DNA of 64,000 nucleotides, taken from positions 103,416,001 through 103,480,000 of the forward strand of contig OZ024741.1 of NCBI GenBank assembly GCA_964016885.1. The letters run 5' to 3'. Source of the stretch: Eledone cirrhosa. Lineage: Eukaryota. Numbering within the stretch: the stretch's first letter is position 1; each line of letters starts with the position of its first letter. The notes under the pieces are model-generated. The model had not been told where the DNA came from and ran no database searches. It saw nothing but the letters and a program-made list of their open reading frames with translations. A program made the position numbers and the translations under genes. Below, piece after piece: positions 1 through 64,000 of the stretch.

Positions 1-291
1 ATATATATATATATGTATAATAATAATAATAATAATAATAATGCTTTCTTTATTAACCACAAGGGTTTACATAAAGTAAACATTAAGGACAGTACAGGAC
101 AATACAGGACGGTACATATGGGCATTTCTGCGTGTAAAGAAAAAACAGAGGATGTAATAAAAAAATAACAATGAAAAATTCCCCAATAGGGGGGAGACTT
201 CCGAGGGACATTTGTGGAGAAAGCCCATTAAAAGGCCACAGTGACCCTGACCACCAAGGCAAGTGCCCTCTCCCAGTTTTCCACCTTTAAT

Positions 292-2380
292 TTACAGACA
301 CATACTCAGAGTAGGCCCATTCACTCGGGCCATACTTGCTTCTCTCACCCATCTTTCAACAAAATGCTGGGAAGAGAGCACTTCCCTCTATGCCCTGATT
401 TTCCTTTTCAAATGAAATTTGAAAAAGTTAATCAGGGCATCACCGAAGAGGTAAGTGCTCGTCTTCAGCCCTTTCAAACGTGTCCACCATACTATCTCTT
501 TCTCCATGGCCACCAGACAGATAAAAACTGCCTGCCCTTCCCGGCTAAAGGAAGAGGGCGGGGAAATCCTCACGATGGACTCAGCTGATAGCTGGATCCG
601 TCCTAAACGTGACAGCAGGTGTTCGACATAAACCCACAAGTCAGCAATGCTCGGACACTGGACGAGTGCGTGCAGGACGGTTTCGTCGCCCTGCGCGCAT
701 CTCGGACATGCCCGGCTGACGGCACCTCCATGCCTGTATACTTTATTTAGAACTGGCAAAGCTCCTCGGTAGCACTGCCAGGCCAGGGATTTCTGGAAGT
801 TGTCCATAGGCCCCGGCCCGAAAGTCCTTCCGAAGAGATTGGCAAGTTGATTTTCGTCGACGCCTAGAGTTTCTCCAAGTACGTCGTCGCTCTTCCCCTC
901 CACTAATCCTCTATAGAACGCCAAGGTGGAGTTTCCACCGATCACATTGCCCGATTGGTCGAGGGCTGTGAGCGCCTGAAGACATTCCAGTTTCCAAGCG
1001 CTCCCTCTCGGTCTTCGCTTGACCCAGGACTGCAGCTCCGTCAAGGAGACGAGCTGGGGAAAGACGTGTCTAGCAAACGGCGACCACACCTGATCACCGT
1101 CGAGGAAGAGGTGGAGATGTCGTAGCCTGATCGCGTGTCTGCGCATCATCAGCCACGGCGTGCCCAGCCCTCTACGTAGCGGGTGTTGACAGCAGATGGA
1201 CCGCCTGACAATCGGAGCGCGTCCCTTCCACAAAAAGCGAAAGAGCAAACGCTGCAGCGCAGTTAGGCGGGGCTTAGGACATGGTACGACGGTCAGGCGG
1301 TAGTAGATGACGGACGCGATGTACGCGATGGCACTTCCGCTCGACCTTTCAGGGAAAGCTTCCTCTCCGCCCATTTCTGGGTGAGAGAAGTCACCCTGCT
1401 CGTCACCTCGTCCCATTTTTTGTCCGTCTGGAGGTCCGGACCGAACCAGACCCCTAGCAATTTAACCGGTCCGTCCGTCCAGCGCCCAACGACGCTGTTG
1501 GACGGCATGGACCTGCCTCTCCAGATGCCGAGCTGCAGGCCCACTGACTTTTCCTCTTTGATCATTGCTCCTGTCACCGCTTCGTATTCTCTTAGTGTAG
1601 TGGCGATCGCCTCGATGTGTTTGGCGTTCGACACCACTACGGTGACATCGTCCGCATATGCTGACACGGATCTTCCGCATCCTAGTTCGCGCGGGACCCC
1701 CCTCAACGTCTCCAGTTTCTGCAGTAATGGCTCGAGAGTCAATACGTACAAGAGGGACGAGAGGGGACATCCTTGGCGGACCGAGCGCATGATTATGAAC
1801 GGTTCCGAAAGGTGACCGTTCACTCTCACCACAGAGCAGATGTCGCTGTGCATGGCAGCGATCCAGCCTCTGAAGACGGGCCCAAAGCCAGCCGCCCTCA
1901 GGACTGCCGCTACGTAACAATGGTCGACCCTATCGAAAGCTTTCGACTGATCTAAATTGATCAAGGACCCACCCATGCCAGGTTCCCTAGCTACCCTCTC
2001 TACGATGTATCGCATGAGGTGGAGGTTGTTGTGGATGAATCTGTCGGGAATGCGCACGTCTGCGCCTCTCCCACCAGAACACCAACGACAAGCGCCAACC
2101 TCTTTGCTAGCACCTTGGCCAAAATCTTGAACTCTGTGTTTAGCAGAGTTATGGGCCTGAAATTATCTATGTTATCCCCCTTGTTCGGATCCTTTCTCAG
2201 CAGCGCCAGAGCTCCTCGGCTCACAGAGCTGGGAATTCTCCCGTTCTGTTGCCAGTTGCAGTAGACGTCCGCCAAGAGGCCTCCGAACAAGTCTGGCATC
2301 TGTACGTAAAGTTCATAGGGCAGACCATCCAAACCAGGCGATTTACCCCTTGTGCAGCCAGTCATTGCCTCCCGTACCAG
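292..2380 (-). pseudogene. Copy A ORF2 remnant (RT plus C-terminal zinc finger, no endonuclease), frameshifted
   Basis: ORFs 2000-2440, 1293-2057 and 388-1416 are consecutive frameshifted pieces homologous to the intact 1145-aa ORF2. The frame ends ...ARVNGPTLSMCL* at about 292. Confidence 0.9.
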
Positions 2381-3187
2381 GGAATTTCGATGGCCGGTGG
2401 AACGTGGGTCACTCTGATCTTCACAAGTCTCTGGCCACAATAGCCTGGGACGAGTGGGAAGTCGTCACTTCTTAATGTGTTCTCTGGCCTCCTGTGATGT
2501 TTCAAAGAACACGTCCACGGTTCCATATTTCTGCCCACGTCTGGTGTGGTTTTTTTTTGCCCACACATGTCCCAAAGCTTTTTGGATTTGGGACTCGGAT
2601 GCCCGTTCCACTCGGCGCGATTTTATGTTAATCGTCCGATAAGACACGGTGCATAGGCGCCGATGCTCCATTTTATTAGGTGTGAGGGGGGGAGGCTGAC
2701 CCTGTACCCATCTTTCTTTACCATTTTTTGGCTTCTTCTAATTCCTCCTGAGTTACCTGGAATGCTTCGCACGTTTTTGCTACTCTGGCAAAAGACAGGG
2801 TTTTCTTATTCTCATTGTTGCTGTCGTTGTTATCGTTATTTTTGTTATTGTTAATTTTAGTTTCAGTTGTAGTGGTGGTGGTGGCGTCAGTGTGTTCGGT
2901 GTGGAAGAGTTCATTTTGGCTGAATTCGTTTCGATATCACGAGATAATTTTTTTTTTTCTTTTGTTTCTGTTGTCGCTGTGGTGGTGGTGGGGGTGGCGG
3001 CTTCAACACCTGCAGTCATTGGTAATGGCGGGAAATGAATGTCTGCCTGAGACAAATTTAAAATATTGCTACTGCTTATATTTTTAGTGTTGGCAAACGT
3101 AGTAATATTTACAATGGTGGTGTCGGTGTGAGGTGTTAGTTTGTGAGGAAGGCTCCCAGCTACTGGGTTCAGCTGTGAGTCGGCCAT
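2381..3187 (-). pseudogene. Copy A ORF1 5' portion
   Basis: TVSYRTINIKSRRVERASESQIQKAL...RGQKYGTVDV...FPLVPGYCGQRLVKIRV aligns with array ORF1 (TVSFRTITNETRKPAQLTESQIELVL...RGKLYASIMV...FFPTYKGRRTQRIRM). Confidence 0.8.
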
Positions 3188-3742
3188 GATTTTTCAAAGA
3201 AATTTTTTTTTGTTTGATAATTATAAAAGTTTAAAATTTTGGGCTCAAGGCCCCAATCTTTTTGAGTGTCCTTTTCAGAAAACAATGTATGTGCACTTAT
3301 ATACAGTTAACAATAAACATTTTCCATAAATGGCAATTTTAAACAACTGAAAATAACAAACCTTTGCGGAGCTCACGATAATACGATTTACTACGTAGGT
3401 CGCCAATAATAATAATAATAATAATAATAATCATTTATTCATTGGCCACAGGGGCTGGCATTAAGAAAAGCATTACAGACGGCACGGGACGGTACAGGAC
3501 GGTACGAAGTGGGTTTTGTGCGTGTAAAGATTTTTATTATTTATATAAGAAACGAAAAAGAAAAAAGACATAGAAACATATATATATATATAAACAATAA
3601 AAATGAAAATTCAAACAATGAAAAATTCCCCAATAGGGGGGAAACCTCCGAGGGTTACTTGTGGCGAAAACCACACAAAAGACCACGGCCAACCTGACCA
3701 CCAGGGCAAGCGCCCTCTCTCAATTTTTTCCCATTCCTCAAA

Positions 3743-6700
3743 CTACAAGCGTATATTCAGAGCGGTGTCGTTCACTCGGACCATTCTCGCTAAATTCACC
3801 CACCTTTCAACAAACTTGCTAGAAGACAGCACTTGCCTCTCCACCCTGATTTTCCTCTTCAAGTGAAACTTGAAAAAGTTAATCAGGGATTCGCCGAAGA
3901 GGAAAGTGTCTGTCTTTAACCCTTTCAACCTTGTCCACCACACAATCTCTTTCGCCATGGCCACCAGGCAGATGAAAACCGCCTGTCCTTCCTCCTCGAA
4001 GGAAGACGGCGAGATCATCTGCACAATGGACTCAGTCGATAACCGGATAGGTCCTACACGCGACAGCAACTGTTCGACATAGTTCCACAAGTCATCAATG
4101 CTCAGGCACTGAACGAGTGGTTGAACGATGGTTTCGTCGCTCTGCGCGCATCTCGGACAGGCTCGGCTGACGGCACTCCGTCCCTGTAGAGCTTATCTCG
4201 AACCGGCAGCGCTCCCCGGTAGCACTGCCAGGCCAGGGATTTCTGGAAGTTATCCATAGGCCCTGGGCTGAAAGTTCTCCGGAAGAGAGCAAACAGCTGA
4301 TTTTCTTCGACGCCCAGGTTCTCTCCGAGAACGTCGTCGCTCTTCCCCTCCACTAGTCCTCTATAGAACGCCGAGGTGGATGTTCCACCGATACTGGTGC
4401 CCAGCTGGCAGAGGGCAGTGAGCGCCTGGAGACATTCCAGTTTCCAAGCGCTATCCCTCGGTCTTTTCCTGACCCAGGACTGCAGTACCGTCAAGGAGAC
4501 GAGCTGTGGGAAAACGTGCCTGGCGAACGGCGACTACAGCTGTTCACCATCAAGGAAGCACCAGAGATGTCGCAGCCTCAGCGCATGTTTGCGCATCATC
4601 AGCCATGGCATTCCCGGTCCTCCACGCAACGGGTGTTGACAGCAGATGGATCATCTGACCATGGGAGCGCGTCCCTTCCACAAAAAGCGGAAGAGGAGGC
4701 GCTCCATTTTGGTGAGAGTTGGGCCGGGGCAAGGGACGACGGTGAGGCGGTAGCAGATGACGGATGCGATGTACGCATTCGCCATCTCCGCCCGGCTTTA
4801 CGGGGACAGCTTCCTCTCGGCCAATTTCAGGGTGAGGAAGGCCACCCTGTTCGTCACTTCGCTCCAGTTTTTCTCCATCTGGAGGTCCGGTCCGAACCAG
4901 ACCCCGAGCAATTTAACCGGTCCGTCCGTCCAACGCCCCACGACGCTGTCGGACGGCATGGACTTGCCTCTCCAGGTGCCGAGCTGCAAGCCCACCCACT
5001 TTTCTTGGTTTATCTTTGCTCCTGTCACCGCTTCGTATTCCTTGAGAGCGGTGCCGAGCATCTGGACGTGTTTGGTTCTCGACACCACCACGGTGACCTC
5101 GTCGGCGTAAGCCGACTCGGATTTTCCGCATCCTAGTTTACGTGCGATGCCCCTCATCGCCCCCAGTTTGTGCAGTAACGGCTAGAGAGCCAATACGTAC
5201 AAGAGGGACGAGAGGGGACAACTTTGGCGGACCGAGCGCATGATGCTGTACGGCTGCGACAATTGACCGTTCACCCTTACAACTGAGCAGATGTCGCTGT
5301 ACATCGCAGCGATCCAACCCCTGGAAATGGGCCCGAAACCGGCTGCCTCGAGGACCACCGCCAGGTACCGATGGTCGACCCTATCGAATGCTTTGGATTG
5401 ATTCAAGTTGATCAGGGCCACACCCGTATCAGGTTCCTTAACCACCCTCTCTGCGATGTATCGCATGAGGTGGAGGTTGTCGTCTATGGATCTGTCCGGA
5501 ATGGCGCATATCTGCGCCTCTCCCACCAGACCCTCGACGACAAGCGCCAACCTCGTTGCTAACACCTTGGCCAAAATCTTGAACTCTGCGTTTAGCAGAG
5601 TTATGGGCCTGAAGTTATCGATAACATCCCCCTTGTTCGGGTCTTTTCTCAGCAGCGCCACCGCTCCCCGGATCACAATACTGGGAATGTTCCCGTATTT
5701 CACCGGCTGTTATTGGCTTTTCGCAACACTGTGCTGCGGTCGTCGAGAGCCGAGGCAGTCTGTCGAGGTATGTACTGAAGTTCATACCCCGACCGGCTCG
5801 CCGCCGCTGCCGAACAGTTCAGCAAAGTGCTGTTGAAAAGCCTCACACATATGCTCGGCTTCGAGCAACACGTACCCGTTTTAGTCAGACAAAGACCGAA
5901 TTGTGGCTTTGTTGCCACGTCGCCCCTCTGCCACTCGGGCCCATTGGACGGCTTTCGTCCCCTCGTGTTTCAGAGCACGCGCTCTAGCTCTGACAACGCA
6001 GCCTTCGTGTTTTGCGTTGAAGAATTGGTCGAGTGCCAATCTCGCCGCAAGCACGTCGGTTGCGATGTCTGTCCTAAACGTCTCTTATAGCTTTCTGACT
6101 AGCTCTCCCTCTACTCTATTTTTCCTCTATCGCTACTCCTTTGCTCAACCTAATCGACTCTACTTTAATTGCCCTTTTCAGGGCAAACCACCATCTGTTG
6201 TTGACGACCGCTCCCGTCAACGCCCGCTTAACAAATACGCTAATCCGGTCTCTGTAGGCTTTGCGCGCCGGGAAAGACGCGTTCAGCTTCCAGTAACCAG
6301 GTCCTTGTCTATGAAGTCTGTCTATGTCGATCTCACAGATCACAAATTTGTGGTCTGTGTAGTCGACTATTTTAAATTGTGGACAACCTATACTAGCCCT
6401 ATCTAGTTCCCTGCAGAATACCCTATCTAGATACGATCTGGATGACCCGATGCAGTTTGTCCATGTCCACATTGGCACATTCGGGTGATCCAGTCGATAC
6501 CTGTCAGACAGTTCAAAACGTCTGAGGAGGTTGGTGAGGCTCTTACACCCTCCTCGCCTATCCACTAGCCCCACACAATCCCAGCGTGCATCCAAGATAC
6601 CGTTCCAGTCGCCCACTAACACTAAAGAGCGGGACGTTCCCAGAAAGGTCTCTAGACGTCTGAAGAAATCTAGCCGTCCTGTCCCTGTTGGGGTATAGAC

Positions 6701-7035
6701 GGCTACTAGCCTGAAAGCGTTGCCTTCGGTGTCGTTCACGTCCAGCACCACCGACTTACCTTCTGGGTCCAGGAAGATGATCCGTATGGCGAGACCCAAG
6801 GATTTCCGAAATAATACAGCCACACCCTCCCCCCCCCCGCTCCCGGACGGCTCAGAGATGCGTACACCTCGTAACCGTCGAAGATCGGTGCGAAAGCTTG
6901 CGTTTCGGAGATTCTCATCTCGCTGATGGCCACCACATCTATGTTTAGTGACCTGAGGTCGTTAAAAAAGTGACCCTGCTTCCAAACCGAGCTCAAGTCA
7001 CGCACGTTTACACTTCCGATCCTGAATACGGCCAT
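3743..7035 (-). pseudogene. Copy B ORF2 (APE endonuclease-RT), multiple frameshifts and a deletion near 5700
   Basis: Starts MAVFRIGSVNVR at 7035 in a CCAACATGG context. Pieces 6116-6823, 5182-5703, 4798-5157, 4102-4494 and 3743-4090 match the intact ORF2 in order. Confidence 0.9.
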
Positions 7036-7071
7036 GTTGGGTGAGGAACGGGGCAAGTGAGAAAGGATCAC

Positions 7072-8732
7072 TTACCTTGATGTCTGGTGTAGGGACCGTT
7101 GAACTGTCCCTTCAGCTGGTCGTCGGCTCTTCTGTGAGTATATCCGAGTATACTATCCGGTTGAGTGTCCCTCCTAGGTCTCTGAAATCACCAACTGCGT
7201 TGGGGAATTTCATTTTAATGTTAGTATATTGTTTCTGTGATATTCTTACCAGTCTTATGTTCGATGGTGTTTTTATTGGTGCTGGTATTATGTAGTCGTG
7301 CTATGAAATGTCTGTGTTCAATTATATAAGTCATTAGTTTCTTGTTGTGTGTATTTATTGCTGTACATTTCTTTTTTTGGGGGTAGGATGTGGTTTTGCT
7401 ATTTTCTTGTCGTTGTTGCTGGGTGTGTGTGTTTTGTAGTTGTGTTTACGATGTTGGTGCTTGTGGTGGTGGTGTTGAAGGTGTTGTTGTTGTTGGCGGT
7501 GGGGTTGACGCCGTTGGTGATGGTAGTGCTAGTGTGGGTGGTGATGATGTTGGTGGTTATTCACCCTTTTTTCATCTCTTCCCTCCCTTTTCGAAGGTAA
7601 CGATGCGCTGCTTCTGCGTTTGTGCCTTCTTGCGACCGTTTGCCATCCCTCTCCTACCTCACACTCCATGTCGATTCTGTGACGTGGGGGAGGGGTACCA
7701 GCTCCAGTCTTTCACTTGTTCTTGTTGGTGATGTTTGGAGTGGAGTCTCTGTTGCAGCTGCAGTTGGTATTACTGTTGTTGTTAATACTTCCACTGCTGC
7801 TGCTGTTCTTGATTTCCGTGGCGTGGGTATGGGTGCCACGGACCTATCCTTCCTGCTTGCCGCCTGTCCTGTTGCTGGCAGCAGTGGAGCCGGTTTCGGA
7901 AGGAGGGGGTTTTCTCCTTTCTCAGGGTCTTCTCATTGCAGAAGGCCCTGAGATGAGTCTTCGACCCACAGCGAAAGCATTTCGGGCGTTTGCCCTCAAC
8001 ACTTATGGGAAGTTGAGTGCCGTTATCGAAGTCTATCACATCCGGGATAGCTTCGATGCACTCCTGGTTGGTTTGAATTAACATCTCAATGGAGGCGCCG
8101 ACCCAATCTTCACGTATTTTTTTCTGTACTTGCAGTACGGTTGTTTTGTCCTCGATACCGACGAGGACAGACGCGGCCAGCCAAGAAGGGGCCATCCCGG
8201 TGGGTGGGTGGGGGCGGGACTTGGGTCAGTTTGACCCTCACAATATTTTGCCCGCTGTAGGAGGGCACCAACACCATTTCCTCGCTCCTTAGGGTCACTA
8301 AGGATTAAGCCTTTGCCTCCTGGGGTGTGACAAAAAGCACGTCCACGGTGGCATATTTCTTGCCTCGGGTGATATGCGTTTTCCGCTGCCACACAAAGGC
8401 TTTTTGTATTTGAGCCTCTGTGGCTCTTTCAACCCTACGTGATTTTGTGCTTACTGTACGGTACGTGACCGTACAGTGCTGTTGGGTTTCGAAAAATTCT
8501 TCGGCTGCCTTGCAGATTGCTCGGTGTCCTGTTTTCGTCACCATCTTCCTTGCTTCCTGTAATTCCTCATTTGTTATAAGGATGGTTTCCAGGTTCTTTG
8601 CGATACCTGCAAACGAGATTGGTTTTTCTTTCTTGTTGTTGTTGTCGTCAGAGCTGCTGTTACTTTTGTTGTTGCTGCTGGTATTACGACAGCCGCCGCC
8701 GCTGTTGCTGTTGTTGTTGTTGTTGTTGTTGT

Positions 8733-8782
<50 letters not shown>

Positions 8783-9158
8783 TTGTTTATGCTGCTGCTG
8801 ATGTTGTATTTTCCTCGCCCCTGTTGCTGCTGCTGCTGTTATTATGGCTGCTGTTGCTATTCTTCATGACGTCAGACGAATGAAATGGCTTTCCGTATTT
8901 ACCGCACACATCTTTCGTTGTTGTCGTCGTCATGGAGAAATGTTCCACGGTACGCGCGTTCTCTTGATGAAGAACGCTACGAGAAACTACATTTTTCTTT
9001 TTCTTTAATGGCGTCGCTTATGAAAGAGGCAACAGAGGCGACACCACATTTAGAGAAGGGAGGGAGAGATACAATCTTTTCGCTGACGTAATGACGATTG
9101 GAGAAGAAGAAGACGGAAGGAGTGGGAGTGACTTGTGAAAATTCTTTTTTGTAGCCAT
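7072..9158 (-). pseudogene. Copy B ORF1 (gag-like, CX2CX4HX4C knuckle, poly-Gln tract), disrupted
   Basis: ATG at 9158. Pieces CTVTYRTVSTKSRRVERATEAQIQ and ISVEGKRPKCFRCGSKTHLRAFC. (CAG/CAA)n at about 8700-8860. Stop TAA at 7074-7072. Confidence 0.8.
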
Positions 9159-9393
9159 TTTTTACGGTTTAAAATGAATATTGGGCACAAATCCCCAATA
9201 ACTGGTTATTTAACCCCGAAGGGCCAAATAACGGGCAGAAAGACCCCTCTCACGAGGAGAGGGTGTCTTTATCTACAATTTGGTTAAAGTTTTAAACAAT
9301 TTACAATTGTTATAACGGTTAAAATTTACAATACCTTACAGAGCCGAGCCTCCGTCAACTATAGCATTCAATAATAATAATAATAATGATAAT

Positions 9394-9583
9394 AATTGTT
9401 TCTACTTTTGGCACAAGGCCAGTAATTATCCCAGTGTATTGCTGGTACTTTATTTTATTGACCCCGTAAGGATGAAAGCAAAGTTAACCTCGGCGGGATT
9501 TGAACTCAGATCATAAAGGGCCGTAACTCTTTGCTGCAAAGCATGGCGTCCGACCCTCTACCGATACTGCCAATCCACCGCCC
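9394..9583 (-). mobile_element. tRNA-derived SINE, family 1
   Basis: A-box TGGCAGTATCGG and B-box GAGTTCAAATCC on the minus strand. Near-identical copies at 18643, 56867 and 63741. Sits in (AAT)n. Confidence 0.85.

Positions 9584-9650
<67 letters not shown>
9584..9650. repeat. (AAT)n microsatellite
   Basis: Direct reading. Confidence 0.97.
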
Positions 9651-9651
<1 letters not shown>

Positions 9652-9886
9652 GTGAGTAAAATCGAAGTTGCAGCTGCGATTAGCATTTTTCGAAATCAAT
9701 CTTCGGAAGTTGGCACGAAGCACTCAGTGAGATGATATCAATAAATCGATAAGTTATATCTCTAGTTGAGAGTAATAACAATACGTTAGGGGGTGTGACA
9801 CGGTGAAAATTACTCTATATCTATGAAGTGTTTCCGTAGGAAAGGTAAAGGAAAAGAGAGTGCTCTATGGAGGCTACAGAGCTTTT

Positions 9887-10104
9887 TAGTTATGTAATAA
9901 ACAACATAAGATAATTATTTCATTTACCAAAGGTTTCACGAAGACAGACGAGCCTGGCACAGACGTCTGACTTCATTCTTCAGAATGAAATTTGAAATAA
10001 AATTTCATTCTGCCGATTGAAGTCAGACGTTGGCCAGGCTCGTCTGTTTTCGTGAAACCTTTAGTAAATGAAATAATTATCTTATGTTGTTTATTACATA
10101 ACTA
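9887..10104. repeat. About 218-bp imperfect palindrome made of two inverted hammerhead-bearing units (Penelope-like pLTR remnant)
   Basis: TAGTTATGTAATAAACAACATAAG... is mirrored by ...CTTATGTTGTTTATTACATAACTA. Confidence 0.85.
9917..9991 (-). ncRNA. Type I hammerhead ribozyme (minimal)
   Basis: Minus strand reads ATTTCATT CTGAAGA ATGAAGTCAGACG..CGTCTGTCTTCGT GAA ACC TTT GGT A AATGAAAT: 8-bp stem I, CUGANGA core, stem II, GAAA, short stem III and a GUA cleavage triplet. Confidence 0.8.
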
Positions 10105-10129
10105 TATATATATATATACATATTATGTG

Positions 10130-10385
10130 AATGCGCATGGCTTAGTGGTTAGAGCATTAGGCTTGCAATCGAAAGGTTGTGAGTTCAATTCTCGGACCGG
10201 GTTATGTGTTGTTTCCTTGAACAAGATACTTTATTTCACGTTGCTCCAGTTTACTCAGCTGAAAATGAGTACCAGCAATAGCTGGAGGTTTAACCTTGCG
10301 ATGGACTGGCGTCCTGTCCAGGGGGGAGTCTTGTACTCTCAGTCGCTTCACGCCATGAAACCGGGATAAGCACCGGCCAAATGAG
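10130..10385 (+). mobile_element. tRNA-derived SINE, family 2
   Basis: A-box TGGCTTAGTGG and B-box GAGTTCAATTC, followed by a non-tRNA body (GTTTCCTTGAACAAGATACTT...GCGATGGACTGGCGTCCTGTCCAGGG). Confidence 0.75.
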
Positions 10386-11169
10386 TCTTCTCGCTCAAGA
10401 CATACTTTAGACTTTTTTAGATACATATAGTTAAAACAGAAAACAAAAACAAAACGAAGAGTGCAGTACAAAGTGTTAGTATTAGGTTAACGCTTGAGAG
10501 TTGGATATATATATATGTATATGTGTATGTATGTATAGTATATATGGCAATATACAGTATGTTTAATTAATAACATTTAGAAGACCATTCGCTATGAGTT
10601 TTAACATAGTGACTATGTCACTTACTTATTTTCGGCTAACCAAACAGGGAGTGATTAACAGTCTGTTTCTCGCTTGTTGGCGTTTATCAAAACCACACAC
10701 TCCGCTGCCTTTGCCGAAAATTATAGAATCTGGATTCCTATAGAATTCCAGTAATATTTAGGAGCTGATTAAGCAGAACGATTGTCGGTCCAGCAAAAAT
10801 ATAGGTATATATATATATTTATTAAAATAACAGATTAATGGCGCTCCAAGACAGAATTACACACATGTATGTACATGATGTATATCGAATAATATGAAAA
10901 ACATTTGAAAGACTTTCGCTGTGATTTTTTAAGCTTGGGACCAACATTCACACATCTAATCTCAGCAAAAGCAAGGGAATGTAATCGACACCGCGTTGTT
11001 GTTCGCTCGTTTGCGGTTATCAAGATTACATATCACCTTTCTTCTGCTGAGATTAAAATAAGCTAAAATCATATAGATTTTTTGCTTATGTATGTGACCT
11101 GATGAAGCTCATCTTTGCATAGGGTGCGGTAGCCAACTCGGCTTAAATAAAAAAAATAGTATTGGTGCT

Positions 11170-11281
<112 letters not shown>

Positions 11282-11528
11282 CACCAACACCCCACTCTCC
11301 AGAGCGTGAAATTAATAAACATTCGTTGTACTGCCTCTCTGTTTTGTCCCTGTTCAAATTTTTCCATTATATATATATATATATATGCAGAGGTTATATT
11401 TAATTTGTTGAGATTCAACAAGCTTTAAAATGTTTATAACTGAAATAAAGCACTCAACAGATTAGTGGAGTAAATATACAATATATTAATATATTAATAA
11501 ATGGAAACTATATTTATAAAACCATAAT

Positions 11529-11594
11529 TATTTTATTATATATATTTCAAGGGCAACCAAGGTAAATTATGGTGCGCTTTCATCAGATAAAATA
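11529..11594 (-). ncRNA. Type I hammerhead ribozyme
   Basis: Mirror copy of 13309-13374. Confidence 0.72.
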
Positions 11595-13308
11595 CAGATT
11601 TGTTTTATAAATAAATATTGACATACCCGGAAAAAAGACAACCCCAACGGTTGAAATTCGCTGGATAGTGGAGATACTTGAGGGTGATACAAATTTGTGA
11701 GTGAGTATGCAAATAAGTGTCAGAAAAATTGAAAAAAACAACGGTTTATTTAAATTAAACTGTTGGAAGTATATAGATGTAAAAGGGAGAGAGACAAAAT
11801 AGATGTAAAAAAGGAGAGAGACAAAAAAATTGAGAGGGAGAGAGATAAAGAGAATAGATAAAGAGAATAGAAAGAGAAAGAGAAAGATAGAAGGAAAAAG
11901 AGAAAAGATATAATATTGAGAGAGAGTGAAGGAAAGAACAAATAATTGAGATGGAGAGAGAAAGAAAAAAGTATTGTGAGGGAGAGAGAATTTCCATTAC
12001 CCCTACATATTCTAAACATGCTTAATACTTATGTATTTTCTTATATATCCAACTATTTTTAATACTTATGTATTTTCATATATATCCAATCATTTATATT
12101 ATTTTTATATATATATGCAATAATTATGTCTTATATTTTAATCATATCTTAATTATATTTTAAGATGAATTTTTATAACTTCTTATAACTTTCGTAGTGA
12201 TTTTTATCTATCCTTGAATCATTTGGGGTTTTTTTAAATCCCTTTTTAACTTCCTTATTGTTTTTTTTTATTATCTCAATTTGTATAGTCTTAATTTATA
12301 GTCGAAACTGTAAACTGTTTTAATATATACTCCTAATTAAATAATTTTTCCTTTCTAAACTCTCGTAAATCTTCATAAATATTTGATGTTTAAGATTTGA
12401 CTTACAACTATTAATAAACTCTGGCTAAATATAATTTTGCCAAACTTACTTTAATCAATTAAACTATACTTGGTTTTTTTTTCCAATGCAAAATATTATA
12501 CATTCAAATAATTTATAACCTATAACATAAAATACCCATCTAAACCTATATAGTATTAATACATCTTAATAAATTTTAAATACTTCTTTTTGTTATATAT
12601 CTTATTGTAATTATTTAAATTTTAATTAAATTCTAATTAAATTTTAATTAAATTTCTGGGTACATTTTTAACTAAATTATAACAATACTCTTTTGTAAAG
12701 TTTTCTTATCAATAATTTAATTTAATTTTTTAACTTTACCTTTATAAGTAATATAAACACAACATAACGACGAATAATATATTTACATTCTGACTAATCA
12801 TCTATATAAATTTATTTCTTCTCTCACTTCGCCCATCTTTCTCTTTCTCTTTCTTCTCCCGCCCTCTCAATACTCTTTCTCCCTCCTTTTCCAATATTTT
12901 TTCAACATTCTTTTCTCGCTCCCTCACAATACTTTTTTCTTTCTCTCTCCATCTCAATTATTTGTTCTTTCCTTCACTCTCTCTCAATATTATATCTTTT
13001 CTCTTTTTCCTTCTATCTTTCTCTTTCTCTTTCTATTCTCTTTATCTATTCTCTTTATCTCTCTCCCTCTCAATTTTTTTGTCTCTCTCCTTTTTTACAT
13101 CTATTTTGTCTCTCTCCCTTTTACATCTATATACTTCCAACAGTTTAATTTAAATAAACCGTTGTTTTTTTCAATTTTTCTGACACTTATTTGCATACTC
13201 ACTCACAAATTTGTATCACCCTCAAGTATCTCCACTATCCAGCGAATTTCAACCGTTGAGGTTGTCTTTTTTCCGGGTATGTCAATATTTATTTATAAAA
13301 CAAATCTG

Positions 13309-13374
13309 TATTTTATCTGATGAAAGCGCACCATAATTTACCTTGGTTGCCCTTGAAATATATATAATAAAATA
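13309..13374 (+). ncRNA. Type I hammerhead ribozyme
   Basis: TATTTTAT CTGATGA AAGCGCACCA..TGGTTGCCCTT GAAA TATATATA ATAAAATA: 8-bp stem I, intact core, palindromic stem III. Confidence 0.72.
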
Positions 13375-13412
13375 ATTATGGTTTTATAAATATAGTTTCC
13401 ATTTATTAATAT

Positions 13413-13531
<119 letters not shown>

Positions 13532-14140
13532 ATCCATGTATCTGTGTATCCATGTATCTATGTATCTATGTATTTGTGTGTGCGTGTGTGTGTATATGTA
13601 TATAAACGTGGGAGAAATATAGGAAGCAGGAAACGCAGAACCGACAAATACATGGACAATTCCCGCTCATCGGCTGTCTTTCTGGGTATCATTATAGTTT
13701 CGGATGATATCTATAAATATGCATGTAATATATATATATATACAGACAGAGAAACACTTCTAGACAGACAAAGGGCGAGCAAGGAGAAATCAAGGGGGTG
13801 GGGTGAGGAAGGAGTGACGTTGGCAGAGAGCGGCTGACATATATACATATTAACAGACAGGCATGCAAACATTTTCGTTAAGAAGGGTCTTCAATGTAAT
13901 TTCGGCATCTAATGTTTATTTATTTATTTATCTATTATTTATTTGTTTAATATCATGCAAATATATGCAAACCATGTAAGTATTGTATTGTTGGGAAGTG
14001 TTAACAAACTGGATTCGACGCCAAATTAACGGTCTGTTTCTTAACAAAAATTCTGAAATATTCTTGTACTTTAAATGTACGTGTAATAGAGTGTTTGTAT
14101 ATATGTATGTATGTGCTTATGCGTGAGTATATGTGTCTCT

Positions 14141-14143
<3 letters not shown>

Positions 14144-14209
<66 letters not shown>

Positions 14210-14646
14210 TGTGTGTGTGTGTGTGTGTTGTATTACCTATTTACCAGACAACAAATGACATATGTTATGACCGAAGCTAATTTTTATTCGGAGATCCGTC
14301 GCCATTGTTTCCGCTCTTCAAAATGATGTCCCCCATCACCACCAACGCCATCATCATTACAACGTCACAATCATCACCATCATTACCATCGCCACCATCA
14401 CTACCACAACCACCGTCACTACTAACATCACCATCATCACCATCACAATCAGCACCACCATCACTACTACCATCATCATTACTACTACTACTTCTATTAC
14501 TATTACTACTGCAAAATAATATAGAAACTACGTAAAACGATAGCTGAGGTCTGATGACGTCCGTCGTTTACCATACCAGTAATTGGTGCAGGCTAGCTAT
14601 TGTTTTACTGGGAAGTTTGGAACGTAGTTTTTTAAAGGACATGTGC

Positions 14647-14708
<62 letters not shown>

Positions 14709-14709
14709 A

Positions 14710-14740
<31 letters not shown>

Positions 14741-14743
14741 TGT

Positions 14744-14831
<88 letters not shown>

Positions 14832-14860
14832 ATATATATATATATATGTGTGTGTGTATG

Positions 14861-14893
<33 letters not shown>
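14144..14893. repeat. (TG)n, (AT)n and (CAT/CAC/TAC)n simple-repeat cluster
   Basis: Direct reading. Confidence 0.9.
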
Positions 14894-14899
<6 letters not shown>

Positions 14900-14994
14900 A
14901 AGCGGGCTGTGTGTTTACTGTAAACAAAGTGTAAGATAGTAATATGGACATAAACAAGAGAATAAACCATTCATCAGCTGTTATACCTCTGGAA

Positions 14995-15794
14995 CAAATC
15001 TCAAAGTTCAGTCTGTTGACCAATATGAGGGTTCACCTGCATGGTGACCAGCAAGCAGGAATTTTTGCACAGCACCTACTTGAGCTTGGAAGAGGGACAA
15101 CAAGTGCTGGCGATGGACTCATTGGTGTGGATTGAATTGGGATGGTCGCCCAGACAAAAGAAGAACTTTCATCCAAAGTCTTCCCACGGCTGTCTGAGAA
15201 TTTTACTTGCCGTGATTGGCTCTGTGAAAGAGCAATACTTGCACCAAGAAATGACAGTGTCAGAGACATCAACGATAGGCTGCGTAAGCAGATCCCTGGG
15301 CCTGTTCACACGTACAAGTCAATCGATTGTGTGGTTGACACAGATGTGGCAGTTCAATACCCAGTGGAATTCTTGAACGCTCTTGATTTGCCAGGAATCC
15401 CTCCACACAGGTTGCAGTTGAAGCTTGGTGCCCCTATCATCCTGCTGCGAAATCTGAACCCACCAAAGCTCTGCAATGGCACACGACTTGCAGTGAAGCA
15501 GATGCTGCGTCATGTCATTGAAGCCACAATCATAACTGGAGTTGGTAGGGGAGAAGATGTATTTATTTCTCGTTCGAGCGACTTCAGTTTCCAATAAGAC
15601 TAAGCTTCGCGATTACCATCAACAAAGCTCAGAGTCAAACCCTACAAGTGGCTGGCCTTCATCTTGGAAAACCATGCTTCTCCCATGGTCAATTGTATGT
15701 AGAATGCTCTAGGGTGAGCTCGCCAAACAATCTCATCTTGGCTCCGGAGGGTCGAACAAAAAATATTGTATACTCTGAGGCTCTAACAATGTAA
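14995..15794 (+). pseudogene. Helitron RepHel PIF1-type helicase C-terminal fragment
   Basis: LTNMRV...WLCERAILAPRND...EFLNALDLPGIPPHRLQLKLGAPIILLRNLNPPKLCNGTRL, then after a break SFAITINKAQSQTL...FSHGQLYV..SRV...TKNIVYSEAL. Confidence 0.9.
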
Positions 15795-16831
15795 TATAAA
15801 TATTTTCAGTTACCTGTAATCTTACCCCCCCCACACACACACACACAAGTTTAAAAGATAGCAATTATATAACCAAGAATATTTTATATTTTATACACTC
15901 TATATAGATTAATTTATAACACTACCACAATATTATAACAACCCTTAATTTATCAACAACATTAATTACCTCCCTTTGTTATTAACCCCCTTTACAACTT
16001 CCTGTGTAAACTTATAAAATTAAGCAACCTAACGGTTTACCAACAGCTTAATAACGGTTAATACAAACCATAGAAAAGATAATTTACTGATAAAAAATGC
16101 ATAAGATAATATACCTACAATAACAACATGGTCAGTAATTCGGAGGAATTTACATTTAACAAACAAACACCTATTGACTATAAACGACTTAAAATAATCC
16201 CATGGTTAATAGCTGTGAGTAACAAACAACACATGCACATAAATACGAACTACAACACAAAAACACTTAAATGAAAATCACATACCGAACTCTATCTAGT
16301 GCTTTATATTACACCTTACATACAAAAAATACCTACATTATCACCACATGCCTCTCTAACAAGTTGCACACTATCTTAAATGTTTATAACAAATATAACA
16401 AGATTTAACACCCCACACAAAATATGTTTATTTCAACTGCATTATAACTCTTTCCTCATACATGCATTATTGACTGTATTGACTCCTGCATTGTGCACCA
16501 ATTGACTTTGCTTATAACTTATTTCCCTGTCTTTTTTTGCTTGTGATTATTTTTGCTTGTGCTTTTTGCTTTTACTTATACCTATTACACTTCCAACCAG
16601 TGCTGCCTGTAATTGTGTTATTTCAAGCGGAACATCTTTTTAACTCCCGAATCTCCACATGATGCCTTTGACACTAATAACAACTATGTACCCTAAATGT
16701 TCTAAATGACTAGGATTCTAGTTACACGTTTTCGACATTCCTTATGCTCCGATGATTCCAGACTTCCCTCTGGAAGAAACAATTGTCAGCTAATAAATGT
16801 TCTAAACTAAAATTTGATCGTTTTAACACTT

Positions 16832-16923
<92 letters not shown>

Positions 16924-17056
16924 CAAAGGGATATTTAATTTGTTGGTAATTCAACAAATATATATATTTATAACAGATTCGAAGCACTCGACAAGTTTTC
17001 TGGAGTATAATATCAATGATATTAATAAATGGAAACTATATTTATAAAACCAAATT

Positions 17057-17116
17057 TATTCTATTATATATATTTCAAGGCACCAAAACTTTGGTTCGCT
17101 CTCATCAGATAAAATA
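17057..17116 (-). ncRNA. Type I hammerhead ribozyme in a Penelope-like repeat fragment (about 16980-17180)
   Basis: TATTTTAT CTGATGA GAGCGAACCAAAGTTTTGGTGCCTT GAAA TATATATA ATAGAATA. Same family as 11529 and 13309. Confidence 0.65.
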
Positions 17117-17181
17117 CAAAGTTTGTTTTATAAATATTGACATATCCAGGAATGAGACCTTAACAGTTCAAGTTTCACTTG

Positions 17182-18266
17182 TTTGCCTCTCCACGTTCCG
17201 AACTTCAAACCGACAGACTTGACCGGGTTCAGTTTTGCTCCTGTGAGCCTTTCGTATTCCTGCAGTAAGTTGCCGATCGCCCCGATTTCCGAGGTTTCCG
17301 ACACCATTACTGTCACGTCATCGGCATAAGCCGACGCCGCTTTCCGCAGTCCCGGTTCCAACGGGATGCCCTGCAGCAGCTCCAACTTCCGCAGTAGTGG
17401 CTCTAGAGTCAGTACGTAGAAAATGGAGGAGAGAGGGCATCCCTGTCGGATGGAACGCGTGATTGCGAACGGCTCGGATAGGTAGCCGTTCACTTTGACC
17501 ATCGAGCAGATGCTGGTGTGCATTGCGGCGATCCAGCCTCTGAAGACGGGTCCAAAACCGGCCGCCTTGAGAACCGCTTCCAAGTATCGATGGTCGACCC
17601 TATCGAACGCCTTAGACTGATCTAAATTGATCAGAGCCCCACCGAAGCCGGGTTTACACCCCACCATCTCTATGATGTATCGCATGAGGTGGAGGTTGTC
17701 GTGTATGGACCTGATTGGGATTGTACACGTTTGCGCTTTCCCTACCAGGTTCTCGACGACAAGCGCCAACCTCGTTGCCAACACCTTAGCCAAAATCTTT
17801 AACTCTGTGTTGAGCAGAGTTATGGGCCTAAAGTTGCTTAGTTCGTTCCCCTTGTTCTTGTCTTTCCTGACCAGCGTTACTACGCCCCTGCCTGCAGAAC
17901 TGGGAATTCTCCCGTTCTGCTGCCAATTGCAGTAGACGGCTTCGAGGACGCCAGAGAACAAGTCCGTCATGCCTATGTAAAACACATAGGGTAGACCATC
18001 TAGACCGGGTGATTTGCGTTTCCCGCAGCAGCCCAGAGCGTTCCGTATCTCAGTGGCTGTGATCGGTCTTTCGCAGAACTCGACGTCCATGCTCGAGAGA
18101 CGCGGCAGGCCGTCGAGGTATGAACCGAAGTCCATTGCCCCATTCGACGCACCACAACTCTGCTCGAACAGTCGCGCAAAGTGCCGCTGAAAGGCCGCGC
18201 ATATCTGCTTGGGGTCAAGTAGCACGCGTCCGTTTTGGTCTTTCAAAGACCGAATCGGACTTTTAC
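17182..18266 (-). pseudogene. Tx1-type ORF2 fragment (linker plus RT), truncated at both ends but open
   Basis: KSPIRSLKDQNGR...KSPGLDGLPY...QGCPLSS...LELLQGIPLEPGLRKA...YADD. Closer to the array family than to copies A and B. Confidence 0.9.
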
Positions 18267-18642
18267 AAAGCGCTGAGGGGATAAAGTTAATATAAAGAGA
18301 AGTGTGTTCATATGCAGTAGAGAGCTGTAGAGCGAGAAATCCCCGTATGTCTGTCTCTTCCAAGCTTTTCTTCGATTGTCCTATGTATTAATTTTTTAGT
18401 TTTTTCTTTTCTTCTTATACTCTCACTCGCTTAAAGCCGATGAAAAGTGAAACCAGGCATAAGCACCAGCCCTATTACACAGGAGGTTTGGAACAAACTT
18501 TAACTTTTTTACCATCTCTTTACAGTCGTATCTTAACGCTAGCGCAATAATAATTGAAACCCCTTCGAAACCTTTATTCCAATCCCGTTAAGAGCTATGC
18601 GCAGGTGCAATGGCATGTAACTTCTGTAATTCAATTTTAAAT

Positions 18643-18829
18643 AATTGTTTCTACTTTTGGCGCAAGGCCTGCAATCATCCCAGTGTATTACTGGTGCTTT
18701 ATTTTATTGACTCCGTAAGGATGAAAGGCAAAGTTAACCTCGGTGGGATTTGAACTCAGACCATAAAGAGCCGTAACTCTTTGCTGCAAAGCATGGTGTC
18801 CGACTCTCTAGCGATACTGCCAATCCACC
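18643..18829 (-). mobile_element. tRNA-derived SINE, family 1
   Basis: Near-identical to 9394-9583. Confidence 0.85.
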
Positions 18830-19406
18830 AAAGGGTCGAGTTGGAAAGAAAGACAAATATAGATAAAGAGAGGGGAAGAAGCGTGAGAGACGGGCAATAT
18901 TTTCTGAAAAAGAGAGAAAGAGAGGGAGTATAAGGTACGAGATAGCGAATACGTGTGTAAGAATACATAGAAACTTCTCTGTATAAGTGACGTTGTGCAA
19001 ATAAAATTGCTTTTAACATTTTCATCATTGTATAATTCAGTTTATGGTATGGCATCATTTAAACCTGGTGAAGCCCATCTCCTCTCCATCTGAACATAGC
19101 ACATTTCTCATAGAATAGGGTAGAGAAAAGAAAATATAGATGAAGAATCAACCCAGTACTAAACTGATACTGTTTTGATCGACCTCGGCGTTATTTGAAC
19201 TCAGAGCAGAGAGCCGGGACAATTACCACAAAGTATTCTATCCTACCTTCAAACGATTCTGTCAACTCACCGTATTCGGTTTATAGAAAGTTTTATTTAC
19301 ATAAAAAATCGAAATATTAACTACATAAAGAAAGTATTCAATGTGATTTAGTTGTTATTTCTAACAGGTTCAGCGACTTTGTAAACGATTTACTTTCAAA
19401 TATATG

Positions 19407-19463
<57 letters not shown>

Positions 19464-19594
19464 CCATGCATATATGTATCCATGCATACATATATATACA
19501 CATGCATACATACGCAAATACATACATACATACATACATACATACATACATACATACATACATACATACATACATACATACATACATACATACA

Positions 19595-19917
19595 TGATGG
19601 CTGAAAACTCTGCAATCGCTTGTCAGATTACAGAAAATTGTGCACTTTTAGGCTACGGCCAGCCAGACGAACCTGTAACATAATTTGAACATGCAATGCC
19701 TGTGCTTTGAAGGTTTTTTTAAGTAGGGAAAGGCCTTGCACCCCACCAGTCCCACCCTCTGAACATCGAAACACTACCAGAAATGGAGAACTGGTCAACA
19801 TCACTCTCCTCGCAAGCAAGCTTGGTGGGGTCGCCGGTTTACTCGCCGACGACCCGACCATGAGATAGGTTGTACCGGGTTACATGTTACTAGTAGCACT
19901 CGAGAGCGACCTGACAT
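19595..19917 (-). mobile_element. Short RTE-derived non-autonomous element in (CATA)n
   Basis: 5' end TATGTCAGGTC...TAACATGTAACCCGGTACAACC is shared with the copies ending at 23147 and 23790. Confidence 0.6.
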
Positions 19918-19930
19918 AAAAAAGTGAATA

Positions 19931-20022
19931 CGCCTGCGGAGGGACTTGAACCCGCAACCCTCAGATACCTTCACATTTGAATCTGTAAAAGTCTGATGCT
20001 CTACCGACTGAGCTATACGGGC
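19931..20022 (-). tRNA. tRNA-Lys(UUU) gene or pseudogene with a 19-nt intron after position 37 and a T6 terminator
   Basis: GCCCGTA TA GCTC AGTCGGTA GAGC A TCAGA CTTTTA [CAGATTCAAATGTGAAGGT] A TCTGA GGGTT GCGGG TTCAAGT CCCTC CGCAGGC G, then TATTCACTTTTTT. Mismatches in the acceptor and T stems. Confidence 0.8.
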
Positions 20023-20127
20023 GGACACACATACATACATACGTACATACATACGTACGTACGTACATACACCCATACATACATGCATATATACATACAT
20101 ACATACATACATACATGCATACATACA

Positions 20128-20158
<31 letters not shown>

Positions 20159-20879
20159 TTACATACATACATAAAATCTCGACTCTAATATTTGTGAGAG
20201 CCTGGTGTGTTGTACATATTATCTGTAGCAGCCACGTCAGCTGCTGCACTATACACACATACACACACACACACGTTTGTGTATGTGCGTGTGTATGTGT
20301 GTGTGTGTGTGTGCCTGTGTGTGTATGTGTGTCTGTGTCTGTGCATGCGCGTCTGTGTGTGTGTGTGTGTGCGTGTCTGTGTGTGTGTGTCAGTGTGTGT
20401 GAGTCTGTGTGTGCGTGTCTGTGTGTCTGTGTCTATATGTGTGTATGTGTGTGTGTATGTGTGTGTGTGTGCGTGTCGGTGCTTACATTTGTGTTTGTAT
20501 CTGAGTTTATTATGTAAGTAGAAATATAAAGTAAAAATAGAGATAATTACATCTACATAAAAATTATATGTACTTCCTTCTTTAGTCAATAAATGGAGCT
20601 ATGAATGAGAAACATGTGCTTAGTGAGGTTTTTTAAGGGGTTTACTTTTTTTTTTTTTTTTAAAGGAGGGGCATTGTTTTCATTCTTAGTTTAGTTGTTT
20701 CCCACTTTGACAGTTATATATCAACTTTATTGCCAATTCCAATTTGTATTTTTCACATTTTGAAATAGAATCTTGCTCATTTGCGACACACCTAATTACA
20801 TCGCGTGGCGCATCAGTGTGCCGGGGTACACTGTTTGGGAACAGGGAATTAGTTGATGAGTTGGTGACTATTTCTAGCA

Positions 20880-21300
20880 CTAGAAGATCCACGTGTTTAA
20901 TGTTTCTCTCTCGGTTCAAATCACGTTTTTTTAGGGGGGTGGTAGTGGGGAAGTAATGAATAACAACAGTTTCTAGCTCAATTATGTGTTCGGGGGGGGG
21001 GGAAGGATATGCGGACGAGATAAGGTAAGAGGAGGAGAAGCGGATGGGAGAAAAAGAGAGAAGAGAGAGAGAGGAAGGGTGGGAGGGGAGGAGATGTGGA
21101 ATTATGTAAACTATCCTCAAGGGTATTAGGAGAAACATTAGTGAAAGTGGTTCCAAATGGGTTTCGAAATGAAACCTAAATGGACTTGTTTACCCGAGAT
21201 TTACCACTACGCCACGGCAATCAGCAGGGAGCAAATAAAGTGTTACACAATGACTTTTTTTTTCTTTTTAATCACTTTTATCAGAAACTGTTTGTGGCTT

Positions 21301-21333
<33 letters not shown>

Positions 21334-21345
21334 TAATTATGACTT
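20880..21345 (-). repeat. Dispersed repeat with a tRNA-like head (opposite-strand copy at about 25845-26260)
   Basis: GGGTTTCGAAATGAAACC...ACCACTACGCCACGGCAA is the reverse complement of about 25945-26006. A-box-like TGGCGTAGTGG. Confidence 0.65.
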
Positions 21346-21387
21346 TGATTTATTATATATATCTTGTTTTTCCTTGTTGACTTTTCG

Positions 21388-21793
21388 CATACATACATAC
21401 ATACAAACATACATACTTACATACATGCACACAAACAATCATACATACATACATACATACATACATACATACATACATACATACATACAAACATACAGAC
21501 TTACATACATACACACAAACAATCATACATACATACATACATACATACATACATACATACATACATACATACATACATACAAACATACATACTTACATAC
21601 ATGCACACAAACAATCATACATACATACATACATACATACATACATACAAACATACATACTTACATACATGCGCACAAACAATCATACATACATGCATAC
21701 ATACATACATACATACATACATACATACATACTTACATACATGCACACAAACAATCATACATACATACATACATACATACATACATACATACA
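21388..21793. repeat. (CATA)n microsatellite with higher-order ACAAACAATC variants
   Basis: Direct reading. Confidence 0.95.
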
Positions 21794-22372
21794 GGGTGGT
21801 GGCTGCCAACTCGTTTTCGAGTACGGCCACTACTTTATATCCATGTAGGAGAACCCCTACCGATGCGCTGAACGAATGTGACTTTTTTGTCCAGCCAGCG
21901 ACTTGAAAACTCTGGTACAAAGACTACACCTGTGACCATTATTGACACATAGTGCAGGGCCCATGGTACCATGTGATGACAAGTGCAGAGAGATCTCCAG
22001 ATATAAAGCAATGCCTGTGCTGTGAAGCTTTTATAGTGAGCAAAGGCACTGCACAAAGCCAGTCCCACTCTCTTAACCAAGATGATATTTACCAAAAAGA
22101 AGAACAAGTCAACATCATTGGATACCATCAGGGTTGCAGGTGTTATATCAGAGTTTTCCTACTCCTAGAATTCTGCCTTGACAAAGGCTAAGGGGTCATC
22201 TCTCCCAGTGATTTTGGATGGCTATTGACTCTTAAGAGCTCCCTTGCCCTTTGACAGGTTTTGTTTTTAGTCCTGCAGGATGTCCAAAGTCACCCTCCTC
22301 ACCAAGAAACCTTGGTGGGGTTGCCAGTTTAGTCGCCAACAACCCGACCATGAGACAGGTTGTACTGGGATA
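21794..22372 (-). mobile_element. Bipartite RTE-derived element, near-identical to 23184-23790
   Basis: Collinear sequence match. Ends in a (TATG)n tail on the minus strand. Confidence 0.7.
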
Positions 22373-22425
22373 GTACATACATACATACATACATACATAC
22401 ATACATACATACATACATACATACA

Positions 22426-22456
<31 letters not shown>

Positions 22457-22640
22457 TTGCGGACAAAAAGCGCAGCTCCCTAATTCATAGTCTACAAATG
22501 GCTGCGATAGCTGGCACCTTCAAAATTTGCAAAACATTCTTGCGATTCAAGGGATGACAATTTCTTTTCTTTTTTCAAACTTGCCACCAGGAAGGTGGCC
22601 GGTCAAAAAAATATAAAGAAAGAACATACAAACATACATT

Positions 22641-23147
22641 ATGGCTGCAAAACGATGTCGAGTAACGCCATCGCTTGATACTTAAGCAAGAGTATCATGG
22701 ACGTGGCTTCCTAGTCCTGCTAGGGACTTGCCAATGGCCAGCAATACCATGCATCGAAACAAATGTTACTTATCAAGTGATGCCTGTGCTTGAAGTGAGG
22801 AAAAGCCTTCCATGTAGTCAATCACACACTCTGAACATCGAATGCCAAGAGGAACTGGTCTACATCATTGGAAGCAAAAGAAGTCTTAGGATTTATATCA
22901 GATTGGCCTTCTCCTAATCTTAATGAAGATTAGGAGTCTCTCGATCCACAAAAACAAAATACTGTATTGGATGGGCGATGAGTTTCTCTGCCCTTTGATG
23001 GGGTTTGTTTTTCATACCGCAGTGTCCAAAATCAACCTCCTCACCAAGCAAGCTTGTTGGAGTTGCCGGCTGGTCACCGATGACCCGACCATGCAAAGGT
23101 TGTACTAGGTTACATGTTACCAGTAGCGCTGAAGAGTGACCCGACAT
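22641..23147 (-). mobile_element. Divergent bipartite RTE-derived element
   Basis: Shares the 5' motif and internal segments with its neighbours. Flanked by CATA repeats. Confidence 0.6.
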
Positions 23148-23183
23148 ACAGAGACACATACAAACATACATACATACATACAT

Positions 23184-23790
23184 GGTGGCTGCCAACTCGT
23201 TTTCGAGTACGGCCACTACTTTATATCCATATAGGAGAACCCCTACCGATGCGCTGAACGAGTGACTTTTTAGTCCAGCCAGCGACTTGAAAACTCTGGT
23301 ACAAACACTACACTTGTGACAAATATTGACACATAGTGCTGGGCCCATGGTACCATGTGACGACAAGTGCAGAGAGATCTCCAGATATAAAGCAATGCCT
23401 GTGCCGTGAAGCTTTTATAGTGAGCAAAGGCACTGCACAAAGCCAGTCCCACTCTCTTAACCAAGATGATATTTACCAAAAAGAAGAACAAGTCAACATC
23501 ATTGGATACCATCAGGGTTGCAGGTGTTATATCAGAGTTTTCCATCTCCTAGAATTCTGCCTTGACAAAGGCTAAGGGGTCATCTCTCTCGGTGATTTTG
23601 GATGGCCATTGACTCTTAAGAGCTCCTTTTCCCTTTGACAGGTTTTGTTTTTAGTCCTGCAGGATGTCCAAAGTCACCCTCCTCACCAAGAAACCTTGGT
23701 GGGGTTGCCAGTTTAGTCGCCAACGACCCGACCATGGGTCAGGTTGTACTGGGATACATGTTACCAGTAGCACCAACTGGTGACCTGACA
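23184..23790 (-). mobile_element. Bipartite RTE-derived element (5' UTR joined to 3' end)
   Basis: The 3' part encodes CSVCTRVFKSLAGLKSH, like the C2H2-type terminus of RTE ORFs. No RT is present. (TATG)n on both sides. Confidence 0.7.
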
Positions 23791-24235
23791 TAAACATACA
23801 TACATACATACATACATACATACATACATACATACATACATACATACATACACACATATTTCGGTGTGTGTGTGTGTAATATATATATATAATATTATTC
23901 AGAATATTAATAAATGAAAACATTCACATAATGAAAATATATGTTTTATTATATATATTTTGAAGTTACTGTGTGTTTTTTCAGTACGTACTCGTCAGAT
24001 AAAATACATGAATTGATGTATGACATACCTCAACGGTCTTGATGGTTCAATTCCAGTATTGGCAGTCGGAATTGCCAATATTGTAAGGGTTGTGATGTTC
24101 CAGATTTCAACTGTCAATGTATGTTCCCTTCTGAACACTCTTTGGGATCTCGGGATATGCAATCTTTGTGCATCCATCTCACGCCTCCCAGGACAGGTCG
24201 CAGGCCCATTGCCAGTTTTTACGGCATGAAATGGA

Positions 24236-24605
24236 GACTACAGGTCTTTGAGAAATCGTGTGAGTACTGCCAAGGGGTGTATTCTTGCTTTGTAGACCTC
24301 GAAAGGGCATATGACCGCGTTCCACAGGACCGCTACGTCTCCGAATTGAGATATCACAGCTCCGATACTATAAGCATGTGGTTAGAATGTCTCAGGAAAG
24401 AATCGCTGGACAGATTTTACTGGCAAAACGAACCGGTAGGAAACCCAGGGGTAAACTCCGAGCAAGATGGTTGGATAACATGAGCTCGGCTAATCTTGCT
24501 TGGGAATCCAGCCGGATCAGTTGGAAACGGTTGCTTTTGACAGGACCCGCTGGAAGGAGTGTTTGAGGACTGTCCTCACGACCCTCTCAGGCATAAGTGG
24601 GCGAA

Positions 24606-24606
<1 letters not shown>
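24236..24606 (+). pseudogene. RTE-clade LINE fragment, internally deleted
   Basis: QVFEKSCEY..VYSCFVDLERAYDRVP (RT) is joined to RMSQERIAGQILL..GRKPRGKLRARWLD..AFDRTRWK (RTE C-terminus), then (AT)n. Confidence 0.8.
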
Positions 24607-24694
<88 letters not shown>

Positions 24695-24719
24695 TTACAT
24701 GACTAGAACAGTTCCATTC

Positions 24720-25100
24720 GTATGAAATCATCAGGAATGTCAGATAAAATTGGTCAGTTTTGTTATTGAATTATTTTAATTTCTTAAACTTTAATTGGAT
24801 TCTGTTGTACTTCAGTTCTCATAATACTTGGTTTCGTGTGGAAAGACCACAGCGGGTATCATTCAAGTTGGGATCAGGAAATTTAGAAAAGAGAAGAATA
24901 ATGGTAGGAACACACATATCTAAGCCAGAAAATTAGAGAATATCCATAGATCGTAAAGAAGGATAATGGCATCCGGATCTTTAGCCGTAAGTTCTAAAGA
25001 TTCAGGATTCAATCCTGTGTCACCGTGTTGACTTTATTGTTAATAAAAGACACTTAAGCTTAGACTGTTATCTAGAATTACACCGAGGTTTCTGAGAATA
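24720..25100 (-). mobile_element. Degenerate CR1/L2-like LINE fragment
   Basis: Reverse complement of 60430-60760, e.g. CCCAACTTGAATGAT..CTGTGGTCTT..AACCAAGTATTATGAGAA. Confidence 0.55.
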
Positions 25101-25144
25101 TTTGATGTTACGAGGAGTTCTCTCGGAGAAGGAGATTAGGCTGT

Positions 25145-25535
25145 TTAACCCTTTTGATACCAAAATCGCCTAAAACCGGCGCTGATTCTATCGTACAAAA
25201 AAACTTTGTTGTAAAATGCTTACATTTTTCTAAAACCCTTCCATCATAATATTATGAAAGAATCTTTGTTAAGTTCTACGATGCAATAGCTGTATATTTT
25301 AAAGTGTTTATTTTCAAAGTATTTATGTTATTTTCAGATAATTTTGAAAATTATCAAACATTTGGTAGAATTTAGTAATAAAACCAACTTGTTCATTATT
25401 AATCTGGTGTTCTTTCGTGAAATTATTATGGAAAACATTAAGATAAATATAAACACCTTTAAAATAAACACTTTAAAATATATAGCTATTGTGTCGTAGA
25501 ACCAGTGGCAGTCTCAGGCGGGTTGTTATGAAAGT
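25145..25535. mobile_element. Degenerate MITE-like element with inverted ends
   Basis: Starts TTAACCCTTTTGATACC. 25274-25328 is inverted against 25445-25501, and the outer ends are imperfectly complementary. Confidence 0.4.
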
Positions 25536-25798
25536 CCTATGGTAAAAGTTGAATGTTTCATTGAGATAAAATATAGAGACTAACTGAGTGTTTAACAATA
25601 AAGTCTGACGGTTGGAGATAGCAGTATGATATGAGAATCAACATAATAACTACTATATATATGAAGTCACAAACACTTATTAACAAAAGATATCTTTAAA
25701 AATGGTGTAATCAGACGGAGTGGTGGAGCTGGTTTAAGGCGGTTGTGGTGGGGGCTAGCACAAAGATGGGCGCGCGCACATACACAATATATATACAT

Positions 25799-25844
<46 letters not shown>

Positions 25845-25847
<3 letters not shown>

Positions 25848-26260
25848 CAATCAATGTCATAATTACTATATATGAAGACACAAACAGCTTGTGACGAAAG
25901 AGAATTTTTTTTAATGTGTAATAGTTTATTTGCTCCCTGCTGGTTGCCGTGGCGTAGTGGTAAGGTCTCGGGTAACCAAGTTCATTTGGTTTCATTTCGA
26001 AACCCATTTGGAACCACTTTCACTAGTGTTCCTCCTCTTACCCTTGAGGATAGTTTACATAATTCCACATCTCTTCCTCCCTCTCTCATTCCTCCTTCTC
26101 TCTCCACTTGCCCCACTCCCTTCACGCACTCTCTCCTCTCACCCTAATCCCTCCCTAACAAATCATTGAAACAGAAAATGTCGTTATTTGTTAACCCCAC
26201 CCTAAAAACATGATTTGGAAGCAAGGGAAACAGTAAGCCCGTACACGGTAGCTTGAGCTA
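25845..26260 (+). repeat. Dispersed repeat with a tRNA-like head (copy of 20880-21345)
   Basis: GGTTGCCGTGGCGTAGTGGTAAGGTCTCGGG...TTTCGAAACCC. Confidence 0.65.
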
Positions 26261-26659
26261 GAAATAGTAACCGAATCTCACTCTTATATTCTTCCGGCTT
26301 TAAAATGTTATTTAATGTTGTATATCTAAAATACAAAAACACGGAATGGTCGTGGTTAGATTGCTTTAAATGTGTGGTCTACTGGATGAAGATTGAGCTA
26401 GGATTAAACGACAAAATTTCCTCTACACCAAAGGTTCTCAAAAAGATTTTTCCGTAGAACACTTTGTACAATTTTCCAAAAAATCGTGAAATCAATCGAG
26501 TACCAGTCTAGAGAGATGGATTAGTGAAATTGTTAGAGTGACGGAGATGCTTTCGATATTTGTTCCGACTCTTTGCATTCTGAGTTCAAATCACAATGTG
26601 GCCTACATGGGTGGTAGACTTAAGCAGTCACTCTGTTCCCAGATGCCTTTAATGGAGTT

Positions 26660-27585
26660 TATTCTCTTTAACACCACCACCTGGCTCTTGGGTGCCTGAT
26701 TGGGGTCCGCTCTGCTTAATACCACCATCTAGCTCTGGAATGTTTTAGTGGGATTCGCCCTGTTGAATACCACAACTTGGATCTTCGGGACTTTTATTGG
26801 GGGTCCACGCTGTTTAGCACCACTACCTTGCCCTTGGGGTTCTTTAGTGGGGTCTACTCTCTTTAACACCATCACCCACGCCTTAGGTGTCTTTAGTGGA
26901 GTTCACTCAGTTTAATTTCACGATCTTGCTCTTGGATACCTTTATTGAGGTCCACTTTGTTTAATACCACCATCTGGTTCTTAATGGTTTTACTGGTGTC
27001 CTCTTTGTTTAATACTACCATCTGGCTCTTAATGGTTTTACTGGTGTCCTCTTTGTTTAATACTACCATCTGGCTCTTAATGGTTTTACTGGTGTCCTCT
27101 TTGTTTAATACTACCATCTGGCTCTTAATGGTTTTACTGGTGTCCTCTTTGTTTAATACTACCATCTGGCTCTTAATGGTTTTACTGGTGTCCTCTTTGT
27201 TTAATACTACCATCTGGCTCTTAATGGTTTTACTGGTGTCCTCTTTGTTTAATACTACCATCTGGCTCTTAATGGTTTTACTGGTGTCCTCTTTGTTTAA
27301 TACTACCATCTGGCTCTTAATGGTTTTACTGGTGTCCTCTTTGTTTAATACTACCATCTGGCTCTTAATGGTTTTACTGGTGTCCTCTTTGTTTAATACT
27401 ACCATCTGGCTCTTAATGGTTTTACTGGTGTCCTCTTTGTTTAATACTACCATCTGGCTCTTAATGGTTTTACTGGTGTCCTCTTTGTTTAATACTACCA
27501 TCTGGCTCTTAATAGCTTTACTGGTGTCCACTTTGTTTAATACTACCATCTGGCTCTTAATGGTTTTACTGGGGTCCACTTTGTT
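26660..27585. repeat. 48-bp minisatellite: about 13 homogeneous units (26950-27585) plus about 6 diverged units
   Basis: Unit CTTTGTTTAATACTACCATCTGGCTCTTAATGGTTTTACTGGTGTCCT. Confidence 0.95.
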
Positions 27586-27829
27586 GAGAGCATTCGGAGC
27601 TAAATATCTGGTCTTCCCCCATGACTTAACAACAACAACAGTAGCAGAAAAGGAAACATCTAAATACACTACAATATACACCTAACCACATACACCCACA
27701 ACTAAACCTATACATATACACCTCTCCAACTCATATACTCAGCTAAACAATTCAACACACACAAGCGACCTCCTGCACACTCTTTAACACATAGATACGC
27801 CACTGTACTCACGTTACAGTCAAACGGTC

Positions 27830-28911
27830 AGCCAGTTTTCTGTCCATTTCTATCCAGTCTGTCTTTCTACCTATGTCTGATATTTGTCTGTGTGTCTGTC
27901 TCCTTATCGGCCTGTCTTTCTATCTGCCTCTCAACCTGTGTGTCTGACTATCTCTCAGTCTGTCTCTGTCTGATCTTTGTGTATGTGTGTCTCTCTGCCT
28001 GTTAGTCGGTCTGTAACTGTCAGATTGCCTGTGTCTGATGTGTGTGTGTATGTCTCTCAGTCTGTCTGTCAGTCTGTCAGTCTGTCAGTCAGTCTTTCTG
28101 TCAGACTGTCTGTCAGTTAGATGTCTGTCTATTTGTCGCTTTTTTTGTCAGCCTGTGTATGCCTGTGTTTGTGTCTGTCAGTCTGGTAGTTTCTCTCTCT
28201 CTATCAGTCTGTATGTATGTCTATGTATCAATATATGTGTGTGTGCATGTGTGTGTATGTGTGTGTGTGTGTGCGTGTGCAAGTGTGTGTTTGTGTGTTT
28301 GTGTGTGTCAGTATGAATGAATATGTGTGTGTCCTTGAATCTGCTGTCGGTCAATCTGTTAGTCCCCATGTGATTCTGGCTGTTATTGTCTGTCAGTCGA
28401 CCAATATATAAGTAGCATGTTTGTCACTGTGTTTTCCTGTCTGTATGTGTCTGATGTCTGTGTGTGTGTGTGTGTGTCAGTCGCTCTGTCACTATGTCAA
28501 TCTGTGTGACAGTCTGTATACATGTGTGTCTGTGTGTGTGTGTACCTGTCTGTCAGACTGTCAGTCTGTCAGTCTATCAGTCTGTCAGTCTGCCAGTCTA
28601 TCAGTCTGTCAGTCTGTCAGTCTGTCAGTCTGTCAGTCTATCAGTTTATCAGTCTGTCAGTCTATCAGTCTGTCAGTCTATCAGTCTATCAGTTTATCAG
28701 TCTGTCAGTCTGTCAGTCTATCAGTCTATCAGTCTATCAGTCTGTCAGTCTATCAGTCTGTCAGTCTATCAGTCTATCAGTTTATCAGTCTGTCAGGCTG
28801 TCAGTCTGTCAGTCTGTCAGTCTGTCAGTCTATCAGTCTGTCAGTCTGTCAGTCTGTCAGTCTGTCAGTCTATCAGTCTATCAGTCTGTCAGTCTGTCAG
28901 TCTATCAGTCT
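27830..28911. repeat. (TCAGTCTG/TCAGTCTA)n satellite, degenerate and TG-mixed distally, homogeneous from about 28549
   Basis: Direct reading. Runs straight into the first array element. Confidence 0.92.
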
Positions 28912-29086
28912 GAGGATAGTAGACGTGTGTCATATCGCTCTGTGATTTGGATTTTTACCTGCTAATTTTGTGAGTGGATTTTTTTGAATTATTTTGTATA
29001 ATTAACTGTAACCCCTAGTCTGGGACTCTAGACGTCGGGTAAATATATTTTCACCCCTTTTGGGGTGAAAAATAAATATTTGAGAA

Positions 29087-30838
29087 ATGTTTATCGATAT
29101 CGTTGATAACGATATCGTCGAAAACGATATCGCCATATTGGAAGCGAACGCCACGCCGACCAAAAAAACAAGCGGGAAAGAGGGAACAACAGTTCAAACT
29201 GTTGAACAACCCCTCCTCTCCAATGAAAAAAAGAATTTCAATTCAAATGAAAAAATTAATTTTCAAGAAAAAAATAACACCACAAATAAGGAAACCAACA
29301 ACATTACAACAACAAACAAAGACAAAATTTCTTTTGCCCAAACACTCAAGAGAGCCACGGAGTACAAAGCCATTGACATCACGAACGCCAAGGAAAATTT
29401 GCTAGAGGCTAGAAAATACGTATCTTTTGGGGAGGATGGTTCTTTTACGATCAACTCCCCAGAAGAAGTGCGTGAACAGATTTACAAGAATACCGTAAGC
29501 TTCAGAACCATAACCAACGAAACGAGAAAGCCAGCGCAATTGACCGAAAGTCAAATCGAGCTGGTTCTGAAAGAAATTAAAAATGACATACTCTTTATTC
29601 AAAGAGGAAAGCTGTATGCCAGCATTATGGTCCGAATGAAGGACGAAATGCTGGCTCAGAAATATTCGGTGGCACCTATTGTGTCACCACAATACACCTT
29701 CTTCCCCACATATAAAGGAAGAAGAACACAAAGGATAAGAATGTGGAGCCCTACGCCAGAAATTAACATCTGGTCCGTCCTAACAGGATTTACCGACCTA
29801 GATAAGGACATACTAATTTCAGCAGGGGAGTCCACCAGTGGACTGTTCGGGGGGAAAAGTCTGGAGGTTCTCTTACAGATGACACCTGAGAGAATCTCCG
29901 GAATACCCGACCGAGTGCTACTGGATGGGCGAACCTACATAAATATCACAGTGGAAGGCAGGAGACCCTCATGTTACCACTGCGCTGGCAGAGGTCACCT
30001 GAGGACGGCCTGCCCTCTACTAACAACTAAAAAACCACTGCTACAAACACCACAACAACAACAAAAACAACCAGCACCACCATCACAAAAACAACAAAAT
30101 ACACTACCATCTCCACCAGAACAACAAAAACCAACAACACCACCACCACCACAACAACAACAACATCAACAACAGCTCAAGAAAACAACCCAAAACACGG
30201 TCCCACCCAGCCCCACCCCACAGAACACAAATACAAAAACAGTTCATACACAACCCGGAGATATACCCCTCCCCTCCAATACGGAAGAGGAGCTCATATC
30301 GTCGGAAGACGAGGGGGCTCCCTTCCAAAAAGTGAAAAGAAAAAAACGTACACACACCACAACAACAAAAATAACCCCACCTGACAACACAACACAGACA
30401 ATAAAACGCAAACTCACTCAACAACAACAAGCAAAAACAAACACAACAACACAAAAACTCTACACATACATAAACAAAAACAATGAAAACCTAACTTTAA
30501 AAATAGAAACCAACCCTTCGATACAAACCGAAGGGCCGAATTTCGTAACGGCAATGGGGCTCCCTAACCTGAAAATGGTGAAAATCCCACTTGACATTTT
30601 TAAAACTTTAAAAGACATGTACCCTGAGGACGTGGGCCCACCCTGCACCAGGCCACTCAACCGCGTCCTCCTGAAAGGTTTTCCCCTCCCCTCCTCAAAC
30701 ACCCACACAACTCCAAAGATCCCAACCCCTCCACACACTAATACCCCCACACCACCACAAACCACCACCCCACCCATCAACCCCTCCACCAGCCCCATGG
30801 AAACTGAGCGACCCGAACCCCGGGATGCAGAGAGGTAA
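29087..30838 (+). CDS. ORF1p, gag-like nucleic-acid-binding protein (583 aa)
   Basis: CYHCAGRGHLRTAC (CX2CX4HX4C) knuckle, Q/P/T-rich tail, basic KVKRKKR patch. Lies upstream of ORF2. Confidence 0.93.
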   Translation: MFIDIVDNDIVENDIAILEANATPTKKTSGKEGTTVQTVEQPLLSNEKKNFNSNEKINFQEKNNTTNKETNNITTTNKDKISFAQTLKRATEYKAIDITNAKENLLEARKYVSFGEDGSFTINSPEEVREQIYKNTVSFRTITNETRKPAQLTESQIELVLKEIKNDILFIQRGKLYASIMVRMKDEMLAQKYSVAPIVSPQYTFFPTYKGRRTQRIRMWSPTPEINIWSVLTGFTDLDKDILISAGESTSGLFGGKSLEVLLQMTPERISGIPDRVLLDGRTYINITVEGRRPSCYHCAGRGHLRTACPLLTTKKPLLQTPQQQQKQPAPPSQKQQNTLPSPPEQQKPTTPPPPQQQQHQQQLKKTTQNTVPPSPTPQNTNTKTVHTQPGDIPLPSNTEEELISSEDEGAPFQKVKRKKRTHTTTTKITPPDNTTQTIKRKLTQQQQAKTNTTTQKLYTYINKNNENLTLKIETNPSIQTEGPNFVTAMGLPNLKMVKIPLDIFKTLKDMYPEDVGPPCTRPLNRVLLKGFPLPSSNTHTTPKIPTPPHTNTPTPPQTTTPPINPSTSPMETERPEPRDAER

Positions 30839-30861
30839 GTGCCTCTTTCTTTGCCACCAAC

Positions 30862-33800
30862 ATGGCTGTCTTAAGAGTAGGTTGTCTAAATGCGCGTGGC
30901 CTGGGCTCACCTTGGAAGCAAGCTAAACTTCTAAGTGACCTCAGGTCACAATGTGTAAATGTGATGGTTATTTGCGAGGCCCGGATCAGCAGCATGCGAC
31001 AGCTAGCCCCCACCTTTGATGACTTTGAGATGCACGCATCTCTCTGTCAGCCTGGAGGTGGGGGTGGGGTTGTCGTTCTGCTGCAAAAACATCTGGGTCT
31101 CGCTACACAGACGGTACACTTGGACCCGGAGGGTCGACTCGTGGTTCTGGACCTTGGCAATGGCGAAGGCGAAGCTTTTAGGCTTGTCGCCGTATACGCC
31201 CCTTTTGGGGCAATGCGGTCGGACTTCTTCCATCGTCTGGAGACTTTTCTAGGGACGTCCCGCTCCTTGCTTTTAGTGGGGGACTGGAATGGTATCCTAG
31301 ATGCACGTTGGGACTATGTAGGGGCATGTCCCGATAGAGGGGGGTGTAACAGCCTTAAGGGGTTAATCGGCCGATTCGACCTGGCCGATAGATACCGACT
31401 AGATTTTCCGACTGTACCAACCTGGACCTGGTCAAATAACAGTGGTCAATCTAGATCGTACCTAGATAGGTTCTTAGTTAGAATTAAGGATAGGGACTTT
31501 TTAAGTTGTCCAGAAATGCTCATGGTGGGCTATTCAGACCACAAGTTAGTGACCTGCGTAGTCCACCTTGATAGAACGCATAGGCAGGGGCCCGGTTACT
31601 GGAAGCTCAACTTGTCCTTACCGGCAAGTAGAGCTTACAGGGACCGGATTAGAACCTTAGTTAAGGAGCAGTTGACGGGCGCCATCGTCAACAACAGGTG
31701 GTGGGGCTCTCTAAAAAGAGAGATTAGAGTAGTTTCAATAGGAGTTAGTAAGGAGTTAGCCTCAGATAGAAATAGGAAGGAAAGGGAGTTGGTAGTTAAT
31801 GTTGAAGAGGCAATGAGAAGCGGCAACGTGGCCAGAGTGCAAGCGTCGAGAACGGTCTTGAACCAGTTCTTCGACGCGAAACACGAAGGCTGCGTTGTCC
31901 GAAGCAAAATACGTGCTCTGGGAAACGAGGGGACCAAAGCTGTTAGCTGGGCCCGCGTGACAGAAGCGAAAAGTGGGATTAAATCCACTATCCGGTCTTT
32001 GCGAGACCAGGATGGACGGCTGATCCTTGAACCTAAGCAAATGTGCGAGGCCTTTCAAAGGCACTTTGCCCAATTGTTCGGGAGGGGCGGGGAGCCGGTT
32101 GGAGATGTGGATTTCGGTCCATACCTCGACGGCCTGCCGCGTCTTTCGGACAGGGAGGCGAGGTCCTGCGACGGGCCGATCTCAGCTGCTGAAATAGGGG
32201 ACGTGCTGAGCCTATGCGGCAAACGCAAATCTCCAGGACTCGATGGTCTGCCCTACGAACTATATATTAATATGCCGGACTTGTTCCCCGATCTCCTCGA
32301 GGCGGTCTACTGCAACTGGCAACAGAACGGGAGAATTCCCTGTTCTGTGACCAAGGGCGTAGTCTCGCTAGTGAGGAAGGACGAGAACAAGGGGGATGAC
32401 ATTAGTAATTTTAGGCCCATAACTCTGCTAAATGCAGAGTTAAAGATTTTGGCGAAGGTGTTAGCGAAGAGGTTGGCGCTTGTCGTGGGGGGCCTGGTGG
32501 GAGATGCGCAGACATGCGCTATCCCGTCCAGGTCCATCCACGACAACCTCCACCTCATGCGATACATCATAGAGAGGGTTGGGAACGAACCCGGCTTTGG
32601 TGGGGCCCTGATAAATTTAGATCAGTCTAAAGCGTTCGATAGGGTGGACCATGGTTACCTGGATGCGGTGCTAGCGGCGGCTGGGTTCGGACCCGTTTTC
32701 AGGGGCTGGATCACTGCCATGCACAGCAGCCGCATCTGCTCTAGAATCAAGGTGAACGGCTACCTTTCGGAGCCGTTCGAAATCACCCGCTCCATCCGAC
32801 AGGGGTGCCCTCTCTCCTCCCTTCTGTATGTATTGACTCTCGAGCCATTACTGCGGAAGTTGGAGTTGTTGCAGGGCATCCCTTTGGAACCGGGATTGCG
32901 CAAAGCGGTGTCGGCCTACGCCGATGACGTAACAGTAATGGTGTCGACCGCCTCGGAAATCGAGGCAATCGGCACCTTACTAGAGGAGTACGAAAGGTTG
33001 ACAGGGGCTAAGCTGAACCGGGACAAGTCAGTCGCTTTGCAACTCGGCGAGTGGAGGGGCAAAGCGATGTCGTGCGACGGTATCGTCGGACGGTGGACGG
33101 AGGGCCCGGTGAAGTTGCTTGGGGTCTGGTTCGGACCGGACCTCCAGGTGGAGAAAAACTGGGGTGAGGTGACGAATAGGGTGTTTGCACTGACCCAGAA
33201 GTGGGCTGAGTGCAAACTATCCCTAAAAGGTCGGGCGGAGGTGGCGAACGCTTACATAGCGTCCGTCATCTATTACCGCTTGACTGTCGTACCTTGCCCG
33301 GGTGAGATCCTCGCCAAAATGGAGCGCGCCCTCTTTTATTTCCTTTGGAAGAAGAGGTCTCCTCTAGTGAGGAGATCCATCTGCTGTCAACACCCTTTGA
33401 AAGGAGGGCTGGGGATGCCGTGGCTAAAAATGCGTAAACACGCATTGAGGCTAAGGCACCTCCACGTATTCCTCACCGGTCAACCGGTGTGGGCCCCGTT
33501 TGTGAGGCGAGCCTTCCCGAGGCTCGTCTCGCTCACCGAGCTGCAGTCCTGGGTGAAGCAAAGACCGAGAAAACTGGGCGACTGGCACACCGAGTGTGCC
33601 CAGGCGCTCACGGCTCTCTGGCAGGCGGACCCGGCTATCGACGGAGACTCCACCTCGTCATTCTATAGAGGGCTGGTGGTTAGCGGGTGCGACGACGCCC
33701 TCGGAGAAGCCCTAGGCATGGAGGAGGACGAACTGGCCAGTCTATTCGGTAGGACTTTCGGCCCGGGACCTATGGACAACTTCCAGAAGTCCTTGGCCTG

Positions 33801-34299
33801 GCAGTGCTACCGAGGGGCTCTGCCCGTTCGGGATAAGCTCTACAGACACGGGCGCCCGGGTAGGGACCCCTCGAAAAAGATCTGTCCCAGATGCGTGCGC
33901 GACGAGGAAACCGTCGCGCACGCATTGGTGCACTGCCCGGGCGTTGCCGATCTGTGGGGCTATGTTGAACAACTGCTGTCACGGGTGGGACCAATTAGGT
34001 TGACCACCGAGTCCATTGTAACGATCAAGCCGCCTCCCCCCTTCAAAAATGAAGGAGAGGCGGTCTTCCTCTGTGTAATAGCCATGGTAAAAGAGGCTAT
34101 ATGGTGGACGCGTCTGAAAGGGCTGAGGTCGGACACCTTTCTCTCCGGCCAACAACTGGTCCTTTTTTTCCGATACCATTTCGGAAGAAGGATCAGGATG
34201 GAGAGAGAGGTGCTCCACTCCAGCCAGTTTTATGAAAGGTGGGTGAAAGTTGCGAGAATGGCCCGTGTGAATGGGCCTTCTCTCTACCTCAGCCTGTAG
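30862..34299 (+). CDS. ORF2p, APE endonuclease-reverse transcriptase-zinc finger (1145 aa)
   Basis: NARG, CE, VYAP, GDWN, YLDR and SDH endonuclease motifs. GPGYWKLN linker. KSPGLDG, FRPITLLN, DQSKAFDRV, QGCPLS and YADD RT motifs. CPRC..ETVAHALVHC finger. Kozak-like GCCACCAACATGG. Confidence 0.97.
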   Translation: MAVLRVGCLNARGLGSPWKQAKLLSDLRSQCVNVMVICEARISSMRQLAPTFDDFEMHASLCQPGGGGGVVVLLQKHLGLATQTVHLDPEGRLVVLDLGNGEGEAFRLVAVYAPFGAMRSDFFHRLETFLGTSRSLLLVGDWNGILDARWDYVGACPDRGGCNSLKGLIGRFDLADRYRLDFPTVPTWTWSNNSGQSRSYLDRFLVRIKDRDFLSCPEMLMVGYSDHKLVTCVVHLDRTHRQGPGYWKLNLSLPASRAYRDRIRTLVKEQLTGAIVNNRWWGSLKREIRVVSIGVSKELASDRNRKERELVVNVEEAMRSGNVARVQASRTVLNQFFDAKHEGCVVRSKIRALGNEGTKAVSWARVTEAKSGIKSTIRSLRDQDGRLILEPKQMCEAFQRHFAQLFGRGGEPVGDVDFGPYLDGLPRLSDREARSCDGPISAAEIGDVLSLCGKRKSPGLDGLPYELYINMPDLFPDLLEAVYCNWQQNGRIPCSVTKGVVSLVRKDENKGDDISNFRPITLLNAELKILAKVLAKRLALVVGGLVGDAQTCAIPSRSIHDNLHLMRYIIERVGNEPGFGGALINLDQSKAFDRVDHGYLDAVLAAAGFGPVFRGWITAMHSSRICSRIKVNGYLSEPFEITRSIRQGCPLSSLLYVLTLEPLLRKLELLQGIPLEPGLRKAVSAYADDVTVMVSTASEIEAIGTLLEEYERLTGAKLNRDKSVALQLGEWRGKAMSCDGIVGRWTEGPVKLLGVWFGPDLQVEKNWGEVTNRVFALTQKWAECKLSLKGRAEVANAYIASVIYYRLTVVPCPGEILAKMERALFYFLWKKRSPLVRRSICCQHPLKGGLGMPWLKMRKHALRLRHLHVFLTGQPVWAPFVRRAFPRLVSLTELQSWVKQRPRKLGDWHTECAQALTALWQADPAIDGDSTSSFYRGLVVSGCDDALGEALGMEEDELASLFGRTFGPGPMDNFQKSLAWQCYRGALPVRDKLYRHGRPGRDPSKKICPRCVRDEETVAHALVHCPGVADLWGYVEQLLSRVGPIRLTTESIVTIKPPPPFKNEGEAVFLCVIAMVKEAIWWTRLKGLRSDTFLSGQQLVLFFRYHFGRRIRMEREVLHSSQFYERWVKVARMARVNGPSLYLSL

Positions 34300-34732
34300 G
34301 TGGAACAGAAAGAAGGGAGCACTCTCTCTTTGTGCTCCCGTGGAGAAGGGTCGCACACTTTTTTTTCGGGGGTGTGTGTGACCCCAAAACGATCCCTCCC
34401 TATTGAGGACCTTCTTGTTATTATTCTGTTTGTTATATTTTTCTTACTCGATTTTTATGTAAACTCCCCCCACCCATGTAAATGTCCCTTTCTTTTGTGC
34501 CCTAGTGGCAAATAAACAGAAATTAGTCTGTCAGTCTGTCAGTCTATCAGTCTGTCTGAGGATAGTAGACGTGTGTCATATCGCTCTGTGATTTGGATTT
34601 TTACCTGCTAATTTTGTGAGTGGATTTTTTTGAATTATTTTGTATAATTAACTGTAACCCCTAGTCTGGGACTCTAGACGTCGGGTAAATATATTTTCAC
34701 CCCTTTTGGGGTGAAAAATAAATATTTGAGAA

Positions 34733-36484
34733 ATGTTTATCGATATCGTTGATAACGATATCGTCGAAAACGATATCGCCATATTGGAAGCGAACGCCAC
34801 GCCGACCAAAAAAACAAGCGGGAAAGAGGGAACAACAGTTCAAACTGTTGAACAACCCCTCCTCTCCAATGAAAAAAAGAATTTCAATTCAAATGAAAAA
34901 ATTAATTTTCAAGAAAAAAATAACACCACAAATAAGGAAACCAACAACATTACAACAACAAACAAAGACAAAATTTCTTTTGCCCAAACACTCAAGAGAG
35001 CCACGGAGTACAAAGCCATTGACATCACGAACGCCAAGGAAAATTTGCTAGAGGCTAGAAAATACGTATCTTTTGGGGTGGATGGTTCTTTTACGATCAA
35101 CTCCCCAGAAGAAGTGCGTGAACAGATTTACAAGAATACCGTAAGCTTCAGAACCATAACCAACGAAACGAGAAAGCCAGCGCAATTGACCGAAAGTCAA
35201 ATCGAGCTGGTTCTGAAAGAAATTAAAAATGACATACTCTTTATTCAAAGAGGAAAGCTGTATGCCAGCATTATGGTCCGAATGAAGGACGAAATGCTGG
35301 CTCAGAAATATTCGGTGGCACCTATAGTGTCACCACAATACACCTTCTTCCCCACATATAAAGGAAGAAGAACACAAAGGATAAGAATGTGGAGCCCTAC
35401 GCCAGAAATTAACATCTGGTCCGTCCTAACAGGATTTACCGACCTAGATAAGGACATACTAATTTCAGCAGGGGAGTCCACCAGTGGACTGTTCGGGGGG
35501 AAAAGTCTGGAGGTTCTCTTACAGATGACACCTGAGAGAATCTCCGGAATACCCGACCGAGTGCTACTGGATGGGCGAACCTACATAAATATCACAGTGG
35601 AAGGCAGGAGACCCTCATGTTACCACTGCGCTGGCAGAGGTCACCTGAGGACGGCCTGCCCTCTACTAACAACTAAAAAACCACTGCTACAAACACCACA
35701 ACAACAACAAAAACAACCAGCACCACCATCACAAAAACAACAAAATACACTACCATCTCCACCAGAACAACAAAAACCAACAACACCACCACCACCACAA
35801 CAACAACAACATCAACAACAGCTCAAGAAAACAACCCAAAACACGGTCCCACCCAGCCCCACCCCACAGAACACAAATACAAAAACAGTTCATACACAAC
35901 CCGGAGATATACCCCTCCCCTCCAATACGGAAGAGGAGCTCATATCGTCGGAAGACGAGGGGGCTCCCTTCCAAAAAGTGAAAAGAAAAAAACGTACACA
36001 CACCACAACAACAAAAATAACCCCACCTGACAACACAACACAGACAATAAAACGCAAACTCACTCAACAACAACAAGCAAAAACAAACACAACAACACAA
36101 AAACTCTACACATACATAAACAAAAACAATGAAAACCTAACTTTAAAAATAGAAACCAACCCTTCGATACAAACCGAAGGGCCGAATTTCGTAACGGCAA
36201 TGGGGCTCCCTAACCTGAAAATGGTGAAAATCCCACTTGACATTTTTAAAACTTTAAAAGACATGTACCCTGAGGACGTGGGCCCACCCTGCACCAGGCC
36301 ACTCAACCGCGTCCTCCTGAAAGGTTTTCCCCTCCCCTCCTCAAACACCCACACAACTCCAAAGATCCCAACCCCTCCACACACTAATACCCCCACACCA
36401 CCACAAACCACCACCCCACCCATCAACCCCTCCACCAGCCCCATGGAAACTGAGCGACCCGAACCCCGGGATGCAGAGAGGTAA
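34733..36484 (+). CDS. ORF1p (unit 2)
   Basis: As unit 1, with one E>V change. Confidence 0.93.
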   Translation: MFIDIVDNDIVENDIAILEANATPTKKTSGKEGTTVQTVEQPLLSNEKKNFNSNEKINFQEKNNTTNKETNNITTTNKDKISFAQTLKRATEYKAIDITNAKENLLEARKYVSFGVDGSFTINSPEEVREQIYKNTVSFRTITNETRKPAQLTESQIELVLKEIKNDILFIQRGKLYASIMVRMKDEMLAQKYSVAPIVSPQYTFFPTYKGRRTQRIRMWSPTPEINIWSVLTGFTDLDKDILISAGESTSGLFGGKSLEVLLQMTPERISGIPDRVLLDGRTYINITVEGRRPSCYHCAGRGHLRTACPLLTTKKPLLQTPQQQQKQPAPPSQKQQNTLPSPPEQQKPTTPPPPQQQQHQQQLKKTTQNTVPPSPTPQNTNTKTVHTQPGDIPLPSNTEEELISSEDEGAPFQKVKRKKRTHTTTTKITPPDNTTQTIKRKLTQQQQAKTNTTTQKLYTYINKNNENLTLKIETNPSIQTEGPNFVTAMGLPNLKMVKIPLDIFKTLKDMYPEDVGPPCTRPLNRVLLKGFPLPSSNTHTTPKIPTPPHTNTPTPPQTTTPPINPSTSPMETERPEPRDAER

Positions 36485-36507
36485 GTGCCTCTTTCTTTGC
36501 CACCAAC

Positions 36508-39500
36508 ATGGCTGTCTTAAGAGTAGGTTGTCTAAATGCGCGTGGCCTGGGCTCACCTTGGAAGCAAGCTAAACTTCTAAGTGACCTCAGGTCACAATGT
36601 GTAAATGTGATGGTTATTTGCGAGGCCCGGATCAGCAGCATGCGACAGCTAACCCCCACCTTTGATGACTTTGAGATGCACGCATCTCTCTGTCAGCCCG
36701 GAGGTGGGGGTGGGGTTGTCGTTCTGCTGCAAAAACATCTGGGTCTCGCTACACAGACGGTACACTTGGACCCGGAGGGTCGACTCGTGGTTCTGGACCT
36801 TGGCAATGGCGAAGGCGAAGCTTTTAGGCTTGTCGCCGTATACGCCCCTTTTGGGGCAATGCGGTCGGACTTCTTCCATCGTCTGGAGACTTTTCTAGGG
36901 ACGTCCCGCTCCTTGCTTTTAGTGGGGGACTGGAATGGTATCCTAGATGCACGTTGGGACTATGTAGGGGCATGTCCCGATAGAGGGGGGTGTAACAGCC
37001 TTAAGGGGTTAATCGGCCGATTCGACCTGGCCGATAGATACCGACTAGATTTTCCGACTGTACCAACCTGGACCTGGTCAAATAACAGTGGTCAATCTAG
37101 ATCGTACCTAGATAGGTTCTTAGTTAGAATTAAGGATAGGGACTTTTTAAGTTGTCCAGAAATGCTCATGGTGGGCTATTCAGACCACAAGTTAGTGACC
37201 TGCGTAGTCCACCTTGATAGAACGCATAGGCAGGGGCCCGGTTACTGGAAGCTCAACTTGTCCTTACCGGCAAGTAGAGCTTACAGGGACCGGATTAGAA
37301 CCTTAGTTAAGGAGCAGTTGACGGGCGCCATCGTCAACAACAGGTGGTGGGGCTCTCTAAAAAGAGAGATTAGAGTAGTTTCAATAGGAGTTAGTAAGGA
37401 GTTAGCCTCAGATAGAAATAGGAAGGAAAGGGAGTTGGTAGTTAATGTTGAAGAGGCAATGAGAAGCGGCAACGTGGCCAGAGTGCAAGCGTCGAGAACG
37501 GTCTTGAACCAGTTCTTCGACGCGAAACACGAAGGCTGCGTTGTCCGAAGCAAAATACGTGCTCTGGGAAACGAGGGGACCAAAGCTGTTAGCTGGGCCC
37601 GCGTGACAGAAGCGAAAAGTGGGATTAAATCCACTATCCGGTCTTTGCGAGACCAGGATGGACGGCTGATCCTTGAACCTAAGCAAATGTGCGAGGCCTT
37701 TCAAAGGCACTTTGCCCAATTGTTCGGGAGGGGCGGGGAGCCGGTTGGAGATGTGGATTTCGGTCCATACCTCGACGGCCTGCCGCGTCTTTCGGACAGG
37801 GAGGCGAGGTCCTGCGACGGGCCGATCTCAGCTGCTGAAATAGGGGACGTGCTGAGCCTATGCGGCAAACGCAAATCTCCAGGACTCGATGGTCTGCCCT
37901 ACGAACTATATATTAATATGCCGGACTTGTTCCCCGATCTCCTCGAGGCGGTCTACTGCAACTGGCAACAGAACGGGAGAATTCCCTGTTCTGTGACCAA
38001 GGGCGTAGTCTCGCTAGTGAGGAAGGACGAGAACAAGGGGGATGACATTAGTAATTTTAGGCCCATAACTCTGCTAAATGCAGAGTTAAAGATTTTGGCG
38101 AAGGTGTTAGCGAAGAGGTTGGCGCTTGTCGTGGGGGGCCTGGTGGGAGATGCGCAGACATGCGCTATCCCGTCCAGGTCCATCCACGACAACCTCCACC
38201 TCATGCGATACATCATAGAGAGGGTTGGGAACGAACCCGGCTTTGGTGGGGCCCTGATAAATTTAGATCAGTCTAAAGCGTTCGATAGGGTGGACCATGG
38301 TTACCTGGATGCGGTGCTAGCGGCGGCTGGGTTCGGACCCGTTTTCAGGGGCTGGATCACTGCCATGCACAGCAGCCGCATCTGCTCTAGAATCAAGGTG
38401 AACGGCTACCTTTCGGAGCCGTTCGAAATCACCCGCTCCATCCGACAGGGGTGCCCTCTCTCCTCCCTTCTGTATGTATTGACTCTCGAGCCATTACTGC
38501 GGAAGTTGGAGTTGTTGCAGGGCATCCCTTTGGAACCGGGATTGCGCAAAGCGGTGTCGGCCTACGCCGATGACGTAACAGTAATGGTGTCGACCGCCTC
38601 GGAAATCGAGGCAATCGGCACCTTACTAGAGGAGTACGAAAGGTTGACAGGGGCTAAGCTGAACCGGGACAAGTCAGTCGCTTTGCAACTCGGCGAGTGG
38701 AGGGGCAAAGCGATGTCGTGCGACGGTATCGTCGGACGGTGGACGGAGGGCCCGGTGAAGTTGCTTGGGGTCTGGTTCGGACCGGACCTCCAGGTGGAGA
38801 AAAACTGGGGTGAGGTGACGAATAGGGTGTTTGCACTGACCCAGAAGTGGGCTGAGTGCAAACTATCCCTAAAAGGTCGGGCGGAGGTGGCGAACGCTTA
38901 CATAGCGTCCGTCATCTATTACCGCTTGACTGTCGTACCTTGCCCGGGTGAGATCCTCGCCAAAATGGAGCGCGCCCTCTTTTATTTCCTTTGGAAGAAG
39001 AGGTCTCCTCTAGTGAGGAGATCCATCTGCTGTCAACACCCTTTGAAAGGAGGGCTGGGGATGCCGTGGCTAAAAATGCGTAAACACGCATTGAGGCTAA
39101 GGCACCTCCACGTATTCCTCACCGGTCAACCGGTGTGGGCCCCGTTTGTGAGGCGAGCCTTCCCGAGGCTCGTCTCGCTCACCGAGCTGCAGTCCTGGGT
39201 GAAGCAAAGACCGAGAAAACTGGGCGACTGGCACACCGAGTGTGCCCAGGCGCTCACGGCTCTCTGGCAGGCGGACCCGGCTATCGACGGAGACTCCACC
39301 TCGTCATTCTATAGAGGGCTGGTGGTTAGCGGGTGCGACGACGCCCTCGGAGAAGCCCTAGGCATGGAGGAGGACGAACTGGCCAGTCTATTCGGTAGGA
39401 CTTTCGGCCCGGGACCTATGGACAACTTCCAGAAGTCCTTGGCCTGGCAGTGCTACCGAGGGGCTCTGCCCGTTCGGGATAAGCTCTACAGACACGGGCG

Positions 39501-39945
39501 CCCGGGTAGGGACCCCTCGAAAAAGATCTGTCCCAGATGCGTGCGCGACGAGGAAACCGTCGCGCACGCATTGGTGCACTGCCCGGGCGTTGCCGATCTG
39601 TGGGGCTATGTCGAACAACTGCTGTCACGGGTGGGACCAATTAGGTTGACCACCGAGTCCATTGTAACGATCAAGCCGCCTCCCCCCTTCAAAAATGAAG
39701 GAGAGGCGGTCTTCCTCTGTGTAATAGCCATGGTAAAAGAGGCTATATGGTGGACGCGTCTGAAAGGGCTGAGGTCGGACACCTTTCTCTCCGGCCAACA
39801 ACTGGTCCTTTTTTTCCGATACCATTTCGGAAGAAGGATCAGGATGGAGAGAGAGGTGCTCCACTCCAGCCAGTTTTATGAAAGGTGGGTGAAAGTTGCG
39901 AGAATGGCCCGTGTGAATGGGCCTTCTCTCTACCTCAGCCTGTAG
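36508..39945 (+). CDS. ORF2p APE-RT (unit 2)
   Basis: As unit 1, with one A>T change. Confidence 0.97.
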   Translation: MAVLRVGCLNARGLGSPWKQAKLLSDLRSQCVNVMVICEARISSMRQLTPTFDDFEMHASLCQPGGGGGVVVLLQKHLGLATQTVHLDPEGRLVVLDLGNGEGEAFRLVAVYAPFGAMRSDFFHRLETFLGTSRSLLLVGDWNGILDARWDYVGACPDRGGCNSLKGLIGRFDLADRYRLDFPTVPTWTWSNNSGQSRSYLDRFLVRIKDRDFLSCPEMLMVGYSDHKLVTCVVHLDRTHRQGPGYWKLNLSLPASRAYRDRIRTLVKEQLTGAIVNNRWWGSLKREIRVVSIGVSKELASDRNRKERELVVNVEEAMRSGNVARVQASRTVLNQFFDAKHEGCVVRSKIRALGNEGTKAVSWARVTEAKSGIKSTIRSLRDQDGRLILEPKQMCEAFQRHFAQLFGRGGEPVGDVDFGPYLDGLPRLSDREARSCDGPISAAEIGDVLSLCGKRKSPGLDGLPYELYINMPDLFPDLLEAVYCNWQQNGRIPCSVTKGVVSLVRKDENKGDDISNFRPITLLNAELKILAKVLAKRLALVVGGLVGDAQTCAIPSRSIHDNLHLMRYIIERVGNEPGFGGALINLDQSKAFDRVDHGYLDAVLAAAGFGPVFRGWITAMHSSRICSRIKVNGYLSEPFEITRSIRQGCPLSSLLYVLTLEPLLRKLELLQGIPLEPGLRKAVSAYADDVTVMVSTASEIEAIGTLLEEYERLTGAKLNRDKSVALQLGEWRGKAMSCDGIVGRWTEGPVKLLGVWFGPDLQVEKNWGEVTNRVFALTQKWAECKLSLKGRAEVANAYIASVIYYRLTVVPCPGEILAKMERALFYFLWKKRSPLVRRSICCQHPLKGGLGMPWLKMRKHALRLRHLHVFLTGQPVWAPFVRRAFPRLVSLTELQSWVKQRPRKLGDWHTECAQALTALWQADPAIDGDSTSSFYRGLVVSGCDDALGEALGMEEDELASLFGRTFGPGPMDNFQKSLAWQCYRGALPVRDKLYRHGRPGRDPSKKICPRCVRDEETVAHALVHCPGVADLWGYVEQLLSRVGPIRLTTESIVTIKPPPPFKNEGEAVFLCVIAMVKEAIWWTRLKGLRSDTFLSGQQLVLFFRYHFGRRIRMEREVLHSSQFYERWVKVARMARVNGPSLYLSL

Positions 39946-40402
39946 GTGGAACAGAAAGAAGGGAGCACTCTCTCTTTGTGCTCCCGTGGAGAAGGGTCGC
40001 ACACTTTTTTTTCGGGGGTGTGTGTGACCCCAAAACGATCCCTCCCTATTGAGGACCTTCTTGTTATTATTCTGTTTGTTATATTTTTCTTACTCGATTT
40101 TTATGTAAACTCCCCCCACCCATGTAAATGTCCCTTTCTTTTGTGCCCTAGTGGCAAATAAACAGAAATTAGTCTGTCAGTCTATCAGTCTATCAGTCTG
40201 TCAGTCTGTCAGTCTATCAGTCTGTCTGAGGATAGTAGACGTGTGTCATATCGCTCTGTGATTTGGATTTTTACCTGCTAATTTTGTGAGTGGATTTTTT
40301 TGAATTATTTTGTATAATTAACTGTAACCCCTAGTCTGGGACTCTAGACGTCGGGTAAATATATTTTCACCCCTTTTGGGGTGAAAAATAAATATTTGAG
40401 AA

Positions 40403-42154
40403 ATGTTTATCGATATCGTTGATAACGATATCGTCGAAAACGATATCGCCATATTGGAAGCGAACGCCACGCCGACCAAAAAAACAAGCGGGAAAGAGGG
40501 AACAACAGTTCAAACTGTTGAACAACCCCTCCTCTCCAATGAAAAAAAGAATTTCAATTCAAATGAAAAAATTAATTTTCAAGAAAAAAATAACACCACA
40601 AATAAGGAAACCAACAACATTACAACAACAAACAAAGACAAAATTTCTTTTGCCCAAACACTCAAGAGAGCCACGGAGTACAAAGCCATTGACATCACGA
40701 ACGCCAAGGAAAATTTGCTAGAGGCTAGAAAATACGTATCTTTTGGGGTGGATGGTTCTTTTACGATCAACTCCCCAGAAGAAGTGCGTGAACAGATTTA
40801 CAAGAATACCGTAAGCTTCAGAACCATAACCAACGAAACGAGAAAGCCAGCGCAATTGACCGAAAGTCAAATCGAGCTGGTTCTGAAAGAAATTAAAAAT
40901 GACATACTCTTTATTCAAAGAGGAAAGCTGTATGCCAGCATTATGGTCCGAATGAAGGACGAAATGCTGGCTCAGAAATATTCGGTGGCACCTATAGTGT
41001 CACCACAATACACCTTCTTCCCCACATATAAAGGAAGAAGAACACAAAGGATAAGAATGTGGAGCCCTACGCCAGAAATTAACATCTGGTCCGTCCTAAC
41101 AGGATTTACCGACCTAGATAAGGACATACTAATTTCAGCAGGGGAGTCCACCAGTGGACTGTTCGGGGGGAAAAGTCTGGAGGTTCTCTTACAGATGACA
41201 CCTGAGAGAATCTCCGGAATACCCGACCGAGTGCTACTGGATGGGCGAACCTACATAAATATCACAGTGGAAGGCAGGAGACCCTCATGTTACCACTGCG
41301 CTGGCAGAGGTCACCTGAGGACGGCCTGCCCTCTACTAACAACTAAAAAACCACTGCTACAAACACCACAACAACAACAAAAACAACCAGCACCACCATC
41401 ACAAAAACAACAAAATACACTACCATCTCCACCAGAACAACAAAAACCAACAACACCACCACCACCACAACAACAACAACATCAACAACAGCTCAAGAAA
41501 ACAACCCAAAACACGGTCCCACCCAGCCCCACCCCACAGAACACAAATACAAAAACAGTTCATACACAACCCGGAGATATACCCCTCCCCTCCAATACGG
41601 AAGAGGAGCTCATATCGTCGGAAGACGAGGGGGCTCCCTTCCAAAAAGTGAAAAGAAAAAAACGTACACACACCACAACAACAAAAATAACCCCACCTGA
41701 CAACACAACACAGACAATAAAACGCAAACTCACTCAACAACAACAAGCAAAAACAAACACAACAACACAAAAACTCTACACATACATAAACAAAAACAAT
41801 GAAAACCTAACTTTAAAAATAGAAACCAACCCTTCGATACAAACCGAAGGGCCGAATTTCGTAACGGCAATGGGGCTCCCTAACCTGAAAATGGTGAAAA
41901 TCCCACTTGACATTTTTAAAACTTTAAAAGACATGTACCCTGAGGACGTGGGCCCACCCTGCACCAGGCCACTCAACCGCGTCCTCCTGAAAGGTTTTCC
42001 CCTCCCCTCCTCAAACACCCACACAACTCCAAAGATCCCAACCCCTCCACACACCAATACCCCCACACCACCACAAACCACCACCCCACCCATCAACCCC
42101 GCCACCAGCCCCATGGAAACTGAGCGACCCGAACCCCGGGACGCAGAGAGGTAA
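40403..42154 (+). CDS. ORF1p (unit 3)
   Basis: As unit 2, with S>A near the C-terminus. Confidence 0.93.
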   Translation: MFIDIVDNDIVENDIAILEANATPTKKTSGKEGTTVQTVEQPLLSNEKKNFNSNEKINFQEKNNTTNKETNNITTTNKDKISFAQTLKRATEYKAIDITNAKENLLEARKYVSFGVDGSFTINSPEEVREQIYKNTVSFRTITNETRKPAQLTESQIELVLKEIKNDILFIQRGKLYASIMVRMKDEMLAQKYSVAPIVSPQYTFFPTYKGRRTQRIRMWSPTPEINIWSVLTGFTDLDKDILISAGESTSGLFGGKSLEVLLQMTPERISGIPDRVLLDGRTYINITVEGRRPSCYHCAGRGHLRTACPLLTTKKPLLQTPQQQQKQPAPPSQKQQNTLPSPPEQQKPTTPPPPQQQQHQQQLKKTTQNTVPPSPTPQNTNTKTVHTQPGDIPLPSNTEEELISSEDEGAPFQKVKRKKRTHTTTTKITPPDNTTQTIKRKLTQQQQAKTNTTTQKLYTYINKNNENLTLKIETNPSIQTEGPNFVTAMGLPNLKMVKIPLDIFKTLKDMYPEDVGPPCTRPLNRVLLKGFPLPSSNTHTTPKIPTPPHTNTPTPPQTTTPPINPATSPMETERPEPRDAER

Positions 42155-42177
42155 GTGCCTCTTTCTTTGCCACCAAC

Positions 42178-45100
42178 ATGGCTGTCTTAAGAGTGGGTTG
42201 TCTAAATGCGCGTGGCCTGGGCTCACCTTGGAAGCAAGCTAAACTTCTAAGTGACCTCAGGTCACAATGTGTAAATGTGATGGTTATTTGCGAGGCCCGG
42301 ATCAGCAGCATGCGACAGCTAACCCCCACCTTTGATGACTTTGAGATGCACGCATCTCTCTGTCAGCCCGGAGGTGGGGGTGGGGTTGTCGTTCTGCTGC
42401 AAAAACATCTGGGTCTCGCTACACAGACGGTACACTTGGACCCGGAGGGTCGACTCGTGGTTCTGGACCTTGGCAATGGCGAAGGCGAAGCTTTTAGGCT
42501 TGTCGCCGTATACGCCCCTTTTGGGGCAATGCGGTCGGACTTCTTCCATCGTCTGGAGACTTTTCTAGGGACGTCCCGCTCCTTGCTTTTAGTGGGGGAC
42601 TGGAATGGTATCCTAGATGCACGTTGGGACTATGTAGGGGCATGTCCCGATAGAGGGGGGTGTAACAGCCTTAAGGGGTTAATCGGCCGATTCGACCTGG
42701 CCGATAGATACCGACTAGATTTTCCGACTGTACCAACCTGGACCTGGTCAAATAACAGTGGTCAATCTAGATCGTACCTAGATAGGTTCTTAGTTAGAAT
42801 TAAGGATAGGGACTTTTTAAGTTGTCCAGAAATGCTCATGGTGGGCTATTCAGACCACAAGTTAGTGACCTGCGTAGTCCACCTTGATAGAACGCATAGG
42901 CAGGGGCCCGGTTACTGGAAGCTCAACTTGTCCTTACCGGCAAGTAGAGCTTACAGGGACCGGATTAGAACCTTAGTTAAGGAGCAGTTGACGGGCGCCA
43001 TCGTCAACAACAGGTGGTGGGGCTCTCTAAAAAGAGAGATTAGAGTAGTTTCAATAGGAGTTAGTAAGGAGTTAGCCTCAGATAGAAATAGGAAGGAAAG
43101 GGAGTTGGTAGTTAATGTTGAAGAGGCAATGAGAAGCGGCAACGTGGCCAGAGTGCAAGCGTCGAGAACGGTCTTGAACCAGTTCTTCGACGCGAAACAC
43201 GAAGGCTGCGTTGTCCGAAGCAAAATACGTGCTCTGGGAAACGAGGGGACCAAAGCTGTTAGCTGGGCCCGCGTGACAGAAGCGAAAAGTGGGATTAAAT
43301 CCACTATCCGGTCTTTGCGAGACCAGGATGGACGGCTGATCCTTGAACCTAAGCAAATGTGCGAGGCCTTTCAAAGGCACTTTGCCCAATTGTTCGGGAG
43401 GGGCGGGGAGCCGGTTGGAGATGTGGATTTCGGTCCATACCTCGACGGCCTGCCGCGTCTTTCGGACAGGGAGGCGAGGTCCTGCGACGGGCCGATCTCA
43501 GCTGCTGAAATAGGGGACGTGCTGAGCCTATGCGGCAAACGCAAATCTCCAGGACTCGATGGTCTGCCCTACGAACTATATATTAATATGCCGGACTTGT
43601 TCCCCGATCTCCTCGAGGCGGTCTACTGCAACTGGCAACAGAACGGGAGAATTCCCTGTTCTGTGACCAAGGGCGTAGTCTCGCTAGTGAGGAAGGACGA
43701 GAACAAGGGGGATGACATTAGTAATTTTAGGCCCATAACTCTGCTAAATGCAGAGTTAAAGATTTTGGCGAAGGTGTTAGCGAAGAGGTTGGCGCTTGTC
43801 GTGGGGGGCCTGGTGGGAGATGCGCAGACATGCGCTATCCCGTCCAGGTCCATCCACGACAACCTCCACCTCATGCGATACATCATAGAGAGGGTTGGGA
43901 ACGAACCCGGCTTTGGTGGGGCCCTGATAAATTTAGATCAGTCTAAAGCGTTCGATAGGGTGGACCATGGTTACCTGGATGCGGTGCTAGCGGCGGCTGG
44001 GTTCGGACCCGTTTTCAGGGGCTGGATCACTGCCATGCACAGCAGCCGCATCTGCTCTAGAATCAAGGTGAACGGCTACCTTTCGGAGCCGTTCGAAATC
44101 ACCCGCTCCATCCGACAGGGGTGCCCTCTCTCCTCCCTTCTGTATGTATTGACTCTCGAGCCATTACTGCGGAAGTTGGAGTTGTTGCAGGGCATCCCTT
44201 TGGAACCGGGATTGCGCAAAGCGGTGTCGGCCTACGCCGATGACGTAACAGTAATGGTGTCGACCGCCTCGGAAATCGAGGCAATCGGCACCTTACTAGA
44301 GGAGTACGAAAGGTTGACAGGGGCTAAGCTGAACCGGGACAAGTCAGTCGCTTTGCAACTCGGCGAGTGGAGGGGCAAAGCGATGTCGTGCGACGGTATC
44401 GTCGGACGGTGGACGGAGGGCCCGGTGAAGTTGCTTGGGGTCTGGTTCGGACCGGACCTCCAGGTGGAGAAAAACTGGGGTGAGGTGACGAATAGGGTGT
44501 TTGCACTGACCCAGAAGTGGGCTGAGTGCAAACTATCCCTAAAAGGTCGGGCGGAGGTGGCGAACGCTTACATAGCGTCCGTCATCTATTACCGCTTGAC
44601 TGTCGTACCTTGCCCGGGTGAGATCCTCGCCAAAATGGAGCGCGCCCTCTTTTATTTCCTTTGGAAGAAGAGGTCTCCTCTAGTGAGGAGATCCATCTGC
44701 TGTCAACACCCTTTGAAAGGAGGGCTGGGGATGCCGTGGCTAAAAATGCGTAAACACGCATTGAGGCTAAGGCACCTCCACGTATTCCTCACCGGTCAAC
44801 CGGTGTGGGCCCCGTTTGTGAGGCGAGCCTTCCCGAGGCTCGTCTCGCTCACCGAGCTGCAGTCCTGGGTGAAGCAAAGACCGAGAAAACTGGGCGACTG
44901 GCACACCGAGTGTGCCCAGGCGCTCACGGCTCTCTGGCAGGCGGACCCGGCTATCGACGGAGACTCCACCTCGTCATTCTATAGAGGGCTGGTGGTTAGC
45001 GGGTGCGACGACGCCCTCGGAGAAGCCCTAGGCATGGAGGAGGACGAACTGGCCAGTCTATTCGGTAGGACTTTCGGCCCGGGACCTATGGACAACTTCC

Positions 45101-45615
45101 AGAAGTCCTTGGCCTGGCAGTGCTACCGAGGGGCTCTGCCCGTTCGGGATAAGCTCTACAGACACGGGCGCCCGGGTAGGGACCCCTCGAAAAAGATCTG
45201 TCCCAGATGCGTGCGCGACGAGGAAACCGTCGCGCACGCATTGGTGCACTGCCCGGGCGTTGCCGATCTGTGGGGCTATGTCGAACAACTGCTGTCACGG
45301 GTGGGACCAATTAGGTTGACCACCGAGTCCATTGTAACGATCAAGCCGCCTCCCCCCTTCAAAAATGAAGGAGAGGCGGTCTTCCTCTGTGTAATAGCCA
45401 TGGTAAAAGAGGCTATATGGTGGACGCGTCTGAAAGGGCTGAGGTCGGACACCTTTCTCTCCGGCCAACAACTGGTCCTTTTTTTCCGATACCATTTCGG
45501 AAGAAGGATCAGGATGGAGAGAGAGGTGCTCCACTCCAGCCAGTTTTATGAAAGGTGGGTGAAAGTTGCGAGAATGGCCCGTGTGAATGGGCCTTCTCTC
45601 TACCTCAGCCTGTAG
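42178..45615 (+). CDS. ORF2p APE-RT (unit 3)
   Basis: Same protein as unit 2. Confidence 0.97.
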   Translation: MAVLRVGCLNARGLGSPWKQAKLLSDLRSQCVNVMVICEARISSMRQLTPTFDDFEMHASLCQPGGGGGVVVLLQKHLGLATQTVHLDPEGRLVVLDLGNGEGEAFRLVAVYAPFGAMRSDFFHRLETFLGTSRSLLLVGDWNGILDARWDYVGACPDRGGCNSLKGLIGRFDLADRYRLDFPTVPTWTWSNNSGQSRSYLDRFLVRIKDRDFLSCPEMLMVGYSDHKLVTCVVHLDRTHRQGPGYWKLNLSLPASRAYRDRIRTLVKEQLTGAIVNNRWWGSLKREIRVVSIGVSKELASDRNRKERELVVNVEEAMRSGNVARVQASRTVLNQFFDAKHEGCVVRSKIRALGNEGTKAVSWARVTEAKSGIKSTIRSLRDQDGRLILEPKQMCEAFQRHFAQLFGRGGEPVGDVDFGPYLDGLPRLSDREARSCDGPISAAEIGDVLSLCGKRKSPGLDGLPYELYINMPDLFPDLLEAVYCNWQQNGRIPCSVTKGVVSLVRKDENKGDDISNFRPITLLNAELKILAKVLAKRLALVVGGLVGDAQTCAIPSRSIHDNLHLMRYIIERVGNEPGFGGALINLDQSKAFDRVDHGYLDAVLAAAGFGPVFRGWITAMHSSRICSRIKVNGYLSEPFEITRSIRQGCPLSSLLYVLTLEPLLRKLELLQGIPLEPGLRKAVSAYADDVTVMVSTASEIEAIGTLLEEYERLTGAKLNRDKSVALQLGEWRGKAMSCDGIVGRWTEGPVKLLGVWFGPDLQVEKNWGEVTNRVFALTQKWAECKLSLKGRAEVANAYIASVIYYRLTVVPCPGEILAKMERALFYFLWKKRSPLVRRSICCQHPLKGGLGMPWLKMRKHALRLRHLHVFLTGQPVWAPFVRRAFPRLVSLTELQSWVKQRPRKLGDWHTECAQALTALWQADPAIDGDSTSSFYRGLVVSGCDDALGEALGMEEDELASLFGRTFGPGPMDNFQKSLAWQCYRGALPVRDKLYRHGRPGRDPSKKICPRCVRDEETVAHALVHCPGVADLWGYVEQLLSRVGPIRLTTESIVTIKPPPPFKNEGEAVFLCVIAMVKEAIWWTRLKGLRSDTFLSGQQLVLFFRYHFGRRIRMEREVLHSSQFYERWVKVARMARVNGPSLYLSL

Positions 45616-46072
45616 GTGGAACAGAAAGAAGGGAGCACTCTCTCTTTGTGCTCCCGTGGAGAAGGGTCGCACACTTTTTTTTCGGGGGTGTGTGTGACCC
45701 CAAAACGATCCCTCCCTATTGAGGACCTTCTTGTTATTATTCTGTTTGTTATATTTTTCTTACTCGATTTTTATGTAAACTCCCCCCACCCATGTAAATG
45801 TCCCTTTCTTTTGTGCCCTAGTGGCAAATAAACAGAAATTAGTCTGTCAGTCTATCAGTCTATCAGTCTGTCAGTCTGTCAGTCTATCAGTCTGTCTGAG
45901 GATAGTAGACGTGTGTCATATCGCTCTGTGATTTGGATTTTTACCTGCTAATTTTGTGAGTGGATTTTTTTGAATTATTTTGTATAATTAACTGTAACCC
46001 CTAGTCTGGGACTCTAGACGTCGGGTAAATATATTTTCACCCCTTTTGGGGTGAAAAATAAATATTTGAGAA

Positions 46073-47824
46073 ATGTTTATCGATATCGTTGATAACGATA
46101 TCGTCGAAAACGATATCGCCATATTGGAAGCGAACGCCACGCCGACCAAAAAAACAAGCGGGAAAGAGGGAACAACAGTTCAAACTGTTGAACAACCCCT
46201 CCTCTCCAATGAAAAAAAGAATTTCAATTCAAATGAAAAAATTAATTTTCAAGAAAAAAATAACACCACAAATAAGGAAACCAACAACATTACAACAACA
46301 AACAAAGACAAAATTTCTTTTGCCCAAACACTCAAGAGAGCCACGGAGTACAAAGCCATTGACATCACGAACGCCAAGGAAAATTTGCTAGAGGCTAGAA
46401 AATACGTATCTTTTGGGGTGGATGGTTCTTTTACGATCAACTCCCCAGAAGAAGTGCGTGAACAGATTTACAAGAATACCGTAAGCTTCAGAACCATAAC
46501 CAACGAAACGAGAAAGCCAGCGCAATTGACCGAAAGTCAAATCGAGCTGGTTCTGAAAGAAATTAAAAATGACATACTCTTTATTCAAAGAGGAAAGCTG
46601 TATGCCAGCATTATGGTCCGAATGAAGGACGAAATGCTGGCTCAGAAATATTCGGTGGCACCTATAGTGTCACCACAATACACCTTCTTCCCCACATATA
46701 AAGGAAGAAGAACACAAAGGATAAGAATGTGGAGCCCTACGCCAGAAATTAACATCTGGTCCGTCCTAACAGGATTTACCGACCTAGATAAGGACATACT
46801 AATTTCAGCAGGGGAGTCCACCAGTGGACTGTTCGGGGGGAAAAGTCTGGAGGTTCTCTTACAGATGACACCTGAGAGAATCTCCGGAATACCCGACCGA
46901 GTGCTACTGGATGGGCGAACCTACATAAATATCACAGTGGAAGGCAGGAGACCCTCATGTTACCACTGCGCTGGCAGAGGTCACCTGAGGACGGCCTGCC
47001 CTCTACTAACAACTAAAAAACCACTGCTACAAACACCACAACAACAACAAAAACAACCAGCACCACCATCACAAAAACAACAAAATACACTACCATCTCC
47101 ACCAGAACAACAAAAACCAACAACACCACCACCACCACAACAACAACAACATCAACAACAGCTCAAGAAAACAACCCAAAACACGGTCCCACCCAGCCCC
47201 ACCCCACAGAACACAAATACAAAAACAGTTCATACACAACCCGGAGATATACCCCTCCCCTCCAATACGGAAGAGGAGCTCATATCGTCGGAAGACGAGG
47301 GGGCTCCCTTCCAAAAAGTGAAAAGAAAAAAACGTACACACACCACAACAACAAAAATAACCCCACCTGACAACACAACACAGACAATAAAACGCAAACT
47401 CACTCAACAACAACAAGCAAAAACAAACACAACAACACAAAAACTCTACACATACATAAACAAAAACAATGAAAACCTAACTTTAAAAATAGAAACCAAC
47501 CCTTCGATACAAACCGAAGGGCCGAATTTCGTAACGGCAATGGGGCTCCCTAACCTGAAAATGGTGAAAATCCCACTTGACATTTTTAAAACTTTAAAAG
47601 ACATGTACCCTGAGGACGTGGGCCCACCCTGCACCAGGCCACTCAACCGCGTCCTCCTGAAAGGTTTTCCCCTCCCCTCCTCAAACACCCACACAACTCC
47701 AAAGATCCCAACCCCTCCACACACCAATACCCCCACACCACCACAAACCACCACCCCACCCATCAACCCCGCCACCAGCCCCATGGAAACTGAGCGACCC
47801 GAACCCCGGGACGCAGAGAGGTAA
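46073..47824 (+). CDS. ORF1p (unit 4)
   Basis: Same protein as unit 3. Confidence 0.93.
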   Translation: MFIDIVDNDIVENDIAILEANATPTKKTSGKEGTTVQTVEQPLLSNEKKNFNSNEKINFQEKNNTTNKETNNITTTNKDKISFAQTLKRATEYKAIDITNAKENLLEARKYVSFGVDGSFTINSPEEVREQIYKNTVSFRTITNETRKPAQLTESQIELVLKEIKNDILFIQRGKLYASIMVRMKDEMLAQKYSVAPIVSPQYTFFPTYKGRRTQRIRMWSPTPEINIWSVLTGFTDLDKDILISAGESTSGLFGGKSLEVLLQMTPERISGIPDRVLLDGRTYINITVEGRRPSCYHCAGRGHLRTACPLLTTKKPLLQTPQQQQKQPAPPSQKQQNTLPSPPEQQKPTTPPPPQQQQHQQQLKKTTQNTVPPSPTPQNTNTKTVHTQPGDIPLPSNTEEELISSEDEGAPFQKVKRKKRTHTTTTKITPPDNTTQTIKRKLTQQQQAKTNTTTQKLYTYINKNNENLTLKIETNPSIQTEGPNFVTAMGLPNLKMVKIPLDIFKTLKDMYPEDVGPPCTRPLNRVLLKGFPLPSSNTHTTPKIPTPPHTNTPTPPQTTTPPINPATSPMETERPEPRDAER

Positions 47825-47847
47825 GTGCCTCTTTCTTTGCCACCAAC

Positions 47848-50800
47848 ATGGCTGTCTTAAGAGTGGGTTGTCTAAATGCGCGTGGCCTGGGCTCACCTTG
47901 GAAGCAAGCTAAACTTCTAAGTGACCTCAGGTCACAATGTGTAAATGTGATGGTTATTTGCGAGGCCCGGATCAGCAGCATGCGACAGCTAACCCCCACC
48001 TTTGATGACTTTGAGATGCACGCATCTCTCTGTCAGCCCGGAGGTGGGGGTGGGGTTGTCGTTCTGCTGCAAAAACATCTGGGTCTCGCTACACAGACGG
48101 TACACTTGGACCCGGAGGGTCGACTCGTGGTTCTGGACCTTGGCAATGGCGAAGGCGAAGCTTTTAGGCTTGTCGCCGTATACGCCCCTTTTGGGGCAAT
48201 GCGGTCGGACTTCTTCCATCGTCTGGAGACTTTTCTAGGGACGTCCCGCTCCTTGCTTTTAGTGGGGGACTGGAATGGTATCCTAGATGCACGTTGGGAC
48301 TATGTAGGGGCATGTCCCGATAGAGGGGGGTGTAACAGCCTTAAGGGGTTAATCGGCCGATTCGACCTGGCCGATAGATACCGACTAGATTTTCCGACTG
48401 TACCAACCTGGACCTGGTCAAATAACAGTGGTCAATCTAGATCGTACCTAGATAGGTTCTTAGTTAGAATTAAGGATAGGGACTTTTTAAGTTGTCCAGA
48501 AATGCTCATGGTGGGCTATTCAGACCACAAGTTAGTGACCTGCGTAGTCCACCTTGATAGAACGCATAGGCAGGGGCCCGGTTACTGGAAGCTCAACTTG
48601 TCCTTACCGGCAAGTAGAGCTTACAGGGACCGGATTAGAACCTTAGTTAAGGAGCAGTTGACGGGCGCCATCGTCAACAACAGGTGGTGGGGCTCTCTAA
48701 AAAGAGAGATTAGAGTAGTTTCAATAGGAGTTAGTAAGGAGTTAGCCTCAGATAGAAATAGGAAGGAAAGGGAGTTGGTAGTTAATGTTGAAGAGGCAAT
48801 GAGAAGCGGCAACGTGGCCAGAGTGCAAGCGTCGAGAACGGTCTTGAACCAGTTCTTCGACGCGAAACACGAAGGCTGCGTTGTCCGAAGCAAAATACGT
48901 GCTCTGGGAAACGAGGGGACCAAAGCTGTTAGCTGGGCCCGCGTGACAGAAGCGAAAAGTGGGATTAAATCCACTATCCGGTCTTTGCGAGACCAGGATG
49001 GACGGCTGATCCTTGAACCTAAGCAAATGTGCGAGGCCTTTCAAAGGCACTTTGCCCAATTGTTCGGGAGGGGCGGGGAGCCGGTTGGAGATGTGGATTT
49101 CGGTCCATACCTCGACGGCCTGCCGCGTCTTTCGGACAGGGAGGCGAGGTCCTGCGACGGGCCGATCTCAGCTGCTGAAATAGGGGACGTGCTGAGCCTA
49201 TGCGGCAAACGCAAATCTCCAGGACTCGATGGTCTGCCCTACGAACTATATATTAATATGCCGGACTTGTTCCCCGATCTCCTCGAGGCGGTCTACTGCA
49301 ACTGGCAACAGAACGGGAGAATTCCCTGTTCTGTGACCAAGGGCGTAGTCTCGCTAGTGAGGAAGGACGAGAACAAGGGGGATGACATTAGTAATTTTAG
49401 GCCCATAACTCTGCTAAATGCAGAGTTAAAGATTTTGGCGAAGGTGTTAGCGAAGAGGTTGGCGCTTGTCGTGGGGGGCCTGGTGGGAGATGCGCAGACA
49501 TGCGCTATCCCGTCCAGGTCCATCCACGACAACCTCCACCTCATGCGATACATCATAGAGAGGGTTGGGAACGAACCCGGCTTTGGTGGGGCCCTGATAA
49601 ATTTAGATCAGTCTAAAGCGTTCGATAGGGTGGACCATGGTTACCTGGATGCGGTGCTAGCGGCGGCTGGGTTCGGACCCGTTTTCAGGGGCTGGATCAC
49701 TGCCATGCACAGCAGCCGCATCTGCTCTAGAGTCAAGGTGAACGGCTACCTTTCGGAGCCGTTCGAAATCACCCGCTCCATCCGACAGGGGTGCCCTCTC
49801 TCCTCCCTTCTGTATGTGTTGACTCTCGAGCCATTACTGCGGAAGTTGGAGTTGTTGCAGGGCATTCCTTTGGAACCGGGATTGCGCAAAGCGGTGTCGG
49901 CCTACGCCGATGACGTAACAGTAATGGTGTCGACCGCCTCGGAAATCGAGGCAATCGGCACCTTACTAGAGGAGTACGAAAGGTTGACAGGGGCTAAGTT
50001 GAACCGGGACAAGTCAGTCGCTTTGCAACTCGGCGAGTGGAGGGGCAAAGCGATGTCGTGCGACGGTATCGTCGGACGGTGGACGGAGGGCCCGGTGAAG
50101 TTGCTTGGGGTCTGGTTCGGACCGGACCTCCAGGTGGAGAAAAACTGGGGTGAGGTGACGAATAGGGTGTTTGCACTGACCCAGAAGTGGGCCGAGTGCA
50201 AACTATCCCTAAAAGGTCGGGCGGAGGTGGCGAACGCTTACATAGCGTCCGTCATCTATTACCGCTTGACTGTCGTGCCTTGCCCGGGTGAGATCCTCGC
50301 CAAAATGGAGCGCGCCCTCTTTTATTTCCTTTGGAAGAAGAGGTCTCCTCTGGTGAGGAGATCCATCTGCTGTCAACACCCTTTGAAAGGAGGGCTGGGG
50401 ATGCCGTGGCTAAAAATGCGTAAACACGCATTGAGGCTAAGGCACCTCCACGTATTCCTCACCGGTCAACCGGTGTGGGCCCCGTTTGTGAGGCGAGCCT
50501 TCCCGAGGCTCGTCTCGCTCACCGAGCTGCAGTCCTGGGTGAAGCAAAGACCGAGAAAACTGGGCGACTGGCACACCGAGTGTGCCCAGGCGCTCACGGC
50601 TCTCTGGCAGGCGGACCCCGCTATCGACGGAGACTCCACCTCGTCATTCTATAGAGGGCTGGTGGTTAGCGGGTGCGACGACGCCCTCGGAGAAGCCCTA
50701 GGCATGGAGGAGGACGAACTGGCCAGTCTATTCGGTAGGACTTTCGGCCCGGGACCTATGGACAACTTCCAGAAGTCCTTGGCCTGGCAGTGCTACCGAG

Positions 50801-51285
50801 GGGCTCTGCCCGTTCGGGATAAGCTCTACAGACACGGGCGCCCGGGTAGGGACCCCTCGAAAAAGATCTGTCCCAGATGCGTGCGCGACGAGGAAACCGT
50901 CGCGCACGCATTGGTGCACTGCCCGGGCGTTGCCGATCTGTGGGGCTATGTCGAACGACTGCTGTCACGGGTGGGACCAATTAGGTTGACCACCGAGTCC
51001 ATTGTAACGATCAAGCCGCCTCCCCCCTTCAAAAATGAAGGAGAGGCGGTCTTCCTCTGTGTAATAGCCATGGTAAAAGAGGCTATATGGTGGACGCGTC
51101 TGAAAGGGCTGAGGTCGGACACCTTTCTCTCCGGCCAACAACTGGTCCTTTTCTTCCGATACCATTTCGGAAGAAGGATCAGGATGGAGAGAGAGGTGCT
51201 CCACTCCAGCCAGTTTTATGAAAGGTGGGTGAAAGTTGCGAGAATGGCCCGTGTGAATGGGCCTTCTCTCTACCTCAGCCTGTAG
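47848..51285 (+). CDS. ORF2p APE-RT (unit 4)
   Basis: I>V and Q>R relative to unit 3. Confidence 0.97.
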   Translation: MAVLRVGCLNARGLGSPWKQAKLLSDLRSQCVNVMVICEARISSMRQLTPTFDDFEMHASLCQPGGGGGVVVLLQKHLGLATQTVHLDPEGRLVVLDLGNGEGEAFRLVAVYAPFGAMRSDFFHRLETFLGTSRSLLLVGDWNGILDARWDYVGACPDRGGCNSLKGLIGRFDLADRYRLDFPTVPTWTWSNNSGQSRSYLDRFLVRIKDRDFLSCPEMLMVGYSDHKLVTCVVHLDRTHRQGPGYWKLNLSLPASRAYRDRIRTLVKEQLTGAIVNNRWWGSLKREIRVVSIGVSKELASDRNRKERELVVNVEEAMRSGNVARVQASRTVLNQFFDAKHEGCVVRSKIRALGNEGTKAVSWARVTEAKSGIKSTIRSLRDQDGRLILEPKQMCEAFQRHFAQLFGRGGEPVGDVDFGPYLDGLPRLSDREARSCDGPISAAEIGDVLSLCGKRKSPGLDGLPYELYINMPDLFPDLLEAVYCNWQQNGRIPCSVTKGVVSLVRKDENKGDDISNFRPITLLNAELKILAKVLAKRLALVVGGLVGDAQTCAIPSRSIHDNLHLMRYIIERVGNEPGFGGALINLDQSKAFDRVDHGYLDAVLAAAGFGPVFRGWITAMHSSRICSRVKVNGYLSEPFEITRSIRQGCPLSSLLYVLTLEPLLRKLELLQGIPLEPGLRKAVSAYADDVTVMVSTASEIEAIGTLLEEYERLTGAKLNRDKSVALQLGEWRGKAMSCDGIVGRWTEGPVKLLGVWFGPDLQVEKNWGEVTNRVFALTQKWAECKLSLKGRAEVANAYIASVIYYRLTVVPCPGEILAKMERALFYFLWKKRSPLVRRSICCQHPLKGGLGMPWLKMRKHALRLRHLHVFLTGQPVWAPFVRRAFPRLVSLTELQSWVKQRPRKLGDWHTECAQALTALWQADPAIDGDSTSSFYRGLVVSGCDDALGEALGMEEDELASLFGRTFGPGPMDNFQKSLAWQCYRGALPVRDKLYRHGRPGRDPSKKICPRCVRDEETVAHALVHCPGVADLWGYVERLLSRVGPIRLTTESIVTIKPPPPFKNEGEAVFLCVIAMVKEAIWWTRLKGLRSDTFLSGQQLVLFFRYHFGRRIRMEREVLHSSQFYERWVKVARMARVNGPSLYLSL

Positions 51286-51509
51286 GTGGAACAGAAAGAA
51301 GGGAGCACCCTCTCTTTGTGCTCCCGTGGAGAAGGGTCGCACACTTTTTTTCGGGGGTGTGTGTGACCCCAAAACGATCCCTCCCTATTGAGGACCTTCT
51401 TGTTATTATTTTGTTTGTTATATTTTTCTTACTCGATTTTTATGTAAACTCCCCCCACCCATGTACATGTCCCTTTCTTTTGTGCCCTAGTGGCAAATAA
51501 ACAGAAATT

Positions 51510-51658
51510 AGTCTGTCAGTCTGTCAGTCTGTCAGTCTGTCAGTCTATCAGTCTGTCAGTCTATCAGTCTGTCAGTCTATCAGTCTGTCAGTCTATCAGT
51601 CTGTCAGTCTGTCAGTCTATCAGTCTGTCTGTCAGTCTATCAGTCTCTCTGTCAGTCT
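51510..51658. repeat. (TCAGTCTG/TCAGTCTA)n right flank of the array
   Basis: Direct reading. The same repeat forms spacers 34525-34557, 40171-40227 and 45841-45897. Confidence 0.96.
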
Positions 51659-52661
51659 TTTAGTATCCCCCATAAAACACCCGAAACAATAATCATTTGA
51701 AAAGGTCCGGCAAAGATGAAAACCTCAAACTCTACAGCTTCTTAGCTTCTTAAATCACGTGATTAACTGTTACTAGACAACCCAGACATCTAATGATATA
51801 GCAACAACCTTCACACCCTCACCATACCTCTTTCACTAACGACCTCCACACCCTCGCCATACCCCTTTACCAACGACCTAGAGTGAGAGGACTGGTAGAG
51901 ATAGGTATTGATAGATATAGAGAAAGGGATAGAGTGAGAAGAAATGAGAGAGAGTGTTGTATGGTAGATATAGTGAGGGGAATAGTTTGGTGGTAATTGA
52001 TATAGAGATGGGGGAAGAGTTCCGTGTAGTAGACATAGAGAGGGAGAATTTGGAGTGAATTGATATAGAGAGGGGGATTGGGTGAGATAAGTGTAGATAT
52101 TTATAGAGAGTGGGAGAGTGTATTAGTGTTAGAAATAGAAAGTGGGATAAGAAAGGCAGTGTCGTGGTAGATATAGAGAGGGGTAGAGTTTCGTTTAAGT
52201 AGATACAGAGAGGGGGACTAAAAGAGAGTTGTGTGTGATAGTCATAAAGAGGAGGGGAGATTTGTTGCACTCTCGGGTCCCAAGTAATACGAGGGGTGGC
52301 AATAATGGGGTGGGGTGAGGGGTTGTATAGTGTACGTTCGTAAATATGGGATTTCTTATAATGTTCTTCTTTTGTCATTTATAATGTTTTTTTTAATGTG
52401 GAATAAAATTATTAGATTCTCCAGCTGCTGTATCAATATGAATCACTTACAATAAAATTTCACCGGAGATAGATTTGCAAAATTGAATAAGCGGGCGGGG
52501 GCTGAGGGTGAAATAAAAACTTGGGAGGGGGCTGACAAATTAATAAGTGGGGGTAGGGATGATTATTCAAGACCTGAGAGTGCGTGAATTATTGACAGAC
52601 GTAAGAATGAAAACTCAAAACCGATGTAGAGTTTAAATTATTTATTTATTATGGCTAAGCC

Positions 52662-52753
52662 TTGTTACTCTGAAGTCTCACCTGCGTACTCACAGGATCA
52701 TCAGACAAGACTGGTGATCCTGTGAGTGCGCAGGTGAAATTTTAGAGTAACAA
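52662..52753. repeat. 92-bp hairpin formed by two inverted degenerate hammerhead motifs
   Basis: Minus: CTTGT CTGATGA TCCTGTGAGTACGCAGGT GAGAC TTCAGA GTA ACAAG. Plus: CTGGTGA TCCTGTGAGTGCGCAGGT GAAAT. Confidence 0.65.
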
Positions 52754-52760
52754 AATTCAC

Positions 52761-52798
<38 letters not shown>

Positions 52799-52862
52799 AC
52801 GAAAGAACCAGGTGGACCATAACGCACCAAAGTACTCAATACTTGGGGTAGTAGAGTGGGTA

Positions 52863-52979
52863 ATAGGAACCAGTAAGACCCCGACAGCTGAGCTCAAGTC
52901 GTTTCGACGGCTAATTCTGGACTAGTCCAGAATTAGCCGTCGAAACGACTTGAGCTGAGCTGTCGGGGTCTTACTGGTT

Positions 52980-52984
<5 letters not shown>
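52863..52984. repeat. 122-bp loop-less palindrome, one mismatch
   Basis: Centred on ACTAGT (52921-52926). Abuts (AT)n. Confidence 0.93.
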
Positions 52985-53036
<52 letters not shown>

Positions 53037-53329
53037 TGAATAATTTGGGTATAATACCAGTTCCTTACCAAATGCGATGGAGCTCGATATATTAACCCTT
53101 TAGGAACGGGCACAGAGCATATATTTTTTTAATTATATATATATATACAGTGGCTGTGGAACTGGGGGGATCCCCGCCCCTCCAATAATTATATTTTCTC
53201 CCCAAACTACCAAAACACACAACTATTTGGAAATACGGAACAATTTATGTACATGTTATGGTTATCGCATATCGAAGTTATTACTTTATTGTATTTTAAT
53301 TTATTTTTAGTATATTTTTTATTTAATTA

Positions 53330-53440
53330 TTTTACTTTATTTTATTTTATTTTATTTTATTTTATTTTATTTTATTTTATTTTATTTTATTTTATTTTAT
53401 TTTATTTTATTTTATTTTATTTTATTTTATTTTATTTTAC
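53330..53440. repeat. (TTTTA)n pentamer repeat
   Basis: Direct reading. Confidence 0.95.
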
Positions 53441-54075
53441 TTCATTTCATTTTATTATATTATCTCTATTATTATTTTTTATATTTATTTTGATATTTTT
53501 TATTACTTTAATATAATTTATATTATGTTTTAACATTTGCCTGTATTTCTTTATGTATTTTTTATATATTTTTTATGTATTTTTTATGTATTTCTTATGT
53601 ATTTTTTAATGTAATTTTATATATTTATTATGTACTTTTTAATGCTTTCACACTTTTTGATTTTACATTCTACATTTTTGAGTGCCATCTACTGTCTTCA
53701 TCTTGTTAAATCCAATTGTACGTTGGTATTTTGCAGTGATGCTTAGTAACCCCAGTATGAACCTCTTTGTTAGCTATCTCCAATCCCCATATTATTTTTT
53801 CTGATTGTTCGTGTGACTAAGTTATTGTGGAGCTTATACTCAACACGGTATTTGTTGAGCTCTGATGATTCCTGCCTAAAGGTGAGGATGAAACATTGTT
53901 AGTGAATAAAGACTGTTTGAGTATGTAAGCGTTCTTTGGTTTCTTTTGCATATAACGGCTCTGTCTTCGTACATTGAGCTAACACAATACTGCAATAATA
54001 CAGTACAGTGAGTAAGTGTTTATGCACATACGCTCCGCACTTTACGTAAATATATATATATATATATATATATAT

Positions 54076-54160
<85 letters not shown>

Positions 54161-54304
54161 GAGTATATGTTGGTTGTATACCAACACCTCAGTATGCAGG
54201 CTGGAGCACTCGACGAAGTGCGCAGGTTGGTTTGGTTACTCCGGAGTAATGTAAAATAAAGTAAAATAAATAAGTCAAATGTTTAAAATTTAGCTTCGTT
54301 TATT

Positions 54305-54359
54305 ACTGCGATATATATTTCGGTGACAGCCATCTTTGGCTGTGACCTCTTCAGGCAGT
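54305..54359 (-). ncRNA. Type I hammerhead ribozyme (minimal)
   Basis: ACTGC CTGAAGA GGTCACAGCCA AAGA TGGCTGTCACC GAAA TATAT ATC GCAGT AATAAA: intact core, all stems pair, followed by a poly(A) signal. Confidence 0.82.
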
Positions 54360-54480
54360 CCGAATTAGTGTGGTATAGACAAGTACATATGTTGTTGAGG
54401 TGTATAATTTTGTCAATACTCTGATATGCCCAGTTCCTGATTGGGTTGTTATTTCACTGAGGAACTGGAATCATATGATT

Positions 54481-57090
<2,610 letters not shown>

Positions 57091-57529
57091 ATATATACAT
57101 ATATATATATATATAGGGAGTGTAACTTGGAGTTACTGCATGTTCACCCGGGTGAGCACTCGATGTTTAGGTTCACTTCTGTGTCGAGGTGTAGAGCTAT
57201 ACAGAGTGTATTTGGGTAATTGCTGGCCTTGTGCCTAACGTAGAAACAATTATATTGAAAAGATAACAAGGACGATTGGTTATTCCTTCATTATATTTAT
57301 TGGTAGGTGACGCGCGTTTCGCCACTGATCAGCTCAAGGTTCGATCTGTATCGATCTTACCCGACTCTATAATATATATATATATATGCACCCTGTTCTA
57401 TTTGTTTTGCAAGATTCCTGATGTGAAGTCGTGTTTTGAAATAAGTATTGTTGTACTTGGATTGGGGTGGGTCATGCGACCAATTAAAATACTACTCATT
57501 AGATTGACCCACCTTGAAAAGATTTTGTC

Positions 57530-57755
57530 GTTCATATCTAGTCCAGTGCATATTTTTTCAAGCTTCAAGTTTGACCTTGACTCTTATTGATGTTCATGGC
57601 AAAGCATGGCCTCACTGGGAACTCCAGCCTCTTAAATGTAAAAGGCAACTCGCTATCACTTGGTATAAGTGGAATCCTCGGAATGAGAAGAATTTTACCT
57701 TTGTAAGCCCCGAATATAATGGTTGCTTCAATCAAGTTCTCATACAATATTGTTA
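57530..57755 (-). pseudogene. Helitron/PIF1 helicase fragment
   Basis: LIEATIIFGAYKGKILLIPRIPLIPSDSELPFTFKRLEFPVRPCFAMNINKSQGQT. Confidence 0.88.
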
Positions 57756-58123
57756 CAGCACATCTTGTTCCATTTATTGGCCAAAATTTTCACTATAGAG
57801 GGTTTAACCCCTATTAGGGTATCTTAATATTATTGAAATTTGCTAAAATTTTGTGAATAGACATTATATCTTGTCATTTGCCTATGGTTTAAATTTCATA
57901 TAAATCGAAGCGAAAAACTTTTCAGCGGGGGTTTGTGCCCCCGGGGAACCCTTTAATTAAAATGAAATATACTTATCCAAGTACCCTGGGCAATGTAGTT
58001 TCAGAATATATGTGGTTATGGGAGTCTATCTTCAAAACCATAAGAGGAGTTCGTGAACAAACAAACAAACAAAAAAACAAACAGACAGGAACTTTATATA
58101 TATCGATATATATACTCAATATA

Positions 58124-58189
<66 letters not shown>

Positions 58190-58536
58190 GGACAGATAGA
58201 TAGATATAAGGAAAGAAAAACAAGAAAAAGCCGTAAAGAAGAAAGGAAAACAAAAAAAAGCAAACACAAAACTACTTCTTACAAAAAACGACACTTATAT
58301 GCAGGTAGTTTGGGTAGACTCGTCCTTCATACCCCTAACATTCACCCTTACACTGATACACCCTTACCCTTACAAACACTCTTACACTCCAGCACCTTAC
58401 CCTCACCATTACACTCAATCTAACGTCCACCCTTACACCCACACTTACACTCACCCTTACACTCATACAGCCGTTCTTCAATTACAAATGCCCCGATAAC
58501 GCATATTCAAACATACCCGCTTCGGTCTGTTTTGCG

Positions 58537-58591
58537 AGTGTGGGTGCATGTGTGTGTGTGTGTGTGTGTGTGCGTGTGCGTGTGCGAGTGC

Positions 58592-58631
<40 letters not shown>

Positions 58632-58758
58632 GTGTGTGTGTATGTGTGTCTCACTCATACACCATACCACCCTGTGTCTATATGTGTCTATATGTGTGTA
58701 TATGTGCTTGTTTATGTGTGTGCGTGTGTGTGCATATGTGTGCGTGTATGTGTGTGTT

Positions 58759-58804
<46 letters not shown>

Positions 58805-59330
58805 ACTCATACACCATACCACCTTGTGTCTATATGTGTGTATCTGTGCTTGTTTATGTGTGAAGTTGTATGTGTTTAAGGTGTGTGTGTGTGTGTGCGT
58901 GTGTGTGCTTACGTGTGGGTTTGTTTGTGTCTGTATCTCTGCCTGGAATATGTGTGTGTGTTTATGTATATGCGCATATATGTGTATGAGTGTGTACGTG
59001 TGACATTTTTGTGTATTTCAGTATGCATGTATGTGTGTTTTGTGTGTGTGCGTGTGCATGTGTGTGTATGTAGGCGTGTGAAAGCGTGTGTATTTGTGTG
59101 TGTGTGTATGTATGCACGTATGTGTGTACGTATGGATATGTGTGTATGCATGTATGCATATATGTGTGTATGTATGTACGTACATATGTATGAATGTATG
59201 TATATATATATATACGAATGTATCTATGTAAGTATGCATGCATGTGTATGTATATATGTATGCATGTGTATGCATGTATGTATACATGCATGTATGTATG
59301 TAAGTATTTATGTATGTATGTGTGTAAGCG
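58537..59330. repeat. (TG)n/(TATG)n low-complexity tract
   Basis: Direct reading. Confidence 0.92.
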
Positions 59331-60399
59331 TGTTGTCCCCAAAGTGATAGCTACTAATTGAGTACCTTGTAACCTGCGTTTCTATCACGTGACCTAATTC
59401 TCTCATCACAGCCGACTGGCTCAGAATGGAGGGCTGCCTCGGAGAGATGGATGGATGGCCAGGCTGATTTTTATGGTGGTTGTGGTGGTGGCTTGTGGGT
59501 GGTATGTATTGTATATGGATATGTGATGGTGATGGTGATGGTGGTGGCAAGGGGTATGTTTTCCCTCGTATATATCAATGAATATAACGTTTTGGTTGTT
59601 GTTTGTGTTTGTCATATCAACCTTTGTGAATCTATGGCTTGAAAAACAGGGCAGGACATAAAGGTAAATCTCTGCAACACCCCACATTCACCTGGATTTA
59701 CTTCTCTGTGTCTTTGGGTTCTTATCCTATCCGTAGTGGGAGAAACTTTTGAAACCAAGAAATAAATTAAGAGAGAAACAAAGAGTGAACTAATATCTAA
59801 AACAAAATTATAAAAACTCATTAATTAACAACACAATCATCTCATGTCTTTTATAAAACACCAGTTAATGTTGTATCGTAGTTCAAGTGGACAGAATTCA
59901 CATATGTTAGCTCAGAGGCTAGCGAGGGAGATGTACTGAAAGAACCACTCCAACCTTACAATCTCGTGTCTTTGCAAAGCATCAGAATTGTGAATACATT
60001 GCACAGAGGATAACGAGGGAGATACGCTGAAAATCTAGTCAAACTCTCGGGGCTCGTTCTTATGGATGGCCACCTCTGTCTCGATCGAAGTAAGTAGGAA
60101 AGTGATTCAGGTACCCAGGACGCCAGTTGCTTCCACTGCTATGGTTTCAGCATTAAAACTATCGGAGAGAGACCGGTGCAATGTGTAGATAAATATTTTG
60201 TGGGATTCTTTTTAAATGATTCTTCCACTGTGTGATTGCTTCTGGAGAAACGTTTGTAGGGTTCTCACTGCTAACCTATTTCAGTCATATTGCATTATGG
60301 TTGTATCCTTTACACACACCATTTTAACCCCAGTAGGTAGCAGAACTTCCTGATGTAGTAGAACTTCCAAATGTTATGCTGTGGTCTTTCAGGCAAGCT

Positions 60400-60960
60400 C
60401 CAATATACAAATACCACCAGAAAGCGTGGTGTAACCGTAGATAACAACCTAAGCTGGAATGTCTTTTATCAACAATAAAGTCAACATGGTCTACAGGATT
60501 TCATTCTGAATCTTTAGAACTTTCCGTTCTAGTGATCCAAATGCCATTACCTTTCTTTACGATCTAAGAATAGTCTCTAGTTTTCTGATTTAGATATATT
60601 CCTACCATTACTCTTCTCGTGTGTAACGTTGGCTGACCCCAACTTGAATGATGCCCACTGTGGTCTTCCCACGCAAAACCAAGTATTATGAGAATTGAAG
60701 CGTCATAGAACTCCAATTATAGTTTCAAAAAATAAAATTAAATCGACTGGGAAATCTCAATCTATTTTCTCCAACCACACCGTGAGCGCTACATTATTTA
60801 TATGACGTGGAGAATATTCCATCAAAGTTGCCCAGATTGTGTTGTCATCTACTTTACAATTCACCCAAGACCTTGTCCCCAAGCGCATATCTAATAACAA
60901 ATTACGGTTTGGTATAAGCATAACACGATATTTTCCTCACTTTTCAGTTGAGCTTCACTG
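60400..60960 (+). mobile_element. Degenerate CR1/L2-like LINE 3' fragment
   Basis: Traces of GVTVDNNLSW, RTFRSSDP and WSSH..SIMRIE, as in the post-RT region of CR1-group ORF2. Second copy at about 24720-25100. Confidence 0.55.
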
Positions 60961-61604
60961 CCCCACATCCTCTCACTAAGCCATAACAAACGTAATGCTA
61001 AAATATTCCATAAAATTATTAAGAAGTTTCACAGGAAAATTTTGGCAGCCATGTTGATTTTACTCTATTTGATATCAACCCAGACAAAACCAGTTCTGGT
61101 TCTATGAAAGAAGGCTACCCATTTTCAAAGGGTCCTTATTTAAATTAGAATATTCCAATATAACTTTATACCAGATCCATACGTTAGGTTAGTATCTGAG
61201 TAATGAAATAATAAACAATTTGGTAAATCCTTCAAATTTCTTCATTAATTAATTAAAATATATGAAATATAGTGAATTTCTTTGAAAACACGACCATGAA
61301 AGAGCTTGTAAAATGAATCTTCTTTCGTTGGAAAAGAAAAGTTTTAAAATATTTTTTTTCCAGTTGCTACTTGTATTTCGAATTTGATAACTATGCATTT
61401 GTCTCTTGTCGCCTTTAGTTGACAATTTCCGTAAAATGTGTCCTTGGCTAACTCTAGTCGGTAAGTTCCGTAAAATTTAGACAACCTATCATTAAGTCGT
61501 AGCTTCTAGTTTATGAAGTTAATGTCCACTTTGTATTTGATGATAGTATATCAACTTGTTCCTGAGGCCTTCTAATGATAAATGTTATACACACGCACAC
61601 ACAC

Positions 61605-61681
<77 letters not shown>

Positions 61682-62312
61682 GTGTGTATGCGTTTATGTG
61701 TGTGTGTAATGTGTGTATGCGTTTATGTGTGTGAGTATGTATATATATATATGTTAGGTCTCTTTCTCTTAAATTTGTTTTTGTTTGGTTTGTTTGTTTT
61801 TGTTTGTTTTTTTTCGACCCTCCACCTTCCAGGCAGCAAGGTTGTAAACAAAAGGAAATTTTCAGATGGTAAGCAGAACATTACTTTGTTAGTACCGTTC
61901 CATACAAACGTTTCAATGTTGCGCAATATAAGACTAGCGCATTTGTTTCAACATATCTGCAATGCGGTGATTATTTTAACGTGCAGTTGGTCTATATTTG
62001 AGCAGTTCTAAATCTAAGTACGTTTGTTTCTTTCCTGTTTCAAATACTAGATGCGCTTACCTGTTTAATGATGGTTAAAAGACTTTAAAATCTCCTCAAA
62101 TGTTTAAAATAGTCATTCTAAATGGTTCTCAGACACAAACATTGAGTCATTGGACCTACGACAATGATTTGTGAAATTCTAAAATTTCCTTAAATTAAAT
62201 CTGGCTTCAATGGAAGAAGCACCGCATAGGACTGCATTGTATACTCAACACGTATGTACATAAAAACATACGTACATATAAACATATATCCAGACAAACA
62301 TGCACACGCACA

Positions 62313-62351
<39 letters not shown>

Positions 62352-63740
62352 GGGATATGCATATATATATATATGTGTGTGTGTGTGTATGTGTGTGTAT
62401 GTATATATGTGTATGTATGCATGTATGTATGCTTATTTTGTATGTATACATATTTGTATGTGTATGTATGTGTGTGCGTGTATGTATATATATATGTATG
62501 TGTGTGTGCGTGTGTGTGTGTATGTGTGATTGTGTGTGTACATATATGTATACATATTCGTTAATCACATGGTATCATCTGTTTAGAGCTTTTGATTTTG
62601 AGTGAGTGAACGAAACGGTTGCCAGGGGCAACGGTGGTTAATTTTGGGGTCTTTTAAGTATTTTTCGCTCGATTTATTTCCGGGTTGGAGGCAAGATGGG
62701 ATATTTTACAGCTCGATTACCTTCGTCTCGCTTTGGTAGTGAAGGGGGTAGTGATGTTTGGCAGGGTGATGATGGTTGTTGTGGTTGTGGTGGTTGGTGT
62801 TGGTGGTAGTGGTAGAGGTGGGGGGGGGCTATGTTGGCGGCGGTATGTTGGTGGTGGTGGTGGCGGTGGTGGTGATGTAGGTATGTTGGTGGTGGTGTGT
62901 GTTGATGGGGTTCGTGACGTGGTGGTTAGTGGGGAGTCGTGGTGGTGGTGGTGGTAGAGTTAGTAGGTGTTGATGTTCTTTTATTGTTGTTATTGTTGGC
63001 ACTTATTTATCTGATCGTGTTTGTAGATGATGTTGCATTTAATGCTGTTTTGGTAGCATTTTAGTCATGGTGGCGGGGCTTAACACATAACATCTACCAC
63101 ATGAAACTGCATTCGCAAGACATTCTTGAAAAGTACAAAACACCACTATGGCTGAATTACATTAAAAATTATAGTCTTAACTCTAATACAGCACATTTTC
63201 ACAATGTCCACTACTAGAGATACAATAAACAATTGAATTAACAAACTACACGAAACAACATTAGCAATACAGTATTATGACAACATCGCATTAAATATTA
63301 AAGTCTTTACTTTAGTTTACTGAAACTTTTCACTATTAAACATGCTATAAGCATTTGAATTAACAAGTCTGAATTTAGATATGTTCCGCTAAAACATTTC
63401 CAATGGTTATTTATTGATTTTCCTCTTGTCGTTGTTAGGTTGCTGTTGCTGATTTTAGCCCCTGGTCATCTCGGTTCGAATGGTCATATTTCATACATGT
63501 AGTCAACCAAACGACTAATATGCGTCGCTTTCCAAGGAACAAACAGCACACCCCGACATGCAATAAATTAATAGTACGTGGTGCAGTGTGACAGTGCAGA
63601 CATGTTACATCTCCCTGAATTGTCAAGTCTATTTCTGTGCACCTACAGAATTTGGTTGCGCATCACATCATCGCAGTTAAAGAATTGTATGGGAGGTACA
63701 GTGTGAAATTAAAACGAATTACACTCTATTCCAATTAATT

Positions 63741-63929
63741 AATTGTTTCTACTTTTGGCACAAGGCCAGCAATTATCTCAGTGCATTACTGGTACTTTAT
63801 TTTATTGACCCCGTAAGGTGAAAGGCAAAGTTAACCTCGGCGGGATTTGAACTCAGATCATAAAGGGAGGTAACTCTTTGCTGCAAAGCATGGCGTCCGA
63901 CCCTCTACCGATACTGCCAATCCACCGCC
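63741..63929 (-). mobile_element. tRNA-derived SINE, family 1
   Basis: Near-identical to 9394-9583. Confidence 0.85.
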
Positions 63930-64000
63930 AATCCACTGCCAATTAATTAATGGAGAATTTTGGGGAATTTACTAACGTTATTAATTATTTGATTTACTGG

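What the first reader, a model, noticed from the sequence alone, without database searches (positions are those of the whole stretch)
17..9393. Second tandem pair of related Tx1 elements uses a different microsatellite, (AAT)n
Seen: the order is (AAT)n, copy A, (AAT)9, copy B, (AAT)n, head-to-tail on the minus strand. A and B have different 5' UTRs and ORF1 N-termini, so they look like independent insertions rather than a duplication. Their ORF2 is closely similar to the array ORF2 (shared RTFGPGPMDNFQKSLAWQCYRGALPV). Inference: closely related lineages have switched target between (ATT)n and (TCAGTCTR)n, giving a natural comparison for mapping the endonuclease residues or 3'-end pairing that set specificity.
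Basis: partly seen in the sequence, partly recalled or inferred. Interest (0 to 1): 0.72.

Follow-up and report, generated by a model that had tools for sequence, protein, structure and literature searches.

The report
Retrotransposons homing to ATT repeats
Two decayed copies of related LINE-type jumping genes lie head to tail inside one ATT repeat, and their many relatives in the same genome are nearly always found in ATT repeats too, so the family likely aims at that repeat, a new target for a habit already known from fish and crocodile elements.

Summary
On the minus strand the order is (ATT)22, a 190-bp SINE, (ATT)8, copy B (9369-3432), (ATT)9, copy A (3404-43), (ATT)8.7. A and B are separate insertions of two subfamilies: they are 79% identical over the 3' 2.3 kb and their 5' parts do not align. 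Both are broken. B has frameshifts. A has a private deletion of about 2.4 kb that removed its endonuclease.

Genome sampling supports homing to (ATT)n:
- 60 of 60 full-length 5' ends abut (ATT)n in one orientation.
- About 19 of 26 informative 5'-truncated copies do so.
- 5 of 5 intact relatives have (ATT)n on both sides.

The preference is strong but not absolute. A SINE with a similar 3' end makes target duplications that start with ATTAT.

The array lineage targets TGTC-type repeats in general (30 of 30), not the 8-mer as such. The endonuclease hairpin loop differs between the two target classes. However, the Cys in B's loop is private to that copy, and the loop is no richer in class-specific changes than the rest of the domain.

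Microsatellite-targeting Tx1 elements are known (TC, TTC, TTCC/TTTC repeats). This is a new target variant. The scan has already reported it on other DNA of this genome.

The parts
17..42 (-). (ATT)8.7 run directly 3' of copy A. It is followed by a short (TA)n and then non-repeat sequence outside the window.
   Evidence: TRF; sequence; 3' flank read in L112.
43..3404 (-). Copy A, 3362 bp. It belongs to the A subfamily, whose 5' end starts GGCGACCTACG. Parts: 3' UTR 43 to about 294; ORF2 remnant (residues 447-1145, two frame changes) 295-2371; early ORF1 remnant and 5' UTR 2377-3404. The endonuclease is absent.
   Evidence: tblastn; Pfam RVT_1 and zf-RVT; 93% aa identity to other A-type copies in RT and C-terminus.
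2371..2377 (-). Internal deletion junction of copy A. About 2.4 kb is lost, covering late ORF1 and ORF2 residues 1-446.
   Evidence: Most of the 29 other A-type copies align to A only up to sense position 1028. The deletion is therefore largely private to this copy.
3405..3431 (-). (ATT)9 spacer between the 3' end of B and the 5' end of A.
   Evidence: TRF; sequence.
3432..9369 (-). Copy B, 5938 bp, full length but broken. Parts: 3' UTR 3432-3745; ORF2 3746-7035 in at least four frame segments; ORF1 about 7854-8619 in two frames; 5' UTR up to 9369, starting GAATGC.
   Evidence: tblastn; Pfam Exo_endo_phos and RVT_1; falls in the B clade of the tree.
6434..6472 (-). Endonuclease hairpin-loop motif of copy B. 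It carries a copy-specific Cys where the family has Arg.
   Evidence: Coordinates; comparison of 20 copies; the motif aligns to the loop region of L1 endonuclease chain 2v0s.
9370..9393 (-). Imperfect (ATT)8 directly 5' of copy B.
   Evidence: Sequence.
9394..9583 (-). SINE of about 190 bp inserted into the microsatellite upstream of B.
   Evidence: 92-96% identical copies at 18640-18829, 56865-57058 and 63740-63929; flanks; genome copies.
9584..9651 (-). (ATT)22, the outer part of the upstream microsatellite. Non-repeat sequence follows.
   Evidence: TRF; sequence.
28548..51658 (+). Comparison array. It has about 45 units of the local 8-mer (AGTCTRTC), then four intact units (ORF1 583 aa, ORF2 1145 aa; 4-9 differences among the three equal-length 5612-bp units compared) separated by 4-7 repeat units, then about 18 units.
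31420..31458 (+). Endonuclease hairpin-loop motif of the first array unit.

Best explanation
Copies A and B are two separate, now broken insertions of related L1/Tx1-like LINE subfamilies lying head to tail in one (ATT)n microsatellite, and the family likely homes to such repeats because its endonuclease is predicted to nick the AAT strand and the RNA's (AUU)n tail would then pair with the nicked end.

Shown here:
- the anatomy of the stack;
- that A and B belong to different subfamilies;
- that relatives across the genome sit in (ATT)n in one orientation, with a fixed junction phase;
- that each insertion leaves (ATT)n on both sides, so later copies and a SINE stack next to earlier ones;
- that a sister clade in the same genome sits in TGTC-type repeats instead.

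Inferred:
- Target-primed reverse transcription starts at a nick after ...AATAAT on the bottom strand. This is read from SINE target duplications that begin with ATTAT.
- The endonuclease, the tail pairing, or both set the choice of repeat.
- Long (ATT)n runs are favoured because they offer the motif in tandem.

The tandem pair is therefore an ordinary outcome of this homing habit, not a duplication.
For: Genome-wide flanks:
1. 30 of 30 loci with the B-type 5' UTR and 30 of 30 with the A-type 5' UTR have ATT units directly upstream on the element's sense strand. Each set includes the window's own copy. These are the best-scoring of 1678 and 2448 first-look candidates. For A, the upstream runs are 3-27 units, median 10.
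2. In 18 of 29 non-window A-type loci the run is preceded by neither a Tx1-like 3' end nor the SINE. These runs are therefore not just tails of the two element kinds recognised here.
3. About 12 of 16 informative A-type and 7 of 10 informative B-type 5'-truncated copies still have ATT at the 5' junction. The upstream repeat is therefore target, not element leader.
4. Five of five fetched copies with open ORF1 and a 1139-aa ORF2 have (ATT)8-23 upstream and (ATT)13-22 downstream.
5. 18 of 58 non-window full-length copies have another Tx1-like 3' end directly upstream across an (ATT)n spacer. This is the same arrangement as A and B.

A and B as separate insertions:
6. They differ. Nucleotide identity is 79% over the 3' part only, they fall in separate starred clades, and A's deletion is private.

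Sister lineage and nick site:
7. The sister lineage shows 30 of 30 array-type 5' ends in TGTC-type repeats. The repeat after its 3' end matches the local variant.
8. Of 29 other SINE copies, 20 have target duplications of at least 8 bp, and 13 of those start with ATTAT right after the SINE body. The SINE's last 24 nt resemble the LINE 3' end.

Protein family and background:
9. ORF2 has an AP-type endonuclease, an RT and zf-RVT. The best solved match is human L1 ORF2p, E = 8e-51.
10. The literature holds that the endonuclease mainly sets the target of such elements (PMC4494074, passages).
Against: - The preference is not absolute. Four of 16 A-type and 3 of 10 B-type informative truncated copies lack ATT at the 5' junction. 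Examples are L114 with an 8-bp duplication at an ATAATTAT site and L130 next to (TA)n.
- These classes were judged by eye from printed flanks.
- The samples are the top-scoring hits, not a census.
- No empty site was seen, so pre-existing microsatellites are inferred from length and context only.
- The SINE, if moved by this family, mostly lands outside long (ATT)n. Either the true requirement is a short motif or the SINE has another partner.
- Nothing here separates endonuclease specificity from RNA-tail pairing.
- Loop grafting in L1 endonuclease did not transfer specificity in a modular way (PMC1950540, passages).
Confidence: 0.85

Rival explanations
1. The repeat choice is set mainly by pairing of the read-through RNA tail with the nicked DNA. 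The endonucleases of the two classes would then be only weakly specific.
For: - The repeat after the array element's 3' end is locus-specific: TGTC at some loci, the 8-mer here.
- Target duplications of the SINE begin with the same ATTAT that ends the SINE.
- The hairpin loop is not enriched for class-fixed changes, with 2 of 9 positions against 28% domain-wide.
Against: - The two classes differ at 46 of 166 comparable endonuclease columns.
- The ATT-class loop NR[I/M]G is shared by a third, deep (ATT)n lineage.
- The literature assigns target choice mainly to the endonuclease.
- A tail can only pair after a nick has been made at a fitting site.
Confidence: 0.3
2. The (ATT)n runs are only tails made or carried by the elements. 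The real target would be any short ATTAT-like site, and the link with microsatellites would be a by-product of landing in older tails.
For: - SINE copies and a few truncated LINE copies sit at short ATTAT-like sites with target duplications.
- 40 of 58 non-window full-length copies lie behind another element's or a SINE's 3' end.
Against: - 18 of 29 A-type and 6 of 29 B-type upstream runs follow sequence that is neither element.
- Upstream runs reach 25-27 units, well beyond the 8-19 bp duplications seen.
- 60 of 60 full-length copies sit in ATT runs, against only a few of 29 SINE copies in long runs.
Confidence: 0.12
3. A and B are a local tandem duplication or unequal crossover product of one insertion, or they merely accumulated passively in a repeat-rich region.
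For: They lie head to tail with a short spacer. The neighbouring array units are near-identical, so unequal exchange is possible there.
Against: - A and B share only 79% identity over the 3' 2.3 kb, and their 5' UTR and ORF1 modules do not align.
- They fall in different clades.
- The junction phase and orientation are the same at 60 of 60 other loci. Passive accumulation does not predict this.
Confidence: 0.02

Closest known systems
Kibi and Koshi (Tx1 clade, teleost fish), and the crocodilian Tx1 group at (TTCC)n/(TTTC)n
   Same: They are APE-type LINEs of the Tx1 group inserted specifically in microsatellites, and related lineages have different repeat targets (PMC4494074 passages; PMC3812793 passages). 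Here too the same repeat flanks both ends in a fixed orientation.
   Different: The targets here are (ATT)n and TGTC-type repeats, not TC-rich repeats. The host is a 3.0-Gb genome that earlier scan notes call octopus-like, which I did not test. Kinship to Kibi or Koshi could not be tested because no named reference sequences were at hand.
Dong (R4 clade), specific for (TAA)n
   Same: The same trinucleotide microsatellite is used (PMC3812793 passages).
   Different: Here there are two ORFs with an N-terminal AP-type endonuclease and an L1-like RT, which is not the R4 design as I recall it. By its name Dong reads TAA on its sense strand, whereas these elements read ATT. The opposite polarity stated in earlier scan notes was not tested here.
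Human L1 with Alu (nick at a poly(T)-A junction, poly(A) tail pairing)
   Same: The ORF2 architecture is the same, and human L1 ORF2p is the closest solved structure. A tail that can pair with the nicked strand, a SINE sharing the 3' end, and target duplications that begin with the tail motif parallel the L1 scheme. The L1 scheme itself is partly recalled, and partly taken from PMC1950540 passages.
   Different: The tail and nick motif are ATT-based instead of A-based, and full-length copies are confined to microsatellites.
Tx1L endonuclease and the L1-EN loop grafts (LTx, LR1)
   Different: In that work, loop exchange altered nicking profiles but did not transfer specificity in a modular way. 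Here no biochemical data exist.

Membership tests
L1/Tx1 group of non-LTR retrotransposons | ORF2 with an N-terminal AP-type endonuclease followed by an RT | tested here: met
   In the array ORF2, PF03372 scores 28.7 bits (cut-off 24.5) and PF00078 scores 94.1 bits. Copy B has both domains and copy A has the RT only. Human L1 ORF2p matches at E = 8e-51 over residues 7-858.
L1/Tx1 group of non-LTR retrotransposons | C-terminal zinc-binding region (zf-RVT) | tested here: inconclusive
   PF13966 scores 30.1 bits in copy A, above the 27.5 cut-off. It scores 26.3 bits in the array ORF2, just below the cut-off.
L1/Tx1 group of non-LTR retrotransposons | ORF1 with RRM and/or CCHC zinc knuckle. These combinations are described as consistent with Tx1 (PMC5203782 passages). 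| tested here: inconclusive
   A CX2CX4HX4C knuckle is visible in the array ORF1 (residue 296) and in copy B (7979-7938). Pfam reports no family for ORF1 at E <= 0.01.
L1/Tx1 group of non-LTR retrotransposons | RT phylogeny placing it in Tx1 rather than L1 proper (RTclass1 or Repbase references) | not testable with these tools
The protein search and the atlas returned no named Tx1 references. A paper on Octopus vulgaris lists 'L1-Tx1' families.
Microsatellite-specific Tx1 elements (Kibi/Koshi type) | The same microsatellite on both flanks, well above the 20%-of-flanks criterion used in PMC4494074 | tested here: met
   60 of 60 5' flanks. 21 of 29 A-type 3' flanks have at least 3 units. 5 of 5 intact copies have the repeat on both sides. 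About 19 of 26 truncated copies have it at the 5' junction.
Microsatellite-specific Tx1 elements (Kibi/Koshi type) | Target (TC)n or (TTC)n | tested here: not met
   The targets here are (ATT)n and TGTC-type repeats. The elements work like Kibi and Koshi but are not those families.
Dong (R4 clade) | R4-type design, without an N-terminal AP endonuclease (recalled) | tested here: not met
   There is an N-terminal AP-type endonuclease and a separate ORF1.

The most novel reading that the evidence does not exclude
One young LINE radiation holds intact sister lineages that home to different simple repeats, (ATT)n and TGTC-type. A few endonuclease changes, including the tip of the hairpin loop (R-I-G-S versus N/H-S-G-Q), would have re-aimed the element. 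A partner SINE exposes the minimal nick motif. This would be a natural, ready-made system for learning how to re-target an L1-type endonuclease.
Probability: 0.3. Interest if true: 0.65.

Novelty: new variant of a known kind. Interest (0 to 1): 0.45.

Why it matters
Target-specific LINEs show how a retrotransposon can spread to thousands of copies while avoiding genes. Here intact members of both target classes coexist in one genome at 68% ORF2 identity. That offers a tractable contrast for the open question of what sets the target of an L1-type element: the endonuclease, the RNA tail, or both. It also explains how stacks and arrays of LINEs and SINEs form at microsatellites in this genome. 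For annotation, it warns that ATT runs and TGTC runs here are often insertion scars or landing pads rather than plain slippage products.

Tried and rejected
- SINE identity: ARAGORN and Rfam (gathering thresholds) gave no tRNA or RNA-family call on the SINE or anywhere in 1-10000. Calling the SINE tRNA-derived is therefore unsupported here.
- Named references: the large protein search returned 80 relatives but no names apart from one plant entry. The protein atlas gave only generic RT and endonuclease clusters. Tx1-versus-L1 placement could not be tested.
- Tree building: the careful tree search did not finish in 288 s, so quick IQ-TREE trees with SH-aLRT support are reported.
- First sample of long copies: 16 A- and B-type copies, picked by 5' UTR similarity, had no open full-length ORF2. 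This suggested a dead family. A later RT-protein search found 20 of 135 scored matches with open frames above 1000 aa, which overturned that idea.
- Flank classing: automatic classing failed for 4 of 29 B-type loci and mis-set a few others. The B-type classes therefore come from reading.
- Failed scripts: two scripts stopped on coding errors and were rerun.
- Earlier notes near this window: none found.
- Duplication of one insertion: rejected.
- The 8-mer as the array element's specific target: rejected.
- The hairpin loop as an outstanding hotspot of class differences: rejected.
Full report
**1. What is in the window**

TRF lists ATT/AAT runs at 17-42, 3405-3431 and 9584-9651. Read on the minus strand, which is the sense strand of the elements, the order is as follows:
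- non-repeat flank;
- (ATT)22 at 9651-9584;
- a 190-bp SINE at 9583-9394;
- an imperfect (ATT)8 at 9393-9370;
- copy B at 9369-3432;
- (ATT)9 at 3431-3405;
- copy A at 3404-43;
- (ATT)8.7 at 42-17;
- a short (TA)n and then non-repeat sequence just outside the window (3' flank of L112).

The SINE recurs at 18640-18829, 56865-57058 and 63740-63929 at 92-96% identity. It simply split the microsatellite upstream of B.

**2. The two copies**

The window also holds four intact units of a related element on the plus strand, each with an ORF1 of 583 aa and an ORF2 of 1145 aa. I used their proteins as rulers.
- Copy B carries ORF1 residues 81-330 and all of ORF2, but in at least four frame segments.
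- Copy A carries only ORF2 residues 447-1145, with two frame changes, plus an early ORF1 piece and a 5' UTR.
- Most of the 29 other A-type copies align to A only up to its sense position 1028. The loss of about 2.4 kb, including the endonuclease, is therefore largely private to this copy.
- Pfam finds RVT_1 and zf-RVT in A, and Exo_endo_phos and RVT_1 in B.
- A and B align at 79% over the 3' 2.3 kb only. A 63-residue ORF1 stretch is 60% identical.

**3. Is (ATT)n a target or only a tail?**

The window lies in a genome of 2,995,841,428 bases.

*Full-length 5' ends.* I searched the genome with the first 293 bases of B and the first 212 bases of A. The first look gave 1678 and 2448 candidates, and 30 loci each were returned, the window's own copy included. 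All 30 and all 30 have ATT units directly upstream on the sense strand. The junction is constant: ATT then GAATGC for B, and ATT then GGCGACC for A.

*Length and context of the upstream runs.*
- For A the upstream run is 3-27 units, median 10.
- Among the 29 non-window A loci, 7 runs are preceded by another Tx1-like 3' end, 4 by the SINE and 18 by neither.
- For B, reading, the numbers are 11, 12 and 6.
- Head-to-tail pairs like A and B are thus common: 18 of 58.
- Many runs are not the tail of either element kind.

*5'-truncated copies.* I sampled 3' UTRs next.
- For A, 20 of 29 non-window copies start inside the locus. Four of these are internal rearrangements. Of the 16 informative ones, 12 have at least two ATT units at the 5' junction and 4 do not (L114, L116, L126, L130).
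- For B, about 7 of 10 informative copies have ATT at the junction. The exceptions are L174, L177 and L194.
- These classes were read by eye from printed flanks.
- L114 and L140 show target duplications at short ATT-like sites.

*3' flanks.* On the 3' side, 21 of 29 A-type copies have three or more units, 5 have two units or an imperfect run, and 3 have none.

The preference is therefore strong and strand-specific, but not absolute.

**4. Living relatives**

Sixteen long copies picked through their 5' UTRs had no open full-length ORF2. A search with A's open RT segment scored 135 of 105,367 candidates, and 20 of those lie in open frames above 1000 aa.

I fetched five of them. All five have an ORF2 of 1139 aa and an ORF1 of 499-698 aa. 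All five have (ATT)8-23 upstream and (ATT)13-22 downstream.

Their ORF2 identity to the other elements is:
- 94% to A-type copies;
- 75-80% to B-type copies;
- 68% to the array ORF2.

Four of the five combine a B-like 5' UTR and ORF1 (83% to B) with an A-like ORF2 and 3' end (95%). The fifth has the A-type 5' module. The 5' modules have therefore been exchanged between lineages that share the same landing sites.

**5. The contrast lineage**

The array element's 5' end gave 306 candidates. The 30 loci returned include four from this window. All 30 have TGTC-type repeats upstream, ending in GTC or CTC before TGAGGATAG.
- Most are (TGTC)n or compound TGTC-containing repeats.
- The pure 8-mer is seen only at this window's locus.
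- The repeat that follows the element's 3' end also varies by locus.
- A further intact-looking relative (L107, 84% ORF2 identity) ends in TATC/TGTC repeats.

**6. Relationships**

Four proteins at about 40% identity served as outgroup. The ingroup splits into two groups, each with SH-aLRT of at least 96:
- the array element plus L107;
- one database protein plus the B clade (5 rows) and the A clade (7 rows).

Without the endonuclease the same groups appear. A third (ATT)n lineage (L110) and the window fragment 17167-18264 are unresolved at the base. One switch of target fits the tree, but its direction is open.

Identity by domain:

| Comparison | Identity range across the four domains |
|---|---|
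| A versus B | 73-84% |
| Array versus A or B | 56-76%, lowest in the endonuclease |

**7. The loop**

The array endonuclease matches chain 2v0s, an L1 endonuclease with a grafted loop.

Loop sequences by class:
- ATT-class copies mostly read W-T-N-R-I-G-S-S-R. Window B has Cys in place of Arg.
- The intact copies read the same.
- L110 reads N-R-M-G at the tip.
- The TGTC class reads W-S-N-N-S-G-Q-S-R or W-R-N-H-S-G-Q-S-R.

However, 46 of 166 comparable endonuclease columns are fixed differences between the classes. Only two of these lie in the nine loop positions. There is effectively one evolutionary contrast. The L1 loop grafts also did not move specificity in a modular way. The loop is a fair candidate, no more.

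**8. The SINE as a probe**

Of 29 other SINE copies, 20 have target duplications of 8-19 bp. Thirteen of those begin with ATTAT directly after the SINE body. Few SINE copies lie in long ATT runs. The SINE's last 24 bases resemble the LINE 3' end.

If this family moves the SINE, which is an inference, then the nick falls after AATAAT on the bottom strand and a short motif suffices. Why full-length LINE copies are so much more confined to long runs stays unexplained.

**9. Known or new**

- Tx1-group elements specific for (TC)n, (TTC)n and (TTCC)n/(TTTC)n are described, and the endonuclease is held to set the target (PMC4494074, passages).
- (TAA)n is the target of Dong (PMC3812793, passages).
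- A 2026 repeat annotation of Octopus vulgaris lists 13 recently active L1-Tx1 families. The passages holding my search terms gave no target (PMC13282606).
- My literature searches found no report of an (ATT)n- or TGTC-specific Tx1 element.
- Earlier notes of this scan report the same lineages on other DNA of this genome.

**Verdict.** It is an ordinary product of a repeat-homing LINE family, and it represents a new target variant of a known kind.

Noticed in passing
window 9394-9583; also 18640-18829, 56865-57058, 63740-63929: A SINE of about 190 bp. Its last 24 nt resemble the LINE 3' end. Its target duplications (8-19 bp) mostly begin with ATTAT (13 of 20 detected among 29 genome copies). 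ARAGORN and Rfam give no tRNA call.
   Followed up: partly
L214, L216, L217, L218 versus L215 (genome loci): Intact (ATT)n elements are mosaics. A B-like 5' UTR plus ORF1 module (83% to copy B) is joined to an A-like ORF2 and 3' end (95%). L215 has the A-type 5' module. This points to exchange of 5' modules between lineages that share landing sites.
   Followed up: partly
upstream flanks in L020, L037, L038; downstream flanks in L133, L174, L191, L198, L201, L215: Two recurrent sequences that match neither the Tx1-like 3' ends nor the SINE abut (ATT)n. One ends in ...GTCTTCTTCCCTT before the run. The other starts with (C/T)TTGAGTCTCAGTC after it. They may be the two ends of another (ATT)n-associated element in the opposite orientation. 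Earlier notes mention Dong.
   Followed up: no
window 17167-18264 (minus strand): An internal ORF2 fragment (residues 374-739) of a further lineage. It is 82% identical to the array element in the RT, lacks both ends, and has an unresolved place in the tree.
   Followed up: partly
window 28913-51509: The three equal-length array units compared differ by only 4-9 positions in 5612 bp (the fourth unit is 5611 bp and was not compared). Spacers 2 and 3 give identical TRF rows. Unequal exchange as well as repeated insertion could have built the array.
   Followed up: partly
window 26950-27585: A 48-bp unit repeated 13.2 times at 98% identity.
   Followed up: no
window 11773-11990 versus 12993-13130; 9887-9993 versus 10000-10104: Two inverted-repeat pairs. 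The first has mirror-image tandem-repeat consensus sequences about 1 kb apart. The second is a 107-bp hairpin-like pair at 93% identity. They may be terminal repeats of DNA transposons or MITEs.
   Followed up: no
window 60-110 and 3470-3520 (minus strand): The 3' UTRs of A and B each hold three tandem copies of a 10-nt unit of the type GTAYYGTCCT, just upstream of the conserved 3' end.
   Followed up: no

What the first reader, a model, noticed from the sequence alone, without database searches (positions are those of the whole stretch)
30833..34301. ORF2 sits exactly inside a potential intron: splice donor on the ORF1 stop, acceptor-like site on the ORF2 stop
Seen: ORF1 ends GAG AG|GTAAGT (30833-30840), a perfect 5' splice consensus containing the TAA stop. 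ORF2 ends CCTTCTCTCTACCTCAGCCTGTAG|GT, a pyrimidine tract plus AG overlapping the TAG stop, with an alternative CAG 7 nt earlier. The donor is conserved in diverged copy B (AAG|GTAAGT, minus strand 7078-7070) even though the surrounding ORF1 tail looks unrelated. Inference: splicing could give an ORF1-only mRNA with a new C-terminus (..ERWNRKKGALSLCAP..) and so set the ORF1p:ORF2p ratio, as subgenomic gag splicing does in copia-type LTR elements. Alternatively the U1 site may protect the transcript from premature polyadenylation. The acceptor is weaker in copies A and B.
Basis: partly seen in the sequence, partly recalled or inferred. Interest (0 to 1): 0.78.

Follow-up and report, generated by a model that had tools for sequence, protein, structure and literature searches.

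The report
LINE with hairpin-masked splice donor
A young jumping-gene (LINE) family and five relatives in the same animal genome all keep a splice-donor sequence on the end of their first gene, predicted to be half-hidden in an RNA hairpin, which likely lets a minority of transcripts cut out the second gene and likely once spliced two neighbouring elements into a new family; no spliced RNA was seen.

Summary
Four near-identical copies of an L1/Tx1-type LINE lie in tandem. The ORF1 stop sits inside a donor (cut 30834/30835), and the ORF2 stop TAG|G is the most pyrimidine-rich YAG of 105 downstream of it.

Six related lineages in this genome all carry G|GTRAGT at the ORF1 end, in two reading frames: 7 of 8 positions are invariant, against 21 of 91 fourfold sites. 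The pyrimidine spacer is predicted to pair with and mask the donor. The stop-site acceptor ranks 1-2 in four lineages, is weak in B and is absent in A, which has a strong one in its 3' UTR.

Subfamily A2 is B1's 5' UTR and ORF1 joined, exactly at B1's donor, to a point just after an AG in A1. This looks like a fossil splice between tandem elements.

Against: no ORF2-less processed copy among 320 focal ORF1 ends, the new C-terminus is not conserved, and no RNA-labelled run was available.

Verdict: a real, selected, damped donor. The ORF1-only mRNA is plausible but unshown.

The parts
28915..29086 (+). 5' UTR of copy 1, with a hairpin just before the ORF1 ATG
   Evidence: -20.3 kcal/mol for the 63 nt ending at the ATG
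29087..30838 (+). ORF1 (583 aa; weak CCHC knuckle; low-complexity tail)
   Evidence: zf-CCHC E 0.067, below the curated cut-off
30832..30840 (+). 5' splice-site motif holding the ORF1 stop; cut 30834/30835
30830..30847 (+). predicted hairpin: donor positions -5..+2 paired with the pyrimidine spacer, +3..+6 in the loop
30839..30861 (+). pyrimidine-rich inter-ORF spacer ending before the ORF2 ATG
30862..34299 (+). ORF2 (1145 aa; APE endonuclease, RT, C-terminal zinc region); the candidate intron is 30835-34299
34276..34300 (+). candidate acceptor on the ORF2 stop (rank 1 of 105 YAG); alternative AG at 34292
34300..34525 (+). 3' UTR; second-ranked YAG at 34505; AATAAA 34511-34516
28548..28912 (.). 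8-bp-unit microsatellite target; repeats between and after the copies (34525-34556, 40171-40226, 45841-45896, 51510-51658)
34560..40170 (+). tandem copy 2 (ORF2 ATG 36508)
   Evidence: 99.8% identical
40230..45840 (+). tandem copy 3 (ORF2 ATG 42178)
   Evidence: 99.8% identical
45900..51509 (+). tandem copy 4 (ORF2 ATG 47848)
   Evidence: 99.5% identical
3405..9400 (-). decayed family-B1 copy; intron start 7075, ORF2 ATG 7035
17..3400 (-). internally deleted family-A copy directly downstream of the B1 copy: the tandem order needed for an A2-type splice
17182..18255 (-). RT-region fragment of a related family
   Evidence: 80% nt identity

Best explanation
This is an L1/Tx1-type LINE lineage that keeps a splice-donor sequence on its ORF1 stop, predicted to be masked by the pyrimidine spacer behind it, so that most RNA would stay full-length while a minority would likely be spliced to an acceptor at or just after the ORF2 stop, giving an ORF1-only mRNA. 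Shown: the motif, its conservation across frames, the acceptor ranking and the A2 junction sequence. Predicted: the hairpin. Inferred: U1 binding, the low splicing rate and the ORF1-only product. Full-length RNA is the only template that can copy itself, so a strong donor can persist only if damped. The spliced minority would raise ORF1p over ORF2p, with a short 3' UTR and a new stop in the last exon. In read-through transcripts of tandem elements the same donor would sometimes join a cryptic AG in the next element; this likely founded subfamily A2.
For: (1) Lineages found by ORF2 similarity, not by the motif, all have G|GTRAGT at the ORF1 end. The stop is at +2..+4 in F1, E, G and A, and at +6..+8 in B and D; G uses the +3 G form. 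A and B are sisters yet differ in frame (tree). Fourfold-site identity between lineages is only 0.50-0.71. (2) Positions -1/+1 are predicted paired in 11 of 12 own-genome junctions in a 40-nt window, by different pairings: the exon end in F1/E/D, the intron half in B. (3) The ORF2-stop YAG ranks 1 in F1, 1 (tie) in E, 1-2 (ties) in D/D'. It ranks 1 in 5 and 2 in 1 of the 7 G copies scored; the seventh lost the TAG. A has a rank 1-2 YAG in its 3' UTR. Control: 0 of 36 distant ORF2s reach rank 1-2. (4) A2 matches B1 at 82-88% over 5' UTR and ORF1 up to B1's exon end, and matches A1 from that point (93-96%). The join is 43 nt out of homologous register with only the AG shared. 31 held locus ids show it (some duplicate) and none shows an intermediate. 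(5) Precedent: a conserved donor with a less conserved acceptor in Arabidopsis copia/EVD (PMC5580714, passages).
Against: No ORF2-less processed copy: 310 intact focal donors plus 10 point variants, 0 acceptor-side joins, and none in the D, E, A, B, G variant searches (-68/70, 48/50). No RNA evidence of the splice. The acceptor's pyrimidines encode conserved Pro-Ser/Thr-Leu residues, so they may be a coding by-product; B lacks a good acceptor. F1, E and G are one clade, so the acceptor evidence rests on about two independent branches. Hairpin z-scores are modest (-0.7 to -3.9; 4 of 12 at or below -3), and covariation in the E/D helix is not significant (60 of 500 shuffles reach it). Non-splice rearrangements also start at the exon end (L401, 3-nt microhomology without AG; L408, inversion). 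A2 could also arise by template switching at a 5-nt match overlapping B1's stop, followed by a 5-nt deletion. Its AG has a poor pyrimidine tract, and its frame needed a further 1-nt insertion.
Confidence: 0.45

Rival explanations
1. The motif is a U1-binding site with a splicing-independent job: it protects or boosts full-length transcription of an A-rich element. The acceptor at the ORF2 stop is a coding by-product, and splicing (as in A2) is a rare accident.
For: The donor is invariant while the acceptor varies. No processed copies. AATAAA lies 350-530 nt upstream of the ORF2 ATG in F1, D, A1 and A2. U1 blocks premature termination in EVD (PMC5580714, passages).
Against: F1 has no AATAAA between the donor and its terminal signal, only one ATTAAA. 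Masking the site would work against constant U1 binding. It does not explain the rank 1-2 stop acceptors in four lineages against 0 of 36 controls.
Confidence: 0.25
2. The conserved unit is a stop-hairpin-spacer signal for termination and reinitiation at the ORF2 AUG, or a protein-binding loop; its likeness to a donor is incidental.
For: It always overlaps the ORF1 stop and lies 27-45 nt before the ORF2 AUG. A hairpin is predicted in most lineages. LINE ORF2 is made by termination-reinitiation in L1 and SART1 (PMC5972666, passages). Distant relatives have pyrimidine spacers without a donor (L354, L374).
Against: The variation follows the donor consensus (+3 A/G; -2 and -3 loose). In B the motif is in the stem rather than the loop, so the structure varies while the sequence does not. 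It does not explain the A2 join at the exon end.
Confidence: 0.2
3. Neutral inheritance: a stop-codon context shared by descent with no function.
For: The lineages are related (ORF2 58-97% identical), and the stop codon fixes up to three positions in each.
Against: 7 of 8 positions invariant against 23% of fourfold sites and 0 of 28 flanking upstream positions. The stop fixes different positions in the two frames.
Confidence: 0.05
4. The spacer is itself a micro-intron whose removal fuses ORF1 to ORF2.
For: G has a T-rich tract and CAG 31-37 nt after the donor, in frame with ORF2. The first AG is also in frame in F1 (41 nt) and A (52-53 nt).
Against: Out of frame in B, D and young E. A fused autonomous copy would be inherited, yet none of the 11 G hits is one. 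31-41 nt is below usual metazoan intron size (recalled).
Confidence: 0.05

Closest known systems
L1-superfamily LINEs, Tx1 clade (e.g. Kibi, Koshi; PMC4494074 passages)
   Same: Two ORFs, APE endonuclease plus RT, AATAAA near the 3' end, microsatellite targets, tandem arrays; best solved relative is human L1 ORF2p (E 8e-51).
   Different: A conserved donor on the ORF1 stop; only 2 of 27 distinct distant L1/Tx1-like elements show GTRAG there.
Arabidopsis Ty1/copia EVD shGAG splicing (PMC5580714, passages)
   Same: Works like it if the model holds: conserved donor at the end of the structural gene, weaker acceptor, unspliced full-length RNA dominant, possible dual role of U1.
   Different: A non-LTR element with two separate ORFs. 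Here the stop lies inside the donor in unspliced RNA and the intron would be all of ORF2 (3.46 kb). In EVD the short RNA is spliced and then ends prematurely. EVD is shown by experiment; this is not.
Human L1 splicing and SpIREs (PMC5860796, abstract, section 10, first part of Discussion)
   Same: A conserved, rarely used LINE donor; spliced RNAs leave retrotransposed fossils.
   Different: The L1 donor is in the 5' UTR and is kept for a RUNX3 site, and SpIREs are dead ends. Here the donor is at the ORF1 end and its likely product A2 is an amplified family with open ORF1 and ORF2 frames.
mRNA/LINE-1 splice chimeras (bioRxiv 10.1101/2025.02.02.635956, passages)
   Same: Chimeric insertions whose 5' part ends exactly at a splice donor.
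   Different: Those join host exons to L1; A2 joins two LINE families and swaps the 5' UTR and ORF1.

Membership tests
L1-superfamily non-LTR retrotransposon | ORF2 with N-terminal APE endonuclease and RT | tested here: met
   Exo_endo_phos 1.4e-6, RVT_1 1.3e-26
L1-superfamily non-LTR retrotransposon | ORF2 closest to L1 among solved RTs | tested here: met
   L1 ORF2p 8e-51 over residues 7-858; R2 4e-18
L1-superfamily non-LTR retrotransposon | Separate upstream ORF1 with nucleic-acid-binding motif | tested here: inconclusive
   ORF1 present; zf-CCHC E 0.067, below the cut-off
Tx1 clade | RT phylogeny with named Tx1 references | not testable with these tools
   no named Tx1 sequences held; the tree has unnamed relatives only
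Tx1 clade | Target preference for microsatellites or repeats | tested here: met
   focal copies sit in an 8-bp-unit satellite; relatives end in 3- and 4-bp-unit repeats; read by eye, not counted
Copia-type subgenomic splicing (works-like) | Conserved donor at the end of the structural ORF | tested here: met
Copia-type subgenomic splicing (works-like) | Spliced structural-protein-only RNA detected | not testable with these tools
   no RNA-labelled run listed
Copia-type subgenomic splicing (membership) | LTRs and a single gag-pol ORF | tested here: not met
   two ORFs with APE-RT, no LTR-type layout
SpIRE-like spliced retrocopy (A2 origin) | Junction exactly at a GT donor and after an AG | tested here: met
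   the 2-nt overlap and a two-step route leave it ambiguous
SpIRE-like spliced retrocopy (ORF2 removed) | Genomic copies lacking exactly the intron | tested here: not met
   0 among 320 focal ORF1 ends

The most novel reading that the evidence does not exclude
A LINE lineage has turned its whole ORF2 into a regulated, hairpin-damped intron, a non-LTR counterpart of copia's subgenomic gag RNA. The same donor shuffles ORF1/ORF2 modules by splicing between tandem elements, founding new autonomous families.
Probability: 0.35. Interest if true: 0.8.

Novelty: new variant of a known kind. Interest (0 to 1): 0.6.

Why it matters
LINEs need far more ORF1p than ORF2p (recalled), and the routes I found described are translational reinitiation and incidental splicing that is read as harmful. 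A donor kept under selection at the ORF1 end would be an RNA-processing route to that ratio in a non-LTR element. The A2 junction suggests that ORF1 and 5' UTR swaps between LINE families, usually put down to template switching (recalled), can come from splicing across tandem arrays and can found successful families. Both are testable with one RNA data set. Nine literature searches (listings only, open-licence library) showed no title or abstract start describing this arrangement.

Tried and rejected
RNA: no RNA holder was listed. The four runs are contigs of unrecorded kind; X1-X3 come from one sample and X4 from another. In X4 single contigs cross the donor unspliced in F1 (record 27) and in D and A2 (records 1 and 7). 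No donor-to-stop joint appears among the joints shown (15 of 108; 15 of 19). X4 may be RNA or low-pass DNA, so this counts neither for nor against.

X4 depth step: D ORF1's 3' part lies at depth about 190 against 21 across the donor. The contig breaks fall 14 nt before the donor, at sites where older subfamilies share words and diverge. Unexplained and not used.

First metagenome scan found no relative. The nearest outside proteins (about 40% identity) have no DNA context or names.

Micro-intron fusion: phases disagree. New C-terminus as a functional tag: not conserved. L391/L440 (family E, donor joined to ORF2 +85) is one base short of a clean splice and is ambiguous. L307/L251 (family G copy starting at the spacer AG) looks like a 5' truncation. 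Pairing of the spacer with 18S rRNA was a recalled idea and was not tested.

Processed-copy patterns were not exhaustive. For F1, second exons starting with G plus non-T, or with GTA, were missed on the donor side; for A and B, those with A at +4 or T at +6 were missed. Six of the 36 E hits were not fetched. Intact-donor totals were counted only for F1, and the genome-wide A2 copy number remains uncounted. Three look-ups of earlier findings returned nothing. No supplements were read.

Full report
What is there. Positions 28915-51509 hold four head-to-tail copies of a 5.65-kb element, 99.5-99.8% identical, in an 8-bp-unit microsatellite. ORF1 (583 aa) has a weak CCHC knuckle. ORF2 (1145 aa) has an APE endonuclease and RT and is closest to human L1 ORF2p among solved structures. 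The genome is 3.0 Gb, and all 150 scored candidates for the ORF2 start were 91-100% identical, so the family (F1) is young and numerous. The host looks cephalopod-like from size and repeats; that is recall and was not tested. The Tx1 label rests on architecture and targeting, not on a tree with named references.

Observation. All coordinates and the predicted spliced peptide check out.

Is the donor conserved? I collected relatives by ORF2 N-terminal similarity with five further queries and fetched full elements. Six lineages emerged: F1, E, G (one clade), D, and the sisters A and B. Each has G|GTRAGT 27-45 nt before the ORF2 ATG, overlapping the ORF1 stop. The stop is at +2..+4 in F1, E, A (TAA) and G (TGA), and at +6..+8 in B (TGA) and D (TAA). 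With one representative each, 7 of 8 positions from -2 to +6 are invariant, against 0 of 28 upstream positions, 1 of 14 downstream and 21 of 91 fourfold columns. Subfamily A2, not among the six, has C at -2. Because the stop fixes different positions in the two frames, stop conservation does not explain this. The trait is mostly lineage-specific. Of 80 distant metagenome loci, 63 were scored, 32 had an upstream ORF and 27 were distinct; 2 had GTRAG on the stop. One of these, L383, has the full donor plus U-rich spacer layout.

The spacer. It is 76-86% pyrimidine and is predicted to pair with the donor. In F1, E and D it pairs with the exon end and GT, leaving +3..+6 looped out; in B it pairs with -1..+8. 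Positions -1/+1 are paired in 11 of 12 own-genome junctions in a 40-nt window. Purine-rich donors pair easily with such tracts: z-scores run from -0.7 to -3.9, and the E/D helix has 2 of 7 pairs with double changes, reached by 60 of 500 shuffles. This is a prediction only.

The acceptor. By pyrimidine count in the 20 nt upstream, the ORF2-stop TAG ranks 1 of 105 in F1, ties first of 122 in E, and is first or second with ties in D and D'. It ranks first in 5 and second in 1 of 7 G copies scored. B ranks 10-13. A ends in TAA but has a rank 1-2 site in its 3' UTR. Among 36 distinct distant intact ORF2s (from the 80 loci), 6 end in TAG and none ranks 1-2. The tract also encodes conserved residues, the score is crude, and the four lineages are about two independent branches. 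The C-termini that splicing would add range from 1 to 91 aa and are unrelated.

Has the donor been used? No ORF2-less copy was found. F1 has 310 intact donors and 10 variants, all unspliced, and no foreign sequence joined to its acceptor. Variant searches in D (4 and 6 hits), E (6 and 36 hits, 30 fetched), A (13), B (14) and G (11) gave point changes, small indels, two deletions and one inversion starting at the exon end, and one truncation. An ORF1-only RNA could be copied only in trans, so absence is weak evidence; human spliced retrocopies are about 2% of full-length insertions even when cis-competent (PMC5860796, Discussion part 1).

The A2 junction. Seven of the 14 B hits exposed subfamily A2. 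Its 5' UTR and ORF1 match B1 at 82-88% up to the last base of B1's donor exon. From there it matches A1, starting just after an AG about 43 nt upstream of A1's donor. The join is out of homologous register and shares only the AG. 31 held locus ids carry it (some duplicates), 25 are B1-type, and none is an intermediate. B1 followed directly by an A-type element occurs in this window (9400 to 17, minus), and mixed tandems are common. The simplest reading is one splice in a read-through transcript, then retrotransposition in cis; I put this at about 0.65. Template switching plus a short deletion is the alternative, and L401 shows that non-splice breaks also land at exon ends.

RNA. No RNA-labelled run was listed; the contig results are recorded under Tried and rejected.

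Mechanism. Most likely the donor is a true U1 site (about 0.8), damped by the spacer so that full-length RNA dominates. A minority would be spliced to the best downstream acceptor, giving ORF1-only mRNA (0.45 for the whole chain). Rivals are a splicing-independent U1 role (0.25), a reinitiation hairpin (0.2), neutral descent (0.05) and a micro-intron (0.05).

Comparison and novelty. It is an L1-superfamily LINE. If the model holds it works like copia EVD (PMC5580714, passages) but is not a member of that kind. It differs from L1 SpIREs in donor position and in the success of its product. Splice-made chimeras with host exons are described (10.1101/2025.02.02.635956, passages). Reinitiation in L1 and SART1 is reviewed in PMC5972666 (passages). 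Tx1 targeting is from PMC4494074 (passages). An octopus repeat annotation lists active L1-Tx1 families and has no mention of splicing or introns in its main text (PMC13282606). Nine searches listed nothing describing this layout; subscription papers and supplements were not seen. Verdict: new variant of a known kind, interest 0.6.

Noticed in passing
window 29030-29085; L163, L169, L222, L084 just upstream of the ORF1 ATG: Each family has a hairpin of different sequence right before the ORF1 start (folded for F1 only; others read by eye).
   Followed up: partly
5' UTRs: window 28970-28975 (F1), L163 (D), L222 and L227 (E): Donor-like words 25-60 nt from the 5' end. In E a T-rich stretch and a YAG follow about 70 nt later, like a small intron.
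   Followed up: no
window 30798-30838 and families E, G, D: A Met 13-15 codons before the ORF1 stop, in a conserved M-E-x-x-x-P-D/E peptide, inside an otherwise low-complexity tail.
   Followed up: no
L383:1140-1190: A distant L1/Tx1-like element from a metagenome contig with the same donor-on-stop plus U-rich spacer; possibly an independent origin.
   Followed up: partly
L161:3708-4864 (family D ORF1, run X4): Contig depth about 190 against about 20 on either side; run kind unknown; unexplained.
   Followed up: partly
L161-L180, L215-L234, window 28548-51658: Families differ in target repeat (8-bp unit for F1, 4-bp unit for E, 3-bp unit for A, B, D) and stack in mixed tandem arrays.
   Followed up: no
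L242, L261, L459-L466 (family G spacer): A canonical-looking 31-37-nt donor-to-CAG cassette, in frame with ORF2, whose length varies mostly in steps of 3.
   Followed up: partly
L225: E-type 5' half with a G-type 3' end: a recombinant within ORF2.
   Followed up: no
window 26950-27585: 48-bp tandem repeat, 13 copies, 98% matches, open in a frame on both strands.
   Followed up: no
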